Part shown: positions 1 to 64,000 of the stretch, in pieces
Layout of the letters: each line of letters starts with the position of its first letter
How positions within the stretch are numbered: the first letter of the stretch is position 1
Assembly: GCF_013315695.1 (NCBI RefSeq)
Contig: NZ_CP054353.1
Source: Escherichia coli
GTDB taxonomy: Bacteria > Pseudomonadota > Gammaproteobacteria > Enterobacterales > Enterobacteriaceae
Length of the DNA stretch: 64,000 nucleotides
Reading direction: 5' to 3' (one strand)
The notes under the pieces: generated by a model
Seen by the model: only the letters and a program-made list of their open reading frames with translations
Database searches by the model: none
What the model was told of the DNA's origin: nothing
Position numbers and translations under genes: made by a program

Positions 1-577
1 TGCGTAAAAGGTGTACCGAACTACTTCGGTGCCCAACGTTTTGGGATTGGCGGTAGCAACTTGCAGGGCGCGCTGCGCTGGGCGCAAACCAATACTCCGG
101 TGCGCGATCGCAATAAACGGAGTTTTTGGTTGTCGGCAGCCCGCAGTGCGTTGTTTAATCAGATTGTTGCTGAGCGCCTCAAAAAAGCAGACGTTAATCA
201 AGTTGTTGACGGCGATGCGCTACAATTAGCCGGACGTGGTAGCTGGTTTGTCGCAACCACCGAAGAACTGGTGGAATTACAGCGTCGCGTCAACGATAAA
301 GAGCTGATGATAACCGCCGCATTGCCGGGCAGTGGCGAATGGGGAACTCAGCGTGAAGCGCTGGCATTCGAACAAGCAGCTGTCGCCGCAGAAACTGACT
401 TACAAGCCTTACTGGTGCGCGAAAAAGTTGAAGCCGCGCGCAGAGCGATGCTGCTGTATCCGCAACAATTAAGCTGGAACTGGTGGGATGACGTCACCGT
501 AGAAATCCGTTTCTGGCTTCCGGCGGGTAGTTTTGCAACCAGCGTTGTCAGGGAACTTATCAACACAACAGGTGATT

Positions 578-597
<20 letters not shown>
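1..597 (+). CDS. truD: tRNA pseudouridine(13) synthase TruD, C-terminal part (5' end outside window)
   Basis: Frame 1 is open from position 1 to the stop at 595-597; translation ([15 protein letters not shown]...) matches the TruD C-terminus; conserved position upstream of surE. Confidence 0.85.
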
Positions 598-1959
<1,362 letters not shown>

Positions 1960-2098
1960 AACGTGAGGAAATACCTGGATTTTTCCTGGTTATTTTGCCG
2001 CAGGTCAGCGTATCGTGAACATCTTTTCCAGTGTTCAGTATGGTGCCTTGCACGGTAATTATGTCACTGGTTATTAACCAATTTTTCCTGGGGGATAA

Positions 2099-3238
2099 AT
2101 GAGCGCGGGAAGCCCAAAATTCACCGTTCGCCGCATTGCGGCTTTGTCACTGGTTTCGCTATGGCTGGCAGGCTGTTCTGACACTTCAAATCCACCGGCC
2201 CCGGTCAGCTCCGTTAATGGCAATGCGCCTGCAAATACCAATTCTGGTATGTTGATTACGCCGCCGCCGAAAATGGGGACGACGTCTACAGCGCAGCAAC
2301 CGCAAATTCAGCCGGTACAGCAGCCACAAATTCAGGCCACTCAACAACCGCAAATCCAGCCGGTGCAGCCAGTAGCTCAGCAGCCGGTACAGATGGAAAA
2401 CGGACGCATCGTCTATAACCGTCAGTATGGGAACATTCCGAAAGGCAGTTATAGCGGCAGTACCTATACAGTGAAAAAAGGCGACACACTTTTCTATATC
2501 GCCTGGATTACTGGCAACGATTTCCGTGACCTTGCTCAGCGCAACAATATTCAGGCACCATACGCGCTGAACGTCGGTCAGACCTTACAGGTGGGGAATG
2601 CTTCCGGTACGCCAATCACTGGCGGAAATGCCATTACCCAGGCCGACGCAGCAGAGCAAGGAGTTGTGATCAAGCCTGCACAAAATTCCACCGTTGCTGT
2701 TGCTTCGCAACCGACAATTACGTATTCTGAGTCTTCGGGTGAACAGAGTGCTAACAAAATGTTGCCGAACAACAAGCCAACTGCGACCACGGTCACAGCG
2801 CCTGTAACGGTACCAACAGCAAGCACAACCGAGCCGACTGTCAGCAGTACATCAACCAGTACGCCTATCTCCACCTGGCGCTGGCCGACTGAGGGCAAAG
2901 TGATCGAAACCTTTGGCGCTTCTGAGGGGGGCAACAAGGGGATTGATATCGCAGGCAGCAAAGGACAGGCAATTATCGCGACTGCAGATGGCCGCGTTGT
3001 TTATGCCGGTAACGCGCTGCGCGGCTACGGTAATCTGATTATCATCAAACATAATGATGATTACCTGAGTGCCTACGCCCATAACGACACAATGCTGGTC
3101 CGGGAACAACAAGAAGTGAAGGCGGGGCAAAAAATAGCAACCATGGGTAGCACCGGAACCAGTTCAACACGCTTGCATTTTGAAATTCGTTACAAGGGGA
3201 AATCCGTAAACCCGCTGCGTTATTTGCCGCAGCGATAA
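2099..3238 (+). CDS. nlpD: lipoprotein NlpD (LysM and M23 peptidase domains)
   Basis: 379 aa; lipobox LAGCS; Pro/Gln-rich repeats; C-terminal M23 domain; lies upstream of rpoS. Confidence 0.9.
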
Positions 3239-3300
3239 ATCGGCGGAACCAGGCTTTTGCTTGAATGTTCCGTCAAGGGATCACGGGTAGGAGCCACCTT

Positions 3301-4293
3301 ATGAGTCAGAATACGCTGAAAGTTCATGATTTAAATGAAGATGCGGAATTTGATGAGAACGGAGTTGAGGTTTTTGACGAAAAGGCCTTAGTAGAAGAGG
3401 AACCCAGTGATAACGATTTGGCCGAAGAGGAACTGTTATCGCAGGGAGCCACACAGCGTGTGCTGGACGCGACTCAGCTTTACCTTGGTGAGATTGGTTA
3501 TTCACCACTGTTAACGGCCGAAGAAGAAGTTTATTTTGCGCGTCGCGCACTGCGTGGAGATGTTGCCTCTCGCCGCCGGATGATCGAGAGTAACTTGCGT
3601 CTGGTGGTAAAAATTGCCCGCCGTTATGGCAATCGTGGTCTGGCGTTGCTGGATCTTATCGAAGAGGGCAACCTGGGGCTGATCCGCGCGGTAGAGAAGT
3701 TTGACCCGGAACGTGGTTTCCGCTTCTCAACATACGCAACCTGGTGGATTCGCCAGACGATCGAACGGGCGATTATGAACCAAACCCGTACTATTCGTTT
3801 GCCGATTCACATCGTAAAGGAGCTGAACGTTTACCTGCGAACCGCACGCGAGTTGTCCCATAAACTGGACCATGAACCAAGTGCGGAAGAGATCGCAGAG
3901 CAACTGGATAAGCCAGTTGATGACGTCAGCCGTATGCTTCGTCTTAACGAGCGCATTACCTCGGTAGACACCCCGCTGGGTGGTGATTCCGAAAAAGCGT
4001 TGCTGGACATCCTGGCCGATGAAAAAGAGAACGGTCCGGAAGATACCACGCAAGATGACGATATGAAGCAGAGCATCGTCAAATGGCTGTTCGAGCTGAA
4101 CGCCAAACAGCGTGAAGTGCTGGCACGTCGATTCGGTTTGCTGGGGTACGAAGCGGCAACACTGGAAGATGTAGGTCGTGAAATTGGCCTCACCCGTGAA
4201 CGTGTTCGCCAGATTCAGGTTGAAGGCCTGCGCCGTTTGCGCGAAATCCTGCAAACGCAGGGGCTGAATATCGAAGCGCTGTTCCGCGAGTAA
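3301..4293 (+). CDS. rpoS: RNA polymerase sigma factor RpoS (sigma-38), intact
   Basis: 330 aa starting [17 protein letters not shown]; start taken at ATG 3301 rather than the upstream track start; codon 33 is GAG (Glu). Confidence 0.95.
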
Positions 4294-4310
4294 GTAAGCA
4301 TCTGTCATAA

Positions 4311-4344
4311 AGGCCAGTCTCTTATGAGGCTGGCCTTTTTCTTT
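4311..4344. terminator. Stem-loop plus T-run downstream of rpoS (likely bidirectional terminator)
   Basis: aggccagtctc..gaggctggcct stem followed by ttttt; lies between convergent rpoS and the MarR-type gene. Confidence 0.6.
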
Positions 4345-4413
4345 TGTATGGGGAGTTGGTGTGTTTCGTCGCCTGGATAAGACACGTCAGCGTCCCATCC
4401 GGCAATCAACATC

Positions 4414-4821
4414 CTATTTGCTCATCATCTTGCGCACCAGCTGCATAAACAGCTCCTGCTCTTCTCCACTCAAACGCCCCAAAAATTCCTCATCCACACT
4501 GTCGCCAATCGGTATCGCCGCAGCAAGTACCTTTTCTCCTTCGGCAGTCAGCCAGACAAAGCGTCGCCGCTTATCAGCGGCGTCATGTTCACGTCTGACT
4601 AAGCCACGATTTTCCATTCTTGCCAACATTTCTGCCAGCGTTGCTTTGGTGCTGACTGCTGCTTCTATCAGTGCCACCTGTTCGATACCAGGCTTATCAG
4701 CAATGGCGCGCATCACCGCGTACTGTGGTTTGGTCAGGTCAGGTAACTCGTGCTGCCAGCGGGCCGTATGCTGCTGAAAAAGCTGTCGTAACTGATGGAA
4801 CGCTTTATTTCGTAACGCCAT
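4414..4821 (-). CDS. MarR/SlyA-family transcriptional regulator
   Basis: 135 aa; winged-helix MarR-like sequence; divergent from the decarboxylase operon. Confidence 0.8.
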   Translation of the reverse strand: MALRNKAFHQLRQLFQQHTARWQHELPDLTKPQYAVMRAIADKPGIEQVALIEAAVSTKATLAEMLARMENRGLVRREHDAADKRRRFVWLTAEGEKVLAAAIPIGDSVDEEFLGRLSGEEQELFMQLVRKMMSK

Positions 4822-4936
4822 GTAAACTCCGGGCTAATTCTCTGTCGCTATCATAGCGGTTTTTCAGTGACGAAGAAGATGTTGTTACTTTTCAATCCTT
4901 GCCGCTGTGGAAATGAAGGAGTATGTTAATAATAAC

Positions 4937-4950
4937 GTTCGTATACGAAC
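4937..4950. promoter_or_regulatory. Perfect 14-bp palindrome gttcgtatacgaac, candidate operator
   Basis: Exact inverted repeat 18 bp upstream of the UbiX-like ATG, in the divergent intergenic region with the MarR gene. Confidence 0.4.
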
Positions 4951-4967
4951 AATTAAGAGAGTAAGCA

Positions 4968-5561
4968 ATGAAACTGATCGTCGGGATGACAGGGGCTACC
5001 GGTGCGCCTCTTGGTGTGGCATTACTGCAAGCGCTGCGGGAGATGCCGAATGTCGAGACTCATCTGGTGATGTCGACGTGGGCGAAAACCACCATTGAAC
5101 TGGAAACGCCTTACAGCGCTCGCGATGTTGCTGCCCTCGCAGACTTCAGCCATAACTCGGCGGATCAGGCGGCGACCATCTCCTCAGGTTCCTTTCGTAC
5201 CGACGGCATGATCGTTATTCCGTGCAGTATGAAAACGCTCGCCGGTATCCGTGCCGGTTACGCCGATGGCCTGGTAGGGCGCGCGGCGGACGTCGTGCTC
5301 AAAGAAGGCCGCAAACTGGTGCTGGTGCCGCGTGAAATGCCGCTTAGCACCATCCATCTCGAAAATATGCTCGCACTTTCGCGCATGGGCGTGGCGATGG
5401 TGCCGCCGATGCCTGCCTTTTATAACCATCCCGAAACGGTAGATGACATTGTCCAGCACGTGGTAGCCCGCGTGCTGGATCAATTTGGCCTCGAACATCC
5501 TCACGCCAGGCGCTGGCAAGGATTGTCGCAGACCCGGAATTTTTCTCAGGAGAATGAATAA
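4968..5561 (+). CDS. ecdB: UbiX/Pad1-family flavin prenyltransferase (decarboxylase subunit B)
   Basis: 197 aa; MKLIVGMTGATGAP flavoprotein motif typical of UbiX/Pad1; first gene of a three-gene operon; gene symbol recalled from O157-type annotations and not verified. Confidence 0.8.
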   Translation: MKLIVGMTGATGAPLGVALLQALREMPNVETHLVMSTWAKTTIELETPYSARDVAALADFSHNSADQAATISSGSFRTDGMIVIPCSMKTLAGIRAGYADGLVGRAADVVLKEGRKLVLVPREMPLSTIHLENMLALSRMGVAMVPPMPAFYNHPETVDDIVQHVVARVLDQFGLEHPHARRWQGLSQTRNFSQENE

Positions 5562-6988
5562 TGGCATTTGATGATTTACGCAGCTTTTTACAGGCGCTCG
5601 ACGACCATGGGCAATTGCTGAAAATCAGCGAAGAGGTGAACGCAGAACCGGATCTGGCAGCCGCAGCCAACGCCACCGGGCGTATCGGCGACGGCGCGCC
5701 AGCGCTGTGGTTTGATAATATTCGCGGCTTTACCGATGCCCGCGTGGCGATGAACACCATCGGTTCCTGGCAGAACCACGCGATTTCCCTCGGCCTGCCG
5801 CCAAATACCCCGGTTAAAAAACAGATCGATGAGTTTATCCGCCGCTGGGACAACTTCCCGATTGCCCCGGAACGCCGAGCCAATCCAGCCTGGGCGCAGA
5901 ACACCGTCGATGGAGACGAGATCAACCTGTTCGATATCCTGCCGCTGTTTCGTTTAAACGATGGCGATGGCGGTTTCTATCTCGACAAAGCGTGCGTGGT
6001 TTCCCGCGATCCGCTTGATCCGGATAACTTCGGCAAGCAGAACGTCGGTATCTACCGCATGGAAGTGAAGGGCAAACGTAAGCTCGGCCTGCAACCGGTG
6101 CCGATGCACGATATCGCCCTGCATCTGCATAAAGCGGAAGAGCGCGGTGAAGATCTGCCGATTGCGATCACCCTCGGTAACGATCCGATCATCACGCTGA
6201 TGGGGGCCACGCCGCTGAAATATGATCAGTCCGAGTACGAAATGGCAGGCGCGCTGCGTGAAAGCCCGTACCCGATCGCCACCGCCCCGCTGACTGGTTT
6301 TGATGTGCCGTGGGGTTCAGAAGTGATCCTCGAAGGGGTTATCGAAAGTCGTAAACGTGAGATCGAAGGGCCGTTCGGTGAGTTTACCGGCCACTACTCC
6401 GGTGGGCGCAACATGACCGTGGTGCGCATCGATAAAGTCTCTTACCGCACGAAACCGATTTTCGAATCGCTGTACCTCGGCATGCCGTGGACGGAAATCG
6501 ACTATCTGATGGGGCCAGCCACCTGCGTGCCGCTGTATCAGCAACTGAAAGCCGAGTTCCCGGAAGTGCAGGCGGTGAACGCCATGTACACCCACGGCCT
6601 GCTGGCGATTATCTCCACCAAAAAACGCTACGGTGGCTTTGCCCGCGCGGTGGGCCTGCGTGCGATGACCACGCCGCACGGTCTGGGCTATGTGAAGATG
6701 GTGATTATGGTCGATGAAGACGTTGATCCGTTCAACCTGCCGCAGGTGATGTGGGCGCTCTCCTCGAAAGTGAACCCGGCAGGGGATTTGGTGCAGTTGC
6801 CGAATATGTCCGTGCTGGAACTCGACCCAGGCTCAAGCCCGGCGGGGATCACCGACAAGCTGATTATCGACGCCACCACGCCTGTCGCCCCGGACAACCG
6901 TGGTCACTACAGTCAGCCGGTGGTGGATTTACCGGAAACCAAAGCCTGGGCTGAAAAACTGACCGCTATGCTGGCCGCACGTCAATAA
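5561..6988 (+). CDS. ecdC: UbiD-family (prenyl-FMN dependent) aromatic acid decarboxylase subunit C
   Basis: 475 aa; UbiD-like length and sequence; start overlaps the upstream stop (translational coupling). Confidence 0.8.
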   Translation: MAFDDLRSFLQALDDHGQLLKISEEVNAEPDLAAAANATGRIGDGAPALWFDNIRGFTDARVAMNTIGSWQNHAISLGLPPNTPVKKQIDEFIRRWDNFPIAPERRANPAWAQNTVDGDEINLFDILPLFRLNDGDGGFYLDKACVVSRDPLDPDNFGKQNVGIYRMEVKGKRKLGLQPVPMHDIALHLHKAEERGEDLPIAITLGNDPIITLMGATPLKYDQSEYEMAGALRESPYPIATAPLTGFDVPWGSEVILEGVIESRKREIEGPFGEFTGHYSGGRNMTVVRIDKVSYRTKPIFESLYLGMPWTEIDYLMGPATCVPLYQQLKAEFPEVQAVNAMYTHGLLAIISTKKRYGGFARAVGLRAMTTPHGLGYVKMVIMVDEDVDPFNLPQVMWALSSKVNPAGDLVQLPNMSVLELDPGSSPAGITDKLIIDATTPVAPDNRGHYSQPVVDLPETKAWAEKLTAMLAARQ

Positions 6989-6998
6989 GGAGAACAAG

Positions 6999-7235
6999 AT
7001 GATTTGTCCACGTTGTGCTGATGAACAGATTGAAGTGATGGCGAAATCGCCGGTAAAAGATGTCTGGACGGTCTACCAGTGCCAGCATTGCCTCTATACC
7101 TGGCGCGATACCGAACCGCTGCGCCGCACCAGCCGCGAACATTATCCCGAAGCGTTCCGCATGACGCAGAAAGATATTGATGACGCGCCGATGGTGCCGA
7201 GCATCCCGCCGCTGCTGGCGGAAGGTAAGCGCTAA
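6999..7235 (+). CDS. ecdD: small decarboxylase subunit D (zinc-ribbon protein)
   Basis: 78 aa; CPRC...CQHC pair of CxxC motifs; RBS aggagaacaag upstream; third gene of the operon. Confidence 0.7.
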   Translation: MICPRCADEQIEVMAKSPVKDVWTVYQCQHCLYTWRDTEPLRRTSREHYPEAFRMTQKDIDDAPMVPSIPPLLAEGKR

Positions 7236-7236
7236 A

Positions 7237-7268
7237 TAAAAGGTCCGATGCCCATCGGACCTTTTTAT
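7237..7268. terminator. Bidirectional intrinsic terminator between the decarboxylase operon and ygbN
   Basis: aaataaaa-ggtccgatgcccatcggacc-ttttt: GC stem flanked by an A-run and a T-run between convergent genes. Confidence 0.7.
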
Positions 7269-7273
7269 TAAGG

Positions 7274-8638
7274 TCAAATTACCGCCCATACGCACCAGGT
7301 AATTAAGAATCCGGTAAAACCGAGAATGGTCGTTAACACTGTCCAGGTTTTCAGACCGTCTGCTACCGACAACCCCAGATATTTGGTCACAATCCAGAAC
7401 CCTGAGTCATTAATATGTGACGCGCCAAGCCCACCAAAGCAGGCTGCCAGCGTCACCAATACGCACTGAATCGGATTCAATCCCATCACCGCTTCTGAGA
7501 GTAACCCGCCGGTTGTCAGGATTGCTACGGTTGCTGACCCCTGCGATGCACGCAGCGCCAGTGAAATAATAAATGCGGCTGGTAACAGAGGCAGGTCAAT
7601 CATTTGTAGCATGTTGGCAAGGGCTTTGCCGACGCCCGATTCCACCAGCACTTTGCCAAATACCCCTCCAGCACCAGTAACCAAAATCACTACCGCCGCG
7701 GTGGGAAGGGCTGAGCCCATAATGTCGCTGGTGTGTTGTAAGCTCCAGCCGCGACGTAAAGCCAATAACCAGAATGCCAGCACCAGCGCAATCATTAGAG
7801 CTACCATTGGTGAGCCGATCAGCTGTAGCGTACCAAGCAGGGGATGCGAAGGCGGCATCAGTGTTGCGGAAACCGTACCCGCCATGATAATCGCGATAGG
7901 AATAACAATTAGCGAGGTGACCAGCGCGACGCCCGGTGGATTTATTTTATCGCTTAATTTTGTCGCGCCTTCCTCACTGGCCGGAGCCAGTTGCATCTGT
8001 TCCAGTACTTCCACCGACATCGCATATTGGCGCTTATTGATTATTTTCGCTGCAAAGTAGCCAACAATCCCTACGGGAATAGAAATCGCAATACCGATGA
8101 TGGTTAGCCAGCCGATGTCTGCGTGGAGTAACCCCGCTGCGGCGACAGGGCCTGGATGCGGCGGTACCGCCACATGAACAGTTAGCATGATTCCAGCGAC
8201 AGGCAGGCCAAATTTGAGTGGCGATATTTTGGCAACCTTGGCAAAACCGTAAATGATTGGCGCAAGAATAATAAAGCCGACATCAAAGAAGACGGGGATA
8301 CCGAGGAAGAACGCTGCCAGAGTCAGCGCAGCGATAGTTCGTTTGTCACCTAACTTGCGACTGAAATAATTAGCCAGTGACTCTGCACCACCAGAGTGTT
8401 CGATCATACGCCCCAGCATAGCGCCCAGACCAATAATAATAGTGACGGAACCAAGCACACCGCCCATCCCGGCGATCATCACTTTACCCACTTCGCCCGC
8501 CGGTATACCCGCCGCAAGTGCGACTAACAGGCTGACGAGGAGCAGAGCAACGAATGGTTGTACCTTTGCCTTGATGACCAGCAGCAACAGCATGATTACG
8601 CCAGTTAACGCAATGCATAACAATGTAATTGTGGACAT
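7274..8638 (-). CDS. ygbN: GntP-family acid-sugar permease
   Basis: 454 aa polytopic membrane protein; GntP-like; conserved position next to ygbM. Confidence 0.85.
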   Translation of the reverse strand: MSTITLLCIALTGVIMLLLLVIKAKVQPFVALLLVSLLVALAAGIPAGEVGKVMIAGMGGVLGSVTIIIGLGAMLGRMIEHSGGAESLANYFSRKLGDKRTIAALTLAAFFLGIPVFFDVGFIILAPIIYGFAKVAKISPLKFGLPVAGIMLTVHVAVPPHPGPVAAAGLLHADIGWLTIIGIAISIPVGIVGYFAAKIINKRQYAMSVEVLEQMQLAPASEEGATKLSDKINPPGVALVTSLIVIPIAIIMAGTVSATLMPPSHPLLGTLQLIGSPMVALMIALVLAFWLLALRRGWSLQHTSDIMGSALPTAAVVILVTGAGGVFGKVLVESGVGKALANMLQMIDLPLLPAAFIISLALRASQGSATVAILTTGGLLSEAVMGLNPIQCVLVTLAACFGGLGASHINDSGFWIVTKYLGLSVADGLKTWTVLTTILGFTGFLITWCVWAVI

Positions 8639-8726
8639 GGGAAACCCTGTCTGAAAGTTATAGTTAACCTACCCCATCCGTAGATGGGGGGATGTATGGG
8701 TACGTTGTAATTAGGGATTTAACGAA

Positions 8727-9503
8727 TTAGCGCCAGGCGTCAAACCAGCCAAGCCCTTCTTCGGTGAGGCCACGAGGTTTATATTCACAACCGATCCAGC
8801 CCTGATATCCCACCTCATCGAACAGGCGGAACAGCCACGGATAGTTGATTTCTCCATCGTCCGGTTCATGTCGATCAGGTAGTCCGGCAATTTGTACGTG
8901 CGCATATTTCCCGGCGTAGTCGCGGATTAAATGCGTCAGGTTGCCATCTACTTTTTGCGCATGAAAAGTATCTAGTTGAATAAACACGTTATCTCGCGCA
9001 ACTTCTTCAACAATAGCCAGTGCCTGATACTGGCTGGAGAAGAGATAATGAGGCTTAACGCCGGGGCTGAGTGCTTCAACTAATATTCGCTTGCCGTGTG
9101 GCGCAAAGCGGTCGGCAGCGTAGCGGAGATTATCGATAAATACTGCCCTGTACCGTTCAGCATCTTCGCCAGCGGGCACGACGCCTGCCATCACATGGAC
9201 TTGTTCACAATTGAGCGCCAATGCATATTCCAGTGCCAGGTCGATGTCTGCGTGTGCTTCGTGCTCACGTCCGGGAAGGGCGGATAATCCCCATTCCCCC
9301 GCATTAATATCTCCGGGAGCGGTATTGAACAGCGCCAGTGTCAGATGGTTTTGCTCCAGTTGCTTTTGGATTTGCAGGGTGGAGTAGTTATAGGGAAACA
9401 GAAATTCCACAGCATCGAACCCGGCTTTTCGCGCTGCGGCGAAGCGTTCAATAAAAGGCACTTCGGTGAACATCATGGATAAATTAGCTGCAAAACGAGG
9501 CAT
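8727..9503 (-). CDS. ygbM: 2-oxo-tetronate isomerase (hydroxypyruvate isomerase-like TIM barrel)
   Basis: 258 aa starting [21 protein letters not shown]; xylose-isomerase-like fold family. Confidence 0.85.
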
Positions 9504-9507
9504 TGCA

Positions 9508-10146
9508 TTAACTCCTTAATTCCGCAATTTCACCTGCGGTCAGATAACGGATCGGGCGGTCACCGAGAATAAAAATCAGCTTTGCCGTTTCCTCCAGCTC
9601 TTCCATATTGTTGGCGGCTTCTTGCAGGCTTTCACCGCAAACCACTGGGCCATGATTTGCCAGTAAAAAAGCCTGATTGTCTGCTGCCAGTTCCGCCAGA
9701 TCCTGTGCGATGCGTTTATCGCCCGGTCGGTAATAAGGCACCAGCGGGATATTTCCCATCCGCATCACCACGTATGGTGTGAACGGACGAATAACGTTGC
9801 TGCTGTCCAGCCCTTGCAGGCAGGAAAGCGCCGTCGACCATGTGCTGTGCAAATGCACCACCGCTTTACAGCGCGGATTGTTGCGATACAGCGCCAGATG
9901 AAAGAGCACCTCTTTCGAGGGTTTGTCACCACTTAACCATTCGCCATCCGCGGCGACTTTGGAAAGCCGCTGCGGATCGAGATTGCCCAGGCATGAACCT
10001 GTCGGTGTCGCCAGTAAATTCCCGTCAGGTAAAAGCAGCGACAGATTGCCAGCCGAACCGGTTGCATAGCCGCGCTGAAAGAATGAACTGGCAATCCGCG
10101 TCATCTCCTCTCGCAAAGACTGCTCTACTTTTGCGAAATCGCTCAT
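9508..10146 (-). CDS. ygbL: class II aldolase/adducin-family 3-oxo-tetronate 4-phosphate decarboxylase
   Basis: 212 aa; class II aldolase-like; 4-bp overlap with ygbK. Confidence 0.85.
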
Positions 10147-11405
10147 GATAAAAACTCTCTTTGGGCTCGTGAAAAAAAGGCTTCATCACCGAAGTTGCCA
10201 GATTTAAGGGCGAGTGAGACAGGCTTATCCAGTGCGTTTACCCACGGCACGCCAGGGGAAATGGTTGGGCCAATATGAAACCCTTTTATTCCCAGGCTCT
10301 GTGTGACTACGCCGGAGGTCTCACCGCCTGCGACAATAAAGCGTGTCACGCCTTCCGCTGCTAACCGCGCCGCTAGTTGAGAAAACAGTGTTTCTACTGC
10401 CTGACTGGCTTTTTGTGCACCGTATTGCTGTTGAATTGCTGCCAATGCGTCAGTGCTTGCGGTGGCAAAAACCAGTGGAGCAAGTACACTTTCCTGGCCC
10501 AGAACCCACTCTGCCAGTTCGTGTGCATAAGCGGCCAGAGTTTCAATTGAGAGGCAGCGTGCCACATCAACTTCACGGGCTGGTGCAATTTGACGGTAAT
10601 GTGCTACCTGGCGGTTGGTCATTTGAGAGCATGAACCGGAGAGCACTACGCCGCGCCCAGCGAGCGGATGCCCTGCTTTGCGAGCCTGGTTACCGTTTTC
10701 TTGCGCCCACTGCCGGGCAAGGCCAATCGCCAGACCAGAACCGCCCGTTACCAGTGGGGCATCGCGCAAGGCTTCTCCCTGAATTTCCAGATGGTATTCG
10801 GTCAGCGCATCAAGCACCGCGTAGCGGTAGCCCTCTTGCTGTAAGCGAGCCAGCTCTTGACGAACGGCATCCACACCTTGTTCGAAAACATGTGCCGAAA
10901 CGACGCCGCAGCGCCCTGTGGATTGCGCTTCAACCAGACGGGGAAGATAGCTGTCGGTCATGGGATTTACCGGGTGATGGCGCATCCCGGATTCGGCCAG
11001 CAGTTGATTCATTACGAACAAATACCCCTGATAAACCGTACGTCCGTTGACCGGCAGGGCCGGAGAGAAGACCGTAAACGGCGTGTCGAGAGCATCCATT
11101 AATGCATCGGTAACCGGGCCGATATTACCTTTCGCCGTACTGTCGAAAGTAGAGCAGTATTTGAAATAGATCTGTTTGCAACCTTGCTGTTGCAACCAGC
11201 TCAGAGCCGCCAGCGATTGCTGTGTGGCTTCAACCACCGGACAGGAACGCGTTTTCAGGCTGATCACCAGTGCGTCGATTGCTTCCGGCATTTTACCTGT
11301 TGGAACACCGTTAATTTGTACCGTTGGTAGACCGTTTTCCACCAGAAAACTGGCGATATCCGTCGCGCCGGTAAAATCATCGGCGATAACGCCAATCTTG
11401 ATCAT
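10143..11405 (-). CDS. ygbK: four-carbon acid sugar (3-oxo-tetronate) kinase, DUF1537 family
   Basis: 420 aa starting MIKIGVIADDFTGATD; overlaps ygbJ stop. Confidence 0.85.
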   Translation of the reverse strand: MIKIGVIADDFTGATDIASFLVENGLPTVQINGVPTGKMPEAIDALVISLKTRSCPVVEATQQSLAALSWLQQQGCKQIYFKYCSTFDSTAKGNIGPVTDALMDALDTPFTVFSPALPVNGRTVYQGYLFVMNQLLAESGMRHHPVNPMTDSYLPRLVEAQSTGRCGVVSAHVFEQGVDAVRQELARLQQEGYRYAVLDALTEYHLEIQGEALRDAPLVTGGSGLAIGLARQWAQENGNQARKAGHPLAGRGVVLSGSCSQMTNRQVAHYRQIAPAREVDVARCLSIETLAAYAHELAEWVLGQESVLAPLVFATASTDALAAIQQQYGAQKASQAVETLFSQLAARLAAEGVTRFIVAGGETSGVVTQSLGIKGFHIGPTISPGVPWVNALDKPVSLALKSGNFGDEAFFSRAQREFLS

Positions 11406-12310
11406 GATTTCGCTCCCGGTAGAGTGATGCCAGAGAAAATCTTGATAACTGCGCTATCGTCTTCTTTCCCGTAACCCGCGTTACTGGCGCTGGTGAACAT
11501 ATTCAATGCTGTTGAGGCCAATGGCAGCGGGAAGTGCAGGGCTTTGGCTGTATCGGCAACCAGACCAAGATCCTTAACAAAAATATCGACGGCTGAATGC
11601 GGGGTGTAATCGCCATCCACCACATGACGCATCCGGTTTTCGAACATCCAGGAATTTCCGGCGGCATTGGTCACGACGTCATACATCACATCCAGCGGGA
11701 TCCCCGCACGGGCTGCAAGTGCCATCGCTTCGGCTCCGGCAGCAATATGTACGCCCGCTAACAACTGGTGAATAATTTTTACGGTCGAACCTGGTCCCGG
11801 TTCTGCACCTATGCGATAAACTTTTCCGGCAACGGCTTCCAGCACGGGTGCCAGTCGTTCAAAGGCAATATCGCTACCGGAGGCCATGACAGTCATTTCA
11901 CCGTTAGCGGCTTTTACTGCACCACCAGAAACTGGCGCATCCAGCATTTCCAGATCGAATCCAGCCAGAGCGGTAGCAATTTCTTGCGCATCAGCACTAG
12001 CGATAGTGGAAGAAACCATTACTGCCGTACCGGGTTTCAGATGTTGTGCAACGCCTGTTTCACCAAACAGCACCTGTTTAACCTGGGCCGCATTGACCAC
12101 CAGCACCAGCAGAGCGTCCAGTTTTTCGGCAAACGTCGCGGCGTTATCAGAAACCCCGCAAGCACCTGCCTCTTTCAACGTAGCGCAGGCATTGCTGTTC
12201 AGGTCTGCGCCCCAGGTAGAAAGACCTGCGCGGACACATGACAGTGCTGCTCCCATTCCCATTGACCCTAAGCCAACGATACCGACATGAAACTCAGATC
12301 CCGTTTTCAT
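11402..12310 (-). CDS. ygbJ: NAD-dependent L-threonate dehydrogenase (3-hydroxyisobutyrate dehydrogenase family)
   Basis: 302 aa; N-terminal Rossmann motif GIVGLGSMGMGAA. Confidence 0.85.
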   Translation of the reverse strand: MKTGSEFHVGIVGLGSMGMGAALSCVRAGLSTWGADLNSNACATLKEAGACGVSDNAATFAEKLDALLVLVVNAAQVKQVLFGETGVAQHLKPGTAVMVSSTIASADAQEIATALAGFDLEMLDAPVSGGAVKAANGEMTVMASGSDIAFERLAPVLEAVAGKVYRIGAEPGPGSTVKIIHQLLAGVHIAAGAEAMALAARAGIPLDVMYDVVTNAAGNSWMFENRMRHVVDGDYTPHSAVDIFVKDLGLVADTAKALHFPLPLASTALNMFTSASNAGYGKEDDSAVIKIFSGITLPGAKS

Positions 12311-12475
12311 CTGCTCTCCTTGTTAATTTAAGTGATATTTTGTTTGATATTGTGAATATAAGCGCTGGAAGATAACGATATGGTGAGCTGATTCACAAAA
12401 ATTAACATTGTGTGTTATTTTATGTGAACTAAGCGTTAGTTGCGCCGCGCACGTTTCGCAGGCAAATAGCGTAGA

Positions 12476-13273
12476 ATGTCAGCAGGACAAAGGAAGGAGC
12501 AAAAGTTGATACCCGTAGAGCGTCGCCAAATCATCCTTGAGATGGTAGCTGAAAAAGGCATTGTCAGTATTGCTGAACTAACGGACAGAATGAATGTGTC
12601 ACATATGACCATTCGTCGGGATTTACAAAAACTGGAGCAGCAGGGAGCCGTTGTGCTGGTGTCCGGAGGCGTCCAGTCTCCGGGACGCGTGGCGCATGAA
12701 CCTTCTCATCAGGTAAAAACTGCGCTGGCAATGACGCAAAAAGCGGCTATTGGCAAGCTGGCGGCAAGTCTTGTTCAGCCGGGAAGTTGTATCTATCTGG
12801 ATGCGGGAACGACCACGCTAGCGATAGCACAGCATCTGATTCACATGGAGTCACTGACTGTGGTCACAAACGATTTCGTTATTGCGGACTACTTGCTCGA
12901 CAACAGTAATTGCACAATTATTCACACTGGCGGTGCAGTGTGTCGGGAAAACCGTTCCTGTGTCGGGGAAGCCGCTGCGACCATGCTGCGCAGCCTGATG
13001 ATTGATCAGGCTTTTATTTCTGCATCGTCATGGAGTGTGCGGGGGATTTCTACGCCAGCGGAAGATAAAGTCACGGTGAAACGGGCGATTGCCAGTGCCA
13101 GCCGCCAGCGAGTTTTGGTCTGTGATGCGACGAAATATGGTCAGGTGGCGACATGGCTGGCGTTACCATTAAGCGAGTTTGATCAGATTATTACAGACGA
13201 CGGTTTGCCGGAGAGTGCCAGTCGCGCGCTGGCGAAGCAGGATCTCTCTTTGCTGGTAGCGAAAAATGAATAA
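12476..13273 (+). CDS. ygbI: DeoR-family transcriptional regulator of the ygb cluster
   Basis: 265 aa from the first ATG (a TTG at 12506 would give 255 aa); HTH plus DeoR sugar-binding domain; divergent from ygbJ. Confidence 0.8.
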   Translation: MSAGQRKEQKLIPVERRQIILEMVAEKGIVSIAELTDRMNVSHMTIRRDLQKLEQQGAVVLVSGGVQSPGRVAHEPSHQVKTALAMTQKAAIGKLAASLVQPGSCIYLDAGTTTLAIAQHLIHMESLTVVTNDFVIADYLLDNSNCTIIHTGGAVCRENRSCVGEAAATMLRSLMIDQAFISASSWSVRGISTPAEDKVTVKRAIASASRQRVLVCDATKYGQVATWLALPLSEFDQIITDDGLPESASRALAKQDLSLLVAKNE

Positions 13274-13323
13274 TGGCCTGCAATAACACCGGGTTACTCA
13301 TGCTTCACAGAAGAAGCATGAGA

Positions 13324-13980
13324 CTACTTTATTTTATAAAATGACAGCCGCCCGCTTTTCGGCGATCCGGTATCAATATAAATCTGGTTAGCGAACGTCT
13401 GAGTGTTATCAAACATCATATGACCAAATATAAAGAAGTCGGCACCGTTTATTTTTTGTAATTCGCTATTAAGTGATTTCTGCACACGATCAACAGGCCA
13501 GAGTAATTCGCTCTCCGCTATTTCTTTGCCAAACTGATACTCCTTCCCCGGATAATCTGCATGTGCGATGACATATTTTATGTTGTCGTTAGTGATTTCA
13601 ATAATATGTGGAAGGTGATGAAATTTCAGCAACAGATCTATTGCCGCTTGTTGCTCTGAATCATTTAAATCGAAAAACCAGTCACCACCGCTGGCAAGCC
13701 ACATATTTCCATCGCCAGTTTCGAATGCATCCAACGCCATCGCTTCGTGGTTGCCTTTAACCGACGTAAACCAGGGCTGGTTTAACAGGCGTAGCACGTT
13801 AAGACTCTCCGGCCCACGATCAATGTTGTCGCCGACAGAAATAAGTAAGTCTTTTTCGGGGCAAAAAGAGCGTTGATGTAAGCGGGATTGTAATAATTGA
13901 TAGTCACCATGAATATCACCAACGGCCCATATATGGCGATAGTGATGGGCATTGATTTTTTGATAGCGTGTAGATGGCAT
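13324..13980 (-). CDS. pphB: serine/threonine protein phosphatase 2 (PPP family)
   Basis: 218 aa; metallophosphatase motifs GDIHGD and GNHE. Confidence 0.9.
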   Translation of the reverse strand: MPSTRYQKINAHHYRHIWAVGDIHGDYQLLQSRLHQRSFCPEKDLLISVGDNIDRGPESLNVLRLLNQPWFTSVKGNHEAMALDAFETGDGNMWLASGGDWFFDLNDSEQQAAIDLLLKFHHLPHIIEITNDNIKYVIAHADYPGKEYQFGKEIAESELLWPVDRVQKSLNSELQKINGADFFIFGHMMFDNTQTFANQIYIDTGSPKSGRLSFYKIK

Positions 13981-14085
13981 GGTTTTACCCTGTAAAATAA
14001 GATTTCCTATTATACAGGGTATTTTTATTTGATTCGTCAGTTGTCGTTAATATTCCCGATAGCAAAAGACTATCGGGAATTGTTA

Positions 14086-16647
14086 TTACACCAGACTCTT
14101 CAAGCGATAAATCCACTCCAGCGCCTGACGCGGAGTCAGTGAATCCGGGTCGAGGTTTTCCAGTGCCTCGACCGCAGGCGAAGTTTCTTCTGGTACGGAC
14201 AGCAAAGACATCTGCGTGCCATCCACTTGCGTAGCGGCGGCGTTCGGCGAAATGCTTTCCAGCTCACGCAGTTTTTGCCGTGCGCGCTTAATCACCTCTT
14301 TTGGCACGCCCGCCAGAGCAGCAACCGCCAGGCCGTAGCTTTTGCTCGCCGCGCCGTCCTGTACGCTGTGCATAAAGGCGATGGTGTCGCCGTGCTCCAG
14401 CGCATCGAGGTGCACGTTAGCCACGCCTTCCATTTTCTCCGGCAGTTGAGTCAGCTCGAAGTAATGGGTGGCAAACAACGTCAATGCCTTAATCTTATTC
14501 GCCAGATTTTCAGCGCACGCCCACGCCAGCGACAGACCATCGTAAGTGGACGTTCCACGCCCAATCTCATCCATCAACACCAGGCTGTACTCCGTGGCGT
14601 TATGCAGAATATTGGCGGTTTCGGTCATCTCCACCATAAAGGTTGAACGCCCGGATGCCAGATCGTCAGCCGCGCCCACACGGGTAAAGATACGGTCAAT
14701 CGGGCCAATCTCGACTTTTTGCGCCGGTACGTAGCTGCCGATATAGGCCATCAGCGCAATCAGTGCGGTCTGGCGCATATAGGTACTTTTACCGCCCATG
14801 TTCGGACCGGTGATGATCAACATGCGACGCTGCGGCGACAGGTTCAGCGGGTTAGCGATAAACGGCTCATTCAGTACCTGTTCAACTACCGGATGGCGAC
14901 CTTCGGTAATGCGAATACCCGGTTTATCAATGAAGGTCGGGCAGGTGTAGTTCAGGGTATAGGCCCGTTCCGCCAGGTTCACCAGTACGTCGAGTTCTGC
15001 CAGTGCGCTCGCGCTCTGTTGCAACGTTTCCAGATGCGGCAACAGCAGGTCGAACAACTCTTCATAAAGCTGTTTTTCCAGTGCCAGTGCTTTACCTTTC
15101 GAGGTGAGTACTTTGTCTTCATACTCTTTTAGCTCTGGAATAATGTAGCGTTCGGCGTTTTTCAGCGTCTGGCGACGCATATAGTTGATGGGTGCCAGAT
15201 GGCTTTGTCCACGGCTGATCTGAATGTAATAACCATGAACCGCGTTAAAGCCGACTTTCAGCGTGTCCAGGCCAGTACGTTCACGCTCGCGGACTTCCAG
15301 ACGCTCCAGATAATCGGTCGCGCCGTCAGCCAGCGCGCGCCACTCATCCAGCTCTTCGTTATAGCCCGGTGCGATAACACCACCGTCGCGTACCAGCACT
15401 GGCGGTGTGTCGATGATTGCTCGCTCCAGCAGATCGCGCAGCTCGGCAAACTCGCCCATTTTTTCACGCAGCGCCTGTACCGGAGCGCTATCGACATTTT
15501 CTAATAGTGCACGCAGCTCCGGCAGTTGCTGGAAAGCGTGACGCATACGGGCCAGATCGCGTGGGCGAGCAGTTCGTAAAGCCAGACGCGCCAGAATACG
15601 TTCCAGGTCGCCGACCTGACGCAGTACCGGCTGCAGCTCGGCGGTGAAATCCTGCAATGCGCCAATAGTTTGCTGGCGCTCAAGCAACACGCGGGTATCG
15701 CGCACTGGCATATGCAGCCAGCGTTTCAGCATACGGCTGCCCATCGGCGTGACGGTGCAGTCGAGCACAGAAGCCAGCGTATTTTCCGCACCACCCGCCA
15801 GATTCTGGGTGATTTCCAGGTTACGACGCGTCGCGGCATCCATAATGATGCTGTCCTGCTCACGTTCCATAGTGATAGAACGAATATGCGGCAGGGTCGT
15901 GCGTTGGGTATCTTTCGCATATTGCAACAGACAACCGGCGGCACAAAGTCCGCGCGGTGCGTTCTCGACGCCAAAACTGACCAGATCGCGAGTGCCAAAT
16001 TGCAGGTTTAACTGCTGGCGCGCGGTGTCGATTTCAAACTCCCACAGCGGGCGACGACGCAGGCCGCGGCGACCTTCAATCAGCGACATCTCGGCGAAAT
16101 CTTCCGCATACAGTAATTCCGCTGGATTCGTACGTTGCAGTTCTGCCGCCATCGTTTCGCGGTCCGCCGGTTCGCTCAGGCGAAAACGACCGGAACTGAT
16201 ATCCAGCGTTGCGTAGCCGAAACCTTTACTGTCCTGCCAGATAGCCGCCAGCAGGTTGTCCTGACGTTCCTGCAACAGTGCTTCATCGCTGATGGTGCCC
16301 GGCGTAACGATACGGACAACTTTGCGCTCGACCGGCCCTTTGCTGGTCGCTGGATCGCCAATTTGTTCGCAGATGGCAACGGACTCGCCCTGGTTCACCA
16401 GTTTGGCGAGGTAGTTTTCCACCGCATGGTAGGGAATCCCCGCCATCGGGATTGGCTCTCCCGCTGAAGCACCGCGTTTGGTCAGTGAAATATCCAGCAG
16501 TTGCGACGCCCGTTTTGCGTCGTCATAAAACAGTTCATAAAAGTCGCCCATCCGGTAAAACAGCAGGATCTCGGGATGCTGGGCTTTCAGCTTGAGATAT
16601 TGCTGCATCATGGGCGTATGGGCATCGAAATTTTCTATTGCACTCAT
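14086..16647 (-). CDS. mutS: DNA mismatch repair protein MutS
   Basis: 853 aa; Walker [10 protein letters not shown]; start [18 protein letters not shown]. Confidence 0.95.
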
Positions 16648-16894
16648 GGGGTTATGTCCGGTTCCCTGATATTAAATGGGGTGTGATGGTTTTTATTTTC
16701 GTTGTTATCACATAAGGCGCACATGATACCGGAGTTAATCATTTCAGGGGAAGAAGCGAACGGCGAGTTCTTGATGGTGATTCCGGGAAAGATGCTGTTT
16801 TGCAGCTTTTGCGTGATGCTTATGAAGCAAGTACGCAAAATTGCGTCGGTTGAATAAACCTCCTCCTTCAGAGCCATAGTCCCCTTTCAAATTA

Positions 16895-16917
16895 AGTTGT
16901 AATATAAATACACCTTA
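16895..16917. promoter_or_regulatory. Putative NsrR operator upstream of ygbA
   Basis: aagttgtaatataaatacacctt resembles the 11-1-11 NsrR inverted-repeat consensus; sits about 17 bp upstream of the ygbA ATG. Confidence 0.4.
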
Positions 16918-16933
16918 AGAGTATGGAGGCAGC

Positions 16934-17278
16934 ATGTCCGGCAAGCGTATCTCTCGTGAAAAACTGACGATTAAAAAAATGATCGATCTTTATCAAGCGA
17001 AATGCCCGCAGGCGTCAGCAGAGCCGGAGCATTACGAGGCGTTGTTTGCTTACGCGCAAAAGCGGCTGGATAAATGTGTGTTCGGCGAAGAGAAACCAGC
17101 CTGTAAGCAGTGTCCGGTGCACTGTTACCAGCCAGCAAAGCGTGAAGAGATGAAACAGATTATGCGTTGGGCCGGGCCGCGAATGCTGTGGCGTCATCCG
17201 ATCTTAACCGTGCGTCATCTCATCGATGACAAGCGTCCGGTGCCGGAGTTGCCAGAAAAATATCGTCCAAAGAAATAA
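16934..17278 (+). CDS. ygbA: conserved small Cys-rich protein YgbA
   Basis: 114 aa; ggagg RBS 6 nt upstream; position between mutS and fhlA. Confidence 0.8.
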   Translation: MSGKRISREKLTIKKMIDLYQAKCPQASAEPEHYEALFAYAQKRLDKCVFGEEKPACKQCPVHCYQPAKREEMKQIMRWAGPRMLWRHPILTVRHLIDDKRPVPELPEKYRPKK

Positions 17279-17282
17279 ATCT

Positions 17283-17305
17283 GCCGGAGAGCCATACTCT
17301 CCGGC
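17283..17305. terminator. Hairpin terminator between ygbA and the Mop gene
   Basis: gccggagag-ccata-ctctccggc (9-bp stem); a U-rich tract follows on the minus-strand transcript. Confidence 0.6.
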
Positions 17306-17316
17306 AAATAAGGCGT

Positions 17317-17745
17317 TTACGCTTTGGTGGCAATCAGGATGGCTGATGCTTTGATCAATGCAATAACGCGCGAGCCAGTGGTGAGTTTCATTTCATCCTG
17401 ACTTTCATTTGTTACCACTGCCACAATTTCAAAACCCGCATCCGTTTTGATATGGACAGTGGCGTTCACTGCGCCTTCGGTGATTGTCGACACGCTGCCA
17501 GCAAACTGGTTGCGAGCAGAGAATTTCAGTCCACAGTCTTCCGTTGCCAGTGTTACCCACGGGGCTTTAATCAGGGCAATCGCTTCTTTCCCTTTTGCCA
17601 GACCAAGAGCCTGCTGGCTGCTGTGTGTAACAATTGCCACCAGCTTTGCACCACCTGCCAGCGTCAGTTCTACTTCATCATTCACAGCGCCCATTGCTAC
17701 TGCGCTAACTGTTCCGGTTAATTGATTTCTTGCTGAAACTGCCAT
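17317..17745 (-). CDS. di-Mop (tandem TOBE) molybdate/molybdenum-pterin-binding protein
   Basis: 142 aa from the ATG at 17745, which has a perfect aaaggagg RBS 4 nt upstream; two ~70-aa halves each starting SARNQ(L/F)xG(T/S)VS; begins 44 bp after the fhlA stop. Confidence 0.75.
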   Translation of the reverse strand: MAVSARNQLTGTVSAVAMGAVNDEVELTLAGGAKLVAIVTHSSQQALGLAKGKEAIALIKAPWVTLATEDCGLKFSARNQFAGSVSTITEGAVNATVHIKTDAGFEIVAVVTNESQDEMKLTTGSRVIALIKASAILIATKA

Positions 17746-17789
17746 ACTGCCTCCTTTCATTGAATGTTGATCGAGTATAACCACATCTG

Positions 17790-19868
17790 TTAAATCAATG
17801 CCGATTTATCAATTCCCAGTCGCTTCATCCGTGACAGCAGAGTCGTGCGTTTCAGCCCCAGACGTTGCGCAGCGCCTTTAGGCCCGGCAACCACGCCGTT
17901 TGTTTCTTTCAGCACGCGAACAATCAACTGATATTCATCTTCGCCCTCCTGGGCGACAACCGTTGCGGCAGGCGGCGTTTCAGGTTCTGGTAAAGCAATA
18001 TCTGGCAATGACAGCTGCAGCACGTTGCCGCGTGTTAGCAATACCGCGCGCTCGATGACGTTTTCCAGCTCACGCACGTTGCCCGGCCATTCCATGTTGC
18101 TCAGGATGCGCAGCGTCTCGGCAGGAATGCTGTCGATATTGCGCCCCAGACGACGGGCAATTTTGAAGGTAAAGGCTTTCGCCAGCAGCGGAATATCTTC
18201 CGGACGCTCGCGTAGTGGCGGCAGGTGGATCGGGAATACGTTCAGGCGGTAATAGAGATCACTACGGAACTCTCGGTCGGCGACCATTTTTTTCAGATCG
18301 CGGTTAGTCGCGGCAATTAAACGTACGTCCGTCTGAATGATTTTGTTGCTGCCGAGGCGTTCAAACTCCTGTTCCTGTAATACACGCAGCAACTTCGGCT
18401 GTAACTCCAGCGGCATATCGCCCACTTCGTCGAGGAACAGGGAGCTTTTATCCGCCAGTTCAAAACGACCAATGCGCTGGGCGCTGGCACCGGTAAAAGC
18501 CCCACGCTCATGACCAAACAGATCGCTCTCCAGCAATCCGGCAGGCATCGCCGCGCAGTTCATTTTTACCATGCGGCGATTATTACGCCCACTGAGATTA
18601 TGGATAGCACGGGCAATCAGCTCTTTACCCGTGCCAGTTTCACCGAGGATCAGCACGGTACTGTCACTTTGCGCCACCATTTCAACTTGTTTAAGCACGC
18701 TGTACATGGCTTCGCTGCGGCCAATAATCTCGCCAAATTCACTATCAACATTGTTGAGCTGCTCGGTCAGGGCGAGGTTTTCATCAACCAGCCGTTCTTT
18801 CAGACGATGGATTTCCTGATAGGCGAGGGCGTTATCGACAGCGATTGCCACACGTTCGGCAATCTGGCGCAGTAAATTCAGATTGGTAGTGGTAAACACT
18901 TTCTCTTCGCATTGCGCCAGTTTCAGCACGCCCAGCATGGTGTCGCCAGACATCAGCGGTAACAGGCACAAGGTTTGAATCTGGTTGCCCCAGGTGTCGA
19001 ACAACATGCGTTCATAGGGGGCTAAATCGTCCCGCTCGTGGAGATTAATCAACAGCATCTCTTTACTTTTGAAGACGCGTTCGGTGAGGGTTCCGGCTTC
19101 ATCGACTTCGCTCTGTTCGTGGGCGGGATGCTGTTTATCAAGATAGTGAGTGGAGTAGATGTTGAGTTTGTTTTTACGGTGGCTGCGTAAGACGATGCTG
19201 ATATCGTCAATGTCGAAGTAGTAATGGATTTCTTTGGCGACTTCGCTGACCAGTTCGTCCATATCCAGGCGGGAAAGCACCGCGTTGGTAATGGCAACCA
19301 GGATGCGGAAGTTATCGCGCTCCCGGCATAACAACTCATAGTCGACATTGTTAACGACGCGGCTCTGGATTTGTTCGGTGACGACCGAAACGATCTGCGT
19401 AAATGTTTGCAGACGATTGAACTCTTTTTCGCTCCAGGGGCGATCGTCATAACGAATAAATTCACAGCCACCAAAAATATGCCCTTCCGCCGCCAGTGGC
19501 ATCAGGCAATAGTGACCAAATTTGGGGTATAGTCCACCTGCGGCCAGCTGCGGCCAGGTTTCACAAAATTCTTCGTAACTGCAATGCAGCGTATCAGGGC
19601 GCGACAAAATGCTGCGTACCGGACCGTGTGCCAGAACAGTTTCGTCTTCATATTTAATGGGGGTGTCTTTTTCACGCGACGCGTAATAAGACGCACGTTG
19701 AGTCTGCGCTTGCCACAACACAATAGCCGCGTTGTCGGCGAGCGCAGAACGCTTTACCAGTTGCGAAAGAGCCTCACACAGCGAGGCCAGATCGGGCTGC
19801 TGCAATAGTGTCCGAGTGATGTCGAACAACCCTTGTTGTCCGAGATCACTCATCGGTGTATATGACAT
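17790..19868 (-). CDS. fhlA: formate hydrogenlyase transcriptional activator (sigma-54 enhancer-binding protein)
   Basis: 692 aa starting MSYTPMSDLGQQGLF; GAF domains, AAA+ core with GETGTGKE and GAFTGA, C-terminal HTH. Confidence 0.95.
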   Translation of the reverse strand: MSYTPMSDLGQQGLFDITRTLLQQPDLASLCEALSQLVKRSALADNAAIVLWQAQTQRASYYASREKDTPIKYEDETVLAHGPVRSILSRPDTLHCSYEEFCETWPQLAAGGLYPKFGHYCLMPLAAEGHIFGGCEFIRYDDRPWSEKEFNRLQTFTQIVSVVTEQIQSRVVNNVDYELLCRERDNFRILVAITNAVLSRLDMDELVSEVAKEIHYYFDIDDISIVLRSHRKNKLNIYSTHYLDKQHPAHEQSEVDEAGTLTERVFKSKEMLLINLHERDDLAPYERMLFDTWGNQIQTLCLLPLMSGDTMLGVLKLAQCEEKVFTTTNLNLLRQIAERVAIAVDNALAYQEIHRLKERLVDENLALTEQLNNVDSEFGEIIGRSEAMYSVLKQVEMVAQSDSTVLILGETGTGKELIARAIHNLSGRNNRRMVKMNCAAMPAGLLESDLFGHERGAFTGASAQRIGRFELADKSSLFLDEVGDMPLELQPKLLRVLQEQEFERLGSNKIIQTDVRLIAATNRDLKKMVADREFRSDLYYRLNVFPIHLPPLRERPEDIPLLAKAFTFKIARRLGRNIDSIPAETLRILSNMEWPGNVRELENVIERAVLLTRGNVLQLSLPDIALPEPETPPAATVVAQEGEDEYQLIVRVLKETNGVVAGPKGAAQRLGLKRTTLLSRMKRLGIDKSALI

Positions 19869-19941
19869 TTTGTTCTTCCAGGAAAGCACCGCAAAGCGGT
19901 GCAAAAGGTCATTGACTAACTATAGGAGATTTAGAATTTTA

Positions 19942-20952
19942 TTAGCATATACGCGGAAGCGGTTCGGCGTGTGGTAAATCGAGGGTTCGTTTCACGCCAT
20001 ACAGACCGGCAAGACGAACACCTTTACGTTCCACCACTTCACCAATCAGCGCCGCGTCTTTTCCCAATGGATGGGAATGTAACGCCGCCAGCACTTGCTC
20101 TGCTGCGTTGCGTTCAACGGCGATCACCAGTTTGCCTTCGTTGGCAAAATTAAGGGCGTCCAGTCCCAGCAGTTCGCAAACGCCGCGTACAGCAGGTTTA
20201 ACCGGCAGTGCCGCTTCTGAAATTTCAATACCACAACCGCAGGCTGCCGCGAACTCATGAACTACCGCGTTCACTCCACCACGGGTGGCATCACGCAGCG
20301 CTTTCACGCCGGGAATGTCACGCAGCGTCTGAATAACCGGCGTTAGTACCGCACAGTCGCTTACCAGTTCGCCATCCAGCCCCAGCTGCTCACGCAGGTT
20401 AAGGATAGTCGCCCCGTGGTCGCCGAGAGTTCCACTCACCAGCAGAACATCGCCTGCGGTTAGCGTTTGTGCGCCCCAGTGAATATTCGCCGGAATTGCG
20501 CCCATGCCAGCGGTGTTGATAAACAGTTTATCTGCCGCGCCGCGCTGCACCACTTTAGTATCGCCAGTAACGATGGCAATGCCTGCCGCGCGGGCGGTTT
20601 CTGCCATGCTGGTCACTACGGCTTTCAGTGTCTCCATCGGCAATCCTTCTTCGAGGATAAAGCCACAGGAGAGATAGCGCGGAATAGCGCCACTGACCGC
20701 AACGTCATTCGCGGTGCCGCAAATCGCCAGCTTGCCGATATTACCGCCAGGGAAGAACAGCGGGTCAATAACGTAACTGTCGGTGGAGAACGCCAGACGG
20801 TCGCCTTCCGCCACCAGTTGTGCCAGATCAAGGCGCGCCTGGTCTTCCTGTTCTGCCAGCCACGGATTGGAAAAAGCTTCCATAAACAGGCTGTTGATTA
20901 ATTGCTGCATCGCCTGGCCGCCGCTGCCGTGGGCGAGTTGGATATTATTCAC
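19942..20952 (-). CDS. hypE: hydrogenase maturation protein HypE
   Basis: 336 aa; AIR-synthase-like; C-terminal PRIC. Confidence 0.9.
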   Translation of the reverse strand: MNNIQLAHGSGGQAMQQLINSLFMEAFSNPWLAEQEDQARLDLAQLVAEGDRLAFSTDSYVIDPLFFPGGNIGKLAICGTANDVAVSGAIPRYLSCGFILEEGLPMETLKAVVTSMAETARAAGIAIVTGDTKVVQRGAADKLFINTAGMGAIPANIHWGAQTLTAGDVLLVSGTLGDHGATILNLREQLGLDGELVSDCAVLTPVIQTLRDIPGVKALRDATRGGVNAVVHEFAAACGCGIEISEAALPVKPAVRGVCELLGLDALNFANEGKLVIAVERNAAEQVLAALHSHPLGKDAALIGEVVERKGVRLAGLYGVKRTLDLPHAEPLPRIC

Positions 20953-22070
20953 GCTTCACTCTCCTGCTGACGATACTGATACCACGCGGCGCATGCTCCT
21001 TCGGAGGAAACCATCAGCGCGCCAAACGCGGTTTGAGGATTACAGGTGTTACCAAACAGCGGGCATTGATGCGGCTTACATTTGCCCGTTAATACTTCGC
21101 CACAACGTGCGCGCGGGTCATCGCAGACCTGCTGCGGTGCCGGGCGGAAATGCGCTTCGGCATCGAATCGTTGATAATCCGGCGTCAGGTGTACACCAGA
21201 AGATTCAATCACGCCTAAGCCGCGCCATTCGCTGTCGCCGTTGACACAGAACACATCGGCAATCGCCTGTTGCGCCAGCAGGTTACCGGCATCCGGCACC
21301 ACCCGACGATACTGATTCTCTACCTTGCTGTGGGCTGCTATTTTCTGCTCCACCAGCATGACCACGCCTTGCAGTAGATCAAGCGGTTCGAAACCAGCCA
21401 CCACCAGCGGACGATGAAAATCGCTGGCGATAAAATTATAGGCGTCGGTGCCGATAACCATACTGACGTGGCCGGGCGCGAGGAACGCGTCGATACCGTT
21501 ATCCGGCTGTTCCAGCAAACTGCGCAGTGTTGGGATGAGCGTAATGTGCTGGCAGAAGAAGTAAAAATTCTGCACATCGCGGGCTTTTGCCTGTTGCAGA
21601 GTGATGGCGGTGGTCGGCATGGTGGTTTCAAAACCTAAGCCGAAGAACACCACTTTGCGGGTTGGATTCTCCTGCGCCAGTTTTAACGCATCCATTGGCG
21701 AGTAAACGATGCGCACATCGGCACCGCGCGCTTTTGCCTGTAACAACGACCCCTGTTTCCCTGGTACGCGCATGGCGTCGCCAAAGGTACAGAAGATGAC
21801 TTCCGGATGGCTGGCAATCTCCACGCAGGTGTCGATTCTTCCCATCGGCAGTACACATACCGGGCAACCCGGACCGTGGATAAACTCAACGTTCTCCGGC
21901 AGCAACTGGTCGAGGCCGAATTTAAAAATGGCGTGGGTATGACCGCCACACACTTCCATAATCCGCAGAGGGCGTTCGGCGGTGTAAGAGAGATGTGAAG
22001 CACGTTCGCGCAGATGCTCAATTAACTGCATCACCTGTTCCGGCGCGCGATATTCATCAACAAAACGCAT
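20949..22070 (-). CDS. hypD: hydrogenase maturation protein HypD
   Basis: 373 aa; conserved CGxH and CPVC motifs. Confidence 0.9.
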   Translation of the reverse strand: MRFVDEYRAPEQVMQLIEHLRERASHLSYTAERPLRIMEVCGGHTHAIFKFGLDQLLPENVEFIHGPGCPVCVLPMGRIDTCVEIASHPEVIFCTFGDAMRVPGKQGSLLQAKARGADVRIVYSPMDALKLAQENPTRKVVFFGLGFETTMPTTAITLQQAKARDVQNFYFFCQHITLIPTLRSLLEQPDNGIDAFLAPGHVSMVIGTDAYNFIASDFHRPLVVAGFEPLDLLQGVVMLVEQKIAAHSKVENQYRRVVPDAGNLLAQQAIADVFCVNGDSEWRGLGVIESSGVHLTPDYQRFDAEAHFRPAPQQVCDDPRARCGEVLTGKCKPHQCPLFGNTCNPQTAFGALMVSSEGACAAWYQYRQQESEA

Positions 22071-22342
22071 TATTTTTCCTCGCCATACAACAGCGCACCG
22101 ACATCCGGCTCAACGTCAAACATGTTTTGTAAGGCGTCGAGAGTGTCGCGCGCTTCGGCTTCATTAATTACGCTCATGGCAAAGCCAACGTGAACCAGTA
22201 CCCACTGGCCCACGCGTGGCTGACCGTTTTCATCGCAGCTGCCGACTAACGTTAAATCGACATCGCGCTGAATGCCGCAGACGTCGACTTTCGCCTGGTT
22301 GCCGTCAATGGTGCGGATCTGGCCGGGAACGCCTATGCACAT
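22070..22342 (-). CDS. hypC: hydrogenase maturation chaperone HypC
   Basis: 90 aa starting MCIGVPGQI (start at the internal ATG of the track ORF). Confidence 0.9.
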
Positions 22343-23205
22343 CGCTGTGTCTCCAGCCAGTTCAGCCACTGCTCCATCCCTTCGCCGCTGGTGGCGGAAA
22401 TAAGGATGATTTCAATTTCTGGATTGACTTCACGGGCGCAGGCGATGCACTTCTCAACGTCGAAATTGAGATACGGCAGCAAGTCAACTTTGTTGAGCAG
22501 CATCAGCGAGGCGGCGGCAAACATATGCGGATATTTCAGCGGTTTGTCTTCACCTTCGGTAACGGAAAGCACCGCCACTTTGTGTTTTTCACCGAGATCG
22601 AAGCTGGCCGGGCAAACGAGGTTACCAACGTTTTCGATAAACAGAATACCGTTATCGGCCAGTGGCAGGCGCGGTGCGGCGTCGGCAATCATCTGAGCGT
22701 CGAGATGGCAGCCTTTACCGGTATTCACCTGAATCGCTGGTGTGCCGGTAGCACGAATGCGTGCGGCATCGTTCACGGTTTGCTGATCGCCTTCAATAAC
22801 CGCGCACGGAACGCTGTCTTTCAGGCGCATTAAGGTTTCCGTCAGCAGGGTGGTTTTACCGGAACCAGGGCTGGAAACTAGGTTGAGCACCAGTTGCTTG
22901 CGGGCAGCAAAGCGCGCGCGGTTGCGTTCAGCCAGACGGTTATTTTTGTCCAGCACGTCAATTTCGACTTCCAGCATCCGACGCTGGCTCATGCCCGGCG
23001 CGTGAGTGCCCGCTTCGCCATGACCGTAATGCAGGTCGCCTTCTTCAGTCTGGCTGGGGGTAAATTCAGGCGCTTTAATGCCGGTGATTTTCATCTTCGG
23101 GCGTGCCGCCGGGGCAAATGGCGCGCTACGAAACGCGGAATGAGGGTTATGTTCATCACCCTCAATATAGAGGTTGCCTTCACCGCAACCGCATGTTGTA
23201 CACAT
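22333..23205 (-). CDS. hypB: hydrogenase nickel incorporation GTPase HypB
   Basis: 290 aa; N-terminal CTTCGC metal site; GSGKTT P-loop. Confidence 0.9.
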
Positions 23206-23208
23206 CGC

Positions 23209-23559
23209 TCACTCCTGGTCTATTTCTATCCGCCGAATCTGTAAACCGTCGTCTGCCACAATCTGTAGCATGTCACCATGACACTGTGGACAGCGGCGGA
23301 CGCGCTGGGTCAGTAGCGTCACATACTGTTGGCATGTTTCACACCAGCATTCGGCCTCTTGTTCTTCGAGGTGCAGTTTACAACCTTCCGCCACGCTGCC
23401 GCGGCAAACCAGATCAAAACAAAAGGCAAGAGAGCTGGTTTCGACACAAGAAAATGCGCCAATTTTGAGCCAGACCCCAGTTACGCGTTTTGCGCCGTGT
23501 TTTGCGGCCTGCTGTTCGATCAATTCCAGTGCCCGTTGGCAGAGGGTTATTTCGTGCAT
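23209..23559 (-). CDS. hypA: hydrogenase nickel insertion protein HypA
   Basis: 116 aa starting MHEITLCQ; CxxC...CxxC zinc site. Confidence 0.9.
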   Translation of the reverse strand: MHEITLCQRALELIEQQAAKHGAKRVTGVWLKIGAFSCVETSSLAFCFDLVCRGSVAEGCKLHLEEQEAECWCETCQQYVTLLTQRVRRCPQCHGDMLQIVADDGLQIRRIEIDQE

Positions 23560-23718
23560 ATCGCCTCCCATTAACTATTGCCAGCTACAAGCAATAATTG
23601 TGCCAGTGTTGATTATCCCTGCGGTGAATAATGTCGATGATGTCGAAATGACACGTCGACACGGCGACGAAATTCATCTTTAGCTTAGAAATTGCTTTAA
23701 TAACAATGAATTAAAAGT

Positions 23719-23735
23719 TGGCACAGAAAATGCTT
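23719..23735 (+). promoter_or_regulatory. sigma-54 (-24/-12) promoter of the hyc operon
   Basis: TGGCACagaaaaTGCtt with GG-N10-GC spacing, about 36 bp upstream of the hycA ATG; the hyc operon is FhlA/sigma-54 dependent. Confidence 0.6.
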
Positions 23736-23770
23736 AAAGCTGGCATCTCTGTTAAACGGGTAACCTGACA

Positions 23771-24232
23771 ATGACTATTTGGGAAATAAGCGAGAAAGCC
23801 GATTACATCGCACAGCGGCATCGTCGCCTACAGGACCAGTGGCACATCTACTGCAATTCGCTGGTTCAGGGGATCACGTTATCGAAAGCGCGCCTGCATC
23901 ACGCCATGAGCTGCGCGCCGGACAAAGAACTCTGTTTCGTCCTTTTTGAACATTTTCGCATTTACGTCACCCTGGCGGATGGCTTTAACAGCCACACCAT
24001 CGAGTATTACGTCGAAACAAAAGATGGCGAAGACAAACAGCGGATTGCGCAGGCGCAACTGAGCATTGACGGCATGATTGATGGCAAGGTCAACATCCGC
24101 GATCGCGAACAGGTTCTGGAACACTATCTCGAAAAAATCGCTGGCGTTTACGACAGCTTATATACCGCCATTGAAAACAATGTGCCGGTGAATTTAAGCC
24201 AACTGGTAAAGGGACAAAGCCCGGCAGCATGA
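23771..24232 (+). CDS. hycA: formate hydrogenlyase regulatory protein HycA
   Basis: 153 aa; first gene of the hyc operon, divergent from hypA. Confidence 0.9.
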   Translation: MTIWEISEKADYIAQRHRRLQDQWHIYCNSLVQGITLSKARLHHAMSCAPDKELCFVLFEHFRIYVTLADGFNSHTIEYYVETKDGEDKQRIAQAQLSIDGMIDGKVNIRDREQVLEHYLEKIAGVYDSLYTAIENNVPVNLSQLVKGQSPAA

Positions 24233-24356
24233 GCTGAGGCTTTGCCCGTTTTGCAGGCGTTACGCCTGTTTGGGGATGGGCGTGTCGATGAGTGTCGAAA
24301 ATGACATTTCATCGGCATGTTTTCGTCAAAAATGACAATCACCTGAGGAATGCCTG

Positions 24357-24968
24357 GTGAATCGTTTTGTAATTGCTGACTCCACGCTCTGTATCGGCTG
24401 CCACACTTGTGAGGCTGCCTGTTCAGAGACGCATCGCCAGCACGGCCTGCAATCAATGCCGCGCCTGAGAGTGATGCTAAATGAAAAAGAATCTGCGCCG
24501 CAGCTCTGCCACCACTGTGAAGATGCACCCTGCGCAACGGTCTGCCCGGTTAACGCCATCACTCGTGTTGATGGTGCTGTGCAGTTGAATGAAAGTCTGT
24601 GCGTAAGCTGCAAACTGTGTGGCATCGCCTGCCCGTTTGGCGCAATTGAATTTTCCGGCAGCCGTCCGCTGGATATTCCGGCAAACGCCAATACCCCGAA
24701 AGCGCCACCGGCACCGCCTGCTCCGGCGTGTGTCAGCACATTGCTTGACTGGGTGCCAGGTATTCGCGCGATCGCCGTCAAATGTGACCTTTGTAGCTTT
24801 GATGAACAAGGTCCGGCCTGCGTGCGGATGTGCCCGACTAAAGCCCTGCATCTGGTGGATAACACCGATATCGCCCGCGTCAGCAAACGTAAGCGTGAGC
24901 TGACTTTTAACACGGACTTTGGCGATCTCACCTTGTTTCAGCAGGCTCAAAGTGGAGAGGCTAAATGA
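24357..24968 (+). CDS. hycB: formate hydrogenlyase 4Fe-4S ferredoxin subunit HycB
   Basis: 203 aa; multiple CxxCxxCxxxCP motifs. Confidence 0.9.
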   Translation: MNRFVIADSTLCIGCHTCEAACSETHRQHGLQSMPRLRVMLNEKESAPQLCHHCEDAPCATVCPVNAITRVDGAVQLNESLCVSCKLCGIACPFGAIEFSGSRPLDIPANANTPKAPPAPPAPACVSTLLDWVPGIRAIAVKCDLCSFDEQGPACVRMCPTKALHLVDNTDIARVSKRKRELTFNTDFGDLTLFQQAQSGEAK

Positions 24969-26791
24969 GCGCAATTTCCCTGATCAATAGCGGCGTGGCG
25001 TGGTTTGTCGCCGTCGCTGTTCTGGCATTTCTCTTTTCTTTTCAAAAAGCGCTAAGTGGCTGGATAGCCGGAATTGGCGGCGCGGTGGGTAGCCTGTATA
25101 CGGCAGCCGCGGGCTTCACTGTGCTGACTGGCGCGGTTGGCGTGAGCGGTGCGCTGTCGCTGGTAAGCTACGATGTGCAAATCTCTCCGCTTAACGCGAT
25201 TTGGCTGATTACGCTCGGTCTGTGCGGTCTGTTTATCAGCCTCTACAACATTGACTGGCATCGCCACGCGCAGGTGAAGTGCAACGGCTTGCAGATCAAT
25301 ATGTTGATGGCTGCCGCCGTCTGTGCCGTCATCGCCAGCAACCTCGGCATGTTCGTGGTAATGGCCGAAATCATGGCCCTGTGTGCGGTGTTCCTCACCA
25401 GCAACAGCAAAGAGGGCAAACTGTGGTTTGCGCTGGGGCGTCTTGGCACTCTGCTGCTGGCGATTGCTTGCTGGCTGCTGTGGCAGCGTTACGGCACGCT
25501 GGATCTGCGCCTGCTGGATATGCGTATGCAACAGCTGCCGCTCGGTTCCGATATCTGGCTGCTCGGTGTGATTGGCTTTGGTCTGCTGGCAGGGATTATT
25601 CCGCTGCACGGCTGGGTGCCGCAGGCACATGCTAACGCCTCTGCGCCAGCTGCCGCGTTGTTTTCTACGGTAGTCATGAAAATTGGCCTGCTGGGCATTT
25701 TAACCCTGTCACTGCTGGGCGGTAACGCACCGCTGTGGTGGGGGATCGCGCTGCTGGTGCTCGGTATGATCACCGCGTTCGTCGGTGGTCTGTATGCGCT
25801 GATGGAGCATAACATCCAGCGCCTGCTGGCTTACCACACCCTGGAAAATATCGGCATTATCCTGCTGGGGCTGGGCGCTGGCGTAACGGGTATCGCGCTC
25901 GAACAACCGGCGCTGATTGCCCTTGGTCTGGTTGGTGGTCTGTACCATCTGCTTAACCATAGCCTGTTCAAAAGCGTGCTTTTCCTCGGGGCGGGGAGCG
26001 TCTGGTTCCGTACCGGTCATCGCGATATCGAAAAACTCGGTGGTATTGGCAAGAAAATGCCGGTTATCTCCATCGCCATGTTAGTCGGGCTGATGGCAAT
26101 GGCTGCGCTGCCGCCGCTGAACGGTTTTGCCGGGGAATGGGTTATCTATCAATCCTTCTTCAAACTGAGCAATAGTGGCGCGTTTGTTGCCCGTCTTCTC
26201 GGGCCGCTGCTCGCCGTGGGGCTGGCAATTACCGGTGCGCTGGCGGTGATGTGTATGGCGAAAGTCTATGGCGTTACTTTCCTCGGCGCGCCGCGTACCA
26301 AAGAAGCCGAAAACGCCACCTGTGCGCCGCTCCTGATGAGCGTAAGCGTAGTGGCACTGGCGATTTGCTGCGTAATTGGCGGTGTTGCTGCGCCGTGGCT
26401 ACTGCCGATGCTCTCTGCTGCTGTACCTCTGCCGCTGGAGCCTGCTAACACCACCGTTTCTCAACCAATGATCACGTTGCTGCTGATTGCCTGCCCGCTG
26501 CTGCCATTCATCATTATGGCGATTTGCAAAGGCGATCGTTTGCCGTCGCGTTCCCGCGGCGCGGCCTGGGTGTGCGGCTACGACCATGAAAAATCAATGG
26601 TGATTACCGCTCACGGTTTTGCCATGCCGGTGAAACAGGCGTTTGCGCCGGTGCTGAAACTGCGCAAATGGCTGAATCCGGTGTCGCTGGTACCGGGCTG
26701 GCAGTGCGAGGGGAGTGCGTTGCTGTTCCGCCGGATGGCGCTGGTTGAACTGGCGGTGCTGGTGGTGATTATTGTTTCACGAGGAGCCTGA
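24965..26791 (+). CDS. hycC: formate hydrogenlyase membrane subunit HycC (NuoL-like)
   Basis: 608 aa polytopic membrane protein. Confidence 0.9.
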   Translation: MSAISLINSGVAWFVAVAVLAFLFSFQKALSGWIAGIGGAVGSLYTAAAGFTVLTGAVGVSGALSLVSYDVQISPLNAIWLITLGLCGLFISLYNIDWHRHAQVKCNGLQINMLMAAAVCAVIASNLGMFVVMAEIMALCAVFLTSNSKEGKLWFALGRLGTLLLAIACWLLWQRYGTLDLRLLDMRMQQLPLGSDIWLLGVIGFGLLAGIIPLHGWVPQAHANASAPAAALFSTVVMKIGLLGILTLSLLGGNAPLWWGIALLVLGMITAFVGGLYALMEHNIQRLLAYHTLENIGIILLGLGAGVTGIALEQPALIALGLVGGLYHLLNHSLFKSVLFLGAGSVWFRTGHRDIEKLGGIGKKMPVISIAMLVGLMAMAALPPLNGFAGEWVIYQSFFKLSNSGAFVARLLGPLLAVGLAITGALAVMCMAKVYGVTFLGAPRTKEAENATCAPLLMSVSVVALAICCVIGGVAAPWLLPMLSAAVPLPLEPANTTVSQPMITLLLIACPLLPFIIMAICKGDRLPSRSRGAAWVCGYDHEKSMVITAHGFAMPVKQAFAPVLKLRKWLNPVSLVPGWQCEGSALLFRRMALVELAVLVVIIVSRGA

Positions 26792-26793
26792 GA

Positions 26794-27717
26794 ATGAGTG
26801 TTTTATATCCGTTAATTCAGGCGCTGGTGCTATTTGCCGTTGCGCCGCTGCTCTCCGGTATTACCCGCGTAGCGCGCGCCCGTCTGCATAACCGTCGTGG
26901 GCCGGGTGTGTTGCAGGAGTATCGCGACATTATCAAACTGCTGGGGCGTCAGAGCGTTGGCCCGGATGCCTCCGGCTGGGTGTTCCGCCTGACGCCGTAT
27001 GTGATGGTGGGCGTCATGCTGACTATCGCCACTGCGCTGCCGGTGGTGACCGTCGGTTCTCCGCTGCCGCAACTGGGCGATTTGATCACCTTACTGTATC
27101 TCTTCGCCATCGCGCGTTTCTTCTTTGCCATTTCTGGTCTGGATACCGGTAGCCCGTTTACCGCTATCGGCGCGAGCCGTGAAGCGATGCTTGGCGTGTT
27201 GGTTGAACCGATGCTGCTGCTTGGTCTGTGGGTCGCCGCACAGGTTGCCGGTTCCACCAACATCAGCAACATCACCGACACCGTTTATCACTGGCCACTG
27301 AGCCAGAGCATCCCGCTGGTGCTGGCGCTTTGTGCCTGTGCGTTCGCCACCTTTATCGAAATGGGCAAACTGCCGTTCGACCTGGCGGAAGCCGAGCAGG
27401 AGTTGCAGGAAGGTCCGCTCTCCGAATACAGCGGTAGCGGCTTTGGCGTCATGAAATGGGGTATCAGCCTGAAACAGCTGGTGGTGTTGCAGATGTTCGT
27501 CGGGGTGTTTATTCCGTGGGGACAAATGGAAACCTTCACCGCTGGTGGACTGCTGCTGGCGCTGGTGATTGCCATCATCAAACTGGTGGTTGGCGTCCTG
27601 GTTATCGCGCTGTTCGAAAACAGCATGGCCCGTCTGCGTCTTGATATTACTCCGCGCATTACCTGGGCTGGGTTTGGCTTTGCATTTTTAGCGTTCGTCT
27701 CCTTGCTGGCGGCGTGA
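26794..27717 (+). CDS. hycD: formate hydrogenlyase membrane subunit HycD (NuoH-like)
   Basis: 307 aa membrane protein. Confidence 0.9.
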   Translation: MSVLYPLIQALVLFAVAPLLSGITRVARARLHNRRGPGVLQEYRDIIKLLGRQSVGPDASGWVFRLTPYVMVGVMLTIATALPVVTVGSPLPQLGDLITLLYLFAIARFFFAISGLDTGSPFTAIGASREAMLGVLVEPMLLLGLWVAAQVAGSTNISNITDTVYHWPLSQSIPLVLALCACAFATFIEMGKLPFDLAEAEQELQEGPLSEYSGSGFGVMKWGISLKQLVVLQMFVGVFIPWGQMETFTAGGLLLALVIAIIKLVVGVLVIALFENSMARLRLDITPRITWAGFGFAFLAFVSLLAA

Positions 27718-27734
27718 TTAAAGAGAGTTTGAGC

Positions 27735-29444
27735 ATGTCTGAAGAAAAATTAGGTCAACATTATCTCGCCGCGCTGAATGAGGCATTTCCGGGCGTCGTG
27801 CTGGACCACGCGTGGCAGACCAAAGATCAGCTGACTGTCACCGTAAAGGTGAACTATCTGCCGGAAGTGGTGGAGTTTCTCTACTACAAGCAGGGGGGCT
27901 GGCTGTCGGTGCTGTTTGGTAACGACGAACGCAAACTGAATGGTCATTACGCCGTTTACTACGTGCTGTCGATGGAGAAGGGCACCAAATGCTGGATAAC
28001 CGTGCGCGTTGAAGTTGACGCCAACAAACCGGAATATCCGTCCGTGACACCGCGCGTTCCGGCGGCGGTGTGGGGCGAGCGCGAAGTGCGCGATATGTAC
28101 GGTTTGATTCCGGTTGGTCTGCCAGATGAACGCCGTCTGGTGCTGCCGGATGACTGGCCGGATGAACTTTATCCGCTGCGTAAAGACAGCATGGATTATC
28201 GTCAGCGTCCGGCACCGACTACCGATGCTGAAACCTACGAGTTCATCAACGAACTGGGCGACAAGAAAAACAATGTCGTGCCGATTGGTCCGCTGCACGT
28301 CACTTCTGACGAACCGGGTCACTTCCGTCTGTTTGTCGATGGCGAAAACATTATCGACGCCGACTACCGCCTGTTCTACGTTCATCGCGGCATGGAAAAA
28401 CTGGCGGAAACCCGCATGGGTTATAACGAAGTGACCTTCCTCTCTGACCGTGTGTGCGGGATCTGCGGCTTTGCTCACAGCACCGCCTATACCACGTCGG
28501 TGGAAAACGCGATGGGTATTCAGGTGCCAGAACGTGCGCAGATGATCCGCGCCATTCTGCTGGAGGTAGAACGCCTGCACTCGCATCTGCTCAATCTCGG
28601 CCTGGCCTGTCACTTTACCGGCTTCGACTCCGGCTTTATGCAGTTCTTCCGCGTGCGTGAAACCTCCATGAAAATGGCAGAGGTCCTTACCGGTGCACGT
28701 AAAACCTACGGCCTGAACCTGATCGGCGGGATTCGTCGCGATCTGCTGAAAGACGACATGATCCAGACCCGCCAGCTGGCACAACAGATGCGTCGTGAAG
28801 TGCAGGAGCTGGTGGATGTGCTGCTGAGCACACCGAACATGGAACAACGCACCGTCGGTATTGGTCGTCTGGACCCGGAAATCGCTCGCGACTTCAGTAA
28901 CGTTGGCCCGATGGTCCGTGCCAGCGGTCACGCCCGTGATACCCGTGCCGATCACCCGTTTGTTGGTTATGGCCTGCTGCCAATGGAAGTCCACAGCGAG
29001 CAGGGCTGCGACGTTATTTCCCGTCTGAAAGTGCGTATCAACGAAGTCTATACCGCGCTGAATATGATCGATTACGGTCTGGATAACCTGCCGGGCGGCC
29101 CGCTGATGGTGGAAGGCTTTACCTACATTCCGCACCGTTTCGCGCTGGGCTTTGCCGAAGCGCCGCGCGGCGACGATATCCACTGGAGCATGACCGGCGA
29201 CAACCAGAAGCTGTACCGCTGGCGCTGCCGTGCGGCGACCTACGCAAACTGGCCGACCCTGCGCTACATGCTGCGCGGCAACACCGTTTCCGATGCGCCG
29301 TTGATTATCGGTAGCCTGGACCCTTGCTACTCCTGTACCGACCGCATGACCGTGGTCGATGTACGTAAGAAGAAGAGCAAAGTGGTGCCGTACAAAGAAC
29401 TCGAGCGTTACAGCATTGAGCGTAAAAACTCGCCGCTGAAATAA
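27735..29444 (+). CDS. hycE: hydrogenase 3 large [NiFe] subunit HycE
   Basis: 569 aa starting MSEEKLGQHYL; RxCGxCxxxH and C-terminal DPCxxCxxR Ni-binding motifs. Confidence 0.9.
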   Translation: MSEEKLGQHYLAALNEAFPGVVLDHAWQTKDQLTVTVKVNYLPEVVEFLYYKQGGWLSVLFGNDERKLNGHYAVYYVLSMEKGTKCWITVRVEVDANKPEYPSVTPRVPAAVWGEREVRDMYGLIPVGLPDERRLVLPDDWPDELYPLRKDSMDYRQRPAPTTDAETYEFINELGDKKNNVVPIGPLHVTSDEPGHFRLFVDGENIIDADYRLFYVHRGMEKLAETRMGYNEVTFLSDRVCGICGFAHSTAYTTSVENAMGIQVPERAQMIRAILLEVERLHSHLLNLGLACHFTGFDSGFMQFFRVRETSMKMAEVLTGARKTYGLNLIGGIRRDLLKDDMIQTRQLAQQMRREVQELVDVLLSTPNMEQRTVGIGRLDPEIARDFSNVGPMVRASGHARDTRADHPFVGYGLLPMEVHSEQGCDVISRLKVRINEVYTALNMIDYGLDNLPGGPLMVEGFTYIPHRFALGFAEAPRGDDIHWSMTGDNQKLYRWRCRAATYANWPTLRYMLRGNTVSDAPLIIGSLDPCYSCTDRMTVVDVRKKKSKVVPYKELERYSIERKNSPLK

Positions 29445-29453
29445 GGAATCGCC

Positions 29454-29996
29454 ATGTTTACCTTTATCAAAAAAGTCATTAAAACCGGCACGGCGACCTC
29501 GTCTTACCCGCTGGAGCCGATTGCGGTTGATAAAAACTTCCGTGGTAAGCCAGAGCAGAACCCGCAGCAGTGCATCGGCTGTGCAGCCTGCGTCAATGCC
29601 TGCCCGTCAAACGCCTTAACGGTTGAAACTGACCTCGCCACAGGTGAGCTGGCATGGCAGTTCAATCTCGGTCGCTGCATCTTCTGTGGACGTTGCGAAG
29701 AAGTCTGCCCGACGGCGGCGATCAAACTGTCGCAAGAGTACGAACTGGCGGTGTGGAAGAAAGAAGACTTCCTGCAACAGTCTCGCTTCGCGCTGTGCAA
29801 CTGCCGCGTCTGCAATCGTCCTTTCGCCGTCCAGAAAGAGATCGACTACGCCATTGCGCTGCTTAAGCACAATGGTGACAGCCGCGCGGAAAACCACCGC
29901 GAAAGCTTTGAGACTTGCCCGGAATGTAAGCGCCAGAAATGCCTGGTGCCGTCCGACCGTATTGAACTGACTCGCCATATGAAAGAGGCCATCTGA
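29454..29996 (+). CDS. hycF: formate hydrogenlyase iron-sulfur subunit HycF
   Basis: 180 aa; two CxxCxxCxxxCP motifs. Confidence 0.9.
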
Positions 29997-30763
29997 TGAG
30001 CAATTTATTAGGCCCCCGTGACGCCAACGGCATTCCGGTCCCGATGACGGTGGATGAATCCATCGCCAGTATGAAGGCGTCGTTACTGAAAAAAATCAAA
30101 CGTTCTGCCTACGTTTACCGCGTGGACTGCGGCGGCTGCAACGGCTGTGAAATCGAAATTTTCGCCACGCTTTCGCCGCTGTTCGATGCAGAACGCTTCG
30201 GCATTAAAGTCGTCCCGTCACCGCGTCATGCGGATATTTTACTGTTTACCGGCGCGGTCACCCGTGCAATGCGATCCCCTGCGCTGCGTGCGTGGCAGTC
30301 CGCGCCGGACCCGAAAATCTGTATCTCCTACGGTGCCTGCGGTAACAGCGGCGGCATTTTCCACGATCTCTACTGCGTGTGGGGCGGTACGGATAAAATC
30401 GTCCCGGTCGATGTTTACATTCCTGGTTGCCCACCAACGCCTGCCGCCACGCTGTATGGCTTTGCGATGGCGCTCGGCCTGCTGGAGCAGAAAATCCACG
30501 CTCGTGGGCCGGGTGAACTGGATGAACAACCGGCTGAGATTCTGCATGGCGATATGGTGCAGCCGCTGCGTGTAAAAGTAGATCGCGAAGCACGCCGCCT
30601 GGCGGGTTATCGTTACGGTCGCCAGATTGCCGATGATTTCCTGACGCAGTTAGGGCAGGGTGAAGAGCAGGTTGCACGCTGGCTGGAAGCGGAAAACGAT
30701 CCGCGTCTGAACGAGATTGTCAGCCATCTGAATCATGTTGTTGAAGAGGCGCGTATCCGATGA
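29996..30763 (+). CDS. hycG: hydrogenase 3 small subunit HycG
   Basis: 255 aa; NuoB-like cysteine motifs. Confidence 0.9.
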
Positions 30764-31170
30764 GTGAAAAGGTGGTGTTCAGTCAACTGAGCCGTAAATT
30801 TATTGATGAGAACGATGCCACGCCCGCCGAGGCGCAGCAGGTGGTCTATTACAGCCTGGCGATTGGTCACCACCTTGGGGTTATCGATTGCCTGGAAGCG
30901 GCGCTCACCTGCCCGTGGGATGAATATCTGGCATGGATTGCCACTCTGGAGGCGGGCAGCGAAGCCCGCCGCAAAATGGAAGGCGTGCCGAAATATGGTG
31001 AGATCGTCATCGACATTAACCATGTGCCGATGCTGGCCAACGCATTCGATAAAGCCCGGGCAGCGCAAACTTCGCAGCAGAAGGAATGGAGTACAATGCT
31101 GTTAAGTATGCTGCATGATATTCATCAGGAAAACGCCATCTATTTGATGGTGAGGAGACTGCGTGACTGA
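30760..31170 (+). CDS. hycH: formate hydrogenlyase maturation protein HycH
   Basis: 136 aa; conserved operon position. Confidence 0.85.
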
Positions 31171-31630
31171 CGTTTTACTTTGTGTTGGCAATAGCATGAT
31201 GGGCGATGATGGCGCAGGCCCGCTGCTGGCGGAAAAGTGCGCCGCCGCGCCGAAAGGTAACTGGGTGGTGATTGACGGCGGTAGCGCACCGGAAAACGAT
31301 ATCGTCGCCATCCGTGAACTGCGCCCGACACGACTGCTGATTGTCGACGCCACGGATATGGGGCTAAACCCCGGCGAGATCCGCATCATCGACCCGGATG
31401 ACATCGCCGAGATGTTTATGATGACTACCCATAACATGCCGCTGAACTACCTTATCGACCAGTTGAAAGAAGACATTGGCGAAGTGATTTTCCTCGGCAT
31501 CCAGCCGGATATCGTCGGCTTTTACTACCCGATGACCCAGCCGATTAAAGACGCGGTAGAAACCGTTTATCAACGGCTGGAAGGCTGGGAAGGGAATGGC
31601 GGCTTCGCGCAGTTAGCGGTGGAAGAATAA
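31163..31630 (+). CDS. hycI: hydrogenase 3 maturation endopeptidase HycI
   Basis: 155 aa starting [20 protein letters not shown]. Confidence 0.9.
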   Translation: MTDVLLCVGNSMMGDDGAGPLLAEKCAAAPKGNWVVIDGGSAPENDIVAIRELRPTRLLIVDATDMGLNPGEIRIIDPDDIAEMFMMTTHNMPLNYLIDQLKEDIGEVIFLGIQPDIVGFYYPMTQPIKDAVETVYQRLEGWEGNGGFAQLAVEE

Positions 31631-31674
31631 TTCTTCATTAGGGAATTCAGGGAATTGAACATCAAAACAGGGAT

Positions 31675-32428
31675 GTGCGCTTTTTATTGAGCTTAGTGCT
31701 GCCTGCACAGGCCACCAGCTTTACCGAATATCTGCCAATGAGTGACAGCGAATACGCGCAAAAGCGGGCGCTGAAACCTCTCTTAAACATGCCTTATGAT
31801 GCCGAGCAAACCTGGCATTTTAGAAAAGTGGGCGTTGCTGGCGTGACGCTTGAAAAGATGCCAAATGATGATAGTGAATGGCAATTGAACGGTAAAGATC
31901 GCGCCGGTAAATCCTGGTCTGTGCCTGTGGGGGGGGCTGCAAAATATGGCGGGTAATGCGCAACTTTACCGTGCCGATCTTGATCGTAACGGCATTCAGG
32001 ATCTGGTTATCTGGCGGGGTATTTCAGGAAATGGTCTGGCACCTAACGCGTTTTTGATTCTGATGACCTTTAATCAGCAAGGTCGCCCGTGTGTTTTTCA
32101 GTCCGATGGTTTTTATAGCGCAAGTGAAACTGGCATTGATGATTTGCTGGATTTACAAAGGAATGGTCACACGCAATTGCTGGATATGCAGTTTGATTCC
32201 GGTTACTGGATAACCAGTCTGTATCAGGTAAAAGACGCCAAATGGCAGCGTGTTCACGGCTGGTTTGGCAAGTTAAGCTATCCCGCGCTCACGCGTTTTA
32301 CTTATACCCCCAACCGTAAACTCGTCCTCAAACCCATCGCCGGGCGCGACCCGCAAACGGAAGATCTGGCACTGACGCAGAGTTGCTTGATAAAGGGGGA
32401 TGTTCTTGATGGGGTGAACCAGCTCTGA
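31675..32428 (+). pseudogene. Secreted-protein gene with DLxRNG repeats, split by a +1 frameshift in a G8 tract (or phase-variable)
   Basis: ORFs 31675..31956 and 31946..32428 overlap in adjacent frames; both frames are open across 31889..31956, which contains the G8 run 31929..31936; deleting one G fuses them into one ~248-aa ORF with a signal-peptide-like N-terminus. Confidence 0.5.
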
Positions 32429-32444
32429 TGCCAAACGCCAGATT

Positions 32445-32469
32445 GCCCGATGCGCTACGCTTATCGGGC
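32445..32469. repeat. REP-like palindromic unit
   Basis: gcccgatgcgctacgcttatcgggc, an imperfect palindrome of the REP type, between the split ORF and the ascB stop. Confidence 0.5.
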
Positions 32470-32496
32470 CTTCCTGGTTCGTGCGACGGTAGTTGC

Positions 32497-35387
<2,891 letters not shown>

Positions 35388-35642
35388 CGGATTTTATCCT
35401 GTTATCAGTAGGGTAGATGTAGTTGTTATCAGTCGACGTGACGGAAAATGCCGATGCTGAAACGGAATTAGGAAACCGGTTTCACAAAATCATGAATAGT
35501 TGTCACTAAATAAGCAAGAGAGTTAATTGTTCATTTTTTATATTTGTGAAACCGGTCACCTGAATATTTTTCCCGCCGATTGCGCAAGGACAATCGGCAA
35601 ACGGTGCAGTACACTGCGTTGATTGCGTGTAAAGGGATGAAA

Positions 35643-36656
35643 ATGATGACGACGATGCTGGAAGTGGCGAAGCGCGCCGGGGTTTCAAAAGCGACCGTTT
35701 CCCGCGTGCTTTCAGGTAATGGCTACGTCAGCCAGGAGACTAAAGATCGCGTGTTTCAGGCGGTAGAAGAGAGCGGTTACCGCCCAAACTTGCTGGCGCG
35801 CAATCTGTCGGCGAAGAGTACTCAGACGCTGGGGCTGGTAGTGACCAACACGCTTTACCACGGCATTTATTTTAGTGAACTACTGTTTCATGCCGCGCGA
35901 ATGGCGGAAGAGAAAGGGCGACAGTTGCTATTGGCAGATGGTAAACACAGCGCCGAAGAAGAGCGCCAGGCGATTCAGTATCTGCTGGATTTGCGCTGCG
36001 ACGCCATTATGATTTACCCGCGTTTTTTAAGCGTGGATGAGATTGATGACATCATTGACGCACACAGTCAGCCGATAATGGTGCTTAATCGCCGCCTGCG
36101 CAAAAACACCAGCCATAGCGTCTGGTGCGATCATAAACAGACCAGCTTTAACGCCGTGGCAGAGTTGATAAACGCCGGACATCAGGAGATTGCTTTCCTT
36201 ACCGGCTCGATGGATTCCCCCACCAGCATTGAACGTCTTGCCGGGTATAAAGACGCGCTGTCGCAGCATGGTATTGCGCTCAATGAAAAACTTATCGCTA
36301 ACGGTAAATGGACGCCCGCCAGCGGGGCCGAAGGGGTAGAAACGTTGCTCGAACGTGGGGCTAAATTTAGCGCGTTAGTTGCCAGTAACGACGATATGGC
36401 GATAGGTGCGATGAAAGCGTTGCACGAGCGCGGCGTAGCGGTGCCAGAGCAGGTGTCAGTTATCGGATTCGATGATATCGCAATTGCCCCCTATATCGTT
36501 CCGGCGCTCTCCAGCGTAAAAATTCCGGTGACTGAGATGATTCAGGAAATTATTGGACGGCTGATTTTTATGCTCGATGGTGGGGATTTCTCACCGCCGA
36601 AAACCTTCAGCGGAAAACTGATCCGCCGCGGCTCCCTCATTGCTCTTTCGCAATAA
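35643..36656 (+). CDS. ascG: LacI-family repressor of the asc operon
   Basis: MTTMLEVAKRAGVSKATVSRVL HTH; start placed at an internal ATG (track ORF begins at 35580); divergent from ascF. Confidence 0.85.
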   Translation: MMTTMLEVAKRAGVSKATVSRVLSGNGYVSQETKDRVFQAVEESGYRPNLLARNLSAKSTQTLGLVVTNTLYHGIYFSELLFHAARMAEEKGRQLLLADGKHSAEEERQAIQYLLDLRCDAIMIYPRFLSVDEIDDIIDAHSQPIMVLNRRLRKNTSHSVWCDHKQTSFNAVAELINAGHQEIAFLTGSMDSPTSIERLAGYKDALSQHGIALNEKLIANGKWTPASGAEGVETLLERGAKFSALVASNDDMAIGAMKALHERGVAVPEQVSVIGFDDIAIAPYIVPALSSVKIPVTEMIQEIIGRLIFMLDGGDFSPPKTFSGKLIRRGSLIALSQ

Positions 36657-36804
36657 ACATTGTCATCACATGTCATCGTCACTAGTGTCGATGACATCGT
36701 TTTTCCTGCATTACAGAATTTAATTTCTTTAAATAATAGTAAATTAAAAACTGGCATGATTTGTGAATGTATCGGCGCATTAACTGTCATTGCTGGAGAA
36801 TTTG

Positions 36805-37332
36805 ATGAACCGTTTCATCATTGCTGACGCGAGTAAATGTATTGGTTGCCGTACCTGTGAAGTGGCGTGCGTGGTTTCTCATCAGGAGAATCAGGACTGT
36901 GCATCGCTGACCCCGGAAACTTTTTTACCGCGAATCCATGTCATTAAAGGTGTGAACATTTCCACGGCAACAGTCTGCCGTCAGTGTGAAGATGCACCGT
37001 GCGCTAACGTCTGCCCGAATGGTGCTATCAGTCGTGATAAAGGGTTTGTTCATGTGATGCAGGAACGTTGTATTGGTTGCAAAACCTGCGTTGTGGCTTG
37101 CCCGTATGGCGCGATGGAAGTGGTGGTACGTCCGGTGATTCGCAACAGCGGCGCGGGGCTGAATGTACGGGCTGACAAAGCCGAAGCCAATAAATGCGAC
37201 CTCTGTAACCATCGTGAAGACGGCCCGGCGTGTATGGCGGCTTGCCCGACCCATGCGCTGATTTGTGTCGATCGTAATAAACTTGAACAACTGAGCGCAG
37301 AAAAACGTCGCCGTACGGCGCTGATGTTCTAA
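36805..37332 (+). CDS. hydN: 4Fe-4S ferredoxin-type electron transport protein HydN
   Basis: 175 aa starting [19 protein letters not shown]; paralogous to HycB; upstream of hypF. Confidence 0.9.
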
Positions 37333-37484
37333 AAATCTTACAGAACTGTTCTGGCATCAAAGGAATTCCCGGAAATATTCGTAGAATACGAAGCGGGCAG
37401 TATCGCCGACCTGTGACTGCCGGATGCGACGCGCTCGTGTCCGGCTGGGCGGGTTACGCAATTCATGATGGCGGGAATAACTCA

Positions 37485-39725
37485 ATGGCAAAAAACACAT
37501 CTTGCGGTGTCCAACTGCGTATTCGTGGCAAAGTGCAGGGCGTCGGTTTTCGTCCGTTTGTCTGGCAACTGGCACAGCAATTAAATCTTCACGGCGATGT
37601 TTGTAATGACGGCGATGGCGTAGAAGTCCGGCTGCTGGAAGCCCCGGAAACGTTTCTTGTTCAATTGCATCAGCACTGCCCGCCACTGGCGCGTATTGAT
37701 AGCGTCGAGCGTGAGCCGTTTATCTGGTCACAACTGCCCACTGAGTTCACCATCCGCCAGAGCGCGGGTGGCGTCATGAATACGCAAATTGTTCCCGATG
37801 CCGCGACTTGCCCTGCTTGCCTTGCCGAAATGAATACCCCAGGCGAACGACGCTGGCGTTATCCGTTTATCAACTGTACCCACTGCGGCCCACGTTTCAC
37901 CATTATTCGCGCGATGCCTTACGACCGCCCGTTTACCGTGATGGCGGCGTTTCCGCTGTGTCCGGCCTGTGACAAAGAATATCGCGACCCGCTCGATCGT
38001 CGCTTCCACGCCCAGCCGGTGGCCTGCCCGGAGTGTGGCCCACATCTTGAATGGGTAAGTCATGGTGAACATGCAGAACAAGAGGCGGCATTACAGGCAG
38101 CTATCGCACAGTTAAAAATGGGCAACATTGTCGCCATCAAAGGGATTGGCGGATTTCATCTCGCCTGCGATGCGCGTAACAGTAACGCGGTGGCGACACT
38201 ACGGGCACGCAAACATCGCCCGGCGAAACCGCTGGCGGTCATGTTGCCAGTGGCTGACGGTTTACCTGACGCTGCGCGCCAGTTGCTTACCACGCCCGCC
38301 GCGCCGATTGTTCTGGTGGATAAAAAATACGTTCCTGAGCTTTGTGATGATATCGCCCCTGGCCTTAACGAAGTTGGGGTGATGTTGCCTGCGAACCCGC
38401 TCCAGCATTTGCTGTTACAGGAACTGCAATGCCCGCTGGTGATGACCTCCGGCAACCTGAGCGGTAAACCACCAGCTATCAGCAACGAACAGGCGCTGGC
38501 GGATTTGCAGGGGATTGCCGACGGATTCTTGATACATAACCGCGACATCGTGCAGCGGATGGATGATTCGGTGGTGCGCGAAAACGGCGAAATGCTGCGC
38601 CGTTCGCGGGGGTATGTGCCGGATGCGCTGGCTTTGCCTCCGGGCTTTAAAAATGTTCCGCCTGTGCTGTGTCTCGGTGCGGATCTGAAAAACACCTTCT
38701 GCCTGGTGCGCGGCGAACAAGCGGTGTTGAGTCAGCATCTGGGCGATTTAAGTGACGATGGCATCCAGATGCAGTGGCGCGAAGCGTTACGCCTGATGCA
38801 AAACATCTACGATTTCACTCCGCAATACGTTGTGCATGACGCGCATCCGGGCTATATCTCCAGCCAGTGGGCGCGCGAAATGAATCTGCCGACGCAAACG
38901 GTACTGCATCATCATGCCCACGCGGCGGCGTGTCTGGCAGAACATCACTGGCCGCTGGATGGCGGTGATGTCATTGCGTTGACGCTCGACGGTATCGGTA
39001 TGGGGGAGAATGGCGCTTTGTGGGGCGGCGAGTGTCTGCGGGTGAACTATCGCGAATGCCAGCATCTGGGCGGCTTGCCTGCGGTGGCGCTTCCGGGTGG
39101 CGATTTTGCGGCGAAGCAGCCGTGGCGTAACCTGCTGGCGCAGTGCCTGCGCTTTGTGCCGGAGTGGCAGAATTACCCTGAAACGGCAAGTGTGCAACAG
39201 CAAAACTGGAGCGTGCTGGCGCGGGCCATTGAGCGTGGAATTAACGCGCCGCTGGCGTCGTCGTGTGGGCGTTTGTTCGATGCTGTGGCGGCGGCACTGG
39301 GCTGTGCGCCAGCCATGTTAAGTTATGAAGGTGAAGCGGCTTGCGCCCTCGAGGCGCTGGCGGCTTCGAGCCAGGGAGTGACGCATCCGGTGACGATACC
39401 GCTGGTGGACAATCAACTGGATCTCGCCACTTTCTGGCAGCAGTGGCTGAACTGGCAGGCACCGGTTAATCAACGCGCGTGGGCGTTTCATGATGCGCTG
39501 GCGCAGGGGTTTGCCGCGTTGATGCGTGAGCAGGCCACGATGCGCGGTATCACTACGCTGGTATTTAGCGGTGGGGTTATTCATAACCGATTGCTGCGTA
39601 CACGCCTGGCGCATTATCTCGCTGATTTCACATTGCTCTTTCCACAGAGTTTACCGGCGGGCGATGGCGGGTTGTCTCTGGGGCAGGGGGTTATTGTTGC
39701 GGCGCGCATCCTGCATGCTGCATAG
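37485..39725 (+). CDS. hypF: carbamoyltransferase HypF
   Basis: Acylphosphatase domain (VQGVGFRP), two zinc-finger-like CxxC pairs, YrdC and Kae1-like domains; start [11 protein letters not shown]. Confidence 0.9.
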
Positions 39726-39803
39726 TGGCGGATGTGGCGTAACGAAGCGTTAAAAGTAGCGCGGACAGTCCCCTCGCCCTTTGGGCGAGGGAGAAAACCA
39801 TGC

Positions 39804-40937
39804 CTACATCGGCAACGTTTTCAACAATCCAAACGCCTCTTTCATCCGATCCTCACTGACCACAAAGGCGCGAAGCTGGTCACCATCGTCAACACCGCGC
39901 GCCACCATTCCCTGGCGTTCGGTATTAATTTGCCAGCGTAAATCCTGACGCTGGGTTTCGCCTGCCAGATGTAGCGGTAATTCTGGCGTTTTGATTTTCA
40001 CCAGCATCGCCGGGAGTTTCAGCGGCGTGTTATTGCCGAGAAGATTTTTTGCCAGCACCATTGCGCTAAGTTGAATCGGCTGGAGGAACGGCAATACCTG
40101 ACCGTTAATTTCCGCGCAATCGCCCAGCGCATAAATATCGGCATTACTGGTTTGCAGATAGCTATCGACGCAAACGCCACGATTAATCGTCAGCCCGGCG
40201 CGTCGTGCCAGGGCTGTTTCCGGGCGCAGCCCGGTGGCGGCAATTACCGCATCCACTTCGATACTACGCTGGTGGTCCAGCGTTGCCAGAATGCCAGAAT
40301 CCGTTTTTTCCAGCCCCTGTAACTGAGATTTCAACAGCAGATGAACGCCCATCTCCGTCAACCGATGCTGCAAGCGGCTGCTTACTTCCGGTGGCATTAA
40401 CGACGCCAGAATACTGGCAGCGTTGTCGATTAGCGTGACCGCTTTGCCTGCACGACAAAAATCCATCGCCAGTTCGCTACCAATCAAACCACCGCCAACA
40501 ATCAACACGCGTCGGGCATCCCGCAGTTGCGTTTCACAGGCGCGATACTCTTGCTGACTATTTAACGTCAGCATTAACTCACGCCCAGGCACAGGCGGGA
40601 CAAAGGCACTGGCACCGGTTGCCAGTACTAGTTTGTCGTATTGCCACTGATTATTCTGGCTTTTCACCACACGGGCTTCGGCATCGATATCCGTCACCCA
40701 GGTTTGTGGAAACAGGTGCAGATTAAACTGCTCGGCAAATTCACCCGCCGTCTGGCGGGTAAGGTCGTCGGCACGTTGCCCCTGACTGATAACATGGCTG
40801 AGGTCAGGTTTGTTGTACTCATCCATGCTGTCGGCGGCAATCAGAGTTAATGGAATACTGGCGTCCTGTTTGCGAATATTTTTCACCAGTTGGCGGGCGG
40901 CGAAGCCCGAACCAATGATCACAATGCTGTTGCTCAT
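39804..40937 (-). CDS. norW: NADH:flavorubredoxin reductase
   Basis: 377 aa; FAD/NAD Rossmann motifs ([10 protein letters not shown]); overlaps norV stop. Confidence 0.9.
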
Positions 40938-42373
40938 TTTGCCTCCGATGCCAGTTCGTCAAAGACGTCTTTGCCGAGAGAGCATTCCGGGCACAGGAAG
41001 TTATCCGGGACTTCACTCCACGGCGTTCCTGGCGCAACGTCCTGCATTGGCTCACCTTTTGCCGGATCGTAAATCCACTGGCAGACGCTGCATTGCATCC
41101 GTGGGCCGAGGTCAGCCGTCGTGGCGGCAGAGGTTTCTTCTTTAACCACCGTATTCACCGTGCTCTGCGGCAGCGGCGCGAGCGCCCACTGACGGGCGAT
41201 TTCGCGACCGTGTTCACGACATAACTCCAGAGCGTCCTGGTCTGGTCGCCATTTGGCTTTCAGGCTAAGCGACATTTCGAAACCCGCATCCTGCAGGCGC
41301 GTGGAAAGACGATCCACCGCACCGCCGCTCCAGCCGTGAGAGCCGAAAGCACTAGCGCGTTTGTTACGGAAGCGTAATCCGGTCATCTCCTCCACCAGCC
41401 CGGCGATTTTCGGCATCATCACATTATTCATCGTAGAGGTGCCGACCAGCACGCCTTTTGAGCGGAAGACATTGGTCAGGATTTCGTTTTTATCGCTTCG
41501 GGCGACGTTGAAAATTTTCACCGCCACGCGTGGGTCGGTTTCCGCAATCCCCTGGGCGATAGCGTCAGCCATCATGCGGGTGTTATTCGACATGGTGTCG
41601 TAGAAAATGGTGATTCTGTCTTCCTGATAATCCGCCGCCCATTTCAGGTACAGCTCGACAATTTGCGTCGGGTTATCGCGCCATACCACGCCGTGAGAGG
41701 TCGCTATCATATCGACTGGCAAGTTAAAGCCTAGGATCTCGGTAATTTTCGGCGTTACCAGGCGGCTGAACGGCGTCAGGATATTGGCGTAGTAACGCTG
41801 GCACTGCTCGAAAAGCTCCGTCTGATCCACTTCATCGTTGAACAGATGCTCGTCGCAGTAGTGCTGACCGAAAGCATCGTTACTGAACAGCACCGCGTCG
41901 CCTGTCAGGTAAGTCATCATGCTGTCCGGCCAGTGCAGCATTGGCGTTTCGACAAAAATGAGCTGTTTGCCGTTGCCGATATCCAGCGTGTCGCCAGTTT
42001 TCACCACATTAAAATTCCACTCCGGATGATGGTGATGACCATTTATCGAGTCGATAGCGTTGGCAGTACAGTAGATCGGCGTATCGGGAATTTGCGCCAT
42101 CAGTTCGGTCAGCGCCCCGGCGTGGTCCTCTTCTGCATGGTTAATCACGATGTAATCGATATCCGCCAGATCGATTTCATTACGCAGGTTCTGCACAAAT
42201 TCGCGGCTGAATTTATGGTCAACGGTGTCGATCAGCACGTTTTTTTCTTCGCGGATGAGGTAGCTGTTGTAGCTGCTGCCGCGCAGCGTTTTATATTCTG
42301 TGCCGTGAAAATCACGCACTTCCCAGTCACGTTGACCAACCCAATGAATGTTATTTTTCACCACAATAGACAT
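40934..42373 (-). CDS. norV: anaerobic nitric oxide reductase flavorubredoxin
   Basis: 479 aa; metallo-beta-lactamase-like and flavodoxin domains; C-terminal rubredoxin CxxC...CPxC. Confidence 0.9.
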
Positions 42374-42420
42374 AGCAACCTCAATTTATTCAGCGTGTTC
42401 TAAAAAGATGTCTTGCTAAT

Positions 42421-42436
42421 TGCAGATTGCGTGCCA
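42421..42436 (-). promoter_or_regulatory. sigma-54 (-24/-12) promoter of norVW
   Basis: Minus strand reads TGGCACgcaatcTGCA (GG-N10-GC) just upstream of norV. Confidence 0.6.
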
Positions 42437-42491
42437 GTTTTTTATCTGATTGATTTTTATGTATAAATTAATTCATGCTCATTAATGAGTA

Positions 42492-42547
42492 GTCAAAATG
42501 ACTATTAATCAAATGGTCGATATGACAATATCTATAGTCAAATTGAC
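42492..42547. promoter_or_regulatory. Three NorR binding sites (GTCA-N3-TGAC) forming the norR/norV enhancer
   Basis: gtcaaaatgac (42492..42502), gtcgatatgac (42516..42526) and gtcaaattgac (42537..42547) in the divergent norR-norV intergenic region. Confidence 0.75.
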
Positions 42548-42559
42548 AGTGAGGCAAAG

Positions 42560-44074
42560 ATGAGTTTTTCCGTTGATGTGCTGGCGAATATCGCCATCGA
42601 ATTGCAGCGTGGGATTGGTCATCAGGATCGTTTTCAGCGCCTGATCACCACGCTGCGTCAGGTGCTGGAGTGCGATGCGTCTGCATTGCTACGTTACGAC
42701 TCGCGGCAGTTTATTCCGCTTGCCATCGACGGGCTGGCAAAGGATGTACTCGGTAGACGCTTTGCGCTGGAAGGGCATCCACGGCTGGAAGCGATTGCCC
42801 GCGCCGGGGACGTGGTGCGCTTTCCCGCAGACAGCGAATTGCCCGATCCCTATGACGGTTTGATTCCCGGGCAGGAGAGTCTGAAGGTTCACGCCTGCGT
42901 TGGTCTGCCATTGTTTGCCGGGCAAAACCTGATCGGCGCATTGACGCTCGACGGGATGCAGCCCGATCAGTTCGATGTTTTCAGCGACGAAGAGTTACGC
43001 CTGATTGCCGCGCTGGCGGCGGGAGCGTTAAGCAATGCGTTGCTGATTGAACAACTGGAAAGTCAGAATATGCTGCCGGGCGATGCCGCGCCGTTTGAAG
43101 CGCTGAAAGAGACGCAGATGATCGGCCTGTCGCCAGGCATGACGCAATTGAAAAAAGAGATTGAGATTGTGGCGGCGTCCGATCTCAACGTCCTGATTAG
43201 CGGTGAGACGGGAACCGGTAAGGAGCTGGTGGCGAAAGCGATTCATGAAGCCTCGCCAAGGGCGGTGAATCCGTTGGTCTATCTCAACTGTGCCGCACTG
43301 CCGGAAAGTGTGGCGGAAAGTGAGTTGTTCGGGCACGTGAAAGGGGCGTTTACTGGCGCTATCAGTAACCGCAGCGGGAAGTTTGAAATGGCGGATAACG
43401 GCACGCTGTTTCTGGATGAGATCGGCGAGTTGTCGTTGGCATTGCAGGCCAAGCTGCTGAGGGTGTTGCAGTATGGCGATATTCAGCGCGTTGGCGATGA
43501 CCGCAGTTTGCGGGTCGATGTGCGCGTGCTGGCGGCGACTAACCGCGACTTACGCGAAGAGGTGCTGGCAGGGCGATTCCGCGCCGATTTGTTTCATCGC
43601 CTGAGCGTGTTTCCACTTTCGGTGCCGCCGCTGCGTGAGCGGGGCGATGATGTCATTCTGCTGGCGGGGTATTTCTGCGAACAGTGCCGCCTGCGGTTGG
43701 GGCTTTCCCGCGTGGTGTTAAGTTCCGGGGCGCGGAATTTATTGCAACATTATAGTTTCCCGGGGAACGTGCGCGAACTGGAACATGCTATTCATCGGGC
43801 GGTAGTGCTGGCGAGAGCAACCCGCAGCGGCGATGAAGTGATTCTCGAGGCGCAACATTTTGCTTTTCCTGAGGTGACGTTGCCGCCGCGAGAAGCTGCG
43901 GCGGTGCCCGTTGTTAAGCAAAATCTGCGTGAAGCGACAGAAGCGTTCCAGCGTGAAACCATTCGCCAGGCACTGGCACAAAATCATCACAACTGGGCTG
44001 CCTGCGCGCGAATGCTGGAAACTGACGTCGCCAACCTGCATCGGCTGGCGAAACGTCTGGGATTGAAGGATTAA
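42560..44074 (+). CDS. norR: sigma-54-dependent NO-responsive regulator NorR
   Basis: 504 aa; GAF domain, AAA+ core ([14 protein letters not shown]), C-terminal HTH. Confidence 0.95.
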
Positions 44075-45036
44075 ATAATCCCGGCCTGATAGAAATCCTG
44101 CAGGTTAATTGCGCCGGTGAGTTTGCCGTTTTCATCCACCACCGGTGCGGCAGTGATTTTGCGCTTCATCAGGATCTCTTTGGCGTCGATGGCACGGCTT
44201 TGCGATTGCAACGTGGTGCCGCCGACCGTCATCGCTTCATTGACTGGCGTGGTGAGTGCGCCGCCGCCAACCAGCCAGCGACGTAAATCACCGTCGGTAA
44301 AGACGCCTTGTACCTGTTGCTGAGCGTCACATACCGCCACCAGCCCCAGACCGGTGCGGCTGAGTTCCAGCATCGCATCCATCACGCTGGCGGTTAACGC
44401 TACCTGCGGAATAGCGTCATCACGGCGCATCAGATGATGCACTTTATTCAGCAAGCGAGCGCCCAGTGCCCCGGCTGGGTGGGAGCGGGCAAAATCTTCT
44501 TCATTAAAACCACGCGCCTGCATGACTGCCATCGCCAACGCGTCGCCCATCATCAGGGTATTCACGGTGCTGGAGGTCGGCGCAAGATGCATCGGGCAGG
44601 CTTCGCGTTCTACGGAGATATCCAGCACCGCTTTCGCCGCCAGGCCCAGCGGTGACGTCGGTTTGCCGGTCATCGCCAGCAGCGCGATAGATTTATCTTC
44701 CAGACGCGGAATAATCAGATCCAGTTCCTTCGCGCCACCGGAGTAAGAGATAAACAGCATCACATCGCGGCTTTCGATCATCCCCAGGTCGCCGTGCAAT
44801 GCCTCTGCCGGATGGACAAAAAAGGCAGGAGTGCCGGTGCTGGCAAGCGTTGCGGCGATTTTCTTACCAATGTGGCCCGATTTGCCAATTCCCGAAACCA
44901 CCACTTTGCCTTCGCAGTGCAGGATGATATTGGCGGCGCGAACAAAATCATCGCCCAGACGTTCCGGTAAACGGCTTGCTTCCTGTAACTCCAGCATTAA
45001 CGTCTGACGTCCCGCGTTCAGTAGTGCTTCACTCAT
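44071..45036 (-). CDS. gutQ: D-arabinose 5-phosphate isomerase (SIS plus CBS domains)
   Basis: 321 aa; KdsD/GutQ family; last gene of the srl/gut operon. Confidence 0.9.
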
Positions 45037-45802
45037 TGCTCTCTCCGGTTATGATCACATCGATCCCTTTCTTTTCCAGCGCCTGACGAAACGCCGGATC
45101 GATACCTACGTCGGTAATTAGCTTATCGACGCTTTCAAGACTACAAACCACGTTGGGGCTTTTACGGCCAAACTTTGATGAGTCCGCCATCAAAATCACT
45201 TCGCGCGCGGCATTGCACATTGCCTTACTGACGGTATAAACCTCGTTGAACGTGGTTACGCCCGCATTGAGATCGATGCCGTCGGTGCCCATAAACAATT
45301 TATCGAAGGTGAAATGCTCGAAGGCATTCTCTGCCAGTTGCCCGTGAAATGAGGCCGATTTTTTACGAAATGTTCCGCCTGGCATCAGGATAGTTTGTTC
45401 GTTATCCAGTTCGGATAGCGCATTGACGATATGCAGGCTGTTGGTCATCACTGTGATGTTATTAAAGCGCGAGAGCAGGGGAACCATCTGCAAAACGGTA
45501 CTGCCAGCATCAAGAATGATCGAATCGCCATCATGGATAAAACTAACGGCAGCTTCTGCAATCAGCTCTTTCTTGTGGGTGTTGATGAGTGTTTTATGAT
45601 CGATAGGCGGATCGGATTCCTCTTTATTCAACACCACTCCGCCATAAGTACGAATGACGGTTCCGGCATGTTCCAGAATGACCAGATCTTTGCGAATGGT
45701 TGTGCCTGTGGTGTCAAAGTATTGCGCCAATTCTTCAACCGAGCATTTACCCTGCTTTTGCAGATACTCCAGAATGGCGGCCTGACGCTGACGAGGTTTC
45801 AT
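45029..45802 (-). CDS. srlR: DeoR-family glucitol operon repressor
   Basis: 257 aa; HTH plus DeoR C-terminal domain. Confidence 0.9.
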
Positions 45803-45868
45803 GGGCGTGATTACCTGATTTAGGTTTCAAAATGATAACTTCGCAAGCAAGTAACATTCACAACGAAA

Positions 45869-46228
45869 TTATCCACGTTTCAGTTTAAGCGCCAATGATA
45901 GAGCATTCTGTGATAGTGGATCATGGGGAAAGATCACATCGGGCTGTAAATCACCCGCATGCATACCGGTAATTGCGGGAATTTTTTGCGGTCGGGCGAA
46001 GACGGTCAGTCCTTTCATAAACAAGGTGTCGACGATGCGCTGCTGATCGTCCAGGGCGATGGCGACCACGACCCGCGGTTTAAAGCGCCCGCTGGAACGG
46101 CCCACGCCAACCCGCCCTTGCTGGCATAGTGTGTCGAAGGCACGGTTAAAACGAGAAATTTGCCAGCCGCCTAAGGCCAGTTGCGCACACCAGGCGATAA
46201 CGGCGACGGTGATGAGTGCGGATACCAT
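45869..46228 (-). CDS. gutM: glucitol operon activator
   Basis: 119 aa; position between srlD and srlR. Confidence 0.85.
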   Translation of the reverse strand: MVSALITVAVIAWCAQLALGGWQISRFNRAFDTLCQQGRVGVGRSSGRFKPRVVVAIALDDQQRIVDTLFMKGLTVFARPQKIPAITGMHAGDLQPDVIFPHDPLSQNALSLALKLKRG

Positions 46229-46259
46229 AACTTCTCCTTAATGTAGTGGCGGAAGTCCT

Positions 46260-46327
46260 GTAGGCCTGATAAGCGTAGCGCATCAGGCATTCTATTAGTC
46301 TCGCGGAGATCCTTAACGGATCTCCGC
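46260..46327. repeat. REP element plus adjacent 10-bp-stem hairpin in the srlD-gutM intergenic region
   Basis: gtaggcctgataagcgtagcgcatcaggc (REP-type palindrome) followed by gcggagatcc-ttaac-ggatctccgc. Confidence 0.6.
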
Positions 46328-46333
46328 TGTTAA

Positions 46334-47488
<1,155 letters not shown>

Positions 47489-47498
47489 GTTTCAGCCT

Positions 47499-49036
<1,538 letters not shown>

Positions 49037-49274
49037 TTATTGTTTTATTACCAAACGGCAATCTAATCTAATCAGATTGAAAGATTTAAAAGTGTTATTT
49101 TGATCGCAAAATGAAAGATAAATATTTTATTTTGAAAGTTTATATAAAGAAGGTAGTGAGGAGAATGAGTTGAGTTATGTAAAGTCCGTATCGGGCAGTG
49201 ACTACCGCTTCCTTGTGCGGGGCGGGATGCTTTACCATACTTGCCCCTGGTTGAATCTGTTAAATGGACCCCTC

Positions 49275-50360
49275 ATGTTCAAGCGTCGTTATGTAACATT
49301 GCTTCCCCTTTTTGTGTTGCTTGCCGCCTGTAGCAGCAAGCCAAAACCTACTGAGACTGAAACGACCACCGGAACGCCGTCTGGCGGCTTCCTGCTTGAG
49401 CCGCAGCACAATGTGATGCAGATGGGCGGTGACTTCGCCAATAACCCGAATGCCCAGCAGTTCATCGACAAAATGGTGAACAAACACGGTTTCGATCGTC
49501 AGCAGTTGCAGGAAATTCTCTCCCAGGCGAAACGTCTGGATTCGGTACTGCGGCTGATGGATAACCAGGCACCAACCACATCGGTGAAACCGCCATCAGG
49601 TCCGAACGGCGCATGGCTGCGTTATCGCAAAAAATTTATTACGCCGGACAACGTGCAGAACGGTGTGGTTTTCTGGAATCAGTATGAAGATGCGTTGAAT
49701 CGCGCGTGGCAGGTGTATGGTGTACCGCCGGAAATTATCGTCGGGATTATCGGCGTTGAAACCCGCTGGGGGCGCGTGATGGGGAAAACTCGCATCCTCG
49801 ATGCGCTGGCAACGCTGTCATTTAACTACCCACGCCGCGCGGAGTATTTTTCTGGCGAGCTGGAAACCTTCCTGCTGATGGCGCGCGACGAGCAGGACGA
49901 TCCGCTCAATCTGAAAGGTTCCTTTGCCGGGGCGATGGGCTACGGTCAGTTTATGCCGTCGTCTTACAAACAATACGCGGTAGATTTCAGCGGCGACGGG
50001 CATATCAACCTGTGGGATCCGGTTGATGCCATTGGTAGTGTGGCGAACTATTTCAAAGCGCACGGCTGGGTGAAAGGTGATCAGGTTGCGGTGATGGCAA
50101 ACGGTCAGGCTCCAGGCTTGCCAAATGGCTTCAAAACCAAGTACAGCATTTCGCAGCTTGCCGCGGCAGGTTTAACGCCACAGCAGCCGCTGGGCAACCA
50201 TCAACAAGCCAGCCTGCTGCGTCTGGATGTTGGAACAGGTTACCAGTACTGGTACGGTCTGCCGAACTTCTACACCATTACCCGTTATAACCACAGCACC
50301 CATTACGCAATGGCGGTCTGGCAGTTAGGACAAGCCGTGGCGCTGGCGCGCGTGCAGTAA
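49275..50360 (+). CDS. mltB: membrane-bound lytic murein transglycosylase B
   Basis: 361 aa from MFKRRYVTLLPLFVLLAACSS (lipoprotein signal); internal start preferred over the longer track ORF. Confidence 0.9.
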   Translation: MFKRRYVTLLPLFVLLAACSSKPKPTETETTTGTPSGGFLLEPQHNVMQMGGDFANNPNAQQFIDKMVNKHGFDRQQLQEILSQAKRLDSVLRLMDNQAPTTSVKPPSGPNGAWLRYRKKFITPDNVQNGVVFWNQYEDALNRAWQVYGVPPEIIVGIIGVETRWGRVMGKTRILDALATLSFNYPRRAEYFSGELETFLLMARDEQDDPLNLKGSFAGAMGYGQFMPSSYKQYAVDFSGDGHINLWDPVDAIGSVANYFKAHGWVKGDQVAVMANGQAPGLPNGFKTKYSISQLAAAGLTPQQPLGNHQQASLLRLDVGTGYQYWYGLPNFYTITRYNHSTHYAMAVWQLGQAVALARVQ

Positions 50361-50504
50361 CTCTTTGCAAGAGGGGGGCGTGAGCTTCCCTCTGGCTAAT
50401 CAGCTTTTTTCTGAATCCTCCTCGTAAAATTGCAACGCCAACACCATCTTCCTGACGAAAGTGCTATCTTGTCCGGCATAAATTTTTGACTGACAGAGGT
50501 TGTG

Positions 50505-51002
50505 ATGACTGACAGTGAACTGATGCAGTTAAGCGAACAGGTTGGGCAGGCGCTGAAAGCCCGTGGCGCAACCGTAACAACTGCTGAGTCTTGTACCGGC
50601 GGTTGGGTAGCGAAAGTGATTACCGATATTGCCGGCAGTTCCGCCTGGTTTGAACGCGGATTTGTCACCTACAGTAACGAAGCCAAAGCGCAAATGATCG
50701 GTGTACGCGAAGAGACGCTGGCGCAGCATGGTGCGGTGAGCGAACCTGTCGTGGTGGAAATGGCGATAGGCGCACTGAAAGCGGCTCGTGCTGATTACGC
50801 CGTGTCTATTAGTGGTATCGCCGGGCCGGATGGCGGCAGTGAAGAGAAGCCTGTCGGCACCGTCTGGTTTGCTTTTGCCACCGCCCGTGGTGAAGGCATT
50901 ACCCGGCGGGAATGCTTCAGCGGTGACCGTGATGCGGTGCGTCGTCAGGCTACTGCGTATGCATTGCAGACCTTGTGGCAACAATTTCTACAAAACACTT
51001 GA
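50505..51002 (+). CDS. pncC: NMN amidohydrolase (CinA C-terminal domain family)
   Basis: 165 aa starting MTDSELMQLSEQVG; immediately upstream of recA. Confidence 0.9.
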   Translation: MTDSELMQLSEQVGQALKARGATVTTAESCTGGWVAKVITDIAGSSAWFERGFVTYSNEAKAQMIGVREETLAQHGAVSEPVVVEMAIGALKAARADYAVSISGIAGPDGGSEEKPVGTVWFAFATARGEGITRRECFSGDRDAVRRQATAYALQTLWQQFLQNT

Positions 51003-52143
<1,141 letters not shown>

Positions 52144-52164
52144 TCGTCTTGTTTGATACACAAG

Positions 52165-52195
52165 GGTCGCATCTGCGGCCCTTTTGCTTTTTAAG
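52165..52195 (+). terminator. recA-recX intergenic hairpin (partial terminator/attenuator)
   Basis: gggtcgcatctgcggccc stem followed by ttttgcttttt. Confidence 0.6.
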
Positions 52196-52210
52196 TTGTA
52201 AGGGTATGCC

Positions 52211-52711
52211 ATGACAGAATCAACATCCCGTCGCCCGGCATATGCTCGCCTGTTGGATCGTGCGGTACGCATTCTGGCGGTGCGCGATCACAGTGAGCAA
52301 GAACTGCGGCGTAAACTCGCGGCACCGATTATGGGCAAAAATGGCCCGGAAGAGATTGATGCCACGGCAGAAGATTACGAGCGTGTTATTGCCTGGTGCC
52401 ATGAACATGGCTATCTTGATGACAGCCGATTTGTTGCGCGCTTTATCGCCAGCCGTAGCCGCAAAGGTTATGGACCTGCGCGTATTCGTCAGGAACTGAA
52501 TCAGAAAGGTATTTCCCGCGAAGCGACAGAAAAAGCGATGCGTGAATGTGACATCGACTGGTGCGCACTGGCGCGCGATCAGGCGACGCGAAAATATGGC
52601 GAACCTTTGCCAACTGTCTTTTCAGAAAAAGTTAAGATCCAGCGTTTTCTGCTCTATCGTGGCTATCTGATGGAAGATATCCAGGATATTTGGCGAAATT
52701 TTGCCGACTGA
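52211..52711 (+). CDS. recX: RecA inhibitor RecX
   Basis: 166 aa; immediately downstream of recA. Confidence 0.9.
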
Positions 52712-52839
52712 ACGCATACGGGATTTTACTTCCCAGTCAAGAAAACTTATCTTATTCCCACTTTTCAGTTACCAGCCGGGCGGTTAACGACACGCAACGG
52801 CTGGTAGCGATATTTCGTTAGCTTGATTTCAGGATAATT

Positions 52840-55470
52840 ATGAGCAAGAGCACCGCTGAGATCCGTCAGGCGTTTCTCGACTTTTTCCATAGTAAGGGAC
52901 ATCAGGTAGTTGCCAGCAGCTCCCTGGTACCCCATAACGACCCAACTTTGTTGTTTACCAACGCCGGGATGAACCAGTTCAAGGATGTGTTCCTTGGGCT
53001 CGACAAGCGTAATTATTCCCGCGCTACCACTTCCCAACGCTGCGTGCGTGCGGGTGGTAAACACAACGACCTGGAAAACGTCGGTTACACCGCGCGTCAC
53101 CATACCTTCTTCGAAATGCTGGGCAACTTCAGCTTCGGCGACTATTTCAAACACGATGCCATTCAGTTTGCATGGGAACTGCTGACCAGCGAAAAATGGT
53201 TTGCCCTGCCGAAAGAGCGTCTGTGGGTTACCGTCTATGAAAGCGACGACGAAGCCTACGAAATCTGGGAAAAAGAAGTAGGGATCCCGCGCGAACGTAT
53301 TATTCGCATCGGCGATAACAAAGGTGCGCCATACGCATCTGACAACTTCTGGCAGATGGGTGACACTGGTCCGTGCGGCCCGTGCACCGAAATCTTCTAC
53401 GATCACGGCGACCACATTTGGGGTGGCCCTCCGGGAAGTCCGGAAGAAGACGGCGACCGCTACATTGAGATCTGGAACATCGTCTTCATGCAGTTCAACC
53501 GCCAGGCCGATGGCACGATGGAACCGCTGCCGAAGCCGTCTGTAGATACCGGTATGGGGCTGGAGCGTATTGCTGCGGTGCTGCAACACGTTAACTCTAA
53601 CTATGACATCGACCTGTTCCGTACGCTGATCCAGGCGGTAGCGAAAGTCACTGGCGCGACCGATTTGAGCAACAAATCGCTGCGCGTAATCGCTGACCAC
53701 ATTCGTTCTTGTGCGTTCCTGATCGCGGATGGCGTAATGCCGTCCAACGAAAACCGTGGTTATGTACTGCGTCGTATCATTCGTCGCGCAGTGCGTCACG
53801 GCAATATGCTGGGCGCGAAAGAAACCTTCTTCTACAAACTGGTTGGTCCGCTGATCGACGTTATGGGCTCTGCGGGTGAAGACCTGAAACGCCAGCAGGC
53901 GCAGGTTGAGCAGGTGCTGAAGACTGAAGAAGAGCAGTTTGCCCGTACTCTGGAGCGCGGTCTGGCGCTGCTGGACGAAGAGCTGGCAAAACTTTCTGGT
54001 GATACGCTGGATGGTGAAACGGCTTTCCGTCTGTACGACACCTATGGCTTCCCGGTTGACCTGACGGCTGATGTTTGTCGTGAGCGCAACATCAAAGTTG
54101 ACGAAGCTGGATTTGAAGCAGCAATGGAAGAGCAGCGTCGTCGTGCGCGCGAAGCCAGCGGCTTTGGTGCCGATTACAACGCAATGATCCGTGTTGACAG
54201 TGCATCTGAATTTAAAGGCTATGACCATCTGGAACTGAACGGCAAAGTGACCGCGCTGTTTGTTGATGGTAAAGCGGTTGATGCCATCAATGCAGGCCAG
54301 GAAGCTGTGGTCGTGCTGGATCAAACGCCATTCTATGCGGAATCCGGCGGTCAGGTTGGTGATAAAGGCGAACTGAAAGGCGCTAACTTCTCCTTTGCGG
54401 TGGAAGATACGCAGAAATACGGCCAGGCGATTGGTCACATCGGTAAACTTGCTGCGGGTTCTCTGAAAGTGGGCGACGCGGTGCAGGCGGATGTTGATGA
54501 AGCTCGTCGCGCCCGTATTCGTCTGAATCACTCCGCAACGCACCTGATGCACGCGGCGTTGCGCCAGGTTCTGGGTACTCATGTATCGCAGAAAGGTTCA
54601 CTGGTTAACGACAAAGTGCTGCGCTTCGACTTCTCACACAACGAAGCGATGAAACCAGAAGAGATTCGTGCGGTCGAAGACCTGGTGAACGCACAGATTC
54701 GCCGTAACTTGCCGATCGAAACCAACATCATGGATCTCGAAGCGGCGAAAGCGAAAGGTGCGATGGCGCTGTTTGGCGAGAAGTATGATGAGCGCGTACG
54801 CGTGCTGAGCATGGGTGATTTCTCCACCGAGTTGTGTGGCGGTACTCACGCCAGCCGCACTGGTGATATTGGTCTGTTCCGCATCATCTCTGAATCGGGT
54901 ACTGCTGCAGGCGTTCGTCGTATTGAAGCGGTAACCGGAGAAGGCGCTATCGCCACCGTTCATGCAGACAGTGATCGCTTAAGCGAAGTCGCGCATCTGC
55001 TGAAAGGCGATAGCAATAATCTGGCTGATAAAGTGCGTTCAGTACTGGAACGTACGCGTCAGCTGGAAAAAGAGTTACAACAGCTTAAAGAACAAGCTGC
55101 CGCACAGGAGAGCGCAAATCTTTCCAGTAAGGCAATTGATGTTAATGGTGTTAAGCTGTTGGTTAGCGAGCTTAGCGGTGTTGAGCCGAAAATGTTGCGT
55201 ACCATGGTTGACGATTTAAAAAATCAGCTGGGGTCGACAATTATCGTGCTGGCAACGGTAGTCGAAGGTAAGGTTTCTCTGATTGCAGGCGTATCTAAGG
55301 ACGTCACAGATCGTGTGAAAGCAGGGGAACTGATTGGTATGGTCGCTCAGCAGGTGGGCGGCAAGGGTGGTGGACGTCCTGACATGGCGCAAGCCGGTGG
55401 TACGGATGCTGCGGCCTTACCTGCAGCGTTAGCCAGTGTGAAAGGCTGGGTCAGCGCGAAATTGCAATAA
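52840..55470 (+). CDS. alaS: alanine--tRNA ligase
   Basis: 876 aa; class II aaRS; start [16 protein letters not shown]. Confidence 0.95.
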
Positions 55471-55704
55471 TATAAGCGTCAGGCAATGCCGTGGACTCGC
55501 TTCACGGCATTCGCATTAACGCTATCGACAACGATAAAGTCAGGTTGAAGTTGTGTATATCGGCTAAACTTAGGTTTAACAGAATGTAATGCCATGACTG
55601 CTTAGATGTAATGTGTTTGTCATTGCTTACTTTTTGGCGTTATATGATGGATAATGCCGGGATACAGAGAGACCCGACTCTTTTAATCTTTCAAGGAGCA
55701 AAGA

Positions 55705-55890
55705 ATGCTGATTCTGACTCGTCGAGTTGGTGAGACCCTCATGATTGGGGATGAGGTCACCGTGACAGTTTTAGGGGTAAAGGGCAACCAGGTACGTATT
55801 GGCGTAAATGCCCCGAAGGAAGTTTCTGTTCACCGTGAAGAGATCTACCAGCGTATCCAGGCTGAAAAATCCCAGCAGTCCAGTTACTAA
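55705..55890 (+). CDS. csrA: carbon storage regulator CsrA
   Basis: 61 aa: [48 protein letters not shown]. Confidence 0.95.
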
Positions 55891-56205
55891 TCTTTCCGCG
55901 TCTCATCTTTATCGGTGAGACGCACCCTCAAAATTTCTCCTTCACTCTATAGTCTTTTCGCTTTACTCCCGTTCATTCAACTTAAGTCTCCATTTTTTTG
56001 CATTACTGCTATCTGTCAGACCTCCGTTTTTCTGTTGATAAAACACTCTTTTTGACGTTTTTACAGACTAATTGAGCGTGAAGTGTGCAAACGATAAAAG
56101 TGTGGGAAAAATTGTTTGACTTATAAGTCTCAGAAAGTAATATGTGCGCCACGCAGCGACGATGAGCGATAAACAAGCTCTTCGAAGCACTCGTAAGAGG
56201 CGTGT

Positions 56206-56298
56206 GGTGAGGTGGCCGAGAGGCTGAAGGCGCTCCCCTGCTAAGGGAGTATGCGGTCAAAAGCTGCATCCGGGGTTCGAATCCCCGCCTCACCGCCA
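56206..56298 (+). tRNA. serV: tRNA-Ser (GCU)
   Basis: 93-nt sequence with long variable arm, anticodon loop cuGCUaa, 3' CCA encoded. Confidence 0.9.
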
Positions 56299-56301
56299 TT
56301 T

Positions 56302-56378
56302 GCATCCGTAGCTCAGCTGGATAGAGTACTCGGCTACGAACCGAGCGGTCGGAGGTTCGAATCCTCCCGGATGCACCA
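56302..56378 (+). tRNA. argV: tRNA-Arg (ACG), copy 1
   Basis: 77 nt gcatccgtagctcagctggatagagtactcggctACGaaccgag...gatgcacca; symbol assignment among the four copies is by K-12 order only. Confidence 0.9.
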
Positions 56379-56440
56379 TCTCTTACTTGATATGGCTTTA
56401 GTAGCGGTATCAATATCAGCAGTAAAATAAATTTCCCGAT

Positions 56441-56517
56441 GCATCCGTAGCTCAGCTGGATAGAGTACTCGGCTACGAACCGAGCGGTCGGAGGTTCGAA
56501 TCCTCCCGGATGCACCA
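56441..56517 (+). tRNA. argY: tRNA-Arg (ACG), copy 2
   Basis: Identical 77-nt tRNA; 139-bp repeat period. Confidence 0.9.
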
Positions 56518-56579
56518 TCTCTTACTTGATATGGCTTTAGTAGCGGTATCAATATCAGCAGTAAAATAAATTTCCCGAT

Positions 56580-56656
56580 GCATCCGTAGCTCAGCTGGAT
56601 AGAGTACTCGGCTACGAACCGAGCGGTCGGAGGTTCGAATCCTCCCGGATGCACCA
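56580..56656 (+). tRNA. argZ: tRNA-Arg (ACG), copy 3
   Basis: Identical 77-nt tRNA; identical 62-bp spacer. Confidence 0.9.
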
Positions 56657-56718
56657 TCTCTTACTTGATATGGCTTTAGTAGCGGTATCAATATCAGCAG
56701 TAAAATAAATTTCCCGAT

Positions 56719-56795
56719 GCATCCGTAGCTCAGCTGGATAGAGTACTCGGCTACGAACCGAGCGGTCGGAGGTTCGAATCCTCCCGGATGCACCA
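56719..56795 (+). tRNA. argQ: tRNA-Arg (ACG), copy 4
   Basis: Identical 77-nt tRNA. Confidence 0.9.
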
Positions 56796-56888
56796 TATTC
56801 TCCGAAATCTTCAGCAATGAAGGTATCGAAGAGGTAGCGATATTAACCGCACGCCAGCAGCGGCCCGAAGGGCGAACGCCAGTGAGTC

Positions 56889-56910
56889 ATCCTCCCGGAT
56901 GCACCATATT
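56889..56910 (+). repeat. 22-nt direct repeat of the tRNA-Arg 3' end (orphan acceptor-arm fragment)
   Basis: atcctcccggatgcaccatatt duplicates 56778..56799 of copy 4, 89 bp downstream. Confidence 0.7.
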
Positions 56911-57053
56911 ATCCAAAAAATTTCCTTCAAAAATATCTCATTTCTAAATAACTACTTTATCCATTTCCTGAATTTTCTTCTCCTTCGCCATCAGCGACAA
57001 AATCAAGCAATTACGCTAAAGTAGCGTCATATTTTTCGACTTGCGAGAAGACC

Positions 57054-57620
57054 ATGTACGAGCGTTATGCAGGTTTAATTTTTGATATGGATGGCACCAT
57101 CCTGGATACCGAGCCTACGCACCGTAAAGCGTGGCGCGAAGTATTAGGGCACTACGGTCTTCAGTACGATGTTCAGGCGATGATTGCGCTTAATGGCTCG
57201 CCCACCTGGCGTATTGCTCAGGCAATTATTGAGCTGAATCAGGCCGATCTCGACCCGCATGCGTTAGCGCGTGAAAAAACAGAAGCAGTAAGAAGTATGC
57301 TGCTGGATAGTGTCGAGCCGCTTCCTCTTGTTGAAGTGGTGAAAAGTTGGCATGGTCGTCGCCCAATGGCTGTAGGAACGGGGAGTGAAAGCGCCATCGC
57401 TGAGGCATTGCTGGCGCACCTGGGATTACGCCGTTATTTTGACGCCGTCGTCGCTGCCGATCACGTCAAACACCATAAACCCGCGCCAGACACATTTTTG
57501 TTGTGCGCGCAGCGTATGGGCGTGCAACCGACACAGTGTGTGGTCTTTGAAGATGCCGATTTCGGTATTCAGGCGGCCCGTGCAGCAGGCATGGACGCTG
57601 TGGATGTTCGCTTGCTGTGA
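57054..57620 (+). CDS. yqaB: HAD-family sugar phosphatase (fructose-1-phosphatase)
   Basis: 188 aa; HAD motif I FDMDGTILDT. Confidence 0.9.
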   Translation: MYERYAGLIFDMDGTILDTEPTHRKAWREVLGHYGLQYDVQAMIALNGSPTWRIAQAIIELNQADLDPHALAREKTEAVRSMLLDSVEPLPLVEVVKSWHGRRPMAVGTGSESAIAEALLAHLGLRRYFDAVVAADHVKHHKPAPDTFLLCAQRMGVQPTQCVVFEDADFGIQAARAAGMDAVDVRLL

Positions 57621-58045
57621 GTGAAGCGTTATCGCTTTTCTCGTTGTTTGCCAGTAGTTTTCTCAGCGCTACACTATTACCCGGCAACTCCGAAGTCGTG
57701 CTGGTGGCAATGTTGCTTTCCGGGATCAGTCATCCCTGGGTTTTAGTTTTAACAGCAACAATGGGTAATAGCCTTGGAGGGTTAACTAACGTTATCCTTG
57801 GGCGTTTCTTTCCATTGCGTAAAACATCGCGCTGGCAAGAGAAAGCTACCGGCTGGCTGAAACGCTATGGTGCAGTCACGCTATTATTAAGCTGGATGCC
57901 CGTGGTTGGCGATTTACTGTGTCTGTTAGCGGGATGGATGCGCATCTCGTGGGGACCGGTAATCTTTTTTTTGTGCCTTGGTAAAGCGTTACGCTATGTT
58001 GCAGTTGCAGCAGCTACCGTTCAGGGCATGATGTGGTGGCACTAA
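57617..58045 (+). CDS. yqaA: DedA/YqaA-family inner membrane protein
   Basis: 142 aa hydrophobic; overlaps the yqaB stop. Confidence 0.85.
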   Translation: MSEALSLFSLFASSFLSATLLPGNSEVVLVAMLLSGISHPWVLVLTATMGNSLGGLTNVILGRFFPLRKTSRWQEKATGWLKRYGAVTLLLSWMPVVGDLLCLLAGWMRISWGPVIFFLCLGKALRYVAVAAATVQGMMWWH

Positions 58046-58090
58046 TTGTAGGCCTGCACATATGGTCACCATTACAGTTATGCTAATTAA

Positions 58091-59674
<1,584 letters not shown>

Positions 59675-59682
59675 CAGAAAAG

Positions 59683-59755
59683 AAAAAGGCCACTCGTGAG
59701 TGGCCAAAATTTCATCTCTGAATTCAGGGATGATGATAACAAATGCGCGTCTTTC
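59683..59755 (-). ncRNA. micA: MicA (SraD) Hfq-dependent sRNA
   Basis: Minus strand reads gaaagacgcgcatttgttatcatcatccctgaattcagagatgaaattttggccactcacgagtggccttttt, the MicA sequence as I recall it, between gshA and luxS. Confidence 0.85.
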
Positions 59756-59823
59756 ATATACTCAGACTCGCCTGGGAAGAAAGAGTTCAGAAAATTTTTA
59801 AAAAAATTACCGGAGGTGGCTAA

Positions 59824-60339
59824 ATGCCGTTGTTAGATAGCTTCACAGTCGATCATACCCGGATGGAAGCGCCTGCAGTTCGGGTGGCGAAAACAATGAA
59901 CACCCCGCATGGCGACGCAATCACCGTGTTCGATCTGCGCTTCTGCGTGCCGAACAAAGAAGTGATGCCAGAAAGAGGGATCCATACCCTGGAGCACCTG
60001 TTTGCTGGTTTTATGCGTAACCATCTTAACGGTAATGGCGTAGAGATTATCGATATCTCGCCAATGGGCTGCCGCACCGGTTTTTATATGAGTCTGATTG
60101 GTACGCCAGATGAGCAGCGTGTCGCTGATGCCTGGAAAGCGGCAATGGAAGACGTGCTGAAAGTGCAGGATCAGAATCAGATCCCGGAACTGAACGTCTA
60201 CCAGTGTGGCACTTACCAGATGCACTCGTTGCAGGAAGCGCAGGATATTGCGCGTAACATTCTGGAACGTGACGTGCGCATCAACAGCAACGAAGAACTG
60301 GCGCTGCCGAAAGAGAAGTTGCAGGAACTGCACATCTAG
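59824..60339 (+). CDS. luxS: S-ribosylhomocysteine lyase (AI-2 synthase)
   Basis: 171 aa starting [14 protein letters not shown]; HTLEH metal motif. Confidence 0.95.
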
Positions 60340-60370
60340 TCAGTAAACTATCTTCACAATTAATTGAAAA

Positions 60371-60394
60371 AAGCCAGTTCAAATGAACTGGCTT
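60371..60394. terminator. Bidirectional hairpin terminator between luxS and emrB
   Basis: aagccagttca-aa-tgaactggctt perfect 11-bp stem between convergent genes, with an A-run upstream. Confidence 0.65.
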
Positions 60395-60402
60395 AGTTGT
60401 AC

Positions 60403-61941
60403 TTAGTGCGCACCGCCTCCGCCGCCACCTGCGCCAAATGGCGGTTTAGCAAACCACACCAGCCCCAGCAAGACGAGGAATATCCCGGCTGACATCCAGA
60501 AGATCTCATTGGCGGAAATAATCAGCCCCTGATTGGTGATCTGCTGGGCAATCCAGCCTGATGCCTGCTGTTGCGTCATCCCAAGCCCTTCCAGTTGACT
60601 GTACATCGCCTGGGCATTCGGGTTGAACGGGTTTACCGACTCAGTCAACTGCGCATGGTGCAGCGACTCGTGGTTGGTCCACATAGTCGTGGTTATCGAT
60701 GTGCCGATAGACCCCGCCAGCGTTCGCGTAAAGTTGGAGAGGCTCGATGCTGCCGCCAGTCGTTCCGGTGGCAAACCGGACAGCGTAATGGTGGTTAGCG
60801 GCATAAAGAAGCAGGCCACCGCAAAACCCTGGATAAACTGCGGCCAGGCCGACGCGCCAAAATCCATACCCGGTTCAAAGGTATAGGCACGCCAGTAGAA
60901 GCAGACGGCATACATAATAAAGCTGAAGGTTACCAGCCGCCGCATATCCAGTTTATGCGCGAAGCGGCCGATAATCGGCGACAGGATCACCGGAATAATT
61001 CCTACCGGCGCAGAGGCCAGACCTGCCCACGTTGCCGTGTAACCGTAGACCTCCTGCAACAACTGCGGCAGCAGAACAATCGCGCCGAAGTAGAGCATAT
61101 ACGCGAGGCTGATACACAAGCAGCCGATGGTGAAGTTGCGCGACTTAAACAACGACAGATCGACTATCGGGTTATCGTCGGTCAGCTCCCAGACAATCAG
61201 GAAGCAGATAGCCACCACCGCCACCACGGTGAGGATGATAATTTCCTGTGATGAGAACCAGTCCAGCTCTTTACCGCGGTCGAGCATAATCTGCAGGCTG
61301 CCGATACCAATAACCAGCAGTGCCAGCCCCACGGCATCAATCCGCCGCCGTTCGGTGCGGGTTTCACGTCCGCGCAGAGTTTGCAGTGTCATCAACACCA
61401 CCGCCACGCCAATCGGCACGTTGATGAAGAATATCCAGCCCCAGTGGTAATTATCGCTGATATACCCACCGAGGATCGGGCCGCAAATTGGCGCGACAAT
61501 CACCGTCATTGACCACAACGCCAGCGCGATCGAGCGTTTGGCTGGCGGGTAGTTATTCAGCAATAGACTTTGCGAAAGCGGGATCAGCGGCCCGGCGACA
61601 ATCCCCTGAATCACGCGGAAGAAGATCAGCATATTCAGGCTGCTGGAGACACCACATGCCCACGACGCAATAGCGAAGGCGATGGTGGACCAGAGGAACA
61701 GTTTCACTTCCCCGACGCGCTTTGCCAGCCAGCCGGTAAGCGGGATCGAGATGGCATTCGCCACCCCGAAAGAAGTGATTACCCACGTTCCCTGGCTGAG
61801 CGATGAGCCCAGATTCCCGGCGATAGTGGGGATCGCCACGTTAGCAATGGTGGAGTCCAGCACCTGCATGAATGTCGCCAGTGACAGCGCAATTGTCATA
61901 ATGACCAGTTGTGCGCCTTCCAGCGGTTTTTGCTGTTGCAT
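60403..61941 (-). CDS. emrB: MFS multidrug efflux pump EmrB
   Basis: 512 aa from MQQQKPLEGAQLVIMTIALSLATFMQVLD; 14-TMS MFS. Confidence 0.9.
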   Translation of the reverse strand: MQQQKPLEGAQLVIMTIALSLATFMQVLDSTIANVAIPTIAGNLGSSLSQGTWVITSFGVANAISIPLTGWLAKRVGEVKLFLWSTIAFAIASWACGVSSSLNMLIFFRVIQGIVAGPLIPLSQSLLLNNYPPAKRSIALALWSMTVIVAPICGPILGGYISDNYHWGWIFFINVPIGVAVVLMTLQTLRGRETRTERRRIDAVGLALLVIGIGSLQIMLDRGKELDWFSSQEIIILTVVAVVAICFLIVWELTDDNPIVDLSLFKSRNFTIGCLCISLAYMLYFGAIVLLPQLLQEVYGYTATWAGLASAPVGIIPVILSPIIGRFAHKLDMRRLVTFSFIMYAVCFYWRAYTFEPGMDFGASAWPQFIQGFAVACFFMPLTTITLSGLPPERLAAASSLSNFTRTLAGSIGTSITTTMWTNHESLHHAQLTESVNPFNPNAQAMYSQLEGLGMTQQQASGWIAQQITNQGLIISANEIFWMSAGIFLVLLGLVWFAKPPFGAGGGGGGAH

Positions 61942-61957
61942 CACACGCACCTCTGGA

Positions 61958-63130
61958 TTAGCCAGCGTTAGCTTTTACGATATCGTCGATCAGTTTATTG
62001 ACAGGTGCCAGGCTGATTTCACGCGCGGTGCTTACCGCGACCGGTGTGGAACGTACTTTGTTTGCCAGTACCTGACCGTCACGGTTAGTGGTATTGACAC
62101 TCACCAGCGTGGATAAACCGATACGCAGCGGGTATTGCTCCAGCTGTTTCTGGTCCAGTTCAATACGCACAGGCAGACGCTGAACGACTTTGATCCAGTT
62201 ACCGGTGGCGTTTTGCGCCGGAAGCAGTGAGAACGCGCTACCTGTGCCCATATCCAGACCAACCACTTTTCCGGTGTATTTCACATCATCGCCGTAAATA
62301 TCGGTGGTGATGGTGACCGGCTGACCGATACGCATATTGGCAATCTGCGTCTCTTTAAAGTTGGCATCCACCCACATATTGGTGGCTGGAACGACCGCCA
62401 TCAGCGGCGTCGTTGGGCTAATTTGCGCCCCAGGCTGTACCGCGCGGCGGGAGACATAACCGGTCATCGGACTGACAATACGGGTACGCTCCAGCGCCAG
62501 CCAGGCGTTACGTACTTCGGTGGCAGCCTGTTGTACGGCAGGCTGATCTTCCAGTTTCGTCCCCAGAATCATCGCCTGATTGGCATTGTATTGTTGAATA
62601 GCGACGTCCAGTTGCGCCTGGGCACTGGTGACGGCGTCGCGGGCGTGTTGCAGCTCTTCGCGACCAATCAGGTTGGCATTGCCCAGCGGCACACGGCGGT
62701 TGTAGTCGCTTTGTGCTTTCGCGAGGGCGATTTTTTGCACCTCAATATTCGCCTGCAACTGTTTGCTGTTAATCATCAGCTGGTGGGTTTGGCGAACGCT
62801 GGAAGCCAGTGCAGTTTTGGCTTTTTCAAACGCCTGGCGAGCATCTGTCGGGTCGAGAGTGACCAGCACGTCGCCTTCTTTTACAAAATCGGTGTTATCG
62901 GCCCAGACTTTCGTCACGCTGCCAGACACCTGAGACATAATTTGAATCTGATTCCCTGCCACGTATGCGTCATCGGTTTCTTCGAAATGACGCAGTACTA
63001 AAAACCAATAAATCCCTATCGCTACGGCAATAATTATAAAGAGCAAGGTGAGAAGGAGGAGCAGACGCTTACGTTTGCCGCTCTTCTTTACCGGTTGCTG
63101 CGGGGTTTGAGTCTCCGCATTTGCGCTCAT
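61958..63130 (-). CDS. emrA: multidrug efflux membrane fusion protein EmrA
   Basis: 390 aa from MSANAETQTPQQPVKK; single N-terminal TM then coiled-coil/HlyD-like domain. Confidence 0.9.
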   Translation of the reverse strand: MSANAETQTPQQPVKKSGKRKRLLLLLTLLFIIIAVAIGIYWFLVLRHFEETDDAYVAGNQIQIMSQVSGSVTKVWADNTDFVKEGDVLVTLDPTDARQAFEKAKTALASSVRQTHQLMINSKQLQANIEVQKIALAKAQSDYNRRVPLGNANLIGREELQHARDAVTSAQAQLDVAIQQYNANQAMILGTKLEDQPAVQQAATEVRNAWLALERTRIVSPMTGYVSRRAVQPGAQISPTTPLMAVVPATNMWVDANFKETQIANMRIGQPVTITTDIYGDDVKYTGKVVGLDMGTGSAFSLLPAQNATGNWIKVVQRLPVRIELDQKQLEQYPLRIGLSTLVSVNTTNRDGQVLANKVRSTPVAVSTAREISLAPVNKLIDDIVKANAG

Positions 63131-63256
63131 ATTGTTCTCCACGATCTTCTTAACTCATCGGCTGAGCCGACCTGCTTGCCAAAAAGGCCAGCATGTTGCG
63201 ATGCTGGCCGGTTATTTTTTCTTTTATAAATCTGGATTTTTGAGCGAGATGACGCG

Positions 63257-63787
63257 TTAGCTCATCGCTTCGAGAACCACACCGTCTTGTTCCATCTGGT
63301 CGAGACGGGAGAGCAATTTGCGGGTGATTTGCTCGAGCTGATCTTTTTCTGTTGTGCTGAGCGCGGACCAGAGTTGATGCAGGCAGTTATGCTGCGGTGG
63401 TAAAACCTCGCGCAAAAACTCGTGACCTTTTTCCGTTAATTGCAGATGCAGGCAGCGGCGATCGTTATCGCTTTCACGACGTTCGATCCAACCGCGTTTT
63501 TCCAGTTCATCGGCAATACGCGTCGCGTTGGTACGGGATGATCCAAGAGCACAACTCAATTCAGAAGGCTGAATACTGTGGTTTTCCTGAGACTCCAGCG
63601 TAATCAACGCCATAAACAACGTCTCGTTAATCCCCTGAGCCTTCAGCATTTTATTGCGGTTCTCCAGCAGCTTGCTTTGCATATGCATGCAAAGACGGGT
63701 CAGAAGGATCTCCTGATAAGGAAAATCTTCGTGGCGGCTGGCGCGAAATTTTAGCATTTGTTCAATGGGCGTAAACGAACTATCCAT
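63257..63787 (-). CDS. mprA: MarR-family repressor of emrAB
   Basis: 176 aa; MarR winged helix; immediately upstream of emrA. Confidence 0.9.
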
Positions 63788-63877
63788 TTGGGTATGACCT
63801 CATTAATTTCAGCCGATATAGTAACGACAGTGACAAATAAAGTAAATGTATTGTTTTAGAAAAATGATTCTTGTGGG

Positions 63878-64000
63878 TTATATAATCGCCATCACTTTCC
63901 AGGCGAGCCCGTAGGCCAGCGCACTAAGCAGTGTTGGGATGATAATGCTGCGTGTTTTATAGAAACTGGCACCCAGTACCGCGAAGCCGACCAGCGTGGG
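63878..64000 (-). CDS. ygaH: AzlD-like branched-chain amino acid exporter subunit, 3' end only (5' end outside window)
   Basis: Minus-strand frame is open to the window edge and ends ...[36 protein letters not shown]-stop; hydrophobic; position upstream of mprA. Confidence 0.6.

Follow-up and report, generated by a model that had tools for sequence, protein, structure and literature searches.

A predicted species-consensus sigma-S encoded by an intact, Glu-33 rpoS allele in a non-K-12 Escherichia coli

Introduction

The general stress regulon is directed by sigma-S, an alternative sigma factor that is encoded by rpoS and competes for core RNA polymerase. Codon 33 of the gene is variable in laboratory strains: stocks of K-12 carry TAG, CAG, TAT or GAG at this position (PMC2700278), and GAG is the usual codon in isolates outside K-12 (PMC2700278; PMC1852560). 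All of the VTEC strains in one survey carried GAG, and low catalase activity was limited to a strain with a truncated RpoS (PMC2700278). Mutants of rpoS also arise readily during laboratory storage (PMC7527412).

Two forms of the K-12 gene provide the nearest points of reference for the locus described here. The MG1655 form (b2741, NP_417221.1) encodes a sigma-S with glutamine at residue 33 (33Q). The rpoS(Am) form carries TAG at the same codon of the same gene and is found in W3110, C600, J53, NCM3722 and RP437. A first-pass annotation of a 64,000-nucleotide stretch of E. coli DNA (the window) had read its rpoS as intact, with GAG (Glu) at codon 33, and had called the allele functional and of non-K-12 type, in a locus that often accumulates loss-of-function mutations. 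We compared this allele, its flanking expression signals and its strain background with K-12 and with 5,426 complete E. coli genomes.

Results

The rpoS reading frame is open and carries GAG at codon 33

The rpoS coding sequence for sigma-S (sigma-38) spans window positions 3301..4293 on the + strand. As read from the sequence, it runs from an ATG at 3301 to a TAA at 4291-4293, and its 330 codons are open from end to end. Translation and alignment of the full 330-codon frame revealed no frameshift, internal stop or IS insertion, so the first-pass description of a fully open 330-aa frame stands; a frameshift or nonsense mutation elsewhere in the gene, which that annotation had named as the finding that would overturn its reading, was searched for and none lies in the frame. 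Codon 33, the polymorphic K-12 site, is located at 3397..3399 (+ strand; 3301+96), and direct reading gives GAG (Glu), as had been claimed.

A program listing of open reading frames assigns a 342-aa frame to the locus, initiated from an in-frame ATG at 3265, upstream of the rpoS ATG. We rejected this ATG as the rpoS start: a Shine-Dalgarno sequence, GGAG, read directly at 3290..3293 on the + strand, lies 7 nt upstream of the 3301 ATG, and all annotated and solved RpoS proteins open with MSQNTLKV. The 330-aa product (MSQNTLKV...) is the form annotated in MG1655 and in all other genomes fetched.

The encoded protein is identical to the E. coli consensus

The window protein matches the RpoS equivalog model NCBIfam NF004207 at 604.6 bits against a cut-off of 394, covering positions 1-329 of 329, and TIGR02394 at 480.7 against a cut-off of 378.7. 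Pfam identifies sigma-70 regions 1.2, 2, 3 and 4, all of them present and uninterrupted, with every match above its gathering score (Sigma70_r1_2, 56-88; r2, 94-163; r3, 174-248; r4, 262-315). As Pfam places region 1.2 at residues 56-88, residue 33 lies N-terminal to it, within the acidic N-terminal segment.

Over all 330 residues, the window RpoS is identical to RefSeq WP_000081550.1, the rpoS product annotated in seven fetched genomes (MS 21-1, MSB1_4I, O157:H7, ST131 ZH193, BL21-Gold, SMS-3-5 and CFSAN061770), and direct translation of the gene from O157:H7, ST131 ZH193, BL21-Gold, SMS-3-5 and CFSAN061770 confirms the identity to the window. Exactly this protein is recorded for at least 1,000 contigs. 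Solved E. coli sigma-S chains (6kj6, 5ipl and 6omf) match residues 1-330 with E-values of about 1e-210, and in the one alignment printed, that to 6kj6, the sole mismatch is Q33 in the structure.

Five independently assembled genomes have an annotated rpoS whose 993 nt are 100% identical to those of the window gene. Compared with lineages that carry the consensus RpoS (O157:H7, ST131, BL21 and SMS-3-5), the window shows no protein difference and the same nlpD-rpoS operon context, and the number of synonymous nucleotide differences ranges from 3 to 27, depending on the lineage. The rpoS of CFSAN061770, which falls in a divergent lineage (340 of the 5,426 complete genomes lie in the 95-99% rpoS identity band), has 97.3% DNA identity to the window, and all of its nucleotide differences (27/27) are silent. 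Such complete silence shows very strong purifying selection on sigma-S, its acidic N-terminus included. By its predicted translation, the window encodes the species-consensus sigma-S, a protein under strong purifying selection.

Comparison with the K-12 alleles

Alignment of the window gene with rpoS of MG1655 (NC_000913.3) is gapless and reveals seven nucleotide differences. Six of these, in codons 55, 88, 118, 154, 183 and 188, are synonymous; the one that alters the protein is in codon 33, which is GAG (Glu) in the window and CAG (Gln) in MG1655. The two proteins are thus of equal length and match at 329/330 residues. Alignment with reference rpoS alleles, the check that the first-pass annotation had proposed, therefore returns a protein equal to the consensus and different from that of MG1655 at residue 33 alone.

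The frame of the window is open at the codon where rpoS(Am) strains carry the amber. In a W3110 derivative (W3110-P) codon 33 is TAG, and PGAP annotates a pseudogene interrupted by an internal stop. A locus of K-12 type would be expected to carry TAG, CAG or TAT at codon 33 and to have rpoS adjoining ygbN; the window carries GAG, and a 2,895-bp block separates the two genes.

Codon 33 among complete E. coli genomes

To place the GAG codon in the species, we searched 5,426 complete E. coli genomes with exact 31-mers centred on codon 33, queried for GAG, CAG and TAG. A megablast query of 31 nt requires an exact match of 28 nt, and each such 28-mer spans the centred codon. GAG with the flanks of the window is found in 4,839/5,426 genomes, and GAG in a second flanking haplotype, which differs by two synonymous neighbour SNPs, is found in another 203/5,426, giving a total for GAG of at least 5,042/5,426 (93%). 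CAG is found in 174/5,426 genomes and TAG in 121/5,426. About 290 genomes fall outside the first three 31-mers, and the second GAG haplotype explains 203 of them; the roughly 89 that lie outside all four 31-mers include 12 without an rpoS match and 14 with less than 80% coverage.

An even sample of the CAG genomes, drawn from the ranking, consists almost entirely of strains that resemble K-12 derivatives (MG1655, MC4100, DH10B, MC1061, DHB4 and Keio strains). The same is true of the sampled TAG genomes, which comprise W3110, C600/EC600, J53, NCM3722 and RP437 together with transconjugants built in those hosts. These counts identify GAG as the state of at least 93% of the genomes and of essentially all of those outside K-12. 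The earlier statements that K-12 lineages carry amber or suppressor-type alleles at codon 33 (TAG, n = 121; CAG, n = 174) and that many natural isolates have Glu-33 both agree with the census, the latter in line with published surveys (PMC2700278; PMC1852560). Chance is the wrong null for the GAG codon, which is one codon of a strongly conserved gene and whose 31-mer recurs in 4,839 of the 5,426 genomes.

Damaged alleles of rpoS do occur elsewhere. Among 60 records sampled at even spacing, four have an rpoS of 992 or 994 nt whose annotation gives a frameshift (stops at residues 37, 64, 131 and 294), and one is an engineered deletion. The view of the first-pass annotation that lesions often accumulate at this locus is thus a fair one (4/60 sampled records frameshifted), yet intact alleles form the clear majority.

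Operon context and expression signals

The rpoS gene lies directly downstream of nlpD in the order surE-pcm-nlpD-rpoS, according to the open reading frames and the annotation of collinear genomes. In its 379-aa form, nlpD occupies 2099..3238 on the + strand and contains the rpoS promoter (PrpoS), and the NlpD protein is identical to that of K-12. The start of nlpD differs by annotation alone: the K-12 record gives 379 aa from the ATG at 2099, PGAP gives 364 aa from 2144 in the relatives of the window, and the underlying DNA does not differ.

Over its final 161 nt (window 3140-3300), ribosome binding site included, the rpoS leader is identical to that of MG1655; this stretch presumably contains the sRNA-pairing and inhibitory-hairpin region as well. 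Transcription of rpoS has been mapped to a start site 567 nt upstream of the start codon (PMC10948607), which places the predicted 5′ leader, transcribed from the promoter within nlpD, at 2734..3300 on the + strand (567 nt). Relative to MG1655 the leader shows four differences, at −318, −294, −183 and −162, all of them silent in nlpD.

A consensus promoter scan of positions 2600-4900 returned no calls, PrpoS included; we therefore placed the putative core promoter from the published −567 start and a reading of the hexamers by eye. This gives a candidate −35 element, TTGCTT, at 2700-2705, a 17-nt spacer and a candidate −10 element, TATTCT, at 2723-2728 (PrpoS, 2700..2728, + strand). Position 2704, within the putative −35 hexamer, is T in the window and G in K-12; the change is synonymous in nlpD and keeps the match to the −35 consensus at 3/6. 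The 31-mer with the T variant is found in 325/5,426 genomes (about 6%), among them SMS-3-5 (phylogroup-F-like).

Downstream of the gene, a terminator scan identified the rpoS intrinsic terminator at 4309..4348 on the + strand, with a 13-bp stem, a 4-nt loop and a T-rich tail. Its stem equals that of K-12, and the differences are confined to the loop (4322-4325) and to position 4308. A scan of the whole window with Rfam at gathering thresholds detected tRNAs and MicA only, with no match in the rpoS leader. Because the ribosome binding site, the proximal leader and the terminator stem match those of K-12, in a normal operon context, the source strain most likely expresses an active sigma-S from this gene.

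Strain background and the block downstream of rpoS

Alignment with MG1655 stops at 4339/4340 and restarts at 7235, delimiting a block of 2,895 bp (4340..7234) between rpoS and ygbN that is absent from K-12. The block encodes a MarR-family regulator (4414-4821, − strand) and subunits of a hydroxyarylic acid decarboxylase of the VdcB/C/D type (4968-5561, 5561-6988 and 6999-7235, + strand; NCBIfam VdcB, VdcC and VdcD, all above cut-offs). It is present in 2,417/5,426 complete E. coli genomes (45%), and we take it to be the known long form of the variable rpoS-mutS region of E. coli. In this polymorphic region the window thus has the long form, in which a MarR/SlyA-like regulator accompanies a UbiX/UbiD-type decarboxylase of three subunits, whereas K-12 has the short form; MG1655 shares the proximal leader and the terminator stem of the window and lacks the MarR/VdcBCD block.

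Absence of this 2.9-kb block from K-12 confirms a non-K-12 background for the window. The stretch from surE to rpoS is about 1% diverged from K-12. Across its whole length the window is collinear with MS 21-1 (99.9% identity), and its first 50 kb differ at three positions from MSB1_4I (NZ_LR898874.1), which was isolated in Australia from a human rectal swab. The close lineage of the window comprises five genomes of the collection, and the next best reaches 98.2%; for rpoS itself, the nearest other sequences, at 99.7%, are those of SMS-3-5 and ST648-type strains. From this comparison the source strain clearly belongs to natural E. coli outside K-12, and the six synonymous differences from MG1655 together with the downstream insert uphold the assignment of its rpoS to a non-K-12 allele.

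Other features of the window

Between hycI and ascB, a hypothetical gene is split by a run of eight G residues (31929-31936) into two open reading frames, 31675..31956 and 31946..32428, on the + strand. At the same site MSB1_4I has seven G residues and an intact 250-aa CDS (WP_001571792.1), and this is one of the three differences between the two sequences in 50 kb. The run of eight reflects either a true frameshift by slippage or an error in sequencing the homopolymer. The gene for the formate hydrogenlyase activator, fhlA (labelled 'flhA' by PGAP; 17790-19868, − strand), is intact in the window and in MSB1_4I; in MS 21-1 it is a frameshifted pseudogene with a 10-bp deletion in the region of window positions 19538-19547.

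A tRNA cluster at 56206-56792 on the + strand consists of one long tRNA (annotated tRNA-Ser in MS 21-1) and, after it, four near-identical tRNA-Arg genes repeated in tandem every 139 bp; its spacers differ from those of MS 21-1 by a few SNPs and a 2-bp indel. The MicA sRNA is encoded near luxS at 59684-59755 on the − strand (83.9 bits). Both the tRNA cluster and MicA are normal features of E. coli.

Discussion

We favor the reading, with a probability of about 0.93, that the window contains the ordinary wild-type rpoS of a non-K-12 E. coli, which would produce the species-consensus sigma-S with Glu-33. Under this reading GAG at codon 33 would be the ancestral, species-wide state, and TAG, CAG and similar alleles would be peculiarities of the K-12 laboratory lineage. 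The protein would bind core RNA polymerase through regions 1.2 to 4 and direct the general stress and stationary-phase regulon. Nothing in the sequence of the window departs from the reference sigma-S. To call the allele functional, as the first-pass annotation did, is a reasonable judgment from sequence, since the predicted protein is identical to the species-consensus WP_000081550.1: no substitution distinguishes it from an allele whose activity has been demonstrated, as present in O157:H7.

An open frame may nevertheless be accompanied by attenuated RpoS activity, whether through the SNP in the −35 region, the leader polymorphisms or unlinked regulators. Some observations are compatible with this: position 2704 falls in the putative −35 hexamer, and four leader SNPs distinguish the window from K-12. 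Sigma-S activity differs among isolates that are all 33E (PMC1852560), and both its levels and its activity differ among environmental isolates (PMC7527412). Several genes that set the level or activity of sigma-S, namely rssB, crl, hfq, those for the sRNAs DsrA, RprA and ArcZ, and those for the anti-adaptors, lie outside the window. However, all of the upstream differences are silent lineage polymorphisms, the variant at 2704 is common to 325 genomes that include SMS-3-5, and the proximal 161 nt of the leader, with the ribosome binding site, equal those of K-12. With no sign of attenuation within the window, we consider this explanation unlikely. A separate reading, in which the 2704 variant in combination with the 33E protein measurably shifts sigma-S expression in the lineage, is slightly more doubtful still; if true, the effect at 2704 would represent a natural variant of the general stress response that is cis-regulatory and not coding.

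Two further explanations concern the origin of the open frame itself. An assembly artefact, such as an indel collapsed in assembly or rpoS mutants mixed into the population, may mask a lesion. The difference of one G in the homopolymer at 31929-31936 between the window (G8) and its nearest relative (G7) makes an indel error or slippage conceivable, and rpoS mutants arise readily in laboratory storage (PMC7527412). Since five independent assemblies give the same 993 nt of rpoS at 100% identity, an artefact is nonetheless highly improbable. The least probable account is that GAG arose in a descendant of K-12 as a secondary pseudo-revertant of the K-12-type amber codon. GAG is indeed among the codon-33 alleles reported for K-12 stocks (PMC2700278), but the background of the window diverges from K-12, with six synonymous differences in rpoS, about 1% divergence from surE to rpoS and the 2.9-kb insert, and its first 50 kb are only three positions from a human rectal isolate. 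GAG is also found in phylogenetically distant lineages, one of them with an rpoS of 97.3% DNA identity. The divergent background effectively refutes descent from a K-12 amber allele.

The ordinary wild-type reading matters only for routine annotation. An intact Glu-33 rpoS is the species default, already known and well described, and the census updates an old observation: of 5,426 complete genomes, about 93% have GAG, and the sampled CAG and TAG alleles are almost entirely those of K-12 derivatives. The source strain would be recorded as having a wild-type general-stress sigma factor and not an attenuated allele of the kind found in laboratory stocks and some isolates. With a wild-type rpoS, the sigma-S-dependent phenotypes of stress resistance, biofilm formation and virulence would be expected to be intact.

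Follow-up and report, generated by a model that had tools for sequence, protein, structure and literature searches.

A probable HosA-regulated hydroxyarylic acid decarboxylase operon in the mutS-rpoS polymorphic region of Escherichia coli

The strain-variable segment between rpoS and ygbN in the window (the whole 64-kb stretch of Escherichia coli DNA analyzed here) is very probably a HosA-regulated operon for the non-oxidative decarboxylation of hydroxyarylic acids that has resided since ancient times in the rpoS-mutS interval of enterobacteria. Four intact open reading frames fill the space from the rpoS terminator to the ygbN terminator, encoding a MarR-type regulator, a UbiX-like protein, a UbiD-like protein and a 78-aa zinc-ribbon protein. 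From sequence we established which genes are present and that they are intact, their catalytic and zinc-binding motifs, the operator, both junctions and how widely the cassette occurs. Earlier publications already cover the operon, with its regulator and operator, the inducer, the enzyme family, protein structures and the occurrence among strains, and standard annotation names the genes; the names in use are hosA with vdcBCD, ecdBCD, kpdBCD or "had".

Layout and type of the region

The original prediction placed a MarR-type gene on the minus strand and UbiX-like, UbiD-like and 78-aa genes on the plus strand, and all four are indeed intact in those places (Table 1). The three plus-strand genes are adjacent and co-oriented in the order B-C-D, with a 1-nt overlap between vdcB and vdcC and a 10-nt gap between vdcC and vdcD. 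The stem-loop terminators proposed for both sides are real by their folds: the rpoS hairpin, with a folding energy of -23.1 kcal/mol (z -7.0), also occurs in K-12, B2 and O157:H7 strains, while the right-hand terminator folds on either strand (-17.6 and -17.1 kcal/mol, z ~-5) and is identical in sequence in K-12. The cassette sits exactly between these two elements, so the predicted segment, 4294-7272, does contain it, but the strain-specific part lies slightly inside those limits. RpoS encoded in the window is identical to that of O157:H7. The stem-loop next to hosA, which we take to resemble the E. coli REP consensus, has a related sequence at the equivalent place in the B2 cassette. An Rfam scan of 3000-9000 found no RNA family; a ctRNA match on the rpoS terminator hairpin was sub-threshold (23 bits versus a gathering score of 50) and was rejected.

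Table 1. Features of the interval between rpoS and ygbN, in window coordinates.
Feature	Position	Strand	Size	Description and basis
rpoS	3301-4293	+		Left flanking core gene; so annotated in a record 100% identical over 4200-7400
rpoS intrinsic terminator hairpin	4309-4338	+		Left edge of variable slot; terminator scan and fold
Strain-variable cassette	4341-7235		~2.9 kb	Junction alignment
REP-like stem-loop	4369-4405	-		Directly 3' of hosA; fold -26.8 kcal/mol, z -5.3
hosA	4414-4821	-	135 aa	Pfam MarR; near-identity to PDB 8AGA
Putative vdcB promoter	4899-4927	+		TTGCCG 4899-4904, 17-nt spacer, TATGTT 4922-4927; inspection and conservation
HosA operator GTTCGTATACGAAC	4937-4950		14 bp	Perfect palindrome, 18 nt upstream of vdcB start codon
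vdcB (ecdB/kpdB/pad1)	4968-5561	+	197 aa	UbiX-type flavin prenyltransferase; NCBIfam VdcB, PDB 1SBZ
vdcC (ecdC/kpdC/yclC)	5561-6988	+	475 aa	UbiD-family catalytic subunit; NCBIfam VdcC, PDB 7AE4
vdcD (ecdD/kpdD)	6999-7235	+	78 aa	Zinc-ribbon activator subunit; NCBIfam VdcD, ShdD of 7AE4
Bidirectional terminator	7236-7268	both		A-tract/hairpin/T-tract common to vdcD (+) and ygbN (-); right edge of slot
ygbN (o454)	7274-8638	-		Right flanking gene

The mutS-rpoS region has reportedly been treated by Herbelin 2000, LeClerc 1999, Culham and Wood 2000 and Kotewicz 2003. We typed it by in silico PCR with published primers, comparing the products with the values for enteropathogenic E. coli (EPEC) E2348/69. 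The arrangement in the window is the published pattern IV (E2348/69 type), which has o454 (ygbN), with kpdD-kpdC-kpdB-slyA separating it from rpoS (Ewers et al. 2014). The o454-nlpD amplicon is 4,547 bp in silico versus 4,546 bp published and the fhlA-nlpD amplicon 15,194 versus 15,192 bp; other pairs compare as 1,394 with 1,394 and 7,366 with 7,365 bp. The slyA-nlpD, mutS-yclC, mutS-o388, f265-o388, c3292-mutS and fhlA-nlpD products all fall within 2 bp of E2348/69. The o347 primer site is absent from the window. Gene content is the same as in E2348/69, and nothing substantial differs apart from the o454-yclC amplicon (734 bp in the window versus 716 bp in the table of Ewers et al.). Gene content and amplicon sizes agree with the original placement in the rpoS-mutS polymorphic region.

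Regulator, enzymes and proposed function

The minus-strand product carries a MarR Pfam domain (5.8e-12), so the family first assigned to it holds, but it is not an anonymous member: of the 134 residues that align with PDB 8AGA, the E2348/69 "Transcriptional regulator HosA" (E 2e-83), only 2 differ. By sequence it is HosA, a MarR/SlyA-family repressor predicted to sense 4-hydroxybenzoate. The 4-hydroxybenzoate contact residues given for HosA in a preprint (F8, H9, R12, F15, H18, K31 and D110) are all present in the window protein. HosA has been crystallized, its operator has been mapped and it has been shown to leave DNA upon addition of 4-hydroxybenzoate; a published summary describes it as repressing the decarboxylase operon, with 4-hydroxybenzoate as inducer. 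HosA in EPEC has also been tied to flagellar motility, so its regulon may exceed the decarboxylase operon.

The operator GTTCGTATACGAAC, which is identical to the HosA site in the literature and forms part of the oligonucleotide published as the HosA binding site, stands between the putative promoter and vdcB, the first decarboxylase gene. This is its sole exact copy within the 64-kb window, where no further HosA sites were found beyond chance-level matches with 3 mismatches. The palindrome is kept in four genera (E. coli, Salmonella, Klebsiella and Pantoea) amid an otherwise poorly conserved spacer, and the CTTGCC and TAT.TT blocks of the putative vdcB promoter are conserved in the same four. 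Since a promoter-consensus scan of 4100-7500 called no sigma-70-like site, the promoter position in Table 1 is one that we infer from inspection and conservation.

Family membership of the enzymes was judged by the curated cut-offs of the NCBIfam models, and all three proteins score above them (VdcB, 311.5 versus 290; VdcC, 790.8 versus 650; VdcD, 121.2 versus 30), bearing out the B-C-D architecture originally proposed for the plus strand. The Pfam assignments of the cassette proteins are likewise far above chance, with Flavoprotein at 1.3e-44 in the UbiX-like protein and UbiD_N, UbiD and UbiD_C at 4e-14, 5e-55 and 4e-32 in the UbiD-like protein. VdcB is ~97% identical across all 197 residues to PDB 1SBZ (O157:H7 Pad1), VdcC matches PDB 7AE4 chain A (E 2e-160) and VdcD matches ShdD of 7AE4. 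The two CxxC knuckles of VdcD (C3, C6, C28 and C31) correspond to the zinc ligands of ShVdcD. The UbiD catalytic motif, defined in the literature as R-Xn-E-X4-(E/D), is complete in VdcC as R166, E269 and E274 (within NVGIYR and EGPFGE), lines up with ShVdcC and E. coli UbiD and is invariant in five orthologues. A UbiD-like protein lacking its prFMN- and metal-binding residues would have spoken against the original prediction, but none is lost: beyond the catalytic network, VdcC keeps the NxGxYR, H183 and SEY motifs, and N161, H183 and E225 fall within motifs shared with ShVdcC and UbiD. These three residues are presumably metal/phosphate ligands for prFMN, by correspondence to N168, H191 and E233 of Fdc1.

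In the proposed mechanism, a HosA dimer on GTTCGTATACGAAC, just downstream of the vdcB promoter, would block transcription until 4-hydroxybenzoate, binding at the dimer interface, took HosA off the DNA. VdcB, as a UbiX-type enzyme, would prenylate reduced FMN to prFMN; VdcC, as a UbiD-type enzyme and probably hexameric, as in the solved ShVdcCD complex, would bind prFMN, and the zinc-ribbon VdcD would hold its catalytic-loop region. CO2 would then be reversibly removed, converting 4-hydroxybenzoate to phenol and vanillate to guaiacol, with activity expected to be best without oxygen. We rely on the literature for the effect of 4-hydroxybenzoate on HosA binding, for the substrates, for what VdcD does and for the sensitivity to oxygen; that the genes are expressed and active in this strain is presumed because their orthologues are nearly identical. 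A reaction on 4-hydroxybenzoate or vanillate that needs C, D and prFMN has been reported for the O157:H7 orthologue, ShVdcCD and BsdCD. The original statement that the natural substrate is not settled still applies to the ecological role, but a review table gives 4-hydroxybenzoate (best) and vanillate for the O157:H7 enzyme (EcdCD).

Because vdcB and vdcC belong to the same protein families as ubiX and ubiD, and VdcC aligns end to end with E. coli UbiD (E 7e-47), the two genes could be read as spare copies from the ubiquinone pathway, acting on polyprenyl-hydroxybenzoate instead of free phenolic acids. This is highly improbable. The NCBIfam scores speak against a housekeeping identity, VdcC reaching only 174 against the cut-off of 788 of the UbiD equivalog model versus 791 against 650 for the VdcC model; the cassette comes with its own D subunit and with a repressor that senses 4-hydroxybenzoate; the reported substrates are free 4-hydroxybenzoate and vanillate; and K-12 makes ubiquinone without the cassette. 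Alternatively, the enzyme may in vivo chiefly catalyze the reverse reaction or use a different phenolic acid, for example in phenol carboxylation under high gut CO2 or in protocatechuate or gallate decarboxylation, 4-hydroxybenzoate being a laboratory substrate only. The decarboxylase family is reversible, the Klebsiella enzyme takes additional hydroxybenzoates and the adaptive value of a toxic phenol output is unclear; even so, we consider this quite unlikely given that the cognate sensor HosA answers 4-hydroxybenzoate with a reported KD of ~4.7 µM, that 4-hydroxybenzoate is the best of the listed substrates and that gut bacteria with this enzyme type are predicted to produce phenol from it.

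The cassette marks strains able to form phenol, from which the uremic toxin phenyl sulfate arises, when 4-hydroxybenzoate is supplied by the diet or by parabens. HosA also serves as a biosensor part, and the rpoS-adjacent region is used to type E. coli lineages.

Distribution and origin of the cassette

As originally predicted, K-12 has no copy of the cassette: 93 bp separate the ygbN and rpoS coding regions in MG1655, which lacks the four genes, and the two bounding hairpins are ~11 bp apart in JM83. B2 strains carry a different cassette (flavodoxin and MBL-hydrolase) in the slot. Among complete E. coli genomes, hosA-vdcBCD is chromosomal in 2,380 of 5,426 (~44%), commensal and environmental isolates included, and nearly always occurs as a single copy at the rpoS-ygbN site; none of these genomes carries it on a plasmid. 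Apparent plasmid matches in E. coli, Salmonella Senftenberg and K. pneumoniae were rejected as evidently chromosomal records filed as plasmids (the Senftenberg record is 728 kb and carries rpoS, nlpD and ispDF; the K. pneumoniae record is 5.37 Mb). True megaplasmid copies of related cassettes occur in Pantoea.

The absence of the cassette from K-12 and B2 strains could reflect a recent genomic island inserted beside rpoS in pathogenic lineages instead of an old resident lost by K-12. Related cassettes lie on megaplasmids of Pantoea and Rahnella, a preprint argues that hosA was horizontally acquired, and the cassette alleles are several-fold more diverged than their flanks (91-98% identity between lineages versus 98-100% for adjoining core genes). 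GC and GC3 are also somewhat above those of rpoS and ygbN (vdcC GC3, 0.70 versus 0.54), but composition does not discriminate origin, since mutS, also in the window, has comparable values (GC 0.56 and GC3 0.62, versus 0.56-0.58 and 0.63-0.70 for the cassette), and so does the Salmonella copy. Against an island stand the lack of any integrase or transposase, IS element, att-like direct repeat or tRNA in 4294-7272 or at either junction, the absence of the cassette from E. coli plasmids and its nearly constant occurrence as a single copy at this site, its carriage by 44% of the genomes, commensal and environmental isolates included, and its core-gene-like divergence in Salmonella and Klebsiella (vdcC 86-87% nucleotide identity versus 86-93% for rpoS). 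On this evidence a recent island seems rather doubtful. That Salmonella and Klebsiella also have the cassette between rpoS and mutS favors loss in K-12 over recent gain elsewhere, which we infer to be the direction of change; in Salmonella, however, its orientation with respect to rpoS is inverted, so vertical descent by itself does not account for the full history.

The slot has three states (empty, hosA-vdcBCD, or flavodoxin and MBL-hydrolase), and the two occupied ones have in common a few initial bases past the rpoS terminator and a REP-like hairpin. We tentatively raise the possibility, in itself rather unlikely, that the space between the rpoS and ygbN terminators is a long-lived site of cassette exchange and not a simple presence/absence indel. 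Were this so, the high divergence of the hosA-vdcBCD alleles would fit old variants that selection for the handling of phenolic acids has maintained in particular niches, and that homologous recombination, using the conserved hairpins as anchors, has carried from lineage to lineage.

Comparison with known systems

Among the closest known systems is EcdBCD/Pad1 of O157:H7 with its "slyA-like" HosA, which has the same four genes in the same order and likewise joins the rpoS terminator on the left; amino acid identity to the window is 95.6% for HosA, 97.0% for B, 99.6% for C and 100% for D. The original description of the segment as O157:H7-type content is therefore right as to the genes but not as to their configuration: the loss of ygbI-N from O157:H7 has left vdcD directly next to pphB-mutS there, whereas the window keeps ygbN-ygbI. 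Nucleotide identity to O157:H7 is ~95% inside the cassette versus 98-100% per 250-bp bin in the flank. For vdcC, amino acid identity exceeds nucleotide identity in comparisons with both O157:H7 (99.6% versus 95.2%) and Salmonella (98% versus 87%), suggesting purifying selection.

Klebsiella KpdBCD and Salmonella StdBCD belong to orthologous four-gene cassettes in the rpoS-mutS interval that keep the operator palindrome, and their VdcC proteins are 97-98% identical to that of the window. They differ in arrangement: the Salmonella cassette has the inverted orientation described above, and in Klebsiella three additional genes separate rpoS from the regulator, while a second site resembling the operator lies upstream. 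More distantly, ShdCD of Sedimentibacter hydroxybenzoicus and BsdBCD of Bacillus subtilis, the structurally and kinetically characterized VdcCD members with 4-hydroxybenzoate and vanillate as substrates, share the UbiD-type C subunit with its ERE motif, the four-cysteine zinc-ribbon D subunit and the UbiX partner. The D subunit is 78 aa in the window versus 68 aa in the Sedimentibacter/Bacillus type, with an insertion before the proline-rich tail, and the VdcCD papers describe no HosA-type regulator for those organisms.

Gene order, regulator and operator

Four intact genes lie between rpoS and ygbN in the order originally predicted (see table), and all three plus-strand proteins exceed the curated cut-offs of the NCBIfam VdcB, VdcC and VdcD models, upholding the BCD decarboxylase architecture (vdcBCD is also known as ecdBCD or kpdBCD). 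The vdcC start shares one base with the vdcB stop codon, and ten bases separate vdcC from vdcD. Stem-loops do fold on both sides of the module; since the one beyond vdcD is equally stable on both strands, it can terminate vdcD and ygbN alike.

Features of the cassette, its flanks and other loci in the window
Feature	Position	Strand	Details
rpoS	ends 4293	+	left flanking gene
rpoS terminator hairpin	4309-4338		folds at -23.1 kcal/mol, z -7.0
REP-like hairpin, 3' of hosA	4369-4405	-	-26.8 kcal/mol
hosA (MarR-type ORF)	4414-4821	-	135 aa, intact; six-frame ORF list; Pfam MarR domain
Second palindrome, CGCTATCATAGCG	4846-4858		25-37 nt upstream of hosA start codon
Inferred vdcB promoter	TTGCCG 4899-4904; TATGTT 4922-4927		reading of the two conserved spacer blocks
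HosA operator, GTTCGTATACGAAC	4937-4950		18 nt 5' of vdcB start codon
vdcB (UbiX-like ORF)	4968-5561	+	197 aa, intact; Pfam Flavoprotein (UbiX) domain
vdcC (UbiD-like ORF)	5561-6988	+	475 aa, intact; three Pfam UbiD domains
vdcD	6999-7235	+	78 aa, intact; six-frame ORF list
A-tract/hairpin/T-tract	7236-7268		both strands fold equally well
ygbN	ends 7274	-	right flanking gene
otnK/ygbK	10143-11405	-	420 aa, overlapping otnC
TOBE-domain gene (c3292)	17317-17745	-	molybdenum-pterin-binding-like; between ygbA and fhlA; ORF listed as 17317-17784
Counterpart of MSB1_4I hypothetical protein	31676-32428	+	only a 160-aa ORF (31946-32428) open in that frame

The regulator, predicted simply as MarR-type, does belong to that family but need not stay anonymous: its alignment with PDB 8AGA ("Transcriptional regulator HosA") shows just two differences in 134 residues, and by sequence it is HosA. 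The residues that a structural preprint lists as 4-hydroxybenzoate contacts (F8, H9, R12, F15, H18, K31 and D110) are all kept. The HosA operator is a perfect 14-bp palindrome with no other exact copy within the 64-kb window. The binding-site oligonucleotide of a published biosensor study contains this palindrome plus flanks, and in that study 4-hydroxybenzoate freed HosA from the DNA (KD about 4.7 µM).

When the hosA-vdcB spacers of the window, O157:H7, Salmonella, Klebsiella and a Pantoea megaplasmid were aligned, the palindrome was almost invariant and the rest of the spacer poorly conserved, save for two blocks, CTTGCC and TAT.TT, that are also almost invariant and lie 17 nt apart. Because a promoter-consensus scan gave no call there, we infer the vdcB promoter from these blocks. 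With a promoter at 4899-4927, the operator would fall just downstream of the transcription start, in agreement with the original HosA biochemistry, which, in the summary given by a preprint, describes a site downstream of the start and a steric block.

A T-run on the plus strand comes after the second palindrome, which the scan therefore flagged as terminator-like; conserved in part in Salmonella and Klebsiella, this palindrome could be part of the hosA 5' leader or the site of another regulator. The Klebsiella and Pantoea spacers carry an extra operator-like half or full site (…GTATACGAAC… / …GTACACGAAC…; alignment columns about 120-140) upstream of the conserved operator, and those of E. coli and Salmonella apparently hold one site only.

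Decarboxylase subunits and putative function

VdcB shares about 97% identity along its whole length with 1SBZ, the crystal structure of "Pad1" from E. coli O157:H7, and VdcC matches the solved Sedimentibacter hydroxybenzoicus VdcC (7AE4) at 2e-160. Alignment to E. coli UbiD places the R-Xn-E-X4-(E/D) network at R166, E269 and E274, and the NVGIYR, H183 and SEY motifs, which we take from the Fdc1 structure to supply the Mn2+ and phosphate ligands, are likewise conserved, so the UbiD-like protein has the catalytic residues expected of it. VdcD aligns with ShdD, the D subunit of the Sedimentibacter enzyme, and its cysteines at positions 3, 6, 28 and 31 are exactly the four zinc ligands of ShVdcD. 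None of these protein features varies among the orthologues of O157:H7, Salmonella, Klebsiella and Pantoea.

From work on orthologues, in part as summarised in a preprint, HosA would repress both hosA itself and the decarboxylase operon, with 4-hydroxybenzoate lifting the repression. By analogy, VdcB, as the UbiX-type partner, would make prFMN, a cofactor described in the literature as inactivated by oxygen, and VdcD would bind hexameric VdcC tightly, steadying the loops with the Glu-Arg-Glu triad, as published for a complex in which VdcD is required for activity for this reason. For gut bacteria, two routes to phenol have been predicted, of which this enzyme type is one.

The natural substrate is less open than originally stated, since inducer and substrates are already published: an entry in a review table gives 4-hydroxybenzoate (best substrate) and vanillate for the O157:H7 enzyme, EcdCD. 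Because the window proteins are 99.6% (VdcC) and 100% (VdcD) identical to those of O157:H7, transfer of this function to them appears safe. For vdcC, identity to O157:H7 is 95.2% in nucleotides versus 99.6% in amino acids, and to Salmonella 87% versus 98%; this contrast shows strong purifying selection, so the genes are being maintained and do not decay.

Origin of the cassette and other occupants of the slot

By junction alignment, some 2.9 kb of DNA, from about 4341 to about 7235, is strain-specific. K-12 lacks the genes, as originally stated: in strain JM83 the two bounding hairpins are ~11 bp apart (…GGCCTTTTCTGTGCACAATAAAAGGTCC…), and in MG1655 the gap between the coding regions of ygbN and rpoS is 93 bp. 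The variable segment shows no integrase, IS element or tRNA and is not flanked by direct repeats. B2 strains hold an alternative cassette in the slot, with flavodoxin and MBL-hydrolase genes. Its first few bases beyond the rpoS terminator are those of the window cassette, and it has a related REP-like sequence at the equivalent position (about 2236-2275 in the B2-strain record, L004); these elements hint at a recombination anchor common to the two.

Of the 5,426 complete genomes in the current RefSeq set, 2,380 carry ≥80% of the cassette; in complete E. coli genomes it lies on the chromosome in every case and almost always as a single copy. The four genes also occupy the rpoS-mutS interval in Salmonella Senftenberg (L005, 5996-9875), where they lie between ygbI and rpoS, inverted relative to rpoS with vdcD converging on it, and in Klebsiella pneumoniae (L006, 2366-8840), where they are oriented as in the window and three extra genes (DUF4440, MFS, LysR) separate rpoS from the regulator. 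Although filed under a plasmid label, the two records are evidently chromosomal, since they carry rpoS, nlpD, surE, ispDF and mutS. Nucleotide identity of vdcC to these two genera is 86-87%, and that of rpoS is 93% (Salmonella) and 86% (Klebsiella); the cassette thus appears about as diverged as rpoS itself. Nor does composition single it out once mutS serves as yardstick. Together with the clean junctions, this residence in other genera, rpoS-like divergence and composition favor an old resident, which K-12-like lineages probably lost and B2 strains replaced, over a recent island. These comparisons lend no support to the proposal, made in a preprint, that hosA came recently from Shigella.

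The window allele is rare, matched at ≥99% identity in only 8 of 5,426 genomes; the next nearest alleles, those of IAI39 and CE10, stand at 97.9%, and most at 95-97%. Against O157:H7 (L003), identity per 250-bp bin is 98-100% in the surE to rpoS flank and falls abruptly to 91-98% inside the cassette, from the rpoS terminator on (window 4200-7240 compared). This pattern fits the known mosaic, recombination-prone nature of the region and is the only thread here with potential for novelty.

The closely related genome MSB1_4I is not identical to the window beyond 4200-7400 (first mismatch at 7756, in ygbN). It annotates a 250-aa hypothetical protein between hycI and ascB, and translating the corresponding window span shifted by one base gives 12 stops; a frameshift or stop probably distinguishes the two. 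In MG1655, ygbK (L009, 336-1502) is annotated at 388 aa, with 92 bp between it and ygbL; the K-12 protein may thus be truncated at its C-terminus or end at a different stop codon.

Configuration of the mutS-rpoS region

In E. coli the mutS-rpoS region is a classic site of polymorphism, and a survey published in 2014, covering 510 strains, distinguished four o454-nlpD patterns there. Its pattern IV, with EPEC E2348/69 as type strain, has kpdD, kpdC, kpdB and slyA (now hosA) between o454 (ygbN) and rpoS. In-silico PCR on the window with the survey's primers gave amplicons within 2 bp of the published sizes for o454-nlpD (4,547 versus 4,546 bp published), slyA-nlpD (1,394 bp in both), mutS-yclC (7,366 versus 7,365 bp), mutS-o388 (2,881 bp in both), f265-o388 (1,146 bp in both), c3292-mutS (1,121 versus 1,119-1,120 bp) and fhlA-nlpD (15,194 versus 15,192 bp). 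The sole mismatch was o454-yclC (6893-7626), at 734 bp versus 716 bp in E2348/69, and the B2-specific o347 primer found no site in the window. These sizes and the absent o347 site identify the region as pattern IV. The TOBE-domain gene, c3292, adds a second known polymorphism to this region: the typing paper records it in CFT073 and E2348/69 and lists it as missing from MG1655 and EDL933.

The finding as a whole is already known, and routine annotation names the genes correctly. The original interpretation is supported, with the updates that the regulator is HosA and that inducer and substrates are published. Its description of the segment as O157:H7-type content of the rpoS-mutS polymorphic region stands for region and cassette but not for configuration: O157:H7 (pattern I) has the same cassette with ygbI-N deleted, so that vdcD abuts pphB-mutS, whereas the window is of the E2348/69 type.

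Follow-up and report, generated by a model that had tools for sequence, protein, structure and literature searches.

HosA of Escherichia coli represses a decarboxylase operon as well as its own gene, and 4-hydroxybenzoic acid (4-HBA), a substrate of the pathway, relieves this repression, as related in two 2024 preprints that cite Roy & Ranjan 2016 (Biochemistry 55:1120, PubMed 26818787). According to the same preprints, transcription starts upstream of the palindromic HosA site, an arrangement that suggests steric blocking of RNA polymerase; the start-site, footprint and autoregulation data of the 2016 study are taken here from the papers that cite it. Cao et al. 2018 (PMC6261655) synthesised DNA carrying the "14-bp TFBS of HosA" from E. 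coli UMN026, with the site credited to Roy & Ranjan 2016, and reported binding of HosA to this 14-bp site by EMSA and biolayer interferometry (BLI), together with its release by 4-HBA. The gel shift was repeated independently by Liang et al. 2019 (PMC6694116), where release was found to be specific to p-hydroxybenzoate among analogues. Both of these later papers deal with biosensors, and the 14-bp HosA site already serves as a part in 4-hydroxybenzoate biosensors.

The stretch of DNA analysed in this study, 64,000 nucleotides in length and hereafter called the window, contains a 14-bp palindrome between a divergently transcribed regulator gene and a decarboxylase operon. We consider it very probable (roughly 93%) that this palindrome is the HosA operator of the B/C/D decarboxylase operon, acting as a block in the start region that is lifted by 4-HBA. 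The feature is an already known one, characterised in 2016, and its detection here is a re-discovery and not a new finding. What our survey adds is a broad set of conservation data defining the HosA recognition unit GTTCG-N4-CGAAC. The analysis covers the gene identities at the locus, the sequence identity of the palindrome to the published site, its conservation, and its position versus promoter-like hexamers.

The hosA-decarboxylase locus

The gene on one side of the palindrome (4414-4821, minus strand) encodes a protein of 135 aa that RefSeq annotates as a MarR-family wHTH regulator. It is identical at 132 of 134 residues (98.5%, E 2e-83) to the "Transcriptional regulator HosA" of PDB entry 8aga. 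No NCBIfam equivalog reaches its cut-off for this regulator (SlyA, 28 bits vs 120; MarR, 26.5 bits vs 240). Judged by its sequence, the MarR-family regulator beside the palindrome is HosA, a MarR-family repressor. On the other side, a B/C/D hydroxyarylic acid decarboxylase operon spans 4968-7235 on the plus strand, divergent from hosA. It comprises the genes for subunit B, a UbiX-type flavin prenyltransferase (4968-5561; NCBIfam VdcB, 311.5 bits vs a cut-off of 290, in agreement with RefSeq), for subunit C, of the UbiD family (5561-6988; VdcC, 790.8 bits vs 650), and for subunit D (6999-7235; VdcD, 121.2 bits vs 30), all three on the plus strand.

A 3-kb query around the palindrome gave matches in E. 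coli chromosomes only. The gene order in a 100%-identical E. coli record is rpoS - hosA - B/C/D - ygbN ... pphB - mutS, and the module sits in the variable (polymorphic) rpoS-mutS region of E. coli. Of 5426 complete E. coli genomes, 2380 have this module. Just past the rpoS stop and before the 3' end of hosA, at 4309-4338, there is a strong hairpin of 13 pairs with a T-run behind it; this hairpin is most likely the rpoS terminator. The near-identical allele of E. coli strain 201609 (locus L088 of our sample) has a 1-nt insertion, and RefSeq calls its B-subunit gene a frameshifted pseudogene; the operator is intact in this strain.

The palindrome and the published HosA site

Read directly from the window, positions 4937-4950 are GTTCGTATACGAAC, which is equal to its own reverse complement. 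The symmetry is limited to these 14 bp, which are flanked by a C at 4936 and an A at 4951. The first-pass annotation, made from the DNA letters and open reading frames, had described a perfect 14-bp inverted repeat located 18 bp upstream of a UbiX-like start codon, within a 146-bp region shared with a divergent MarR-family gene, and each element of this description is borne out. The repeat is exact; 17 nt lie between it and the ATG of the UbiX-type B-subunit gene at 4968, the last palindrome base being 18 nt from the A of the ATG; and the spacer shared by hosA and the B-subunit gene is 4822-4967, i.e. 146 bp. Perfect palindromes of at least 14 bp number three in the 64-kb window, versus 6.2 expected from second-order Markov simulations, and the chance of finding one in a given 146-bp spacer is about 1.4%, a figure that is suggestive and not decisive. 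Since palindrome length alone is not rare, position and conservation carry the weight of the argument.

When the sequences are compared, the palindrome of the window is, base for base, the 14-bp HosA binding site already published. The oligonucleotides of PMC6261655 read TAATAAC-GTTCGTATACGAAC-AATTAAGAGA, with flanks as in the window, and alignment of the published 59-nt probe to the window shows identity over the palindrome and about 20 flanking bases. Mapped onto E. coli genomes, the published probe stands directly upstream of the B-subunit gene, and its 14-bp version finds a 100% match in a natural allele; oligo T_H and the natural allele L082 both contain GTTCGTATACGAAC. The window carries a different spacer allele from the published one, with a few substitutions between the -35 and the -10 and near the ribosome-binding site. 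It should be mentioned that Supplementary Table S1 of PMC6261655, as machine-read, shows for the HosA site a 15-nt string, GTTTCGTATACGAAC, in both strands. We rejected this 15-nt form as the product of a spurious extra T: it conflicts with the "14-bp" of the text, with base pairing (a non-palindrome would read the same on both strands) and with the natural alleles. A full-text search for the literal 14-mer returned no paper, the string being found only in the supplementary oligonucleotide table.

Position of the site relative to the promoters

A scan with a generic consensus called no sigma-70 promoter in 4250-5100, so the assignment of -35 and -10 elements rests on cross-genus conservation. 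The alignment shows two conserved blocks upstream of the site, CTTGCC (TTGCCG in the window) and GTAnnTT (TATGTT in the window), which are 17 bp apart. The predicted -35 hexamer TTGCCG lies at 4899-4904 on the plus strand, CTTG being conserved at about 90% or more, and it stands 17 bp upstream of the predicted -10 hexamer TATGTT at 4922-4927 on the same strand, in which T1, A2, T5 and T6 show 80-99% conservation among the genera. The predicted ribosome-binding site of the B-subunit gene, GAGAG at 4957-4961 (plus strand), aligns with a conserved TGAGGT of other genera and is located 6 nt before the ATG. Transcription is predicted to start at about 4933-4936, which would put the palindrome at about +2 to +17. 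This predicted start agrees with the published placement of the site downstream of the start. The first-pass annotation had placed the palindrome among MarR-type sites overlapping the promoter, and on this point it has to be corrected: 9 nt separate the predicted -10 from the start of the site, which is thus clear of both predicted hexamers.

On the hosA side, a search of the minus strand around the site gave no convincing -35/-10 pair that the palindrome could occlude. For hosA the best -10 candidate, TATGAT at 4855-4850, is about 90 bp from the palindrome, so that control of hosA through this one site would be hard to explain. Another inverted repeat, CGCTATCATAGCG at 4846-4858, has a 6+1+6 layout and precedes the start codon of hosA by 24 nt. 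Conservation of its core, CTATsATAG, amounts to 80-99% among the genera, and the repeat is -10-like on either strand (TATGAT/TATCAT); no convincing -35 partner was found for it. This element could serve as the -10 of hosA or be an operator in its own right.

Conservation across genera and E. coli alleles

Conservation of the palindrome across orthologous spacers had been proposed in the first-pass annotation as a check of the operator assignment. It was assessed in 80 loci with HosA orthologues (60-100% identity), taken from one-genome-per-species collections and representing about 20 genera: Escherichia, Salmonella, Citrobacter, Klebsiella, Enterobacter, Kluyvera, Kosakonia, Leclercia, Lelliottia, Phytobacter, Pseudocitrobacter, Atlantibacter, Rahnella and others. 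The palindrome passed this check, a HosA site being present in all 80 orthologous loci, with 26 exact copies, 53 with one mismatch and a single one with two mismatches. The B-subunit gene is divergent from hosA in 74 of the loci, and there the motif is found near the start of this gene (26 exact, 47 with one mismatch, one with two mismatches). Where the C subunit comes first in the operon (six loci), the motif is kept, together with hosA and the promoter, with one mismatch each. These six loci belong to a Pluralibacter MAG (L049), two Superficieibacter, a Cedecea and two Rahnella (L066, L067, L072, L077 and L081 in our sample); their UbiD-type C gene is divergent from hosA and has no adjoining UbiX-type B gene.

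An alignment of 73 sequences (72 loci and the window) allows a closer definition of what is conserved. Positions 4938-4941 (TTCG) and 4946-4950 (CGAAC) are unchanged in all 73 sequences, position 4937 is a G in 70 of them, and nearly all variation within the site falls in the four central bases, 4942-4945. The 14 columns of the site are 95% identical to the window, compared with 48% in the remaining spacer columns, and they form the top-ranked 14-nt window of the spacer. A perfect palindrome is present in only 25 of the 73 sequences. It follows that the conserved unit is best described as GTTCG-N4-CGAAC, that is, 5-bp arms around a free centre, rather than as perfect symmetry.

The exact palindrome is also found in every one of seven E. 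coli allele classes sampled through representatives, whose identity over 181 nt extends from 100% to 89.6%. Operator variants had been suspected in the E. coli genomes that lack the exact 30-mer; this was discarded, as the sampled alleles differ in their flanks only (e.g. AATTTAG) and have the palindrome intact. The operator, GTTCG-TATA-CGAAC at 4937-4950 and without strand orientation, is thus documented by direct reading of the sequence, by identity with the published site, and by its presence in the orthologous loci and in each E. coli allele class sampled. An unusual spacer of 598 bp was found in Enterobacteriaceae bacterium LSJC7 (L070), in which an AT-rich insert of about 430 bp separates the conserved block next to hosA from the promoter of the operon. 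This insert has no evident gene (no ORF of more than 58 codons), and both conserved ends as well as the exact palindrome are retained.

A second HosA-like site in other genera

A second motif, GATCGTrTrCGAAC, was detected upstream of the main site in 35 of 75 spacers; centre to centre, the two are 56 bp apart in 21 loci and 57 bp apart in 14. Four nt separate the end of the second motif from the conserved -35. In locus L007 it occupies positions 84-97 of the spacer, and 34 further loci have it at the corresponding place (e.g. L010, L028, L038, L039, L047 and L048). Klebsiella, Enterobacter, Leclercia, Lelliottia, Pseudocitrobacter and some Kluyvera have it, and among the 75 spacers it is absent from Escherichia (including the window, at about 4881-4894), Salmonella, Citrobacter, Kosakonia, Atlantibacter and Rahnella. 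Among shuffled spacers, 0.7% contain an equally good match by chance. The Escherichia spacer, with 145-146 bp, is about 25 bp shorter than that of most other genera (about 170 bp). The missing stretch is located just on the hosA side of the second-site position, and the aligned Escherichia sequence matches 4 of the 14 second-site positions.

As a tentative proposal, which we hold to be somewhat more doubtful than probable, this second motif may be a real and undescribed operator, and HosA may act through two sites in the genera that possess it. If so, cooperative or looping repression would be possible, and the second site would be a natural candidate for autoregulation of hosA. The one-site arrangement of Escherichia, with its shorter spacer, would then represent a reduced version. 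To our knowledge, studies of HosA have been confined to Escherichia.

Alternative explanations for the palindrome

The palindrome could act mainly as RNA, the operon mRNA then beginning with a hairpin (5-bp stem, 4-nt loop) that would stabilise the transcript or modulate its translation. Such a role would fit with a site predicted to be transcribed (about +2 to +17), with natural variation that falls in the would-be loop and leaves the stem unchanged, and with the presence of the hairpin in both the minimum-energy and centroid folds. However, this hairpin is weak (-4.9 kcal/mol), and the 57-nt region around it is unremarkable (z = 0.43), 124 of 200 shuffled versions giving an equally good or better fold. 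Not a single compensatory change was observed in the arms among the 73 aligned sequences despite a spacer identity of 48%, which indicates that the constraint is sequence-specific and not structure-specific. Moreover, copies of the motif occur upstream of the -35 in other genera, where they would fall outside the operon mRNA, the element has no Rfam match, and direct protein-DNA binding has been published (PMC6261655, PMC6694116). We therefore rejected a structured 5'-UTR RNA element as the main function, on account of its folding no better than shuffles, the zero compensatory changes and the lack of an Rfam family, and consider this explanation very unlikely. The same palindrome is also listed by a terminator scan, in the form of a minus-strand stem of 6 pairs (4951-4936) with TTATTATTAA behind it, and could on this basis be an intrinsic terminator that stops antisense transcription into the spacer. 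Yet the stem is weak, with only three G-C pairs, its tail is broken by A residues, and no minus-strand gene ends there. The scan lists 4 sites in 850 bp versus 0.9 expected, and its specificity is accordingly low. We regard the hit as a by-product of a permissive scan, and a terminator function as next to inconceivable.

It could also be argued that the palindrome is a functionless chance occurrence, or that the regulator it serves is not HosA. The statistics of the window would allow for chance, as palindromes of this length are at or below the chance rate, and single-mismatch matches to GTTCGNNNNCGAAC elsewhere in the window are at the chance rate as well (five HosA-type sites including the true one, versus 2.8 expected). 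Against this stands the retention of the site, with invariant arms, at every one of the 80 loci from about 20 genera, within spacers whose remaining sequence is 48% identical. This conservation excludes pure chance. The strict co-occurrence of the motif with hosA, together with HosA-specific and ligand-reversible binding reported by independent groups (PMC6261655, PMC6694116), speaks against chance and another regulator alike, and we judge both very improbable. Secondary sources also report a HosA-dependent footprint over 4937-4950.

Proposed mechanism of repression

As far as MarR-family operators in general are concerned, inverted arms of 5 bp with a 4-bp gap were found in all of the HosA-encoding loci. 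For a HosA operator in particular, the match to the published 14-bp sequence, the divergent hosA gene, the B/C/D operon downstream and the location between rpoS and mutS were found together. The proposal of the first-pass annotation that the palindrome is an operator for the divergent MarR-family regulator is hence strengthened by the identity of this regulator with HosA (132/134), by the identity of the site with the published one and by its conservation in 80/80 loci. The response to phenolic acids that it had anticipated is matched by the published release of HosA by 4-HBA, as EMSA, BLI and ITC results are available for the identical 14-bp sequence (PMC6261655, PMC6694116). These binding data, obtained with an identical site and a 98.5% identical protein from another strain, would apply to the window by analogy.

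A HosA dimer would occupy the two arms, GTTCG and CGAAC, a short distance past the point where transcription of the operon begins, and the bound protein would block RNA polymerase at initiation or just after it, as a roadblock. Upon binding of 4-HBA, a substrate of the enzyme, HosA would leave the DNA and the operon would be transcribed. Binding, ligand release, repression and the location of the site downstream of the start are taken from the literature, in part through citing papers. The exact start site in the strain of the window and the roadblock mechanism are what we infer.

Comparison with related regulators

BsdA of Bacillus subtilis controls bsdBCD, which encodes a phenolic-acid decarboxylase of the same B/C/D type; this system is induced by its substrates and also has a divergent regulator gene. 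BsdA is, however, a LysR-type activator and not a MarR-type repressor, so that its operator logic is opposite to that of HosA. MarR with its operator marO and SlyA, from E. coli and Salmonella, belong to the same winged-helix family as the window regulator, to which they give weak NCBIfam and PDB matches. Their dimers bind short palindromes near promoters, as proposed for HosA, whereas their recognition sequences and ligands differ from those of HosA. There are two sites in marO, versus one in the Escherichia hosA spacer.

The next-best solved relative of the window regulator is PcaV of Streptomyces coelicolor (PDB 4fht/4g9y; E 7e-16), another member of the MarR family. It is a distant relative that serves a ring-cleavage operon (protocatechuate catabolism) and not decarboxylation, and its recognition sequence is different. 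PcaV is a repressor that is released by a hydroxybenzoate-type ligand and binds a palindrome between divergent genes. The closest system is the HosA operator of E. coli UMN026, which shares with the window the same 14-bp sequence, the immediate flanks (TAATAAC...AATTAAGAGA), the flanking genes, the rpoS-mutS region and a near-identical regulator. Nothing of substance differs between the two, the window having another allele of the spacer.

Follow-up and report, generated by a model that had tools for sequence, protein, structure and literature searches.

Upstream of ygbA in Escherichia coli, the start codon is preceded by a short, imperfect inverted repeat that resembles the operators of the NO-sensing repressor NsrR, and the locus raises the question of whether NsrR controls ygbA through this element and how the element is fitted to the promoter. 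The stretch of DNA analysed here, 64,000 nucleotides of contig NZ_CP054353.1 and referred to throughout as the window, carries the 23-mer AAGTTGTAATATAAATACACCTT on its plus strand in the 286-nt intergenic region between mutS and ygbA, with 17 nt between its 3′ end and the ygbA ATG at 16934. The element consists of two 11-nt half-sites separated by a single base (AAGTTGTAATA-T-AAATACACCTT), and it is very probably the operator by which NsrR keeps the ygbA promoter off until NO is present. The 11-1-11 geometry and the AT-rich centre recognized in a preliminary description of this DNA are both seen in the 23-mer, while the position given there, 16895-16917, is shifted by +1 from the true place at 16894-16916. 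The coordinates of the operator, of the promoter elements and of the surrounding genes are collected in Table 1.

Table 1. Coordinates in the window of the probable ygbA operator, the associated promoter elements and the genes discussed.
Feature	Coordinates	Strand	Basis
Probable NsrR operator, 23 bp, 11-1-11 imperfect inverted repeat	16894..16916	+	PWM, published sites, orthologues
Left (promoter-distal) half-site AAGTTGTAATA, weak, ~7 bits	16894..16904	+	half-site PWM score
Right (promoter-proximal) half-site, minus-strand reading AAGGTGTATTT, strong, ~14 bits	16906..16916	-	half-site PWM score
Putative sigma-70 -10 hexamer TAATAT, operator positions 7-12	16900..16905	+	comparative
Weak -35-like hexamer TAGTCC, 17 bp upstream of -10	16877..16882	+	conserved columns
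Predicted transcription start A, 7 nt past -10 hexamer	16912	+	geometric inference from -10
Shine-Dalgarno GGAGG, 4 nt before ATG	16925..16929	+	sequence reading
ygbA, 114 aa	16934..17278	+	ORF; Pfam PF11756 YgbA_NO, E=4e-41; annotated in E. coli records
mutS	14086-16647	-	gene order
TOBE-domain gene, two TOBE repeats	17317-17745	-	Pfam PF03459
fhlA	17790-19868	-	gene order
norW	39804-40937		
norV	40934-42373		
norR	42560-44074		

The symmetry of the 23-mer is incomplete, with 8 of 11 pairs self-complementary across the centre, and positions 9 and 11 of the left half-site do not follow the consensus AAGATGCATTT. Owing to this imperfection, a generic inverted-repeat finder (seed 6) missed the repeat at 16894-16916. 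Symmetry by itself was not accepted as evidence, since 90 positions of the window reach at least 8/11. In the mutS-ygbA intergenic region, the 23-mer is the only palindrome at this level.

The match to the NsrR motif was measured with a symmetric position weight matrix (PWM) built from the 16 distinct ChIP-seq-positive 11-1-11 sites of strain CFT073 (Table 4, PMC5320621), the ygbA site being excluded. By this matrix, the 23-mer fits the NsrR inverted-repeat consensus AANATGCATTT / gATGyAT-N5-ATrCATc, scoring 22.0 bits with a background of window composition and 20.7 bits with a uniform background, inside the range of 13.4-32.5 bits spanned by the training sites. It ranks first among the 63,978 positions of the window. 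The exact tail probability of 2.9e-8 per position corresponds to 0.002 expected matches per 64 kb and to about 8e-6 in the intergenic region; the chance expectation is about 0.15 per genome, and none of 200 windows simulated with a first-order Markov model equalled the score. PWM scoring had been named beforehand as the check to which the site should be put, and the poor score that it might have returned is not seen. AT-rich DNA nevertheless favours matches to an AT-rich motif, and the block upstream of ygbA could be read as a core promoter alone (-10, discriminator and start), its likeness to an NsrR site being incidental. With a background of 70% AT, the expectation becomes 0.07 per 64 kb, yet it stays at or below 3e-4 in the mutS-ygbA intergenic region, a figure that argues against such a coincidence.

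The next matches to the PWM lie elsewhere in the window. The second-best, at 24299-24321 between hycA (23771-24232) and hycB (24357-24968), has the sequence AAATGACATTTCATCGGCATGTT, identical to the CFT073 11-1-11 site named ‘hycB’, which is NsrR ChIP-seq-positive (PMC5320621, Table 4) and is itself a training site of the PWM. Since it reaches only 12.0 bits when scored leave-one-out (0.5 expected per 64 kb), its standing comes from the published ChIP-seq and not from its sequence. The third-best, AAGTTATAGTTAACCTACCCCAT, is located at 8655-8677 in the ygbM-ygbN intergenic region, 17-39 nt upstream of the ygbN start (minus strand); its 12.9-13.8 bits, with about 0.3 expected per 64 kb, are compatible with chance. 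Between norV and norR (42374-42559), a match at 42417-42439 scores 11.6-11.9 bits with 0.65 expected per 64 kb and is not significant. The reverse complement of this match, AACTGGCACGCAATCTGCAATTA, is the sigma-54 -24/-12 promoter (TGGCAC-N5-CTGCA) upstream of norV, and its likeness to the NsrR motif looks incidental.

The ygbA element recurs across the family. A protein-based search, unbiased for the operator, yielded 80 ygbA loci from about 25 enterobacterial genera, including Escherichia, Citrobacter, Salmonella (subspecies arizonae and diarizonae), Enterobacter, Klebsiella, Raoultella, Kluyvera, Lelliottia, Leclercia, Pluralibacter, Trabulsiella, Phytobacter, Hafnia, Rahnella and others, and at each locus the 200 nt upstream of the start codon were scored with the ygbA-free PWM. 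In 79 of the 80 loci, the best match, with at least 10 bits in each case, is separated from the ATG by 12-22 nt (mode 18). The median of the best upstream scores is 19.2 bits, and 65 of 80 loci attain 15 bits or more; in control 200-nt windows of the same loci, the median is about -3 bits and 10 bits is seldom exceeded. The 11-1-11 spacing is retained in every orthologue operator.

When the window and 79 orthologues are anchored on the operator (n = 80), columns 1, 2, 6-8, 11, 12, 15-19 and 21-23 are 80-100% conserved. In the left half, A1, A2, G6, T7 and A8 reach 97-100% across genera, and in the right half A15, T16, G17, C18, A19, C21, T22 and T23 are conserved at 80-100%. Over the 50 nt that precede the operator, the information is near zero, apart from Y/T/G columns at -17 to -15. 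Neutral positions have thus been randomized among genera and the operator has not, which places the operator under selection. The best-conserved feature of the block is its -10 signature, as a core promoter acting alone would predict; positions 15-23 (ATGCAnCTT), however, lie past the -10, belong to the 80-100% class and reproduce the NsrR half-site, which is not a requirement of a core promoter.

Two local variations accompany this pattern. The sole degenerate operator, AAGAGGTAACATTCAAGCCTCTT, is found about 18 nt upstream of ygbA in the Enterobacteriaceae MAG UBA5654 (L075), where it scores 2.4 bits; the -10-like TAACAT is retained and the right-half ATGCA is gone, which may reflect a lineage-specific loss of NsrR control. 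Separately, a palindrome, GTCACCTTCGGGTGAT, is located about 15-35 nt upstream of the operator in L014, L016, L017, L022, L027, L061 and related loci. It belongs to several Citrobacter, Pseudocitrobacter and Intestinirhabdus ygbA promoters, overlaps the -35 region and is absent from Escherichia.

Inside the operator, positions 7-12 read TAnnAT in 80 of 80 anchored sequences (TATTAT, TAATAT, TAGAAT, TAAAAT). When every register between -20 and +24 of the operator is tried, a good -10 is obtained at register 7 alone, with a mean match to TATAAT of 4.9/6, and this is the sole register in which A2 and T6 occur in 100% of the sequences. Two of these bases stand apart from the NsrR motif: A11 (99%) occupies a column where NsrR favours T and the PWM gives A a frequency of 0.07, and T12 (100%) sits in the uninformative spacer. 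Their conservation is left unexplained by NsrR recognition, and with T7 and A8 they appear to compose the TAnnAT of a -10 element. Further upstream, the conserved columns, counted from the operator, are -17 (Y), -16 (T) and -15 (G, 93%), a YTG that coincides with the first three bases of a -35 at a 17-bp spacer. The remainder of the -35 is poor, the window hexamer matching TTGACA at 3/6 and the anchored set at a mean of 2.9/6; for this reason, a consensus promoter scan of 16600-17400 returned no sigma-70 promoter at threshold.

The predicted start falls on operator position 19, which follows C18 and holds an A in 78 of the 80 anchored sequences, so that the operator would span about -18 to +5 of the putative promoter. 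In the accessible portions of the Cappable-seq, SMRT-Cappable-seq and ROSE supplements, there is no entry or matching coordinate for a ygbA start site. The overlap with the -10 region proposed in the preliminary description agrees with the TAnnAT of all 80 anchored sequences and with the YTG 17 bp upstream, as far as comparison of sequences can indicate. An Rfam scan of 16500-17400 gave no match at E<=1, and therefore no known RNA element competes with the operator reading.

The hexamer embedded at positions 7-12 accounts for the imbalance between the two half-sites, the left one being weakened by the -10 bases at positions 9 and 11. The same imbalance, a left half with about half the bits of the right, would also be expected if NsrR recognized only the strong right half, as one 11-bp motif, and if the left ‘half’ were simply the -10 region. 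Outside the -10, however, A1 (97%), A2 (100%) and G6 (99%) are conserved over the approximately 25 genera and fit the half-site AAnnTG, and the 11-1-11 spacing is constant among the orthologues; use of the right half alone is accordingly regarded as quite improbable, and the full 11-1-11 repeat is retained as the operator.

The ygbA operator of NsrR is already known, and the published sites coincide with the one in the window. Among the sites tabulated in the supplement of Rodionov et al. 2005 is an E. coli ygbA site at -37, GATGtAaTaTAAATaCATC; it equals the 19-bp core of the allele present in K-12, AAGATGTAATATAAATACATCTT (from NC_000913.3). Mehta et al. 2015 give the CFT073 site in their Table 4 as AAGGTGCATTTATATTACAACTT (PMC5320621), from which the reverse complement of the window site, AAGGTGTATTTATATTACAACTT, is one base off. 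Regulation of ygbA by NsrR in K-12 was reported by Bodenmiller & Spiro 2006, and binding of NsrR to the ygbA promoter in K-12 ChIP-chip by Partridge et al. 2009, both as cited by PMC5320621. In a Salmonella Typhimurium nsrR mutant, ygbA mRNA rises 31.8-fold by qRT-PCR (PMC2884951). In the macrophage vacuole, ygbA is highly transcribed (PMC7232297). In nitrate-grown CFT073, the gene ranks among those most strongly induced. The statement that ygbA had been reported as NsrR-regulated is thus borne out by the K-12 reports as relayed in PMC5320621, by the Salmonella mutant and by the Rodionov site. The regulator itself is nearly universal: of 5,426 complete E. coli genomes, 5,425 carry nsrR, a gene that lies outside the window.

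NsrR ChIP-seq in CFT073 shows no peak at ygbA, which the authors judged a false negative (PMC5320621). Such a negative would suit a core promoter whose NsrR likeness is accidental; against it stand the derepression in the nsrR mutant and the K-12 ChIP-chip binding, the latter as reported through PMC5320621, and with the conservation past the -10 and the low chance expectation this explanation is hardly credible. A different protein might also read the palindrome, for example the Rrf2 protein IscR or Fur, a binder of AT-rich boxes, given that Rrf2 regulators bind pseudo-palindromes of similar length (PMC9338935) and that ygbA adjoins the metal-regulated sitABCD in Salmonella and Citrobacter. 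The 23-mer, however, fits a matrix whose training sites come from NsrR ChIP-seq peaks, and what has been published points specifically to NsrR, leaving another reader of the palindrome with very little probability. To our knowledge, neither the IscR nor the Fur consensus aligns well with the ygbA 23-mer. NsrR is therefore kept as the regulator in what follows.

The arrangement suggests how repression would operate. NsrR, an Rrf2-family iron-sulfur repressor that senses NO, would bind the 11-1-11 repeat as a dimer, and the bound protein would cover the -10 together with the start point near 16912, thereby keeping RNA polymerase from the ygbA promoter. Damage of the cluster by NO would then release NsrR from the DNA and allow ygbA to be transcribed. 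Two signals would share one element: bases 1 and 2 of the -10 may serve also as the Y-A of the half-site read by NsrR, and bases 3-6 would fall in the centre of the operator, a part that is free of direct base contacts in the crystal structure of ScNsrR with DNA. In the 23-bp ScNsrR operator, the central 7 bp lack such contacts, and mutating them leaves the affinity unchanged (PMC9338935). We infer the start site, the occlusion mode and the equivalence of the window allele to the tested alleles. The NO-responsive control of ygbA by NsrR put forward in the preliminary description is supported by motif, position, conservation and published regulation.

Within E. coli, the operator varies little. 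Five sequences give four alleles, which differ only at positions 4, 17 and 20: that of the window (AAGTTGTAATATAAATACACCTT), that of K-12 (AAGATGTAATATAAATACATCTT), that of SI-NP020 (AAGATGTAATATAAATGCATCTT) and that of Nissle 1917, O25:H4 and CFT073 (AAGTTGTAATATAAATGCACCTT). The three variable positions carry little information (0.51 bits on average, compared with 0.86 bits at the others), and all four alleles score 20.7-22.4 bits. An 81-bp promoter of the window type matches 2,538 of the 5,426 genomes (1,289 identical), and one of the K-12 type matches 2,297 of 5,426 (1,055 identical). In the window, T4 together with C20 removes the ‘A’ of the AANATG consensus from both half-sites, and this haplotype could lower NsrR occupancy on an operator that the embedded -10 has already weakened in its left half. 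If so, the weakness of T4/C20 would explain the absent CFT073 ChIP-seq peak at ygbA, and basal ygbA expression would differ between the two major promoter haplotype families of E. coli. We consider a lower affinity unlikely, because positions 4 and 20 vary freely among genera.

The gene downstream of the operator is well preserved. YgbA, a small cysteine-rich protein that is strongly induced in macrophages, is identical to K-12 YgbA at 113 of its 114 residues. An 801-nt query around the site finds a match in 5,419 of the 5,426 complete E. coli genomes; for strain MS 21-1 and two others, the identity is 100%. At the 3′ end of ygbA (17276-17310), divergence from K-12 starts exactly at the stop codon (YgbA has 114 aa here and 117 aa in K-12), and the TOBE gene between ygbA and fhlA is absent from K-12. 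A GC-rich hairpin of 14 bp, GCCGGAGAG...CTCTCCGGC, occupies 17279-17309, where ygbA and the TOBE gene converge; its T-run lies on the minus strand, so that it is probably the terminator of the TOBE gene, although it may act both ways. At the corresponding spot, K-12 carries another hairpin. In the window, fhlA is intact, with 692 aa from the ATG. A frameshifted fhlA was considered and belongs to the MS 21-1 record, where the gene is annotated as a pseudogene; the window differs from that record by 5 SNPs and by an indel of about 10 nt in fhlA, near window position 19548.

Beyond fhlA, the gene order continues with hypE to hypA and then hycA to hycI. The placement of ygbA between the nor locus and mutS, to which the preliminary description had drawn attention, is true as gene order and carries no weight for the regulation, since the nor genes lie about 23 kb and roughly 22 genes away, with hyp, hyc, asc, hydN and hypF in between. 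On the other side, just upstream of the ygbA promoter, some PGAP E. coli records annotate a 44-aa ‘hypothetical protein’ at 16723-16857 (+). This ORF has no Pfam match, is unannotated in K-12 and Nissle, bears a 1-nt deletion near its 3′ end in Nissle and O25:H4, and is probably not a real gene. The mutS-ygbA intergenic region also contains a perfect 8-bp inverted repeat, TTTTGCGT / ACGCAAAA, at 16807-16814 / 16833-16840 with an 18-nt loop. Its second arm is altered in Nissle and O25:H4, and the repeat is therefore not conserved within the species.

In conclusion, ygbA in the window strain very probably remains under NsrR control and responsive to NO, as described for K-12 and Salmonella, which for this strain means little beyond a correct annotation. 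To the known site are added a footprint across about 25 genera, in which the operator and a putative -10 hexamer are written in the same bases, and a catalogue of natural E. coli alleles, whose variation is confined to the degenerate positions of the motif.

Compared with known systems, the window operator is closest to the ygbA operators of other E. coli strains. The K-12 site has the same locus, position relative to the start codon and 23-bp frame, with 21 of 23 bases identical; it differs in carrying A4/T20, where the window has T4/C20, and in scoring 21.5 bits against 20.7 bits for the window. The CFT073 site shares 22 of 23 bases and the T4/C20 haplotype, and differs in G17 where the window has A17, that is, C in place of the window T at the degenerate Y of the right half. 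The operators of ytfE, hmp and hcp have the same 11-1-11 organization and the same AAGATGCATTT-type half-sites, and they likewise lie in promoter regions of genes induced by NO. The ytfE operator, however, is a near-perfect palindrome of 32.5 bits, and relative to these three the ygbA site is asymmetric because its TAnnAT, the likely -10 hexamer, fills positions 7-12. A more distant comparison is offered by [4Fe-4S]-NsrR of S. coelicolor on the hmpA1 operator. That protein recognizes another sequence, differs in several DNA-contacting residues and leaves E. coli NsrR sites unbound, whereas the 23-bp length of the operator, the dimer and the winged helix-turn-helix are the same (PMC9338935). 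By analogy, the unread centre of the ScNsrR operator would be compatible with a -10 hexamer written at that place in the ygbA operator.

Follow-up and report, generated by a model that had tools for sequence, protein, structure and literature searches.

We report that the gene directly behind fhlA in Escherichia coli, here referred to as mop, encodes a free-standing protein of two tandem Mop domains which, judged by its sequence and predicted structure, is a ModG-type molbindin. Gene order and divergence in related bacteria indicate that mop is an ancestral gene of the hyp-fhlA cluster in Enterobacteriaceae and that its absence in K-12 is a loss. The protein likely buffers cytoplasmic molybdate in support of formate hydrogenlyase (FHL), and to this reading as a whole, i.e. 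type of protein, ancestry and role together, we assign a probability of roughly 70%. The gene as such is already known: RefSeq annotates it in 1892 complete E. coli genomes, and a paper from 2020 (PMC7232297) mentions it at this position under the name modE. No functional study of mop was found in the literature. Positions given below refer to the window, which is the whole 64-kb stretch of E. coli DNA that was analysed.

The mop gene encodes a protein with two Mop domains

The open reading frame, as read from the sequence and the list of open reading frames, covers positions 17317..17745 on the minus strand and corresponds to 142 amino acids with an ATG start; an alternative GTG start upstream would lengthen the protein by 13 residues only. 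The product is identical to RefSeq WP_000301062.1 ("TOBE domain-containing protein"), and the identical protein is annotated in ECCNB12-2 and CFT073. The earlier note had described two tandem TOBE/Mop-like halves and the profile searches bore this out, with two matches each to PF03459 (TOBE; residues 4-66, 1.6e-17, and 76-137, 6.2e-16, in the Pfam search) and to TIGR00638 (Mop; 142 bits against a cut-off of 55). The first domain corresponds to positions 17548..17736 and the second to 17335..17520 (both on the minus strand), the two halves share 43% identity (E 3e-18), and the protein has no other domain.

Ligand positions were assigned from the description of Tub and ModG, in which the type-1 oxyanion site is built from an A-V-N backbone and the type-2 site from S, R, T/S, K and A (PMC11980592). 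Counterparts of Tub S4, R6, A20-V21-N22, S40, K60 and A61 were found in both halves (S4, R6, A20-V21-N22, T40, K60 and A61 in domain 1; S76, R78, A92-V93-N94, T112, K132 and A133 in domain 2). In 12 enterobacterial homologues these columns are invariant in both halves, with the exception of A20, which is nearly invariant.

Among solved structures, the best-matching relative is A. vinelandii ModG (1h9j; E 5e-33 over residues 1-140, 48% identity). An AlphaFold model of the mop protein (pLDDT 92.9) superimposes on 1h9j with a TM score of 0.95 and an rmsd of 1.4 Å at 48% identity (Foldseek), while its similarity to the di-Mop domain of E. coli ModE is lower (TM 0.88-0.90, 34-36% identity).

Comparison with known molybdate- and tungstate-binding proteins

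The mop protein resembles ModG, a cytoplasmic di-Mop molbindin (1h9j/1h9k/1h9m), in length (142 vs 145 amino acids), in consisting of two tandem Mop domains and nothing else with similarity over the full length, and in carrying the SARN, GAVN, T and KA(P/S) ligand motifs in both halves. The genomic settings differ: ModG is tied to molybdate homeostasis and nitrogenase MoFe-cofactor synthesis, and modG in A. vinelandii has links with mod genes and nitrogenase rather than with formate metabolism (PMC11980592), whereas mop is flanked by fhlA and ygbA and closes the hyp-fhlA cluster for hydrogenase maturation and FHL activation. No mod genes were found in the 64-kb window; such linkage to mod is usual for ModG without being a defining trait of the family.

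With the C-terminal part of E. coli ModE (1h9s, 1o7l, 1b9m) mop shares the two-domain fold and the molybdate/tungstate-binding residues, but the N-terminal winged-helix DNA-binding domain of ModE is absent. Accordingly, the ModE equivalog model NF007957 gave 88 bits where 369 are needed, aligning over positions 124-261 of 263 only; the label modE in PMC7232297 is, on the sequence, a misnomer, and the present analysis would correct it. The single-domain proteins MopII (C. pasteurianum, 1gug), Mop (Sporomusa ovata, 1fr3) and Tub (E. limosum, 9beb) align with each mop half (E 2e-9 to 3e-5; per-domain rmsd 1.0-1.3 Å) and have the same type-1 and type-2 site residues. These form hexamers from separate domains, while in mop the domains are fused. 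Finally, the C-terminal regulatory TOBE domain of the ModC/WtpC ABC-transporter ATPases matches the second half of mop (3d31), but mop lacks the nucleotide-binding domain and scores 47-49 bits against equivalog cut-offs of 285-440.

Proposed role and functional alternatives

Since two domains are fused in each chain, the mop protein is predicted to be a trimer, with as many Mop domains as a hexamer of single-domain proteins. By analogy with the ModG trimer and its eight molybdates, such an assembly would have room for up to eight oxyanions (molybdate or tungstate) in two kinds of sites, one along the three-fold axis and the other where subunits meet. The gene comes last in the hyp-fhlA cluster and ends at the terminator that in K-12 directly follows fhlA; mop would be expressed when hyp-fhlA is. 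The formate dehydrogenase of formate hydrogenlyase, FdhH, needs molybdenum, and the most likely role of the mop protein would be to buffer or store cytoplasmic molybdate and so to sustain the supply of molybdenum cofactor for FdhH; the protein may also blunt interference by tungstate. The connection between FHL and molybdenum raised in the earlier note is reasonable, in that maximal hyc and fdhF expression requires ModE-molybdate together with FhlA and formate (PMC3149613).

The same regulation would lend itself to a molybdate sensor that reports molybdate status instead of storing the metal, with the di-Mop protein pairing with the ModE di-Mop domain or contacting FhlA or MoeA and thereby tuning hyc, fdhF or mod. 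The gene is tied to that of the FHL regulator in many genera, the fold is that of the ModE sensor domain, and hyc and fdhF transcription responds to molybdate via ModE; still, we consider a sensor rather unlikely, as mop is nearer to the storage-type ModG than to ModE and has no DNA-binding or partner-binding extension. We also hold it to be improbable that mop is a dedicated FHL component that makes the biogenesis or regulation of FHL depend on how much molybdate is available, be it by passing molybdate to the Moco pathway for FdhH or by modulating the ModE/FhlA-dependent expression of hyc and fdhF. If it were, decades of work on FHL and molybdate in K-12 would have missed mop, and the split between phylogroups B2 and F, which have the gene, and A and E, which lack it, would mean differing gut Mo/W physiology between lineages. 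Some points count against the preferred reading as well. K-12 makes active formate hydrogenlyase without mop, and with two thirds of E. coli lacking the gene it is dispensable. The link to FHL is moreover lineage-specific, since the homologues in distant Enterobacterales and in Salmonella do not lie next to fhlA, and it may reflect position more than function.

Tungstate poisons E. coli molybdoenzymes, and mop might mainly sequester tungstate, thus shielding FdhH and other molybdoenzymes, which we find quite unlikely. Mop/TOBE proteins do bind tungstate as well as molybdate, Tub being a dedicated tungstate store (PMC11980592), and tungstate inhibits the molybdoenzyme-dependent growth of Enterobacteriaceae in the inflamed gut (PMC6781011), but the mop sequence gives no sign of a preference for W or Mo, and neither tup nor other W-specific genes were found near mop.

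With molybdate buffering as the preferred reading, mop matters in the first place because E. coli FHL and molybdate regulation have been studied almost entirely in K-12, a lineage that has lost the gene, while about one third of sequenced E. coli and many other Enterobacteriaceae encode a ModG-type protein right behind the gene for the FHL activator; the uropathogen CFT073 and an ST131 isolate are among the E. coli that have it. Should mop affect cofactor supply to FdhH or tungstate tolerance, it would modify fermentation and hydrogen production in a lineage-specific way and could alter the response to tungstate-based "microbiota editing" (PMC6781011). If it is a dispensable metal buffer only, we are dealing with an ordinary presence/absence polymorphism.

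Ancestry of mop and its loss in K-12

The order hypE-fhlA-mop-ygbA is also present in E. albertii, E. fergusonii, Citrobacter, Klebsiella, Raoultella, Kluyvera, Enterobacter, Pluralibacter, Kosakonia, Lelliottia and Yokenella. Directly after fhlA, mop was found in approximately 35 representative species belonging to at least 10 genera, and in most species examined it lies 31-60 nt downstream of fhlA on the same strand. In comparisons with E. albertii, C. amalonaticus and E. fergusonii, mop shows the same level of nucleotide identity as its neighbours fhlA and ygbA, which argues that K-12 carries a deletion. The convergent downstream neighbour ygbA (16934..17278, plus strand) encodes 114 amino acids in the window and 117 in K-12, and the 114-residue version that accompanies mop is the outgroup form, except in E. 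fergusonii (120 amino acids).

Elsewhere the pattern differs. In representative genomes of S. enterica and K. pneumoniae mop was not detected, and in Edwardsiella, Yersinia, Cedecea, Buttiauxella, Brenneria and Salmonella the homologue does not adjoin fhlA, the one in Salmonella being located on an island beside an IS21 fragment. A quick inspection of open reading frames beside the Edwardsiella, Yersinia, Cedecea, Pseudomonas and Herbaspirillum copies revealed no recognisable mod, fdh or hyc genes.

Among 5426 complete E. coli genomes mop is present in 1892, always as a single chromosomal copy, and a sensitive blastn search for a hidden second copy returned the same 1892 genomes only. The K-12-type empty fhlA-ygbA junction was found in 3501 of the 5426, at no less than 95% identity over 71 bp in every case; because all empty sites have this one junction in common, they point to a single deletion allele. 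MG1655 lacks mop, as the earlier note had supposed, and its fhlA-ygbA gap is 36 bp rather than the 80 bp or so given there. The site is empty in O157:H7 Sakai too, while mop has been kept in CFT073 and an ST131 isolate (phylogroup B2) and in IAI39 (phylogroup F). One deletion of approximately 470 bp removed the spacer and the mop coding sequence in the branch of E. coli to which K-12 (phylogroup A) and O157:H7 (phylogroup E) belong.

The gene had previously been described as inserted after fhlA, and these data reverse that polarity. For a recent insertion of an accessory Mop gene, with the empty K-12 site as the ancestral state, speak the absence of mop from both K-12 and O157:H7, the reputation of the fhlA-mutS interval as a hotspot of gene gain and loss (PMC7232297) and the Salmonella island copy, which implies that mop can move. 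Position, orientation and spacing common to at least 10 genera, divergence equal to that of the flanks in every comparison, one junction for all empty sites and the association of mop with the outgroup form of ygbA (E. fergusonii again excepted) all run counter to it, and no repeats, IS elements or integrase were found at the site. A recent insertion thus seems very improbable and is in effect already refuted.

Selection on mop

Estimates of dN/dS range between 0.03 and 0.09 overall (0.028 against E. albertii, 0.04-0.05 against Citrobacter and 0.06 against Kluyvera), and all eight differences between mop in the window and the CFT073 allele are synonymous; mop is thus under purifying selection. 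That mop is a functionless relic or a truncated modE paralogue in decay, as its published name modE (PMC7232297) and its repeated loss might suggest, is barely credible given such low dN/dS values, full-length genes in 1889 of the 1892 E. coli copies, a conserved ribosome-binding site and a match to the ModE profile so partial that no HTH domain is covered.

Transcription and translation signals

A Shine-Dalgarno sequence, AAAGGAGG (17750..17757, minus strand), was read directly 4 nt ahead of the mop ATG, and each of the 27 species in the comparison has a GGAG(G) core at this same distance. The fhlA stop codon TAA is at 17792..17790, which leaves a spacer of exactly 44 nt (17746..17789, minus strand). 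The strong ribosome-binding site and the 44-nt gap had both been noted before, as had the lack of a terminator in between, and here too a terminator scan gave no terminator-like site in the spacer, which folds like its shuffles (-6.8 kcal/mol, z 0.08) with no stable structure predicted. Rfam gave no match in the spacer and, including the Moco riboswitch, none in 16600..20100.

Behind mop, the hairpin with a U-tract described earlier is recovered as a predicted intrinsic terminator (17269..17309, minus strand), composed of a GC-rich hairpin of 14 pairs (17309..17279) and the T-rich tail TTATTTCTTT, and abutting the stop codon of the convergent ygbA. The hairpin has a folding energy of -23.1 kcal/mol (z -5.4), and none of 200 shuffles was as stable. 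In K-12 the homologous hairpin is located directly 3' of fhlA. With the same strand, a short gap and a terminator only after it, mop fits an extra distal gene of the hypABCDE-fhlA operon, and co-transcription with hypBCDE-fhlA is plausible.

The hexamer TATACT (17774..17779, minus strand) resembles a -10 element and is a candidate mop promoter. It is part of a GG(C/T)TATACT motif kept in Escherichia, Citrobacter, Pseudocitrobacter and Kluyvera as well as upstream of the translocated Salmonella copy. There are also variants that have lost fhlA and retain the fhlA tail together with mop. Conserved motif and variants suggest that mop may in addition have a promoter of its own. No good -35 element precedes TATACT, and a sigma-70 promoter scan of the minus strand near mop gave no match and did not report TATACT. 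Upstream of mop, -10-like hexamers are present in 25 of 60 distinct sequences, where 19.8 are expected from shuffles; this overall enrichment is not convincing, and only the GG(C/T)TATACT block in some genera appears to stand out.

Two candidate regulatory sites were rejected. One was a ModE operator (consensus TAYAT-N7-TAYAT), looked for by eye around GG(C/T)TATACT, whose second half-site varies between genera. The other was an FNR site, TTGAT at 17812..17808, which has a poor second half, misses the class II position by approximately 3 nt and has no conserved counterpart in E. albertii.

Upstream of mop, fhlA (formate hydrogenlyase activator; 17790..19868, minus strand) was located from the annotation of near-identical genomes, and its product is 99.4% identical in amino acid sequence to K-12 FhlA. 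It is preceded in the same cluster by hypABCDE (19942..23559, minus strand), for which the annotation was transferred from ECCNB12-2, a genome that agrees with the window in its coordinates from position 13328 on. Upstream of hypA, a sigma-54 -24/-12 element, TGGCACAATTATTGC (23591..23605, minus strand), corresponds to the FhlA-dependent hyp promoter known from K-12, and it is the sole perfect match to TGGCAC-N5-TTGC in the window.

The mop gene and its signals

The gene referred to here as mop (17317..17745, minus strand; ATG start, 142 codons) was read from the sequence and the ORF list, and it lies between fhlA, which encodes the formate hydrogenlyase (FHL) activator FhlA, and the convergent ygbA. 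Its ATG is positioned 4 nt beyond the Shine-Dalgarno sequence AAAGGAGG (17757..17750, minus strand) and exactly 44 nt from the fhlA stop codon TAA (17792..17790, minus strand). The terminator scan returned no site in this 44-nt gap, and the folding stability of the gap RNA did not exceed that of shuffles (-6.8 kcal/mol, z 0.08). On the 3' side of mop, the scan and folding both identified a GC-rich terminator hairpin of 14 pairs followed by TTATTTCTTT (17309..17279, minus strand; -23.1 kcal/mol, z -5.4, with equal stability in 0/200 shuffles), which is abutted by the ygbA stop codon. Hence, the ORF, the RBS, the gap devoid of a terminator and the 3' hairpin described in the earlier note are all present. 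A 155-codon version starting at an upstream GTG is not supported, since in all genera the homologues have 142 aa and begin M-x-[VI]-S-[AS]-R-N.

Domains, predicted fold and predicted ligand residues of the mop protein

The two tandem TOBE/Mop-like halves noticed earlier were recovered as two Pfam TOBE domains (residues 4-66, 1.6e-17; residues 76-137, 6.2e-16) and as two matches to NCBIfam TIGR00638 (Mop; 142 bits, cut-off 55); identity between the halves is 43%. The ModE equivalog model aligned by its C-terminal half only (profile positions 124-261; 88 bits vs a cut-off of 369), and the ModC and WtpC models matched solely through their C-terminal TOBE domain. This rules out both ModE and a transporter ATPase as the protein's identity. 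After ModG (1h9j, E 5e-33), its best relative of known structure, the closest matches are the E. coli ModE di-Mop domain (about 1e-15) and then single-domain Mop and Tub proteins. Its AlphaFold model (pLDDT 92.9) superposes on ModG with a TM score of 0.95 (rmsd 1.4 A, 48% identity), compared to 0.88-0.90 for ModE (34-36% identity).

The Tub paper (PMC11980592) names the oxyanion-holding residues of Tub, Mop and ModG: the site on the three-fold axis is formed by the backbone of A20-V21-N22, and the interface site by S4, R6, K60, A61 and S40 from the neighbouring subunit (PMC11980592). The corresponding positions are S4, R6, A20-V21-N22, T40, K60 and A61 in the first half and, shifted by 72 residues, S76, R78, A92-V93-N94, T112, K132 and A133 in the second. 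With the sole exception of A20, which is nearly invariant, these predicted ligand positions are invariant in 12 enterobacterial homologues.

The protein is RefSeq WP_000301062.1, named "TOBE domain-containing protein" or "molybdopterin-binding protein", and its 90%-identity cluster unites 1003 Escherichia and Citrobacter sequences. Lerminiaux et al. noted the gene at the fhlA-ygbA site and labelled it modE (PMC7232297), which is the wrong name. That it is a ModG-type molbindin, how widely it is linked to fhlA, and that a single deletion accounts for its dimorphism in E. coli (see below) are apparently unreported.

Gene order at the fhlA-ygbA locus

As stated in the earlier note, mop is absent from K-12: in MG1655 fhlA and ygbA are 36 bp apart, and O157:H7 Sakai has the same arrangement. 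Despite this, hypE-fhlA-mop-ygbA is a widely shared gene order, the gap between fhlA and mop usually measuring 31-60 nt. It occurs in E. albertii, E. fergusonii and Escherichia sp. MOD1-EC7003, in several Citrobacter species and Pseudocitrobacter, in Klebsiella (spallanzanii, indica) and Raoultella, and in Kluyvera, several Enterobacter, Pluralibacter, Lelliottia, Yokenella and Kosakonia. For every species compared, mop has a nucleotide identity in line with that of its flanks (E. albertii: mop about 93%, fhlA 84-94%, ygbA 94%; C. amalonaticus: mop about 80%, fhlA 80-86%; E. fergusonii: mop about 75%, fhlA 78-86%), and no mobile-element signature was found at the site. An insertion downstream of fhlA, as originally proposed, is thus not borne out; instead, the conserved order, the flank-matched divergence and the lack of such a signature indicate that mop is ancestral to the locus and that K-12 carries a deletion allele. 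The deletion took the 44-nt spacer and the 429-nt CDS and put the terminator hairpin directly 3' of the fhlA stop codon; both breakpoints read stop codon then (A)C.

Approximately 100 bp at the terminator and the 3' end of ygbA (window 17200-17320; positions 4417-4480 of comparison locus L001) differ to an unusual degree between the two E. coli alleles (87% identity in a 200-bp window vs 96-100% nearby). Moreover, ygbA encodes 117 aa (…RPKKPHE*) in K-12 and Sakai and 114 aa (…RPKK*) in the window, CFT073, E. albertii and Citrobacter, while the hairpin arm TATGCCGGACAGG is common to K-12 and C. amalonaticus and the window's own arm to E. albertii. Together, these observations suggest that the site has seen an old split or recombination.

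Selection on mop and its distribution in E. coli

Pairwise dN/dS values against mop orthologues were 0.028 (E. albertii), 0.04-0.05 (Citrobacter), 0.06 (Kluyvera) and 0.05-0.09 elsewhere. Relative to the window, CFT073 mop has 8 differences in 429 nt, all in third codon positions, and encodes an identical protein; 1889 of the 1892 E. coli copies are full-length at the DNA level. These measures mark mop as a working gene.

Among 5426 complete genomes, mop is present in 1892 (34.9%), in every case chromosomal and in single copy, and the K-12-type empty junction (71-bp probe) in 3501 (64.5%), all at ≥95% identity; together these account for 99.4%. A more sensitive blastn search found no diverged second copy in genomes without the gene. 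The uniformity of the empty junction argues for one deletion allele in E. coli. CFT073 and an ST131 isolate carry mop, and empty sites were seen directly in MG1655 and Sakai. We take CFT073 and the ST131 isolate to belong to phylogroup B2, IAI39 to F, MG1655 to A, Sakai to E and O104:H4 to B1. IAI39 is also a carrier, and O104:H4 is reported to have no gene between fhlA and ygbA (PMC7232297).

Distribution beyond Escherichia

Outside Escherichia the occurrence of mop is patchy, and the search did not recover it from the representative genomes of S. enterica and K. pneumoniae, whose homologues the search patterns would have caught. Some Salmonella serovars have an 89%-identical mop at another site, in an island where it neighbours an IS21 istB fragment. 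This copy retains the same 40-nt leader, GGCTATACT…GAAAGGAGGCAGT-ATG; mop has thus undergone at least one horizontal move. In the Salmonella enterica contigs L091 and L092 this copy, away from fhlA, occupies 4001-4429; the island also holds a CaiF/GrlA-like gene and a fimbrial usher, and a molybdopterin oxidoreductase/cytochrome b pair lies ~3 kb from mop. Homologues in Edwardsiella, Cedecea, Buttiauxella, Yersinia and Brenneria (59-70% identity) and in Pseudomonas, Herbaspirillum and Halomonas (45-57% identity) occur in unrelated contexts, and the linkage to fhlA thus characterises the core Enterobacteriaceae.

Transcription of mop

The sole perfect sigma-54 -24/-12 match in the 64-kb window, TGGCACAATTATTGC (23605..23591), heads the hyp cluster, and an FhlA-binding region is known between hycA and hypA. 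Since the fhlA-mop gap has no terminator, read-through from fhlA into mop is plausible. The otherwise variable spacer contains a conserved GG(C/T)TATACT block (TATACT at 17779..17774, minus strand), shared by Escherichia, Citrobacter, Pseudocitrobacter, Kluyvera and the translocated Salmonella copy, with the related forms GGCTATAA/GGCTATAC in other genera. In Phytobacter species together with Kosakonia sp. S29 (L044, L049 and L070, 5866-6000) and in Raoultella sp. BIGb0138 (L022, about 5930-6018) fhlA has been lost, and its last 12-17 codons were kept along with mop, compatible with a promoter overlapping the fhlA tail. The remnants directly upstream of the intact mop read …KKMGMDKQAMT* and …LLSRMKRLGINKNELV*. 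Block conservation and the retained tail suggest that mop may also have its own promoter. Against this count the lack of a good -35 element, a silent promoter scan and an excess of -10-like hexamers upstream of mop across all taxa (25/60 vs 19.8 expected) that is not significant. No Rfam family, including the Moco riboswitch, matched the region.

Possible function

The best-supported reading is that the mop protein would store or buffer molybdate and tungstate in the cytoplasm in the manner of ModG; alternatively, it might be a sensor or regulator acting through ModE or FhlA, or sequester tungstate. The FdhH subunit of FHL (its formate dehydrogenase) is a molybdoenzyme. In K-12, ModE-molybdate is required, besides FhlA and formate, for maximal fdhF and hyc expression (PMC3149613). 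The position behind the FHL activator gene suggests, we infer, that the putative store would act while FHL is built. It is dispensable, because K-12 makes active FHL without mop. No functional studies of mop were found in the literature searched.

Other features of the window

Positions 1-13327 constitute the rpoS-mutS interval, a region well known to be polymorphic, with a ygbN-ygbI/otnK/ltnD cluster at 7274-13273 and, directly upstream of it (to about 7240), genes for a MarR-type regulator and hydroxyarylic acid decarboxylase BCD, placed by homology to the near-identical genome ECCNB12-2. The 6-kb ygb block is missing from ECCNB12-2 and the decarboxylase block from CFT073. A 44-codon ORF between mutS and ygbA (16723-16857, plus strand) is annotated in ECCNB12-2 as hypothetical protein WP_000611937.1; nothing else supports it. 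PGAP calls the FHL activator gene (window 17790-19868, in related genomes) 'flhA', product 'FlhA', a symbol already taken by the flagellar export gene; fhlA is the established one. Between hycI and ascB there is a 160-aa ORF (31946-32428, plus strand), where ECCNB12-2 and CFT073 have a 251-aa hypothetical protein and O157 Sakai only about 120 bp; possibly this is a further indel alongside the FHL cluster, and the window copy may be truncated. Finally, an internal tandem repeat signal of ~140 bp period (56301-56824) stems from the serV-argV/Y/Z/Q tRNA array with its four tRNA-Arg copies, an ordinary feature.

Follow-up and report, generated by a model that had tools for sequence, protein, structure and literature searches.

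Three segments absent from K-12 near mutS and the formate hydrogenlyase locus of an Escherichia coli chromosome: probable ancestral genes within a recombination mosaic

Results

The DNA analysed here (the window) is a 64,000-nucleotide stretch of an Escherichia coli chromosome (GCF_013315695.1, NZ_CP054353.1), which runs in the reverse of the K-12 orientation. It contains the core formate hydrogenlyase locus (17790..31630), organized as two divergent arms that start from 23572-23770, with fhlA (17790-19868) followed by hypEDCBA on the minus strand, and hycABCDEFGHI (23771-31630) on the plus strand. Beyond fhlA lie ygbA (16934-17278, plus strand), present as the allele with a short C-terminus (…YRPKK*) that accompanies the Mop+ haplotype, and mutS (14086-16647, minus strand); beyond hycI lies ascB (32497-33921, minus strand). 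The formate hydrogenlyase locus is 97.3% identical to that of K-12 over 13.9 kb. By blastn of the window against MG1655, exactly three indels were found: 2,895 bp between rpoS and ygbN (window 4340-7234; 8 bp in K-12), 481 bp between ygbA and fhlA (17308-17788; 6 bp) and 745 bp between hycI and ascB (31652-32396; 3 bp). All three junctions are convergent and terminator hairpins were seen at them, which bears out the proposal of an earlier reading of the DNA without database searches (the sequence-only reading) that the segments replace short K-12 intergenic stretches at convergent or terminator-containing junctions. The layout was likewise as that reading had it, with a Mop gene at the fhlA end and an open reading frame (ORF) split at a G8 run at the hycI end of a locus of about 14 kb (13.8 kb from fhlA to hycI), and a decarboxylase module some 10 kb off (10.07 kb from the module end to the Mop segment). 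The gap that separates the ORF from the ascB stop contains a palindrome, GCCCGATGCGCTACGCTTATCGGGC (32437..32470), read from the sequence, which K-12 shares and which we take to be a REP-like element.

The segment next to rpoS, bounded by the rpoS (4309-4338) and ygbN (7233-7270) terminators, encodes a MarR regulator (4414-4821, minus strand) and, divergently, vdcB/ecdB (4968-5561), vdcC/ecdC (5561-6988) and vdcD/ecdD (6999-7235) on the plus strand, and all three products exceed their NCBIfam cut-offs (VdcB 311.5 bits against 290, VdcC 790.8 against 650, VdcD 121.2 against 30). The module thus has every subunit of the non-oxidative hydroxyarylic acid decarboxylases VdcBCD, EcdBCD and BsdBCD (UbiX/UbiD type) together with the adjacent divergent MarR gene, and is otherwise ordinary, being special only in its position between rpoS and mutS and its absence from K-12. 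Salmonella and K. quasipneumoniae also have MarR-vdcBCD between rpoS and mutS. The allele in the window diverges by 3.4-5.1% (the flanks are K-12-like, at about 1%) and has matches of at least 99% identity in just 7 genomes.

The gene behind fhlA, mop (17317..17745, minus strand), encodes a predicted 142-aa ModG-type di-Mop molybdate-binding protein, which carries two matches each to Pfam TOBE (E=8.8e-35) and TIGR00638 Mop (142 bits, cut-off 55) and no other domain. Over its full length it aligns with ModG of A. vinelandii (residues 1-140 on 4-143 of 1H9J, E=5e-33), and it shares with that 145-aa protein (PDB 1H9J/1H9K/1H9M) the tandem Mop/TOBE pair that defines ModG-type molbindins. The product may therefore be described as a ModG-like cytoplasmic protein predicted to bind molybdate or tungstate. 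In A. vinelandii, modG sits in a molybdate transport locus, whereas mop here lies behind fhlA, in an operon for the maturation and regulation of hydrogenase. The protein also aligns with the C-terminal di-Mop domain of E. coli ModE (residues 124-261) but differs from ModE in having no DNA-binding domain, on which ground we reject the name 'modE' given to the gene elsewhere (PMC7232297). With a ribosome-binding site (GGAGG), a start only 44 nt past the fhlA stop, no promoter or terminator found by scanning the fhlA-mop gap, and a strong intrinsic terminator directly past its stop (17279..17309, minus strand; 14-bp stem and T-run, shared with convergent ygbA), mop reads as the final gene of a hypABCDE-fhlA operon, with which it would be co-transcribed. 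Among 69 enterobacterial species-representative loci, mop was found 38-104 nt past fhlA in 20, including E. albertii, Escherichia MOD1-EC7003, Citrobacter, Kluyvera, Raoultella, Klebsiella, Pluralibacter, Kosakonia and Enterobacter soli, and was missing from the other 49; Mop identity correlates with FhlA identity (r=0.91).

At the opposite end of the locus, the ORF behind hycI is a pseudogene (31655..32428, plus strand; conserved start TTG at 31655, alternative ATG at 31673) derived from a gene whose conserved, secreted product has about 250 aa. The split at the G8 run noted earlier is present (31929-31936; G7 in the closest relatives, GGGGGTG or GGGTATG in older alleles), and there is a second frameshift, a T5 run (31681-31685) in place of the T6 of other strains, by which the conserved start is lost. 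Elsewhere the frames are intact in seven taxa and dN/dS is 0.13-0.28, which argues for a real gene whose secreted product is under purifying selection. Its family is confined to Escherichia, Salmonella and K. spallanzanii; the gene lies directly behind hycI in S. enterica, E. whittamii, E. albertii, MOD1-EC7003 and E69 (27 nt past hycI in the Salmonella copy), where it probably forms the end of the hyc operon and is co-transcribed with it, and is missing from Citrobacter and most other genera among the 69 species loci. Two allele classes are separated by dS of 0.24-0.27. Identity to the copy in the window is 98.9% in O104:H4 and 88-89% in O26/O121, and both classes occur among O104:H4, O26:H11 and O121:H19, which we take to belong to phylogroup B1. 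The protein had no match in Pfam or NCBIfam. It resembles FG-GAP/integrin-alpha propellers in two conserved DxDxNGxxD-like motifs (DLDRNGIQDL and DDLLDLQGNGH) and in a predicted all-beta structure whose best, non-significant fold match is the integrin alpha-V propeller, but that match is poor (E=0.048, TM 0.26, from a weak model with pLDDT 59), and 250 aa are insufficient for a complete seven-blade propeller.

The G8 run could instead be a homopolymer error of sequencing or assembly, in which case the true run would be G7 and the ORF as intact as in its closest relatives. We regard this as the less likely account, though one with appreciable weight: all close relatives have G7, G8 being seen solely in the window; no 100% match to the ORF segment exists among 5,426 complete E. 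coli genomes, AF3 coming closest at 99.9% and being one base shorter; and homopolymer errors are common, as in the noisy HS-02 assembly. Slippage from G7 to G8 is, however, plausible as a genuine mutation too, and further decay is to be expected in a lineage that had already lost the conserved start through the T5 frameshift. A phase-variable homopolymer switch was considered and rejected, since the G run exists only in the sub-lineage of the window and other alleles read GGGGGTG or GGGTATG.

Divergence from several reference lineages changes abruptly along the region, and the surroundings of mutS in this strain are a recombination mosaic. At about 13,270, between ygbI and pphB, mismatches per 250 bp to K-12 and O26 rise from 0-3 to 12-25, a sharp jump of the kind that the sequence-only reading had suggested looking for near mutS. 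From this left breakpoint to an approximate right end at 17000 (13270..17000), the pphB-mutS block diverges by 5-6.6% from K-12, O157, O26 and a B2 genome; relative to K-12, the jump is from about 0.5% to 5-6%. This allele is found at 99% identity or more in only 5 of the 5,426 genomes and still encodes a MutS protein 99% identical to that of K-12; we take it to be the recombinational import of a rare foreign allele, going by the divergence pattern. The adjoining ygbA-mop-fhlA' block (about 17,000-18,250) is almost the same as in a B2 genome, and divergence within the hyp-hyc-fhlA cluster is itself mosaic, from 0.8% to 4.5% per kb. Mop+ and Mop- haplotypes differ in their ygbA 3' ends and hairpins, and both are common to several Escherichia species.

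Presence and absence of the segments were counted over the same 5,426 complete E. coli genomes, a clonally biased collection. The Mop segment occurs in 1,889 (35%), the full ORF segment in 1,461 (27%) and the decarboxylase segment in 2,380 (44%), so that the first two, described earlier as strain-specific, are not. All eight combinations of the three segments are populated in this clonally biased collection: all three are carried by about 129 genomes and none of them by about 1,595, Mop and the full ORF occur together in 368 (847 and 821 for the other pairs), Mop without the full ORF in about 1,522 and the full ORF without Mop in about 1,097. As a description of this collection, with its clonal bias, mop and the ORF segregate nearly independently.

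The only ORFs in the three segments are those for MarR, VdcBCD, Mop and the secreted-protein pseudogene; no transposase, integrase, recombinase or remnant of one was found there. Nor did the segments show flanking direct repeats of at least 10 nt at any junction (terminator hairpins only), terminal inverted repeats, target-site duplications or an adjacent tRNA gene, the nearest in the window being at 56.2-56.8 kb. The sole junction repeat is the 7-bp GGGATGT, which accounts for a deletion in K-12 (below). GC content is near-normal (0.486, 0.490 and 0.557 for the three segments, 0.532 for the whole window), and all matches to the segments in the 5,426 genomes are single-copy and chromosomal.

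Discussion

The segments had been described as inserts, a term that does not survive comparison with relatives, since other Escherichia, Salmonella, Klebsiella, Citrobacter and further taxa have them in the same places. At hycI/ascB, K-12 is in the deleted state, because it keeps a remnant of the ORF (32397..32428, plus strand; 32 nt comprising the right copy of GGGATGT, the last codons and the stop) and its junction lies between two GGGATGT repeats, the left copy of which (31670..31676, plus strand) is the joining point of the deletion in K-12 and O157; O157 likewise retains the final 32 nt with the stop. No such microhomology or remnant was found at the K-12 junctions of the Mop and decarboxylase segments. 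We consider it likely that all three are ancestral chromosomal genes, kept in this strain and lost in the K-12 lineage by small clean deletions. Ancestry of this depth requires many independent losses, given the 49 of 69 loci without mop and the absence of the ORF from most genera, and a gain early in some branches of the family, or exchange between genera through homologous flanks, may have contributed instead.

Such losses would fit the architecture of the locus. With the hyc and hyp-fhlA operons divergent, dispensable terminal genes would come to lie at both outer ends, and their deletion would have no polar effect and would keep the convergent terminators. The ORF would be the decaying copy of a secreted-protein gene behind hycI, and MarR-vdcBCD would, in the same way, have long resided between rpoS and mutS. 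The occupied and empty states would be old haplotypes, with 3-4% flanking divergence and common to several Escherichia species, which homologous recombination may have shuffled among E. coli lineages, here presumably also exchanging pphB-mutS for a rare foreign allele.

Recombination is certainly active in the region, and it could be argued that the lineage once had K-12-like empty junctions and gained the segments by allelic replacement from E. coli or other Escherichia donors via flanking core genes. The near-identity of ygbA-mop-fhlA' with a B2 genome, adjoining a rare foreign mutS, and the rarity of the decarboxylase allele within K-12-like DNA speak for such a course, and the B2-like Mop block may indeed reflect re-acquisition by recombination instead of unbroken retention. 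For the segments as a whole we nevertheless hold gain to be improbable: the outgroup state (other Escherichia, Salmonella, Klebsiella) is presence, K-12 bears the deletion scar, there is no sign that the lineage ever had empty sites, and re-acquired segments would still not be novel inserts. Of the earlier proposal of recombinational replacement near mutS rather than insertion of an element, the recombination and the lack of an element thus stand, and the implied direction of change is not supported, the deletions being probably in K-12.

Greater weight still lies against the 14-kb hyp-hyc-fhlA cluster and its two neighbours having moved as one cassette with the bracketing genes as its ends. 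Their placement exactly at the ends of the cluster would suit a transferred unit, but the cluster is core in all genomes examined, its interior is mosaic, and far more genomes carry mop or the full ORF singly than carry both, so that the bracketing, which had been read as meaningful, is not supported as the mark of a unit; it probably arises because mop and the ORF each terminate one of two divergent operons. The least probable course, already largely refuted, is that a mobile element or site-specific recombinase inserted the segments and that its traces have since decayed. In its favour stand the REP-like element at hycI/ascB and B1 strains in which a higBA toxin-antitoxin module flanked by a short CTGA duplication lies right behind the ORF, a finding which indicates that this junction is open to small selfish modules. 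The segments of the window themselves, however, carry none of the hallmarks searched for, their GC content (0.49-0.56) is close to that of the window (0.53), and their genes are syntenic in distant genera, with divergence that tracks core neighbours.

Retention of ancestral genes invites a functional reading, which we offer tentatively and think more likely wrong than right: mop and the ORF might be genuine formate hydrogenlyase accessory genes, the former a molybdate buffer of ModG-like type, expressed together with FhlA, that would supply or sense molybdenum for the Mo-dependent formate dehydrogenase H, the latter a conserved periplasmic protein whose gene, co-transcribed downstream of hycI, would be the tenth of the hyc operon in Salmonella and many E. 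coli, both overlooked because K-12 deleted them. If so, their repeated loss would represent niche-dependent tuning of hydrogen metabolism.

The mutS-rpoS and fhlA-mutS intervals are reportedly a polymorphic hotspot of E. coli and Salmonella, in work attributed to LeClerc (1999), Herbelin (2000), Culham and Wood (2000) and Denamur (2000). The window resembles that hotspot in its position and alternative states, in a region for which mutS alleles incongruent with strain phylogeny are reported; its 2.9-kb decarboxylase segment is the counterpart of pattern IV ('o454-yclC'), and its Mop gene accounts for the difference between fhlA-mutS amplicons of 1,673 and 1,208 bp. Polymorphisms at these loci have, then, largely been published: the Mop gene is c3292, with size polymorphism at fhlA-mutS (Ewers 2014, PMC4209514), and a "modE" gene has been placed between fhlA and ygbA in E. 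albertii, E. fergusonii and IAI39, with fhlA/mutS as a hotspot of gain and loss (Lerminiaux 2020, PMC7232297). The window departs from this picture in the hycI/ascB indel, which lies some 14 kb beyond mutS, outside the described region, as do its allele classes and the deleted state of K-12 there, and in a pphB-mutS allele rarer than the published patterns. Between fhlA and mutS, Salmonella carries SPI-1 in the same gap.

Gene order and indels relative to K-12

The window is E. coli chromosome in reverse orientation to K-12, judged by its ORF map and the MG1655 annotation, and its gene order runs from surE-pcm-nlpD-rpoS, a MarR-decarboxylase module, ygbN-ygbI, pphB and mutS (-) through ygbA (+), a small gene (-) and fhlA-hypEDCBA (-) to hycABCDEFGHI (+), a split ORF (+), ascB (-) and onward. 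Using blastn, we resolved four collinear blocks, 96.7–99.0% identical to K-12, with exactly three indels between them: 2,895 bp at 4340-7234 (8 bp in K-12), 481 bp at 17308-17788 (6 bp in K-12) and 745 bp at 31652-32396 (3 bp in K-12). All three are flanked by convergent gene pairs, and the coordinates, distances and K-12 description of the sequence-only reading are therefore correct. That reading regarded the two smaller segments as strain-specific inserts bracketing the hyp-hyc-fhlA cluster, and attributed the pattern to recombinational replacement around mutS, free of mobility genes.

The three segments are free of transposase and integrase genes, and their boundaries show no direct or inverted repeats of at least 10 nt, only terminator hairpins; IS or integrase remnants, sought among the segment ORFs and boundary repeats, were not found at the junctions. 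Segment GC is 0.49–0.56 (0.53 for the whole window), every segment match in 5,426 complete E. coli genomes is single-copy and chromosomal, the nearest tRNAs lie at 56 kb, and Rfam matched no RNA family within the segments or in their vicinity. The part of the claim that excluded element-mediated insertion is borne out by these data. Absence from the same site in related species, which is expected of a genomic island, does not hold, as the segments occur in other Enterobacteriaceae.

The decarboxylase module near rpoS

The segment at 4340-7234 encodes a MarR-family regulator and VdcB, VdcC and VdcD (alias EcdBCD), each of the latter exceeding its own NCBIfam cut-off. In Salmonella, MarR-vdcBCD occupies the stretch between ygbI and rpoS, in inverted orientation compared with E. 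coli (locus L094, 4395-7237); in K. quasipneumoniae it is found between rpoS and mutS (locus L095, 4390-7237), where a hok-family toxin gene follows it ahead of mutS. Comparison of this junction with K-12 revealed no microhomology or remnant.

A molbindin gene after fhlA

The small gene mop (17317-17745, -) encodes 142 aa with two tandem TOBE/Mop domains, and its product aligns over its full length with the solved molbindin ModG of Azotobacter vinelandii (1H9J; E=5e-33), features expected of a molbindin; the alignment to ModE is weaker and involves the ModE C-terminal half. Its start lies 44 nt 3' of the fhlA stop, preceded by a GGAGG ribosome-binding site, with no promoter-like or terminator-like site in the gap, and a terminator with a 14-bp stem immediately follows its stop codon; this layout suggests that mop closes the hypABCDE-fhlA operon as its final cistron.

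We collected hyc neighborhoods from 80 species-representative genomes, which gave 69 loci with a complete fhlA 3' end and at least 700 bp downstream. In 20 of the 69, mop follows fhlA on the same strand at 38–104 nt, including E. albertii, Escherichia sp. MOD1-EC7003, several Citrobacter, Kluyvera, Raoultella, Klebsiella spallanzanii, K. indica, Pluralibacter, Kosakonia and Enterobacter soli; it is absent from the other 49. Mop identity correlates with FhlA identity across species loci (r=0.91), as expected of vertical co-divergence. Loci with and without mop are distinct haplotypes, differing in the ygbA C-terminus (…PKK* vs …PKKPHE*/PRE*) and in the terminator stem, and both haplotypes are found in other Escherichia species. 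No microhomology or remnant was detected at the mop junction relative to K-12.

A decaying gene and a deletion scar after hycI

The ORF between hycI and ascB matches no Pfam or NCBIfam family. Other E. coli carry intact versions of it, 247–253 aa long, whose annotation is hypothetical protein. These proteins start MNIRTGMCAFLLSLVLPAQA|TSF, which reads as a typical Sec signal peptide. Orthologues immediately follow hycI in E. whittamii, E. albertii, Escherichia sp. MOD1-EC7003 and E69, and the Salmonella enterica orthologue (269 aa, 71% identity) is separated from hycI by 27 nt; Citrobacter and most other genera lack the gene. With dN/dS at 0.13–0.28 across the compared taxa and no internal stops, the ORF is a real gene under purifying selection. 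A structural model was weak (pLDDT 59) and gave no significant Foldseek match in the PDB; we suggest nothing beyond FG-GAP-like motifs.

The window copy has a T5 run at 31681-31685, shared with its closest relative AF3, where all other alleles have T6, and a G8 run at 31929-31936, where relatives have G7; dropping one G would restore 250 codons. T5 destroys the frame from the conserved start and G8 adds a second frameshift. The window copy is therefore a doubly frameshifted pseudogene, provided that the G8 run is not a homopolymer artefact, an alternative we consider rather unlikely. Phase variation at G8 was rejected because the tract is lineage-specific and the window alone deviates. The RefSeq annotation of the AF3 copy, with a GTG start and a 13-residue leader, arises because T5 removes the conserved signal-peptide start.

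K-12 and O157:H7 retain the final 32 nt of the ORF, stop codon included, and their hycI-ascB junction, reading ...CAGGACAGGGATGTTCTTGATG...., is what loss of 727 bp between two GGGATGT repeats (31670-31676 and 32397-32403) would leave.

Polarity and population distribution

With outgroup presence at the same sites, and an ORF remnant in K-12 at the point where two 7-bp repeats were joined, the polarity implied by calling the segments inserts is wrong. Most simply, the three segments are long-standing residents and K-12 represents a derived, deleted state; given the patchy occurrence of mop and the ORF, many losses, or a gain of intermediate age, must then be assumed.

Nor are the segments strain-specific: among the 5,426 genomes surveyed, mop occurs in 1,889 (35%), the full-length ORF segment in 1,461 (27%; about 840 additional genomes have its first 184 bp only) and the decarboxylase segment in 2,380 (44%). 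Combinations were counted approximately, from concatenated queries by setting places against records and applying inclusion-exclusion, and all eight are common: mop only (~804 genomes), ORF only (~405), decarboxylase only (~846), mop and ORF (~239), mop and decarboxylase (~718), ORF and decarboxylase (~692), all three as in the window (~129) and none as in K-12 (~1,595). In these counts neither bracketing gene shows linkage to the other, or to the decarboxylase module. The apparent bracketing would follow from layout, because hyc and hyp-fhlA are divergent operons, so that the last and most dispensable gene of each falls at an outer edge of the locus, and it does not mark a meaningful unit.

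Representative strains, which we take to belong to phylogroups A (K-12), E (O157), B1 (O26) and B2 (AVS0467), carry different states. K-12 lacks the decarboxylase module and mop and has the ORF deleted; O157:H7 has the module, lacks mop and shares the K-12 ORF junction; O26:H11 has the module, lacks mop and has an intact ORF followed by an inserted higBA module; and AVS0467, with a CFT073-like rpoS region, has a flavodoxin/MBL segment instead of the decarboxylase, carries mop, has the ORF truncated at codon 61 and lacks the asc operon.

B1 strains (cq9 and O26:H11; loci L084/L085, 2266-3279) have a higB-higA toxin-antitoxin pair inserted immediately behind the ORF, bordered by a CTGA duplication. 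At the AVS0467 locus (L086, 2504-3663), the retained codons 1-61 are accompanied by an orphan gene for a HigA-like HTH protein and a hypothetical gene of 145 aa, and ascGFB is missing entirely.

Recombination mosaic and a rare mutS allele

Sliding-window divergence from these four genomes is strongly mosaic: about 1% in surE-rpoS, 3.4–5.1% from O157/O26 in the decarboxylase module, 0.4–1.0% from K-12/O26 in ygbN-ygbI, and 4–6.6% from all four in pphB-mutS. At ~17,000-18,250 (ygbA 3' end, mop, fhlA 3' end) the B2 genome is nearly identical and K-12/O157/O26 differ by 3–4%; beyond ~18,500 divergence is low. A sharp breakpoint lies between ygbI and pphB (~13,270-13,320), where mismatches rise from 0–3 to 12–25 per 250 bp.

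The block that holds pphB and mutS (13270-17000) diverges by 5–6.6% from the A, B1, E and B2 representatives alike. Of the 5,426 genomes, only 5 have its allele at 99% identity or more (100% in MS 21-1), and almost all others are ~94–95% identical; no locus from other Escherichia species is close (5.9–11% divergent). The MutS protein is 99% identical to that of K-12, and the window mutS is best read as a functional gene imported from a divergent lineage.

The ORF forms two allele classes with dS of 0.24–0.27 between them, more than separates the B1-type allele from those of other Escherichia species (0.16–0.19), and both classes occur among strains presumed to be B1 (O104:H4, 98.9% identical to the window; O26/O121, 88–89%). 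The mosaic, the breakpoint, the haplotypes and the ORF classes therefore support recombination, not mobile elements, as the class of mechanism that had been proposed around mutS; its direction, as insertion, is what fails. Recombination would shuffle ancient presence and deletion haplotypes at these junctions.

Two further blocks were noted. HypE/hypD (20000-22000) is 3.3–4.6% divergent from K-12, O157, O26 and the B2 genome, with flanks at 0.8–2.5%, and is probably another imported patch within the hyp operon. The 6-kb ygbN-ygbI block (7235-13270) lies exactly between the rare divergent decarboxylase and pphB-mutS blocks; O157:H7 is without it, vdcD directly adjoining pphB, and an O157-like arrangement may have received it later, as a K-12/B1-like import.

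Relation to earlier work

The mutS-rpoS mosaic, with its 2.9-kb decarboxylase segment and 2.1-kb B2 segment, is long known (summarized in PMC4209514). Ewers et al. listed c3292 as a "putative molybdenum-pterin-binding protein" and reported an fhlA-mutS amplicon of 1,673 bp in CFT073 vs 1,208 bp in MG1655 (PMC4209514), and Lerminiaux et al. described fhlA/mutS as a hotspot where, in E. albertii, E. fergusonii and IAI39, just one gene, "modE", separates fhlA from ygbA (PMC7232297). The phenomenon belongs to this hotspot. The searched literature gave nothing relevant on fhlA with a molbindin, nothing on the gene after hycI (including under STM2844, our guess at its Salmonella locus tag), and no functional study of either gene.

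Residual novelty is modest, comprising two operon-terminal genes that K-12 lacks, beside the formate hydrogenlyase operons, and a mutS allele of unusual divergence in this lineage. The main value lies in a correction: K-12 appears derived and gene-poor at three junctions around mutS and the hydrogenase-3 locus, and differences from it should therefore not be read as acquisitions here. The region may also serve as a worked example of microhomology deletion of operon-terminal genes followed by recombinational shuffling of haplotypes, and the molbindin after fhlA and the secreted protein after hycI, conserved beside these operons across genera, offer a modest lead.

Minor observations

HS-02 (NZ_CP172818.1), a 'complete' assembly, is riddled with homopolymer noise, in long stretches, where fhlA meets ygbA and hycI meets ascB (loci L087 and L091); its seemingly independent partial deletions of mop and the ORF were discarded for that reason. 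O26:H11 FWSEC0001 has fhlA annotated as a frameshifted pseudogene (locus L092, 21230-23298), and RefSeq names fhlA 'flhA' throughout, a naming slip. YgbK/otnK has 420 codons in the window (10143-11405), O26:H11 and Salmonella, and 388 in K-12 (locus L001, 26336-27502), followed there by a 91-bp gap before ygbL; the K-12 allele appears truncated. An array of five tRNA genes, four of them identical copies (56206-56792), and the MicA sRNA (59684-59755) are ordinary features, as in K-12, and have no bearing on the finding.

Follow-up and report, generated by a model that had tools for sequence, protein, structure and literature searches.

The 64,000-nucleotide stretch of E. coli DNA analyzed here (contig NZ_CP054353.1; hereafter, the window) carries a broken gene between hycI and the convergent ascB (Table 1). 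The gene is represented by two open reading frames (ORFs) that lie on the same strand and overlap by 11 nt. In the second frame, a stop occupies 31886-31888 and reading is open from 31889 onward; the first frame closes with the TAA at 31954-31956. Both are open through 31889..31956, exactly where an earlier note on this DNA, made from the sequence alone, had placed them. The 93-aa product of the first ORF ends in an out-of-frame tail, AAKYGG. The note held a run of eight Gs (G8) responsible for the split, and indeed, when one G is deleted, a single ORF is restored whose product is identical to WP_001571792.1 of E. coli AF3. The repaired ORF is thus a single one, as expected, and its length is 250 aa and not the ~248 aa first estimated. 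In the intact allele, the run has seven Gs (G7) and is read through the codons GTG GGG GGG CTG. Both DL(D/Q)RNGxxxL motifs that had been described in the product are present. No insertion sequence (IS), integrase, or direct repeats flanking the gene were found in the window, and an Rfam scan of window positions 30 to 34 kb gave no match. Annotators should join the two ORFs and label them as a single frameshifted pseudogene ("periplasmic or exported protein," downstream of hycI).

Table 1. Features of the hycI-ascB region, window positions 31163-33933
Feature	Position	Strand	Remark
hycI	31163-31630	+	upstream neighbor of the broken gene
Spacer from hycI stop codon to gene, 44 nt	31631..31674	+	alternative starts TTG 31655 and ATG 31673
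Overlapping start codons ATGTG, then T5 run (31681-31685)	31673..31685	+	
Whole frameshifted gene	31675..32428	+	orthologue of WP_001571792.1 ("periplasmic or exported protein")
N-terminal fragment ORF, GTG start, 93 aa	31675..31956	+	signal-like N terminus and first beta-strands
G8 homopolymer, +1 frameshift site	31929..31936	+	
C-terminal fragment ORF, ATG start, 160 aa	31946..32428	+	most of the beta domain, without export signal
DLDRNGIQD, residues 101-109 of repaired protein	31976..32002	+	
DLQRNGHTQ, residues 159-167, second, degenerate copy of the loop motif	32150..32176	+	
Last ~32 bp of gene, kept in K-12	32397..32428	+	right edge of K-12 deletion
REP-like palindrome GCCCGAT...ATCGGGC, between gene and convergent ascB	32445..32469	.	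common to K-12
ascB	32497-33933	-	convergent with the broken gene

The closest complete genome is that of AF3 (NZ_OZ547117), a blood isolate from the United Kingdom, which carries the G7 form, annotated as a 250-aa hypothetical protein. Over 64 kb, the window matches AF3 at ~99.93%, with 17 single-nucleotide polymorphisms (SNPs). Relative to AF3, no 1-nt indel other than the extra G occurs in these 64 kb, and between 23.3 and 35.2 kb, that is, in the ~12 kb around the site, the two sequences differ in nothing else. Ten other runs of at least seven bases in the window are unchanged relative to AF3. With a single 1-nt indel and ten unchanged runs, this assembly is not generally prone to homopolymer error, and the comparison suggests that the extra G is either a very recent event or an isolated error. 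G8 is the sole run of G or C of seven or more in the window. From base composition alone, a rough calculation by hand gives about one G8 run per 64 kb, so the run is not improbable in itself; what matters is its exact coincidence with the break in frame. We ruled out a mutS mutator background, since mutS (14086-16647, minus strand) is intact and identical to that of AF3, and there is no obvious mismatch-repair mutator.

The remaining differences from AF3 lie elsewhere in the window. At ~10141 there is a 24-bp indel: a tandem duplication at the otnK/otnC junction, GCTCATGATAAAAACTCTCTTTGG, is present in AF3 and missing from the window. About 30 nt at 42502-42535, in the norR-norV intergenic region by coordinates, do not align to AF3. 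Several SNPs and a 2-nt indel fall in the tandem tRNA-Arg repeats at 56300-56800, where the units cross-align; copy-to-copy variation or conversion is a possible source of these differences. Going by the AF3 annotation, the mutS-rpoS polymorphic region, with its genes for non-oxidative hydroxyarylic acid decarboxylase, should also lie within the window.

A second run, of Ts, affects the start of the gene. In alleles with six Ts (T6), the TTG at 31655 or the ATG at 31673 is in frame, giving proteins of 257 or 251 aa with a signal-like N terminus of 20 or 14 residues, MNIKTGMCAFLLSLVLPAQA followed by TS. In the T5 allele of the window, the TTG and ATG frames close after ~10 codons, and just the GTG at 31675 is left; the resulting 250-aa protein has a 13-residue N terminus, MRFLLSLVLPAQA. 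T5 and T6 are both found on near-identical flanks. Either length of the T run keeps an ORF, and the N terminus changes. Homologues have hydrophobic N termini of 20 to 30 residues followed by a conserved YLPL motif, and the protein is probably exported. The earlier note had seen in it a signal-like, FG-GAP-like protein; the signal-like N termini of the homologues, the database name, and weak matches of relatives to PF13517 and PF01839 all agree with this. The stretch from hycI to the gene has neither a terminator-like site nor a convincing promoter-like site, which makes it plausible that the gene is co-transcribed with the hyc operon.

The segment had been taken for a strain-specific insert, missing from K-12. 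K-12 is indeed without the gene, and its hycI-ascB spacer (strain BW25113) is just 158 bp. It is made up of ~17 nt from directly behind hycI, the final ~32 bp of the gene (GGGATGTTCTTGATGGGGTGAACCAGCTCTGA), the REP-like palindrome seen in the window, and one additional REP copy. Since K-12 retains the end of the gene and the downstream REP-like element, it is a deletion derivative; the deletion is ~750 bp long, about window positions 31647-32396, and the K-12 spacer should be read as a deletion scar. The claim of an insert also fails on the distribution of the gene: E. albertii and another enterobacterium (L021) have it at the same place behind hycI, and so do most E. coli strains, whole or in part. 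In E. albertii, it is directly after hycI and is followed by hydN-hypF; in L021, it is again directly after hycI. An AFDB entry from Salmonella enterica, A0A633HV03 (343 aa), is HycI fused to a protein of this family, which implies the same adjacency in Salmonella, where the proteins are 269 aa long, ~70% identical, and named "periplasmic or exported protein." A partial match to the gene is present in 4,247 of 5,426 complete E. coli genomes, and 1,461 have at least 80% of it. A genomic islet or insertion is therefore refuted by the presence of the gene in outgroups, its 3' remnant in K-12, and the missing mobility signatures in the window.

Values of dN/dS (Nei-Gojobori) are 0.17 to 0.29 between E. 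coli alleles and E. albertii, with the E. coli-E. albertii value at about 0.2, and these ratios indicate that the gene has long been under purifying selection. Strain 18AR0845 has only a 61-aa remnant of it and is missing the asc operon as well, and other truncated forms are common in E. coli. The region is a decaying ancestral locus whose gene has repeatedly been lost in E. coli, and not an acquisition. The window's copy has what is expected of a frameshift pseudogene: the intact allele (AF3, G7) differs from it by just the frameshifting indel, and the intact gene is under purifying selection by the ratios given above and syntenic after hycI in several genera.

The two edges of the gene vary in other ways. 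In other E. coli strains (among the loci L002, L003, L013, and L014), the DNA separating the gene from ascB contains a higB/higA-type toxin-antitoxin pair or just higA; NCTC9088 has IS621 there in addition, and L021 has SymE and ParDE modules at this site. Window positions 32429-32496 are without any toxin-antitoxin module. The site appears to be a hot spot for small addiction modules. On the hycI side, one locus (L007; GCA_974490385.1) has a 2-nt insertion (GG) that abolishes the stop codon of hycI, lengthening HycI to 165 aa; the junction of hycI and the gene seems prone to read-through fusions or errors. We found nothing relevant in the literature on hycI/ascB/higB or on STM2844, a presumed locus tag.

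In a collection of 15 billion proteins, the intact protein is recorded on 755 contigs in its 250-aa form (G7/T5), on 767 in its 251-aa form (G7/T6), and on 687 in its 257-aa form with a TTG start (G7/T6), the last two being different gene calls of the same allele whose loci may partly overlap. The exact sequence of the 160-aa C-terminal fragment, which any frameshift can produce, is on at least 33 contigs. N-terminal fragments are on 5 + 1 contigs for G8/T6, 5 for G5/T5, and 4 for G5/T6. Neither the window's own 93-aa N-terminal fragment (G8/T5) nor any in-frame G4 or G10 variant is found in this collection. For the G7-lineage allele, there are ~1,500 intact and ~33 frameshifted contigs (G5, G6, and G8), which puts ~2% out of frame. 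G5, G6, G7, and G8 therefore all occur in nature, with the intact G7 allele by far the commoner state.

We fetched eight frameshifted loci, two with G5 (L004 and L008), three with G6 (L005, L006, and L007), and three with G8 (L009, L010, and L011). They are on three flanking haplotypes, ~100 to 120 SNPs apart per 6.5 kb, and half of them match the haplotype of the window within 0 to 3 SNPs. Runs of G5, G6, G7, and G8 are found on flanks that are 0 to 6 SNPs apart per 6.5 kb, and the sole difference between L004 and the window is G5 versus G8. The other indels in the 6.5 kb of these eight loci are in the T5/T6 run; L007 alone has, besides, the 2-nt insertion at the hycI stop codon. Judging from these flanks, the run is probably a genuine slippage hot spot, with at least 6 to 8 independent events. 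Two properties of contingency loci are present here: the tract lies within the ORF and sets its frame (G7 in; G5, G6, and G8 out), and its length is polymorphic among close isolates.

Two loci with the interrupted allele and a broken frame (L027 and L029) served as a control. They have several homopolymer deletions, and their tract defects look like platform error; part of the public tract variation could be of this kind. That all of it is platform error we rejected for L004 to L011, in which the G and T runs are the only homopolymer indels in 6.5 kb.

The uninterrupted run belongs to one allele. In allele MS20674, the same codons are GTG GGG GTG CTG (VGVL), and VGVL is also found in E. albertii and cryptic-clade proteins; a divergent E. 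coli allele has GTG GGT ATG CTG, in which the run reads GGGTATG. Given GGGGGTG/VGVL in MS20674, E. albertii, and the cryptic clades, pure G7 (VGGL) is the derived state, reached by one T>G change. Of 883 complete genomes with this stretch, 21 carry pure G7 with identical flanks, about 490 fit GGGGGTG, and 367 have the divergent allele. Short-query searches for G8, G6, and G5 gave no exact match in 5,426 complete RefSeq E. coli genomes (the five ">=99%" records that each search also returned are partial-coverage matches). Conservation of the tract across alleles, lineages, and orthologues, a further property of contingency loci, is not seen.

What the gene encodes is a member of a small, little-named family. 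The repaired protein has no match in Pfam, NCBIfam, PADLOC, or PHROGs, and for the E. coli protein there is none in Pfam even at E<=10. HMMER, run over the full set of 1.84 billion cluster representatives, found 253 relatives (about 250 clusters at 50% identity); those that can be named or placed are largely from environmental metagenomes, for example, of Acidobacteriota. Most are 330 to 390 aa long; in addition to a hydrophobic N terminus, the YLPL motif, and the core that the E. coli protein also has, they carry a further C-terminal domain of ~100 aa ending in PExLWA. The Escherichia and Salmonella proteins are without this domain, which almost all the 330- to 390-aa relatives have. The enterobacterial gene would thus be an old, C-terminally truncated form that is still under purifying selection; the dN/dS of ~0.2 between E. 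coli and E. albertii argues that the short form is maintained by selection.

When 47 family members were aligned, D101, D109, and P203 were invariant, and L102, D103, and G106 were nearly so. By our own reading, DLDRNGIQD fits the integrin-type FG-GAP calcium-loop pattern DxDxNGxxD, and it qualifies as a predicted calcium loop of the DxDxDGxxD kind. The second copy is degenerate in E. coli; the family consensus at this loop (residues 159-167) is DLxxDGRAE. Matches to PF13517 reach E<=1e-3 in 3 of the 47 members and E<=0.1 in 16; for PF01839, the corresponding numbers are 1 and 5. Neither repeat model matches the E. coli protein. Some relatives are named "VCBS repeat-containing" or "FG-GAP repeat" in UniProt.

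Fold prediction on the repaired protein gave a confident, all-beta model, which does not form a closed multi-blade beta-propeller. Foldseek found no match in the PDB at E<=1e-3. A PDB profile search gave marginal matches (E of 0.3 to 0.6) to integrin alpha-V FG-GAP loops and to XAC2610; the weak match to the integrin loops is in the DLDRNGIQD stretch. Features in common with FG-GAP/VCBS proteins (PF01839 and PF13517; integrin alpha propeller blades) are the DxDxNGxxD motif, blade-like sheets in an all-beta fold, and, for family members, weak matches to Pfam and PDB profiles. Unlike them, the protein has ~250 aa, two motif copies, and no seven-bladed propeller, and in E. coli it is below every Pfam threshold.

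In the model, the fold weakly resembles those of the periplasmic peptidoglycan-hydrolase inhibitors PliI and XAC2610, and many generic propeller blades have similar Z scores in the fold comparison. Their structures are 3OD9 for PliI-Ah and 4QTQ for X-Tfi XAC2610. PliI, XAC2610, and Tsi1 make up a propeller-like fold class of such inhibitors (PMC10933484). This likeness is a functional lead, a rather doubtful one, and it does not amount to membership. In the contexts examined, including those of distant homologues, no linkage to a cognate hydrolase or effector gene was found. The neighbors of family genes are hyc genes, toxin-antitoxin modules, or unrelated genes, and distant homologues have no conserved neighbors and hence offer no functional clue. 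Taken by its motifs and N termini, the family is FG-GAP-like, probably exported, and uncharacterized.

We think it probable that the G8 allele is a slippage pseudogene, an accidental and recurrent inactivation of a dispensable gene, and not an evolved switch. In this reading, the segment is an ancestral gene of enterobacteria from the end of the hyc (formate hydrogenlyase) operon, and its product is an all-beta, FG-GAP-like protein of ~250 aa that is probably exported. A T>G substitution (Val to Gly) in one lineage of E. coli alleles would have changed GGGGGTG into an uninterrupted G7, a run prone to strand slippage at replication, and in the window strain one G would have been gained, turning G7 into G8. 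Translation would then stop after 93 codons and the other 160 would be left without an export signal, which would make this a recent null allele, that is, a pseudogene. In other isolates, the same run would independently have become G5, G6, or G8, and such independent events point to a mutational hot spot. The opposite slip could in principle revert the break. The youth of the tract, its absence from most alleles, and the ~98% of carriers that are in frame all suggest an accident rather than an evolved switch. Low-level rescue of the G8 allele by transcriptional or ribosomal slippage may occur.

A competing explanation is a homopolymer sequencing or assembly error: in the strain itself, the run would be G7 and the gene intact. 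No G/C run in the window is longer than G8, and errors are most frequent in runs of this kind; the complete RefSeq genomes with the pure tract have G7 in 21 of 21 cases, the G8+T5 N-terminal fragment is missing from the 15-billion-protein collection, and some public assemblies have homopolymer errors at multiple sites. We nevertheless consider an error unlikely: there is no other 1-nt indel relative to AF3 in 64 kb despite ten other runs of at least seven, and G8 is found in three independent assemblies, on three flanking haplotypes, with no indel besides the T5/T6 run. If the G8 is real, the allele could still be expressed, by RNA polymerase slippage, by a +1 ribosomal shift, or with the fragments acting separately. 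Both frames are open across 31889-31956, and the G run, 9 nt before the ATG at 31946, is a possible Shine-Dalgarno-like element for re-initiation. However, a conserved frameshift-stimulating signal was not found at the site, no single out-of-frame length is kept (there are G5, G6, and G8), the intact allele, G7, is the predominant one, and a C-terminal fragment lacking a signal peptide would remain cytoplasmic; continued expression is hardly credible.

The earlier note called the tract a classic slipped-strand switch, which overstates the case for a run that is derived in one allele and out of frame in ~2% of its carriers. The corresponding explanation is a contingency locus: selection would have favored the G tract as a reversible ON/OFF switch, working by slipped-strand mispairing, and the protein switched would be periplasmic or surface-exposed. 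It would account for four tract lengths (G5 to G8) on nearly identical backgrounds, produced by at least 6 to 8 events among ~1,500 carriers, and for a second variable run (T5/T6) at the start codon, and the product, being probably exported, is of the usual class of phase-variable genes. Against it, most E. coli alleles, E. albertii, and the cryptic clades have an interrupted tract; OFF contigs number ~33 versus ~1,500 ON; the 15-billion-protein collection has no in-frame G4 or G10 variants; many lineages have lost the gene by plain deletion; and mutS is intact in the window. In addition, contingency tracts are typically longer than G7, and mismatch repair is active in E. coli. A selected switch is therefore decidedly unlikely. 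Its most elaborate version, in which the G run and the T5/T6 run together form a working switch of an exported, FG-GAP-like protein of the PliI/XAC2610 class that is co-expressed with hyc and guards the cell wall, is very improbable. If it were true, the switched protein would counter attack by lysozyme-like or secreted peptidoglycan hydrolases, at a cost such as phage or immune recognition, and this would be a rare instance of phase variation in a mismatch-repair-proficient enterobacterium.

The slippage pseudogene that we favor resembles known hot spots. In Mycobacterium tuberculosis, a run of 7 Cs in glpK is a frameshift hot spot at which the gene is recurrently and reversibly inactivated (bioRxiv 10.1101/717272), and homopolymeric tracts contribute to microevolution in Bordetella pertussis (PMC1891110). 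As in these cases, a coding run of 7 or 8 G/C varies in length among close relatives and toggles the frame, and the intact form predominates. Unlike them, the run here comes from a recent substitution in one allele and is not common to orthologues. With the poly-G phase-variable contingency loci of Neisseria, Haemophilus, and Campylobacter, for example, pgtA (PMC2193922), it shares a poly-G tract inside the ORF of a probably exported protein and frame-dependent expression. Tracts of those loci are conserved within species, with ON and OFF at comparable frequencies, whereas the tract described here is G7, interrupted in most alleles, and OFF in ~2% of carriers. Contingency tracts in those genera are also usually longer.

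An event of this kind is ordinary, the population pattern is modestly interesting, and the protein family is unexplored. The uncharacterized family presents a minor puzzle: it is adjacent to hyc in enterobacteria, is under purifying selection, and yields a confident structure model. As for the run itself, one substitution would have been enough to create a slippage hot spot, from which null alleles then arose repeatedly in a species whose mismatch repair is active.
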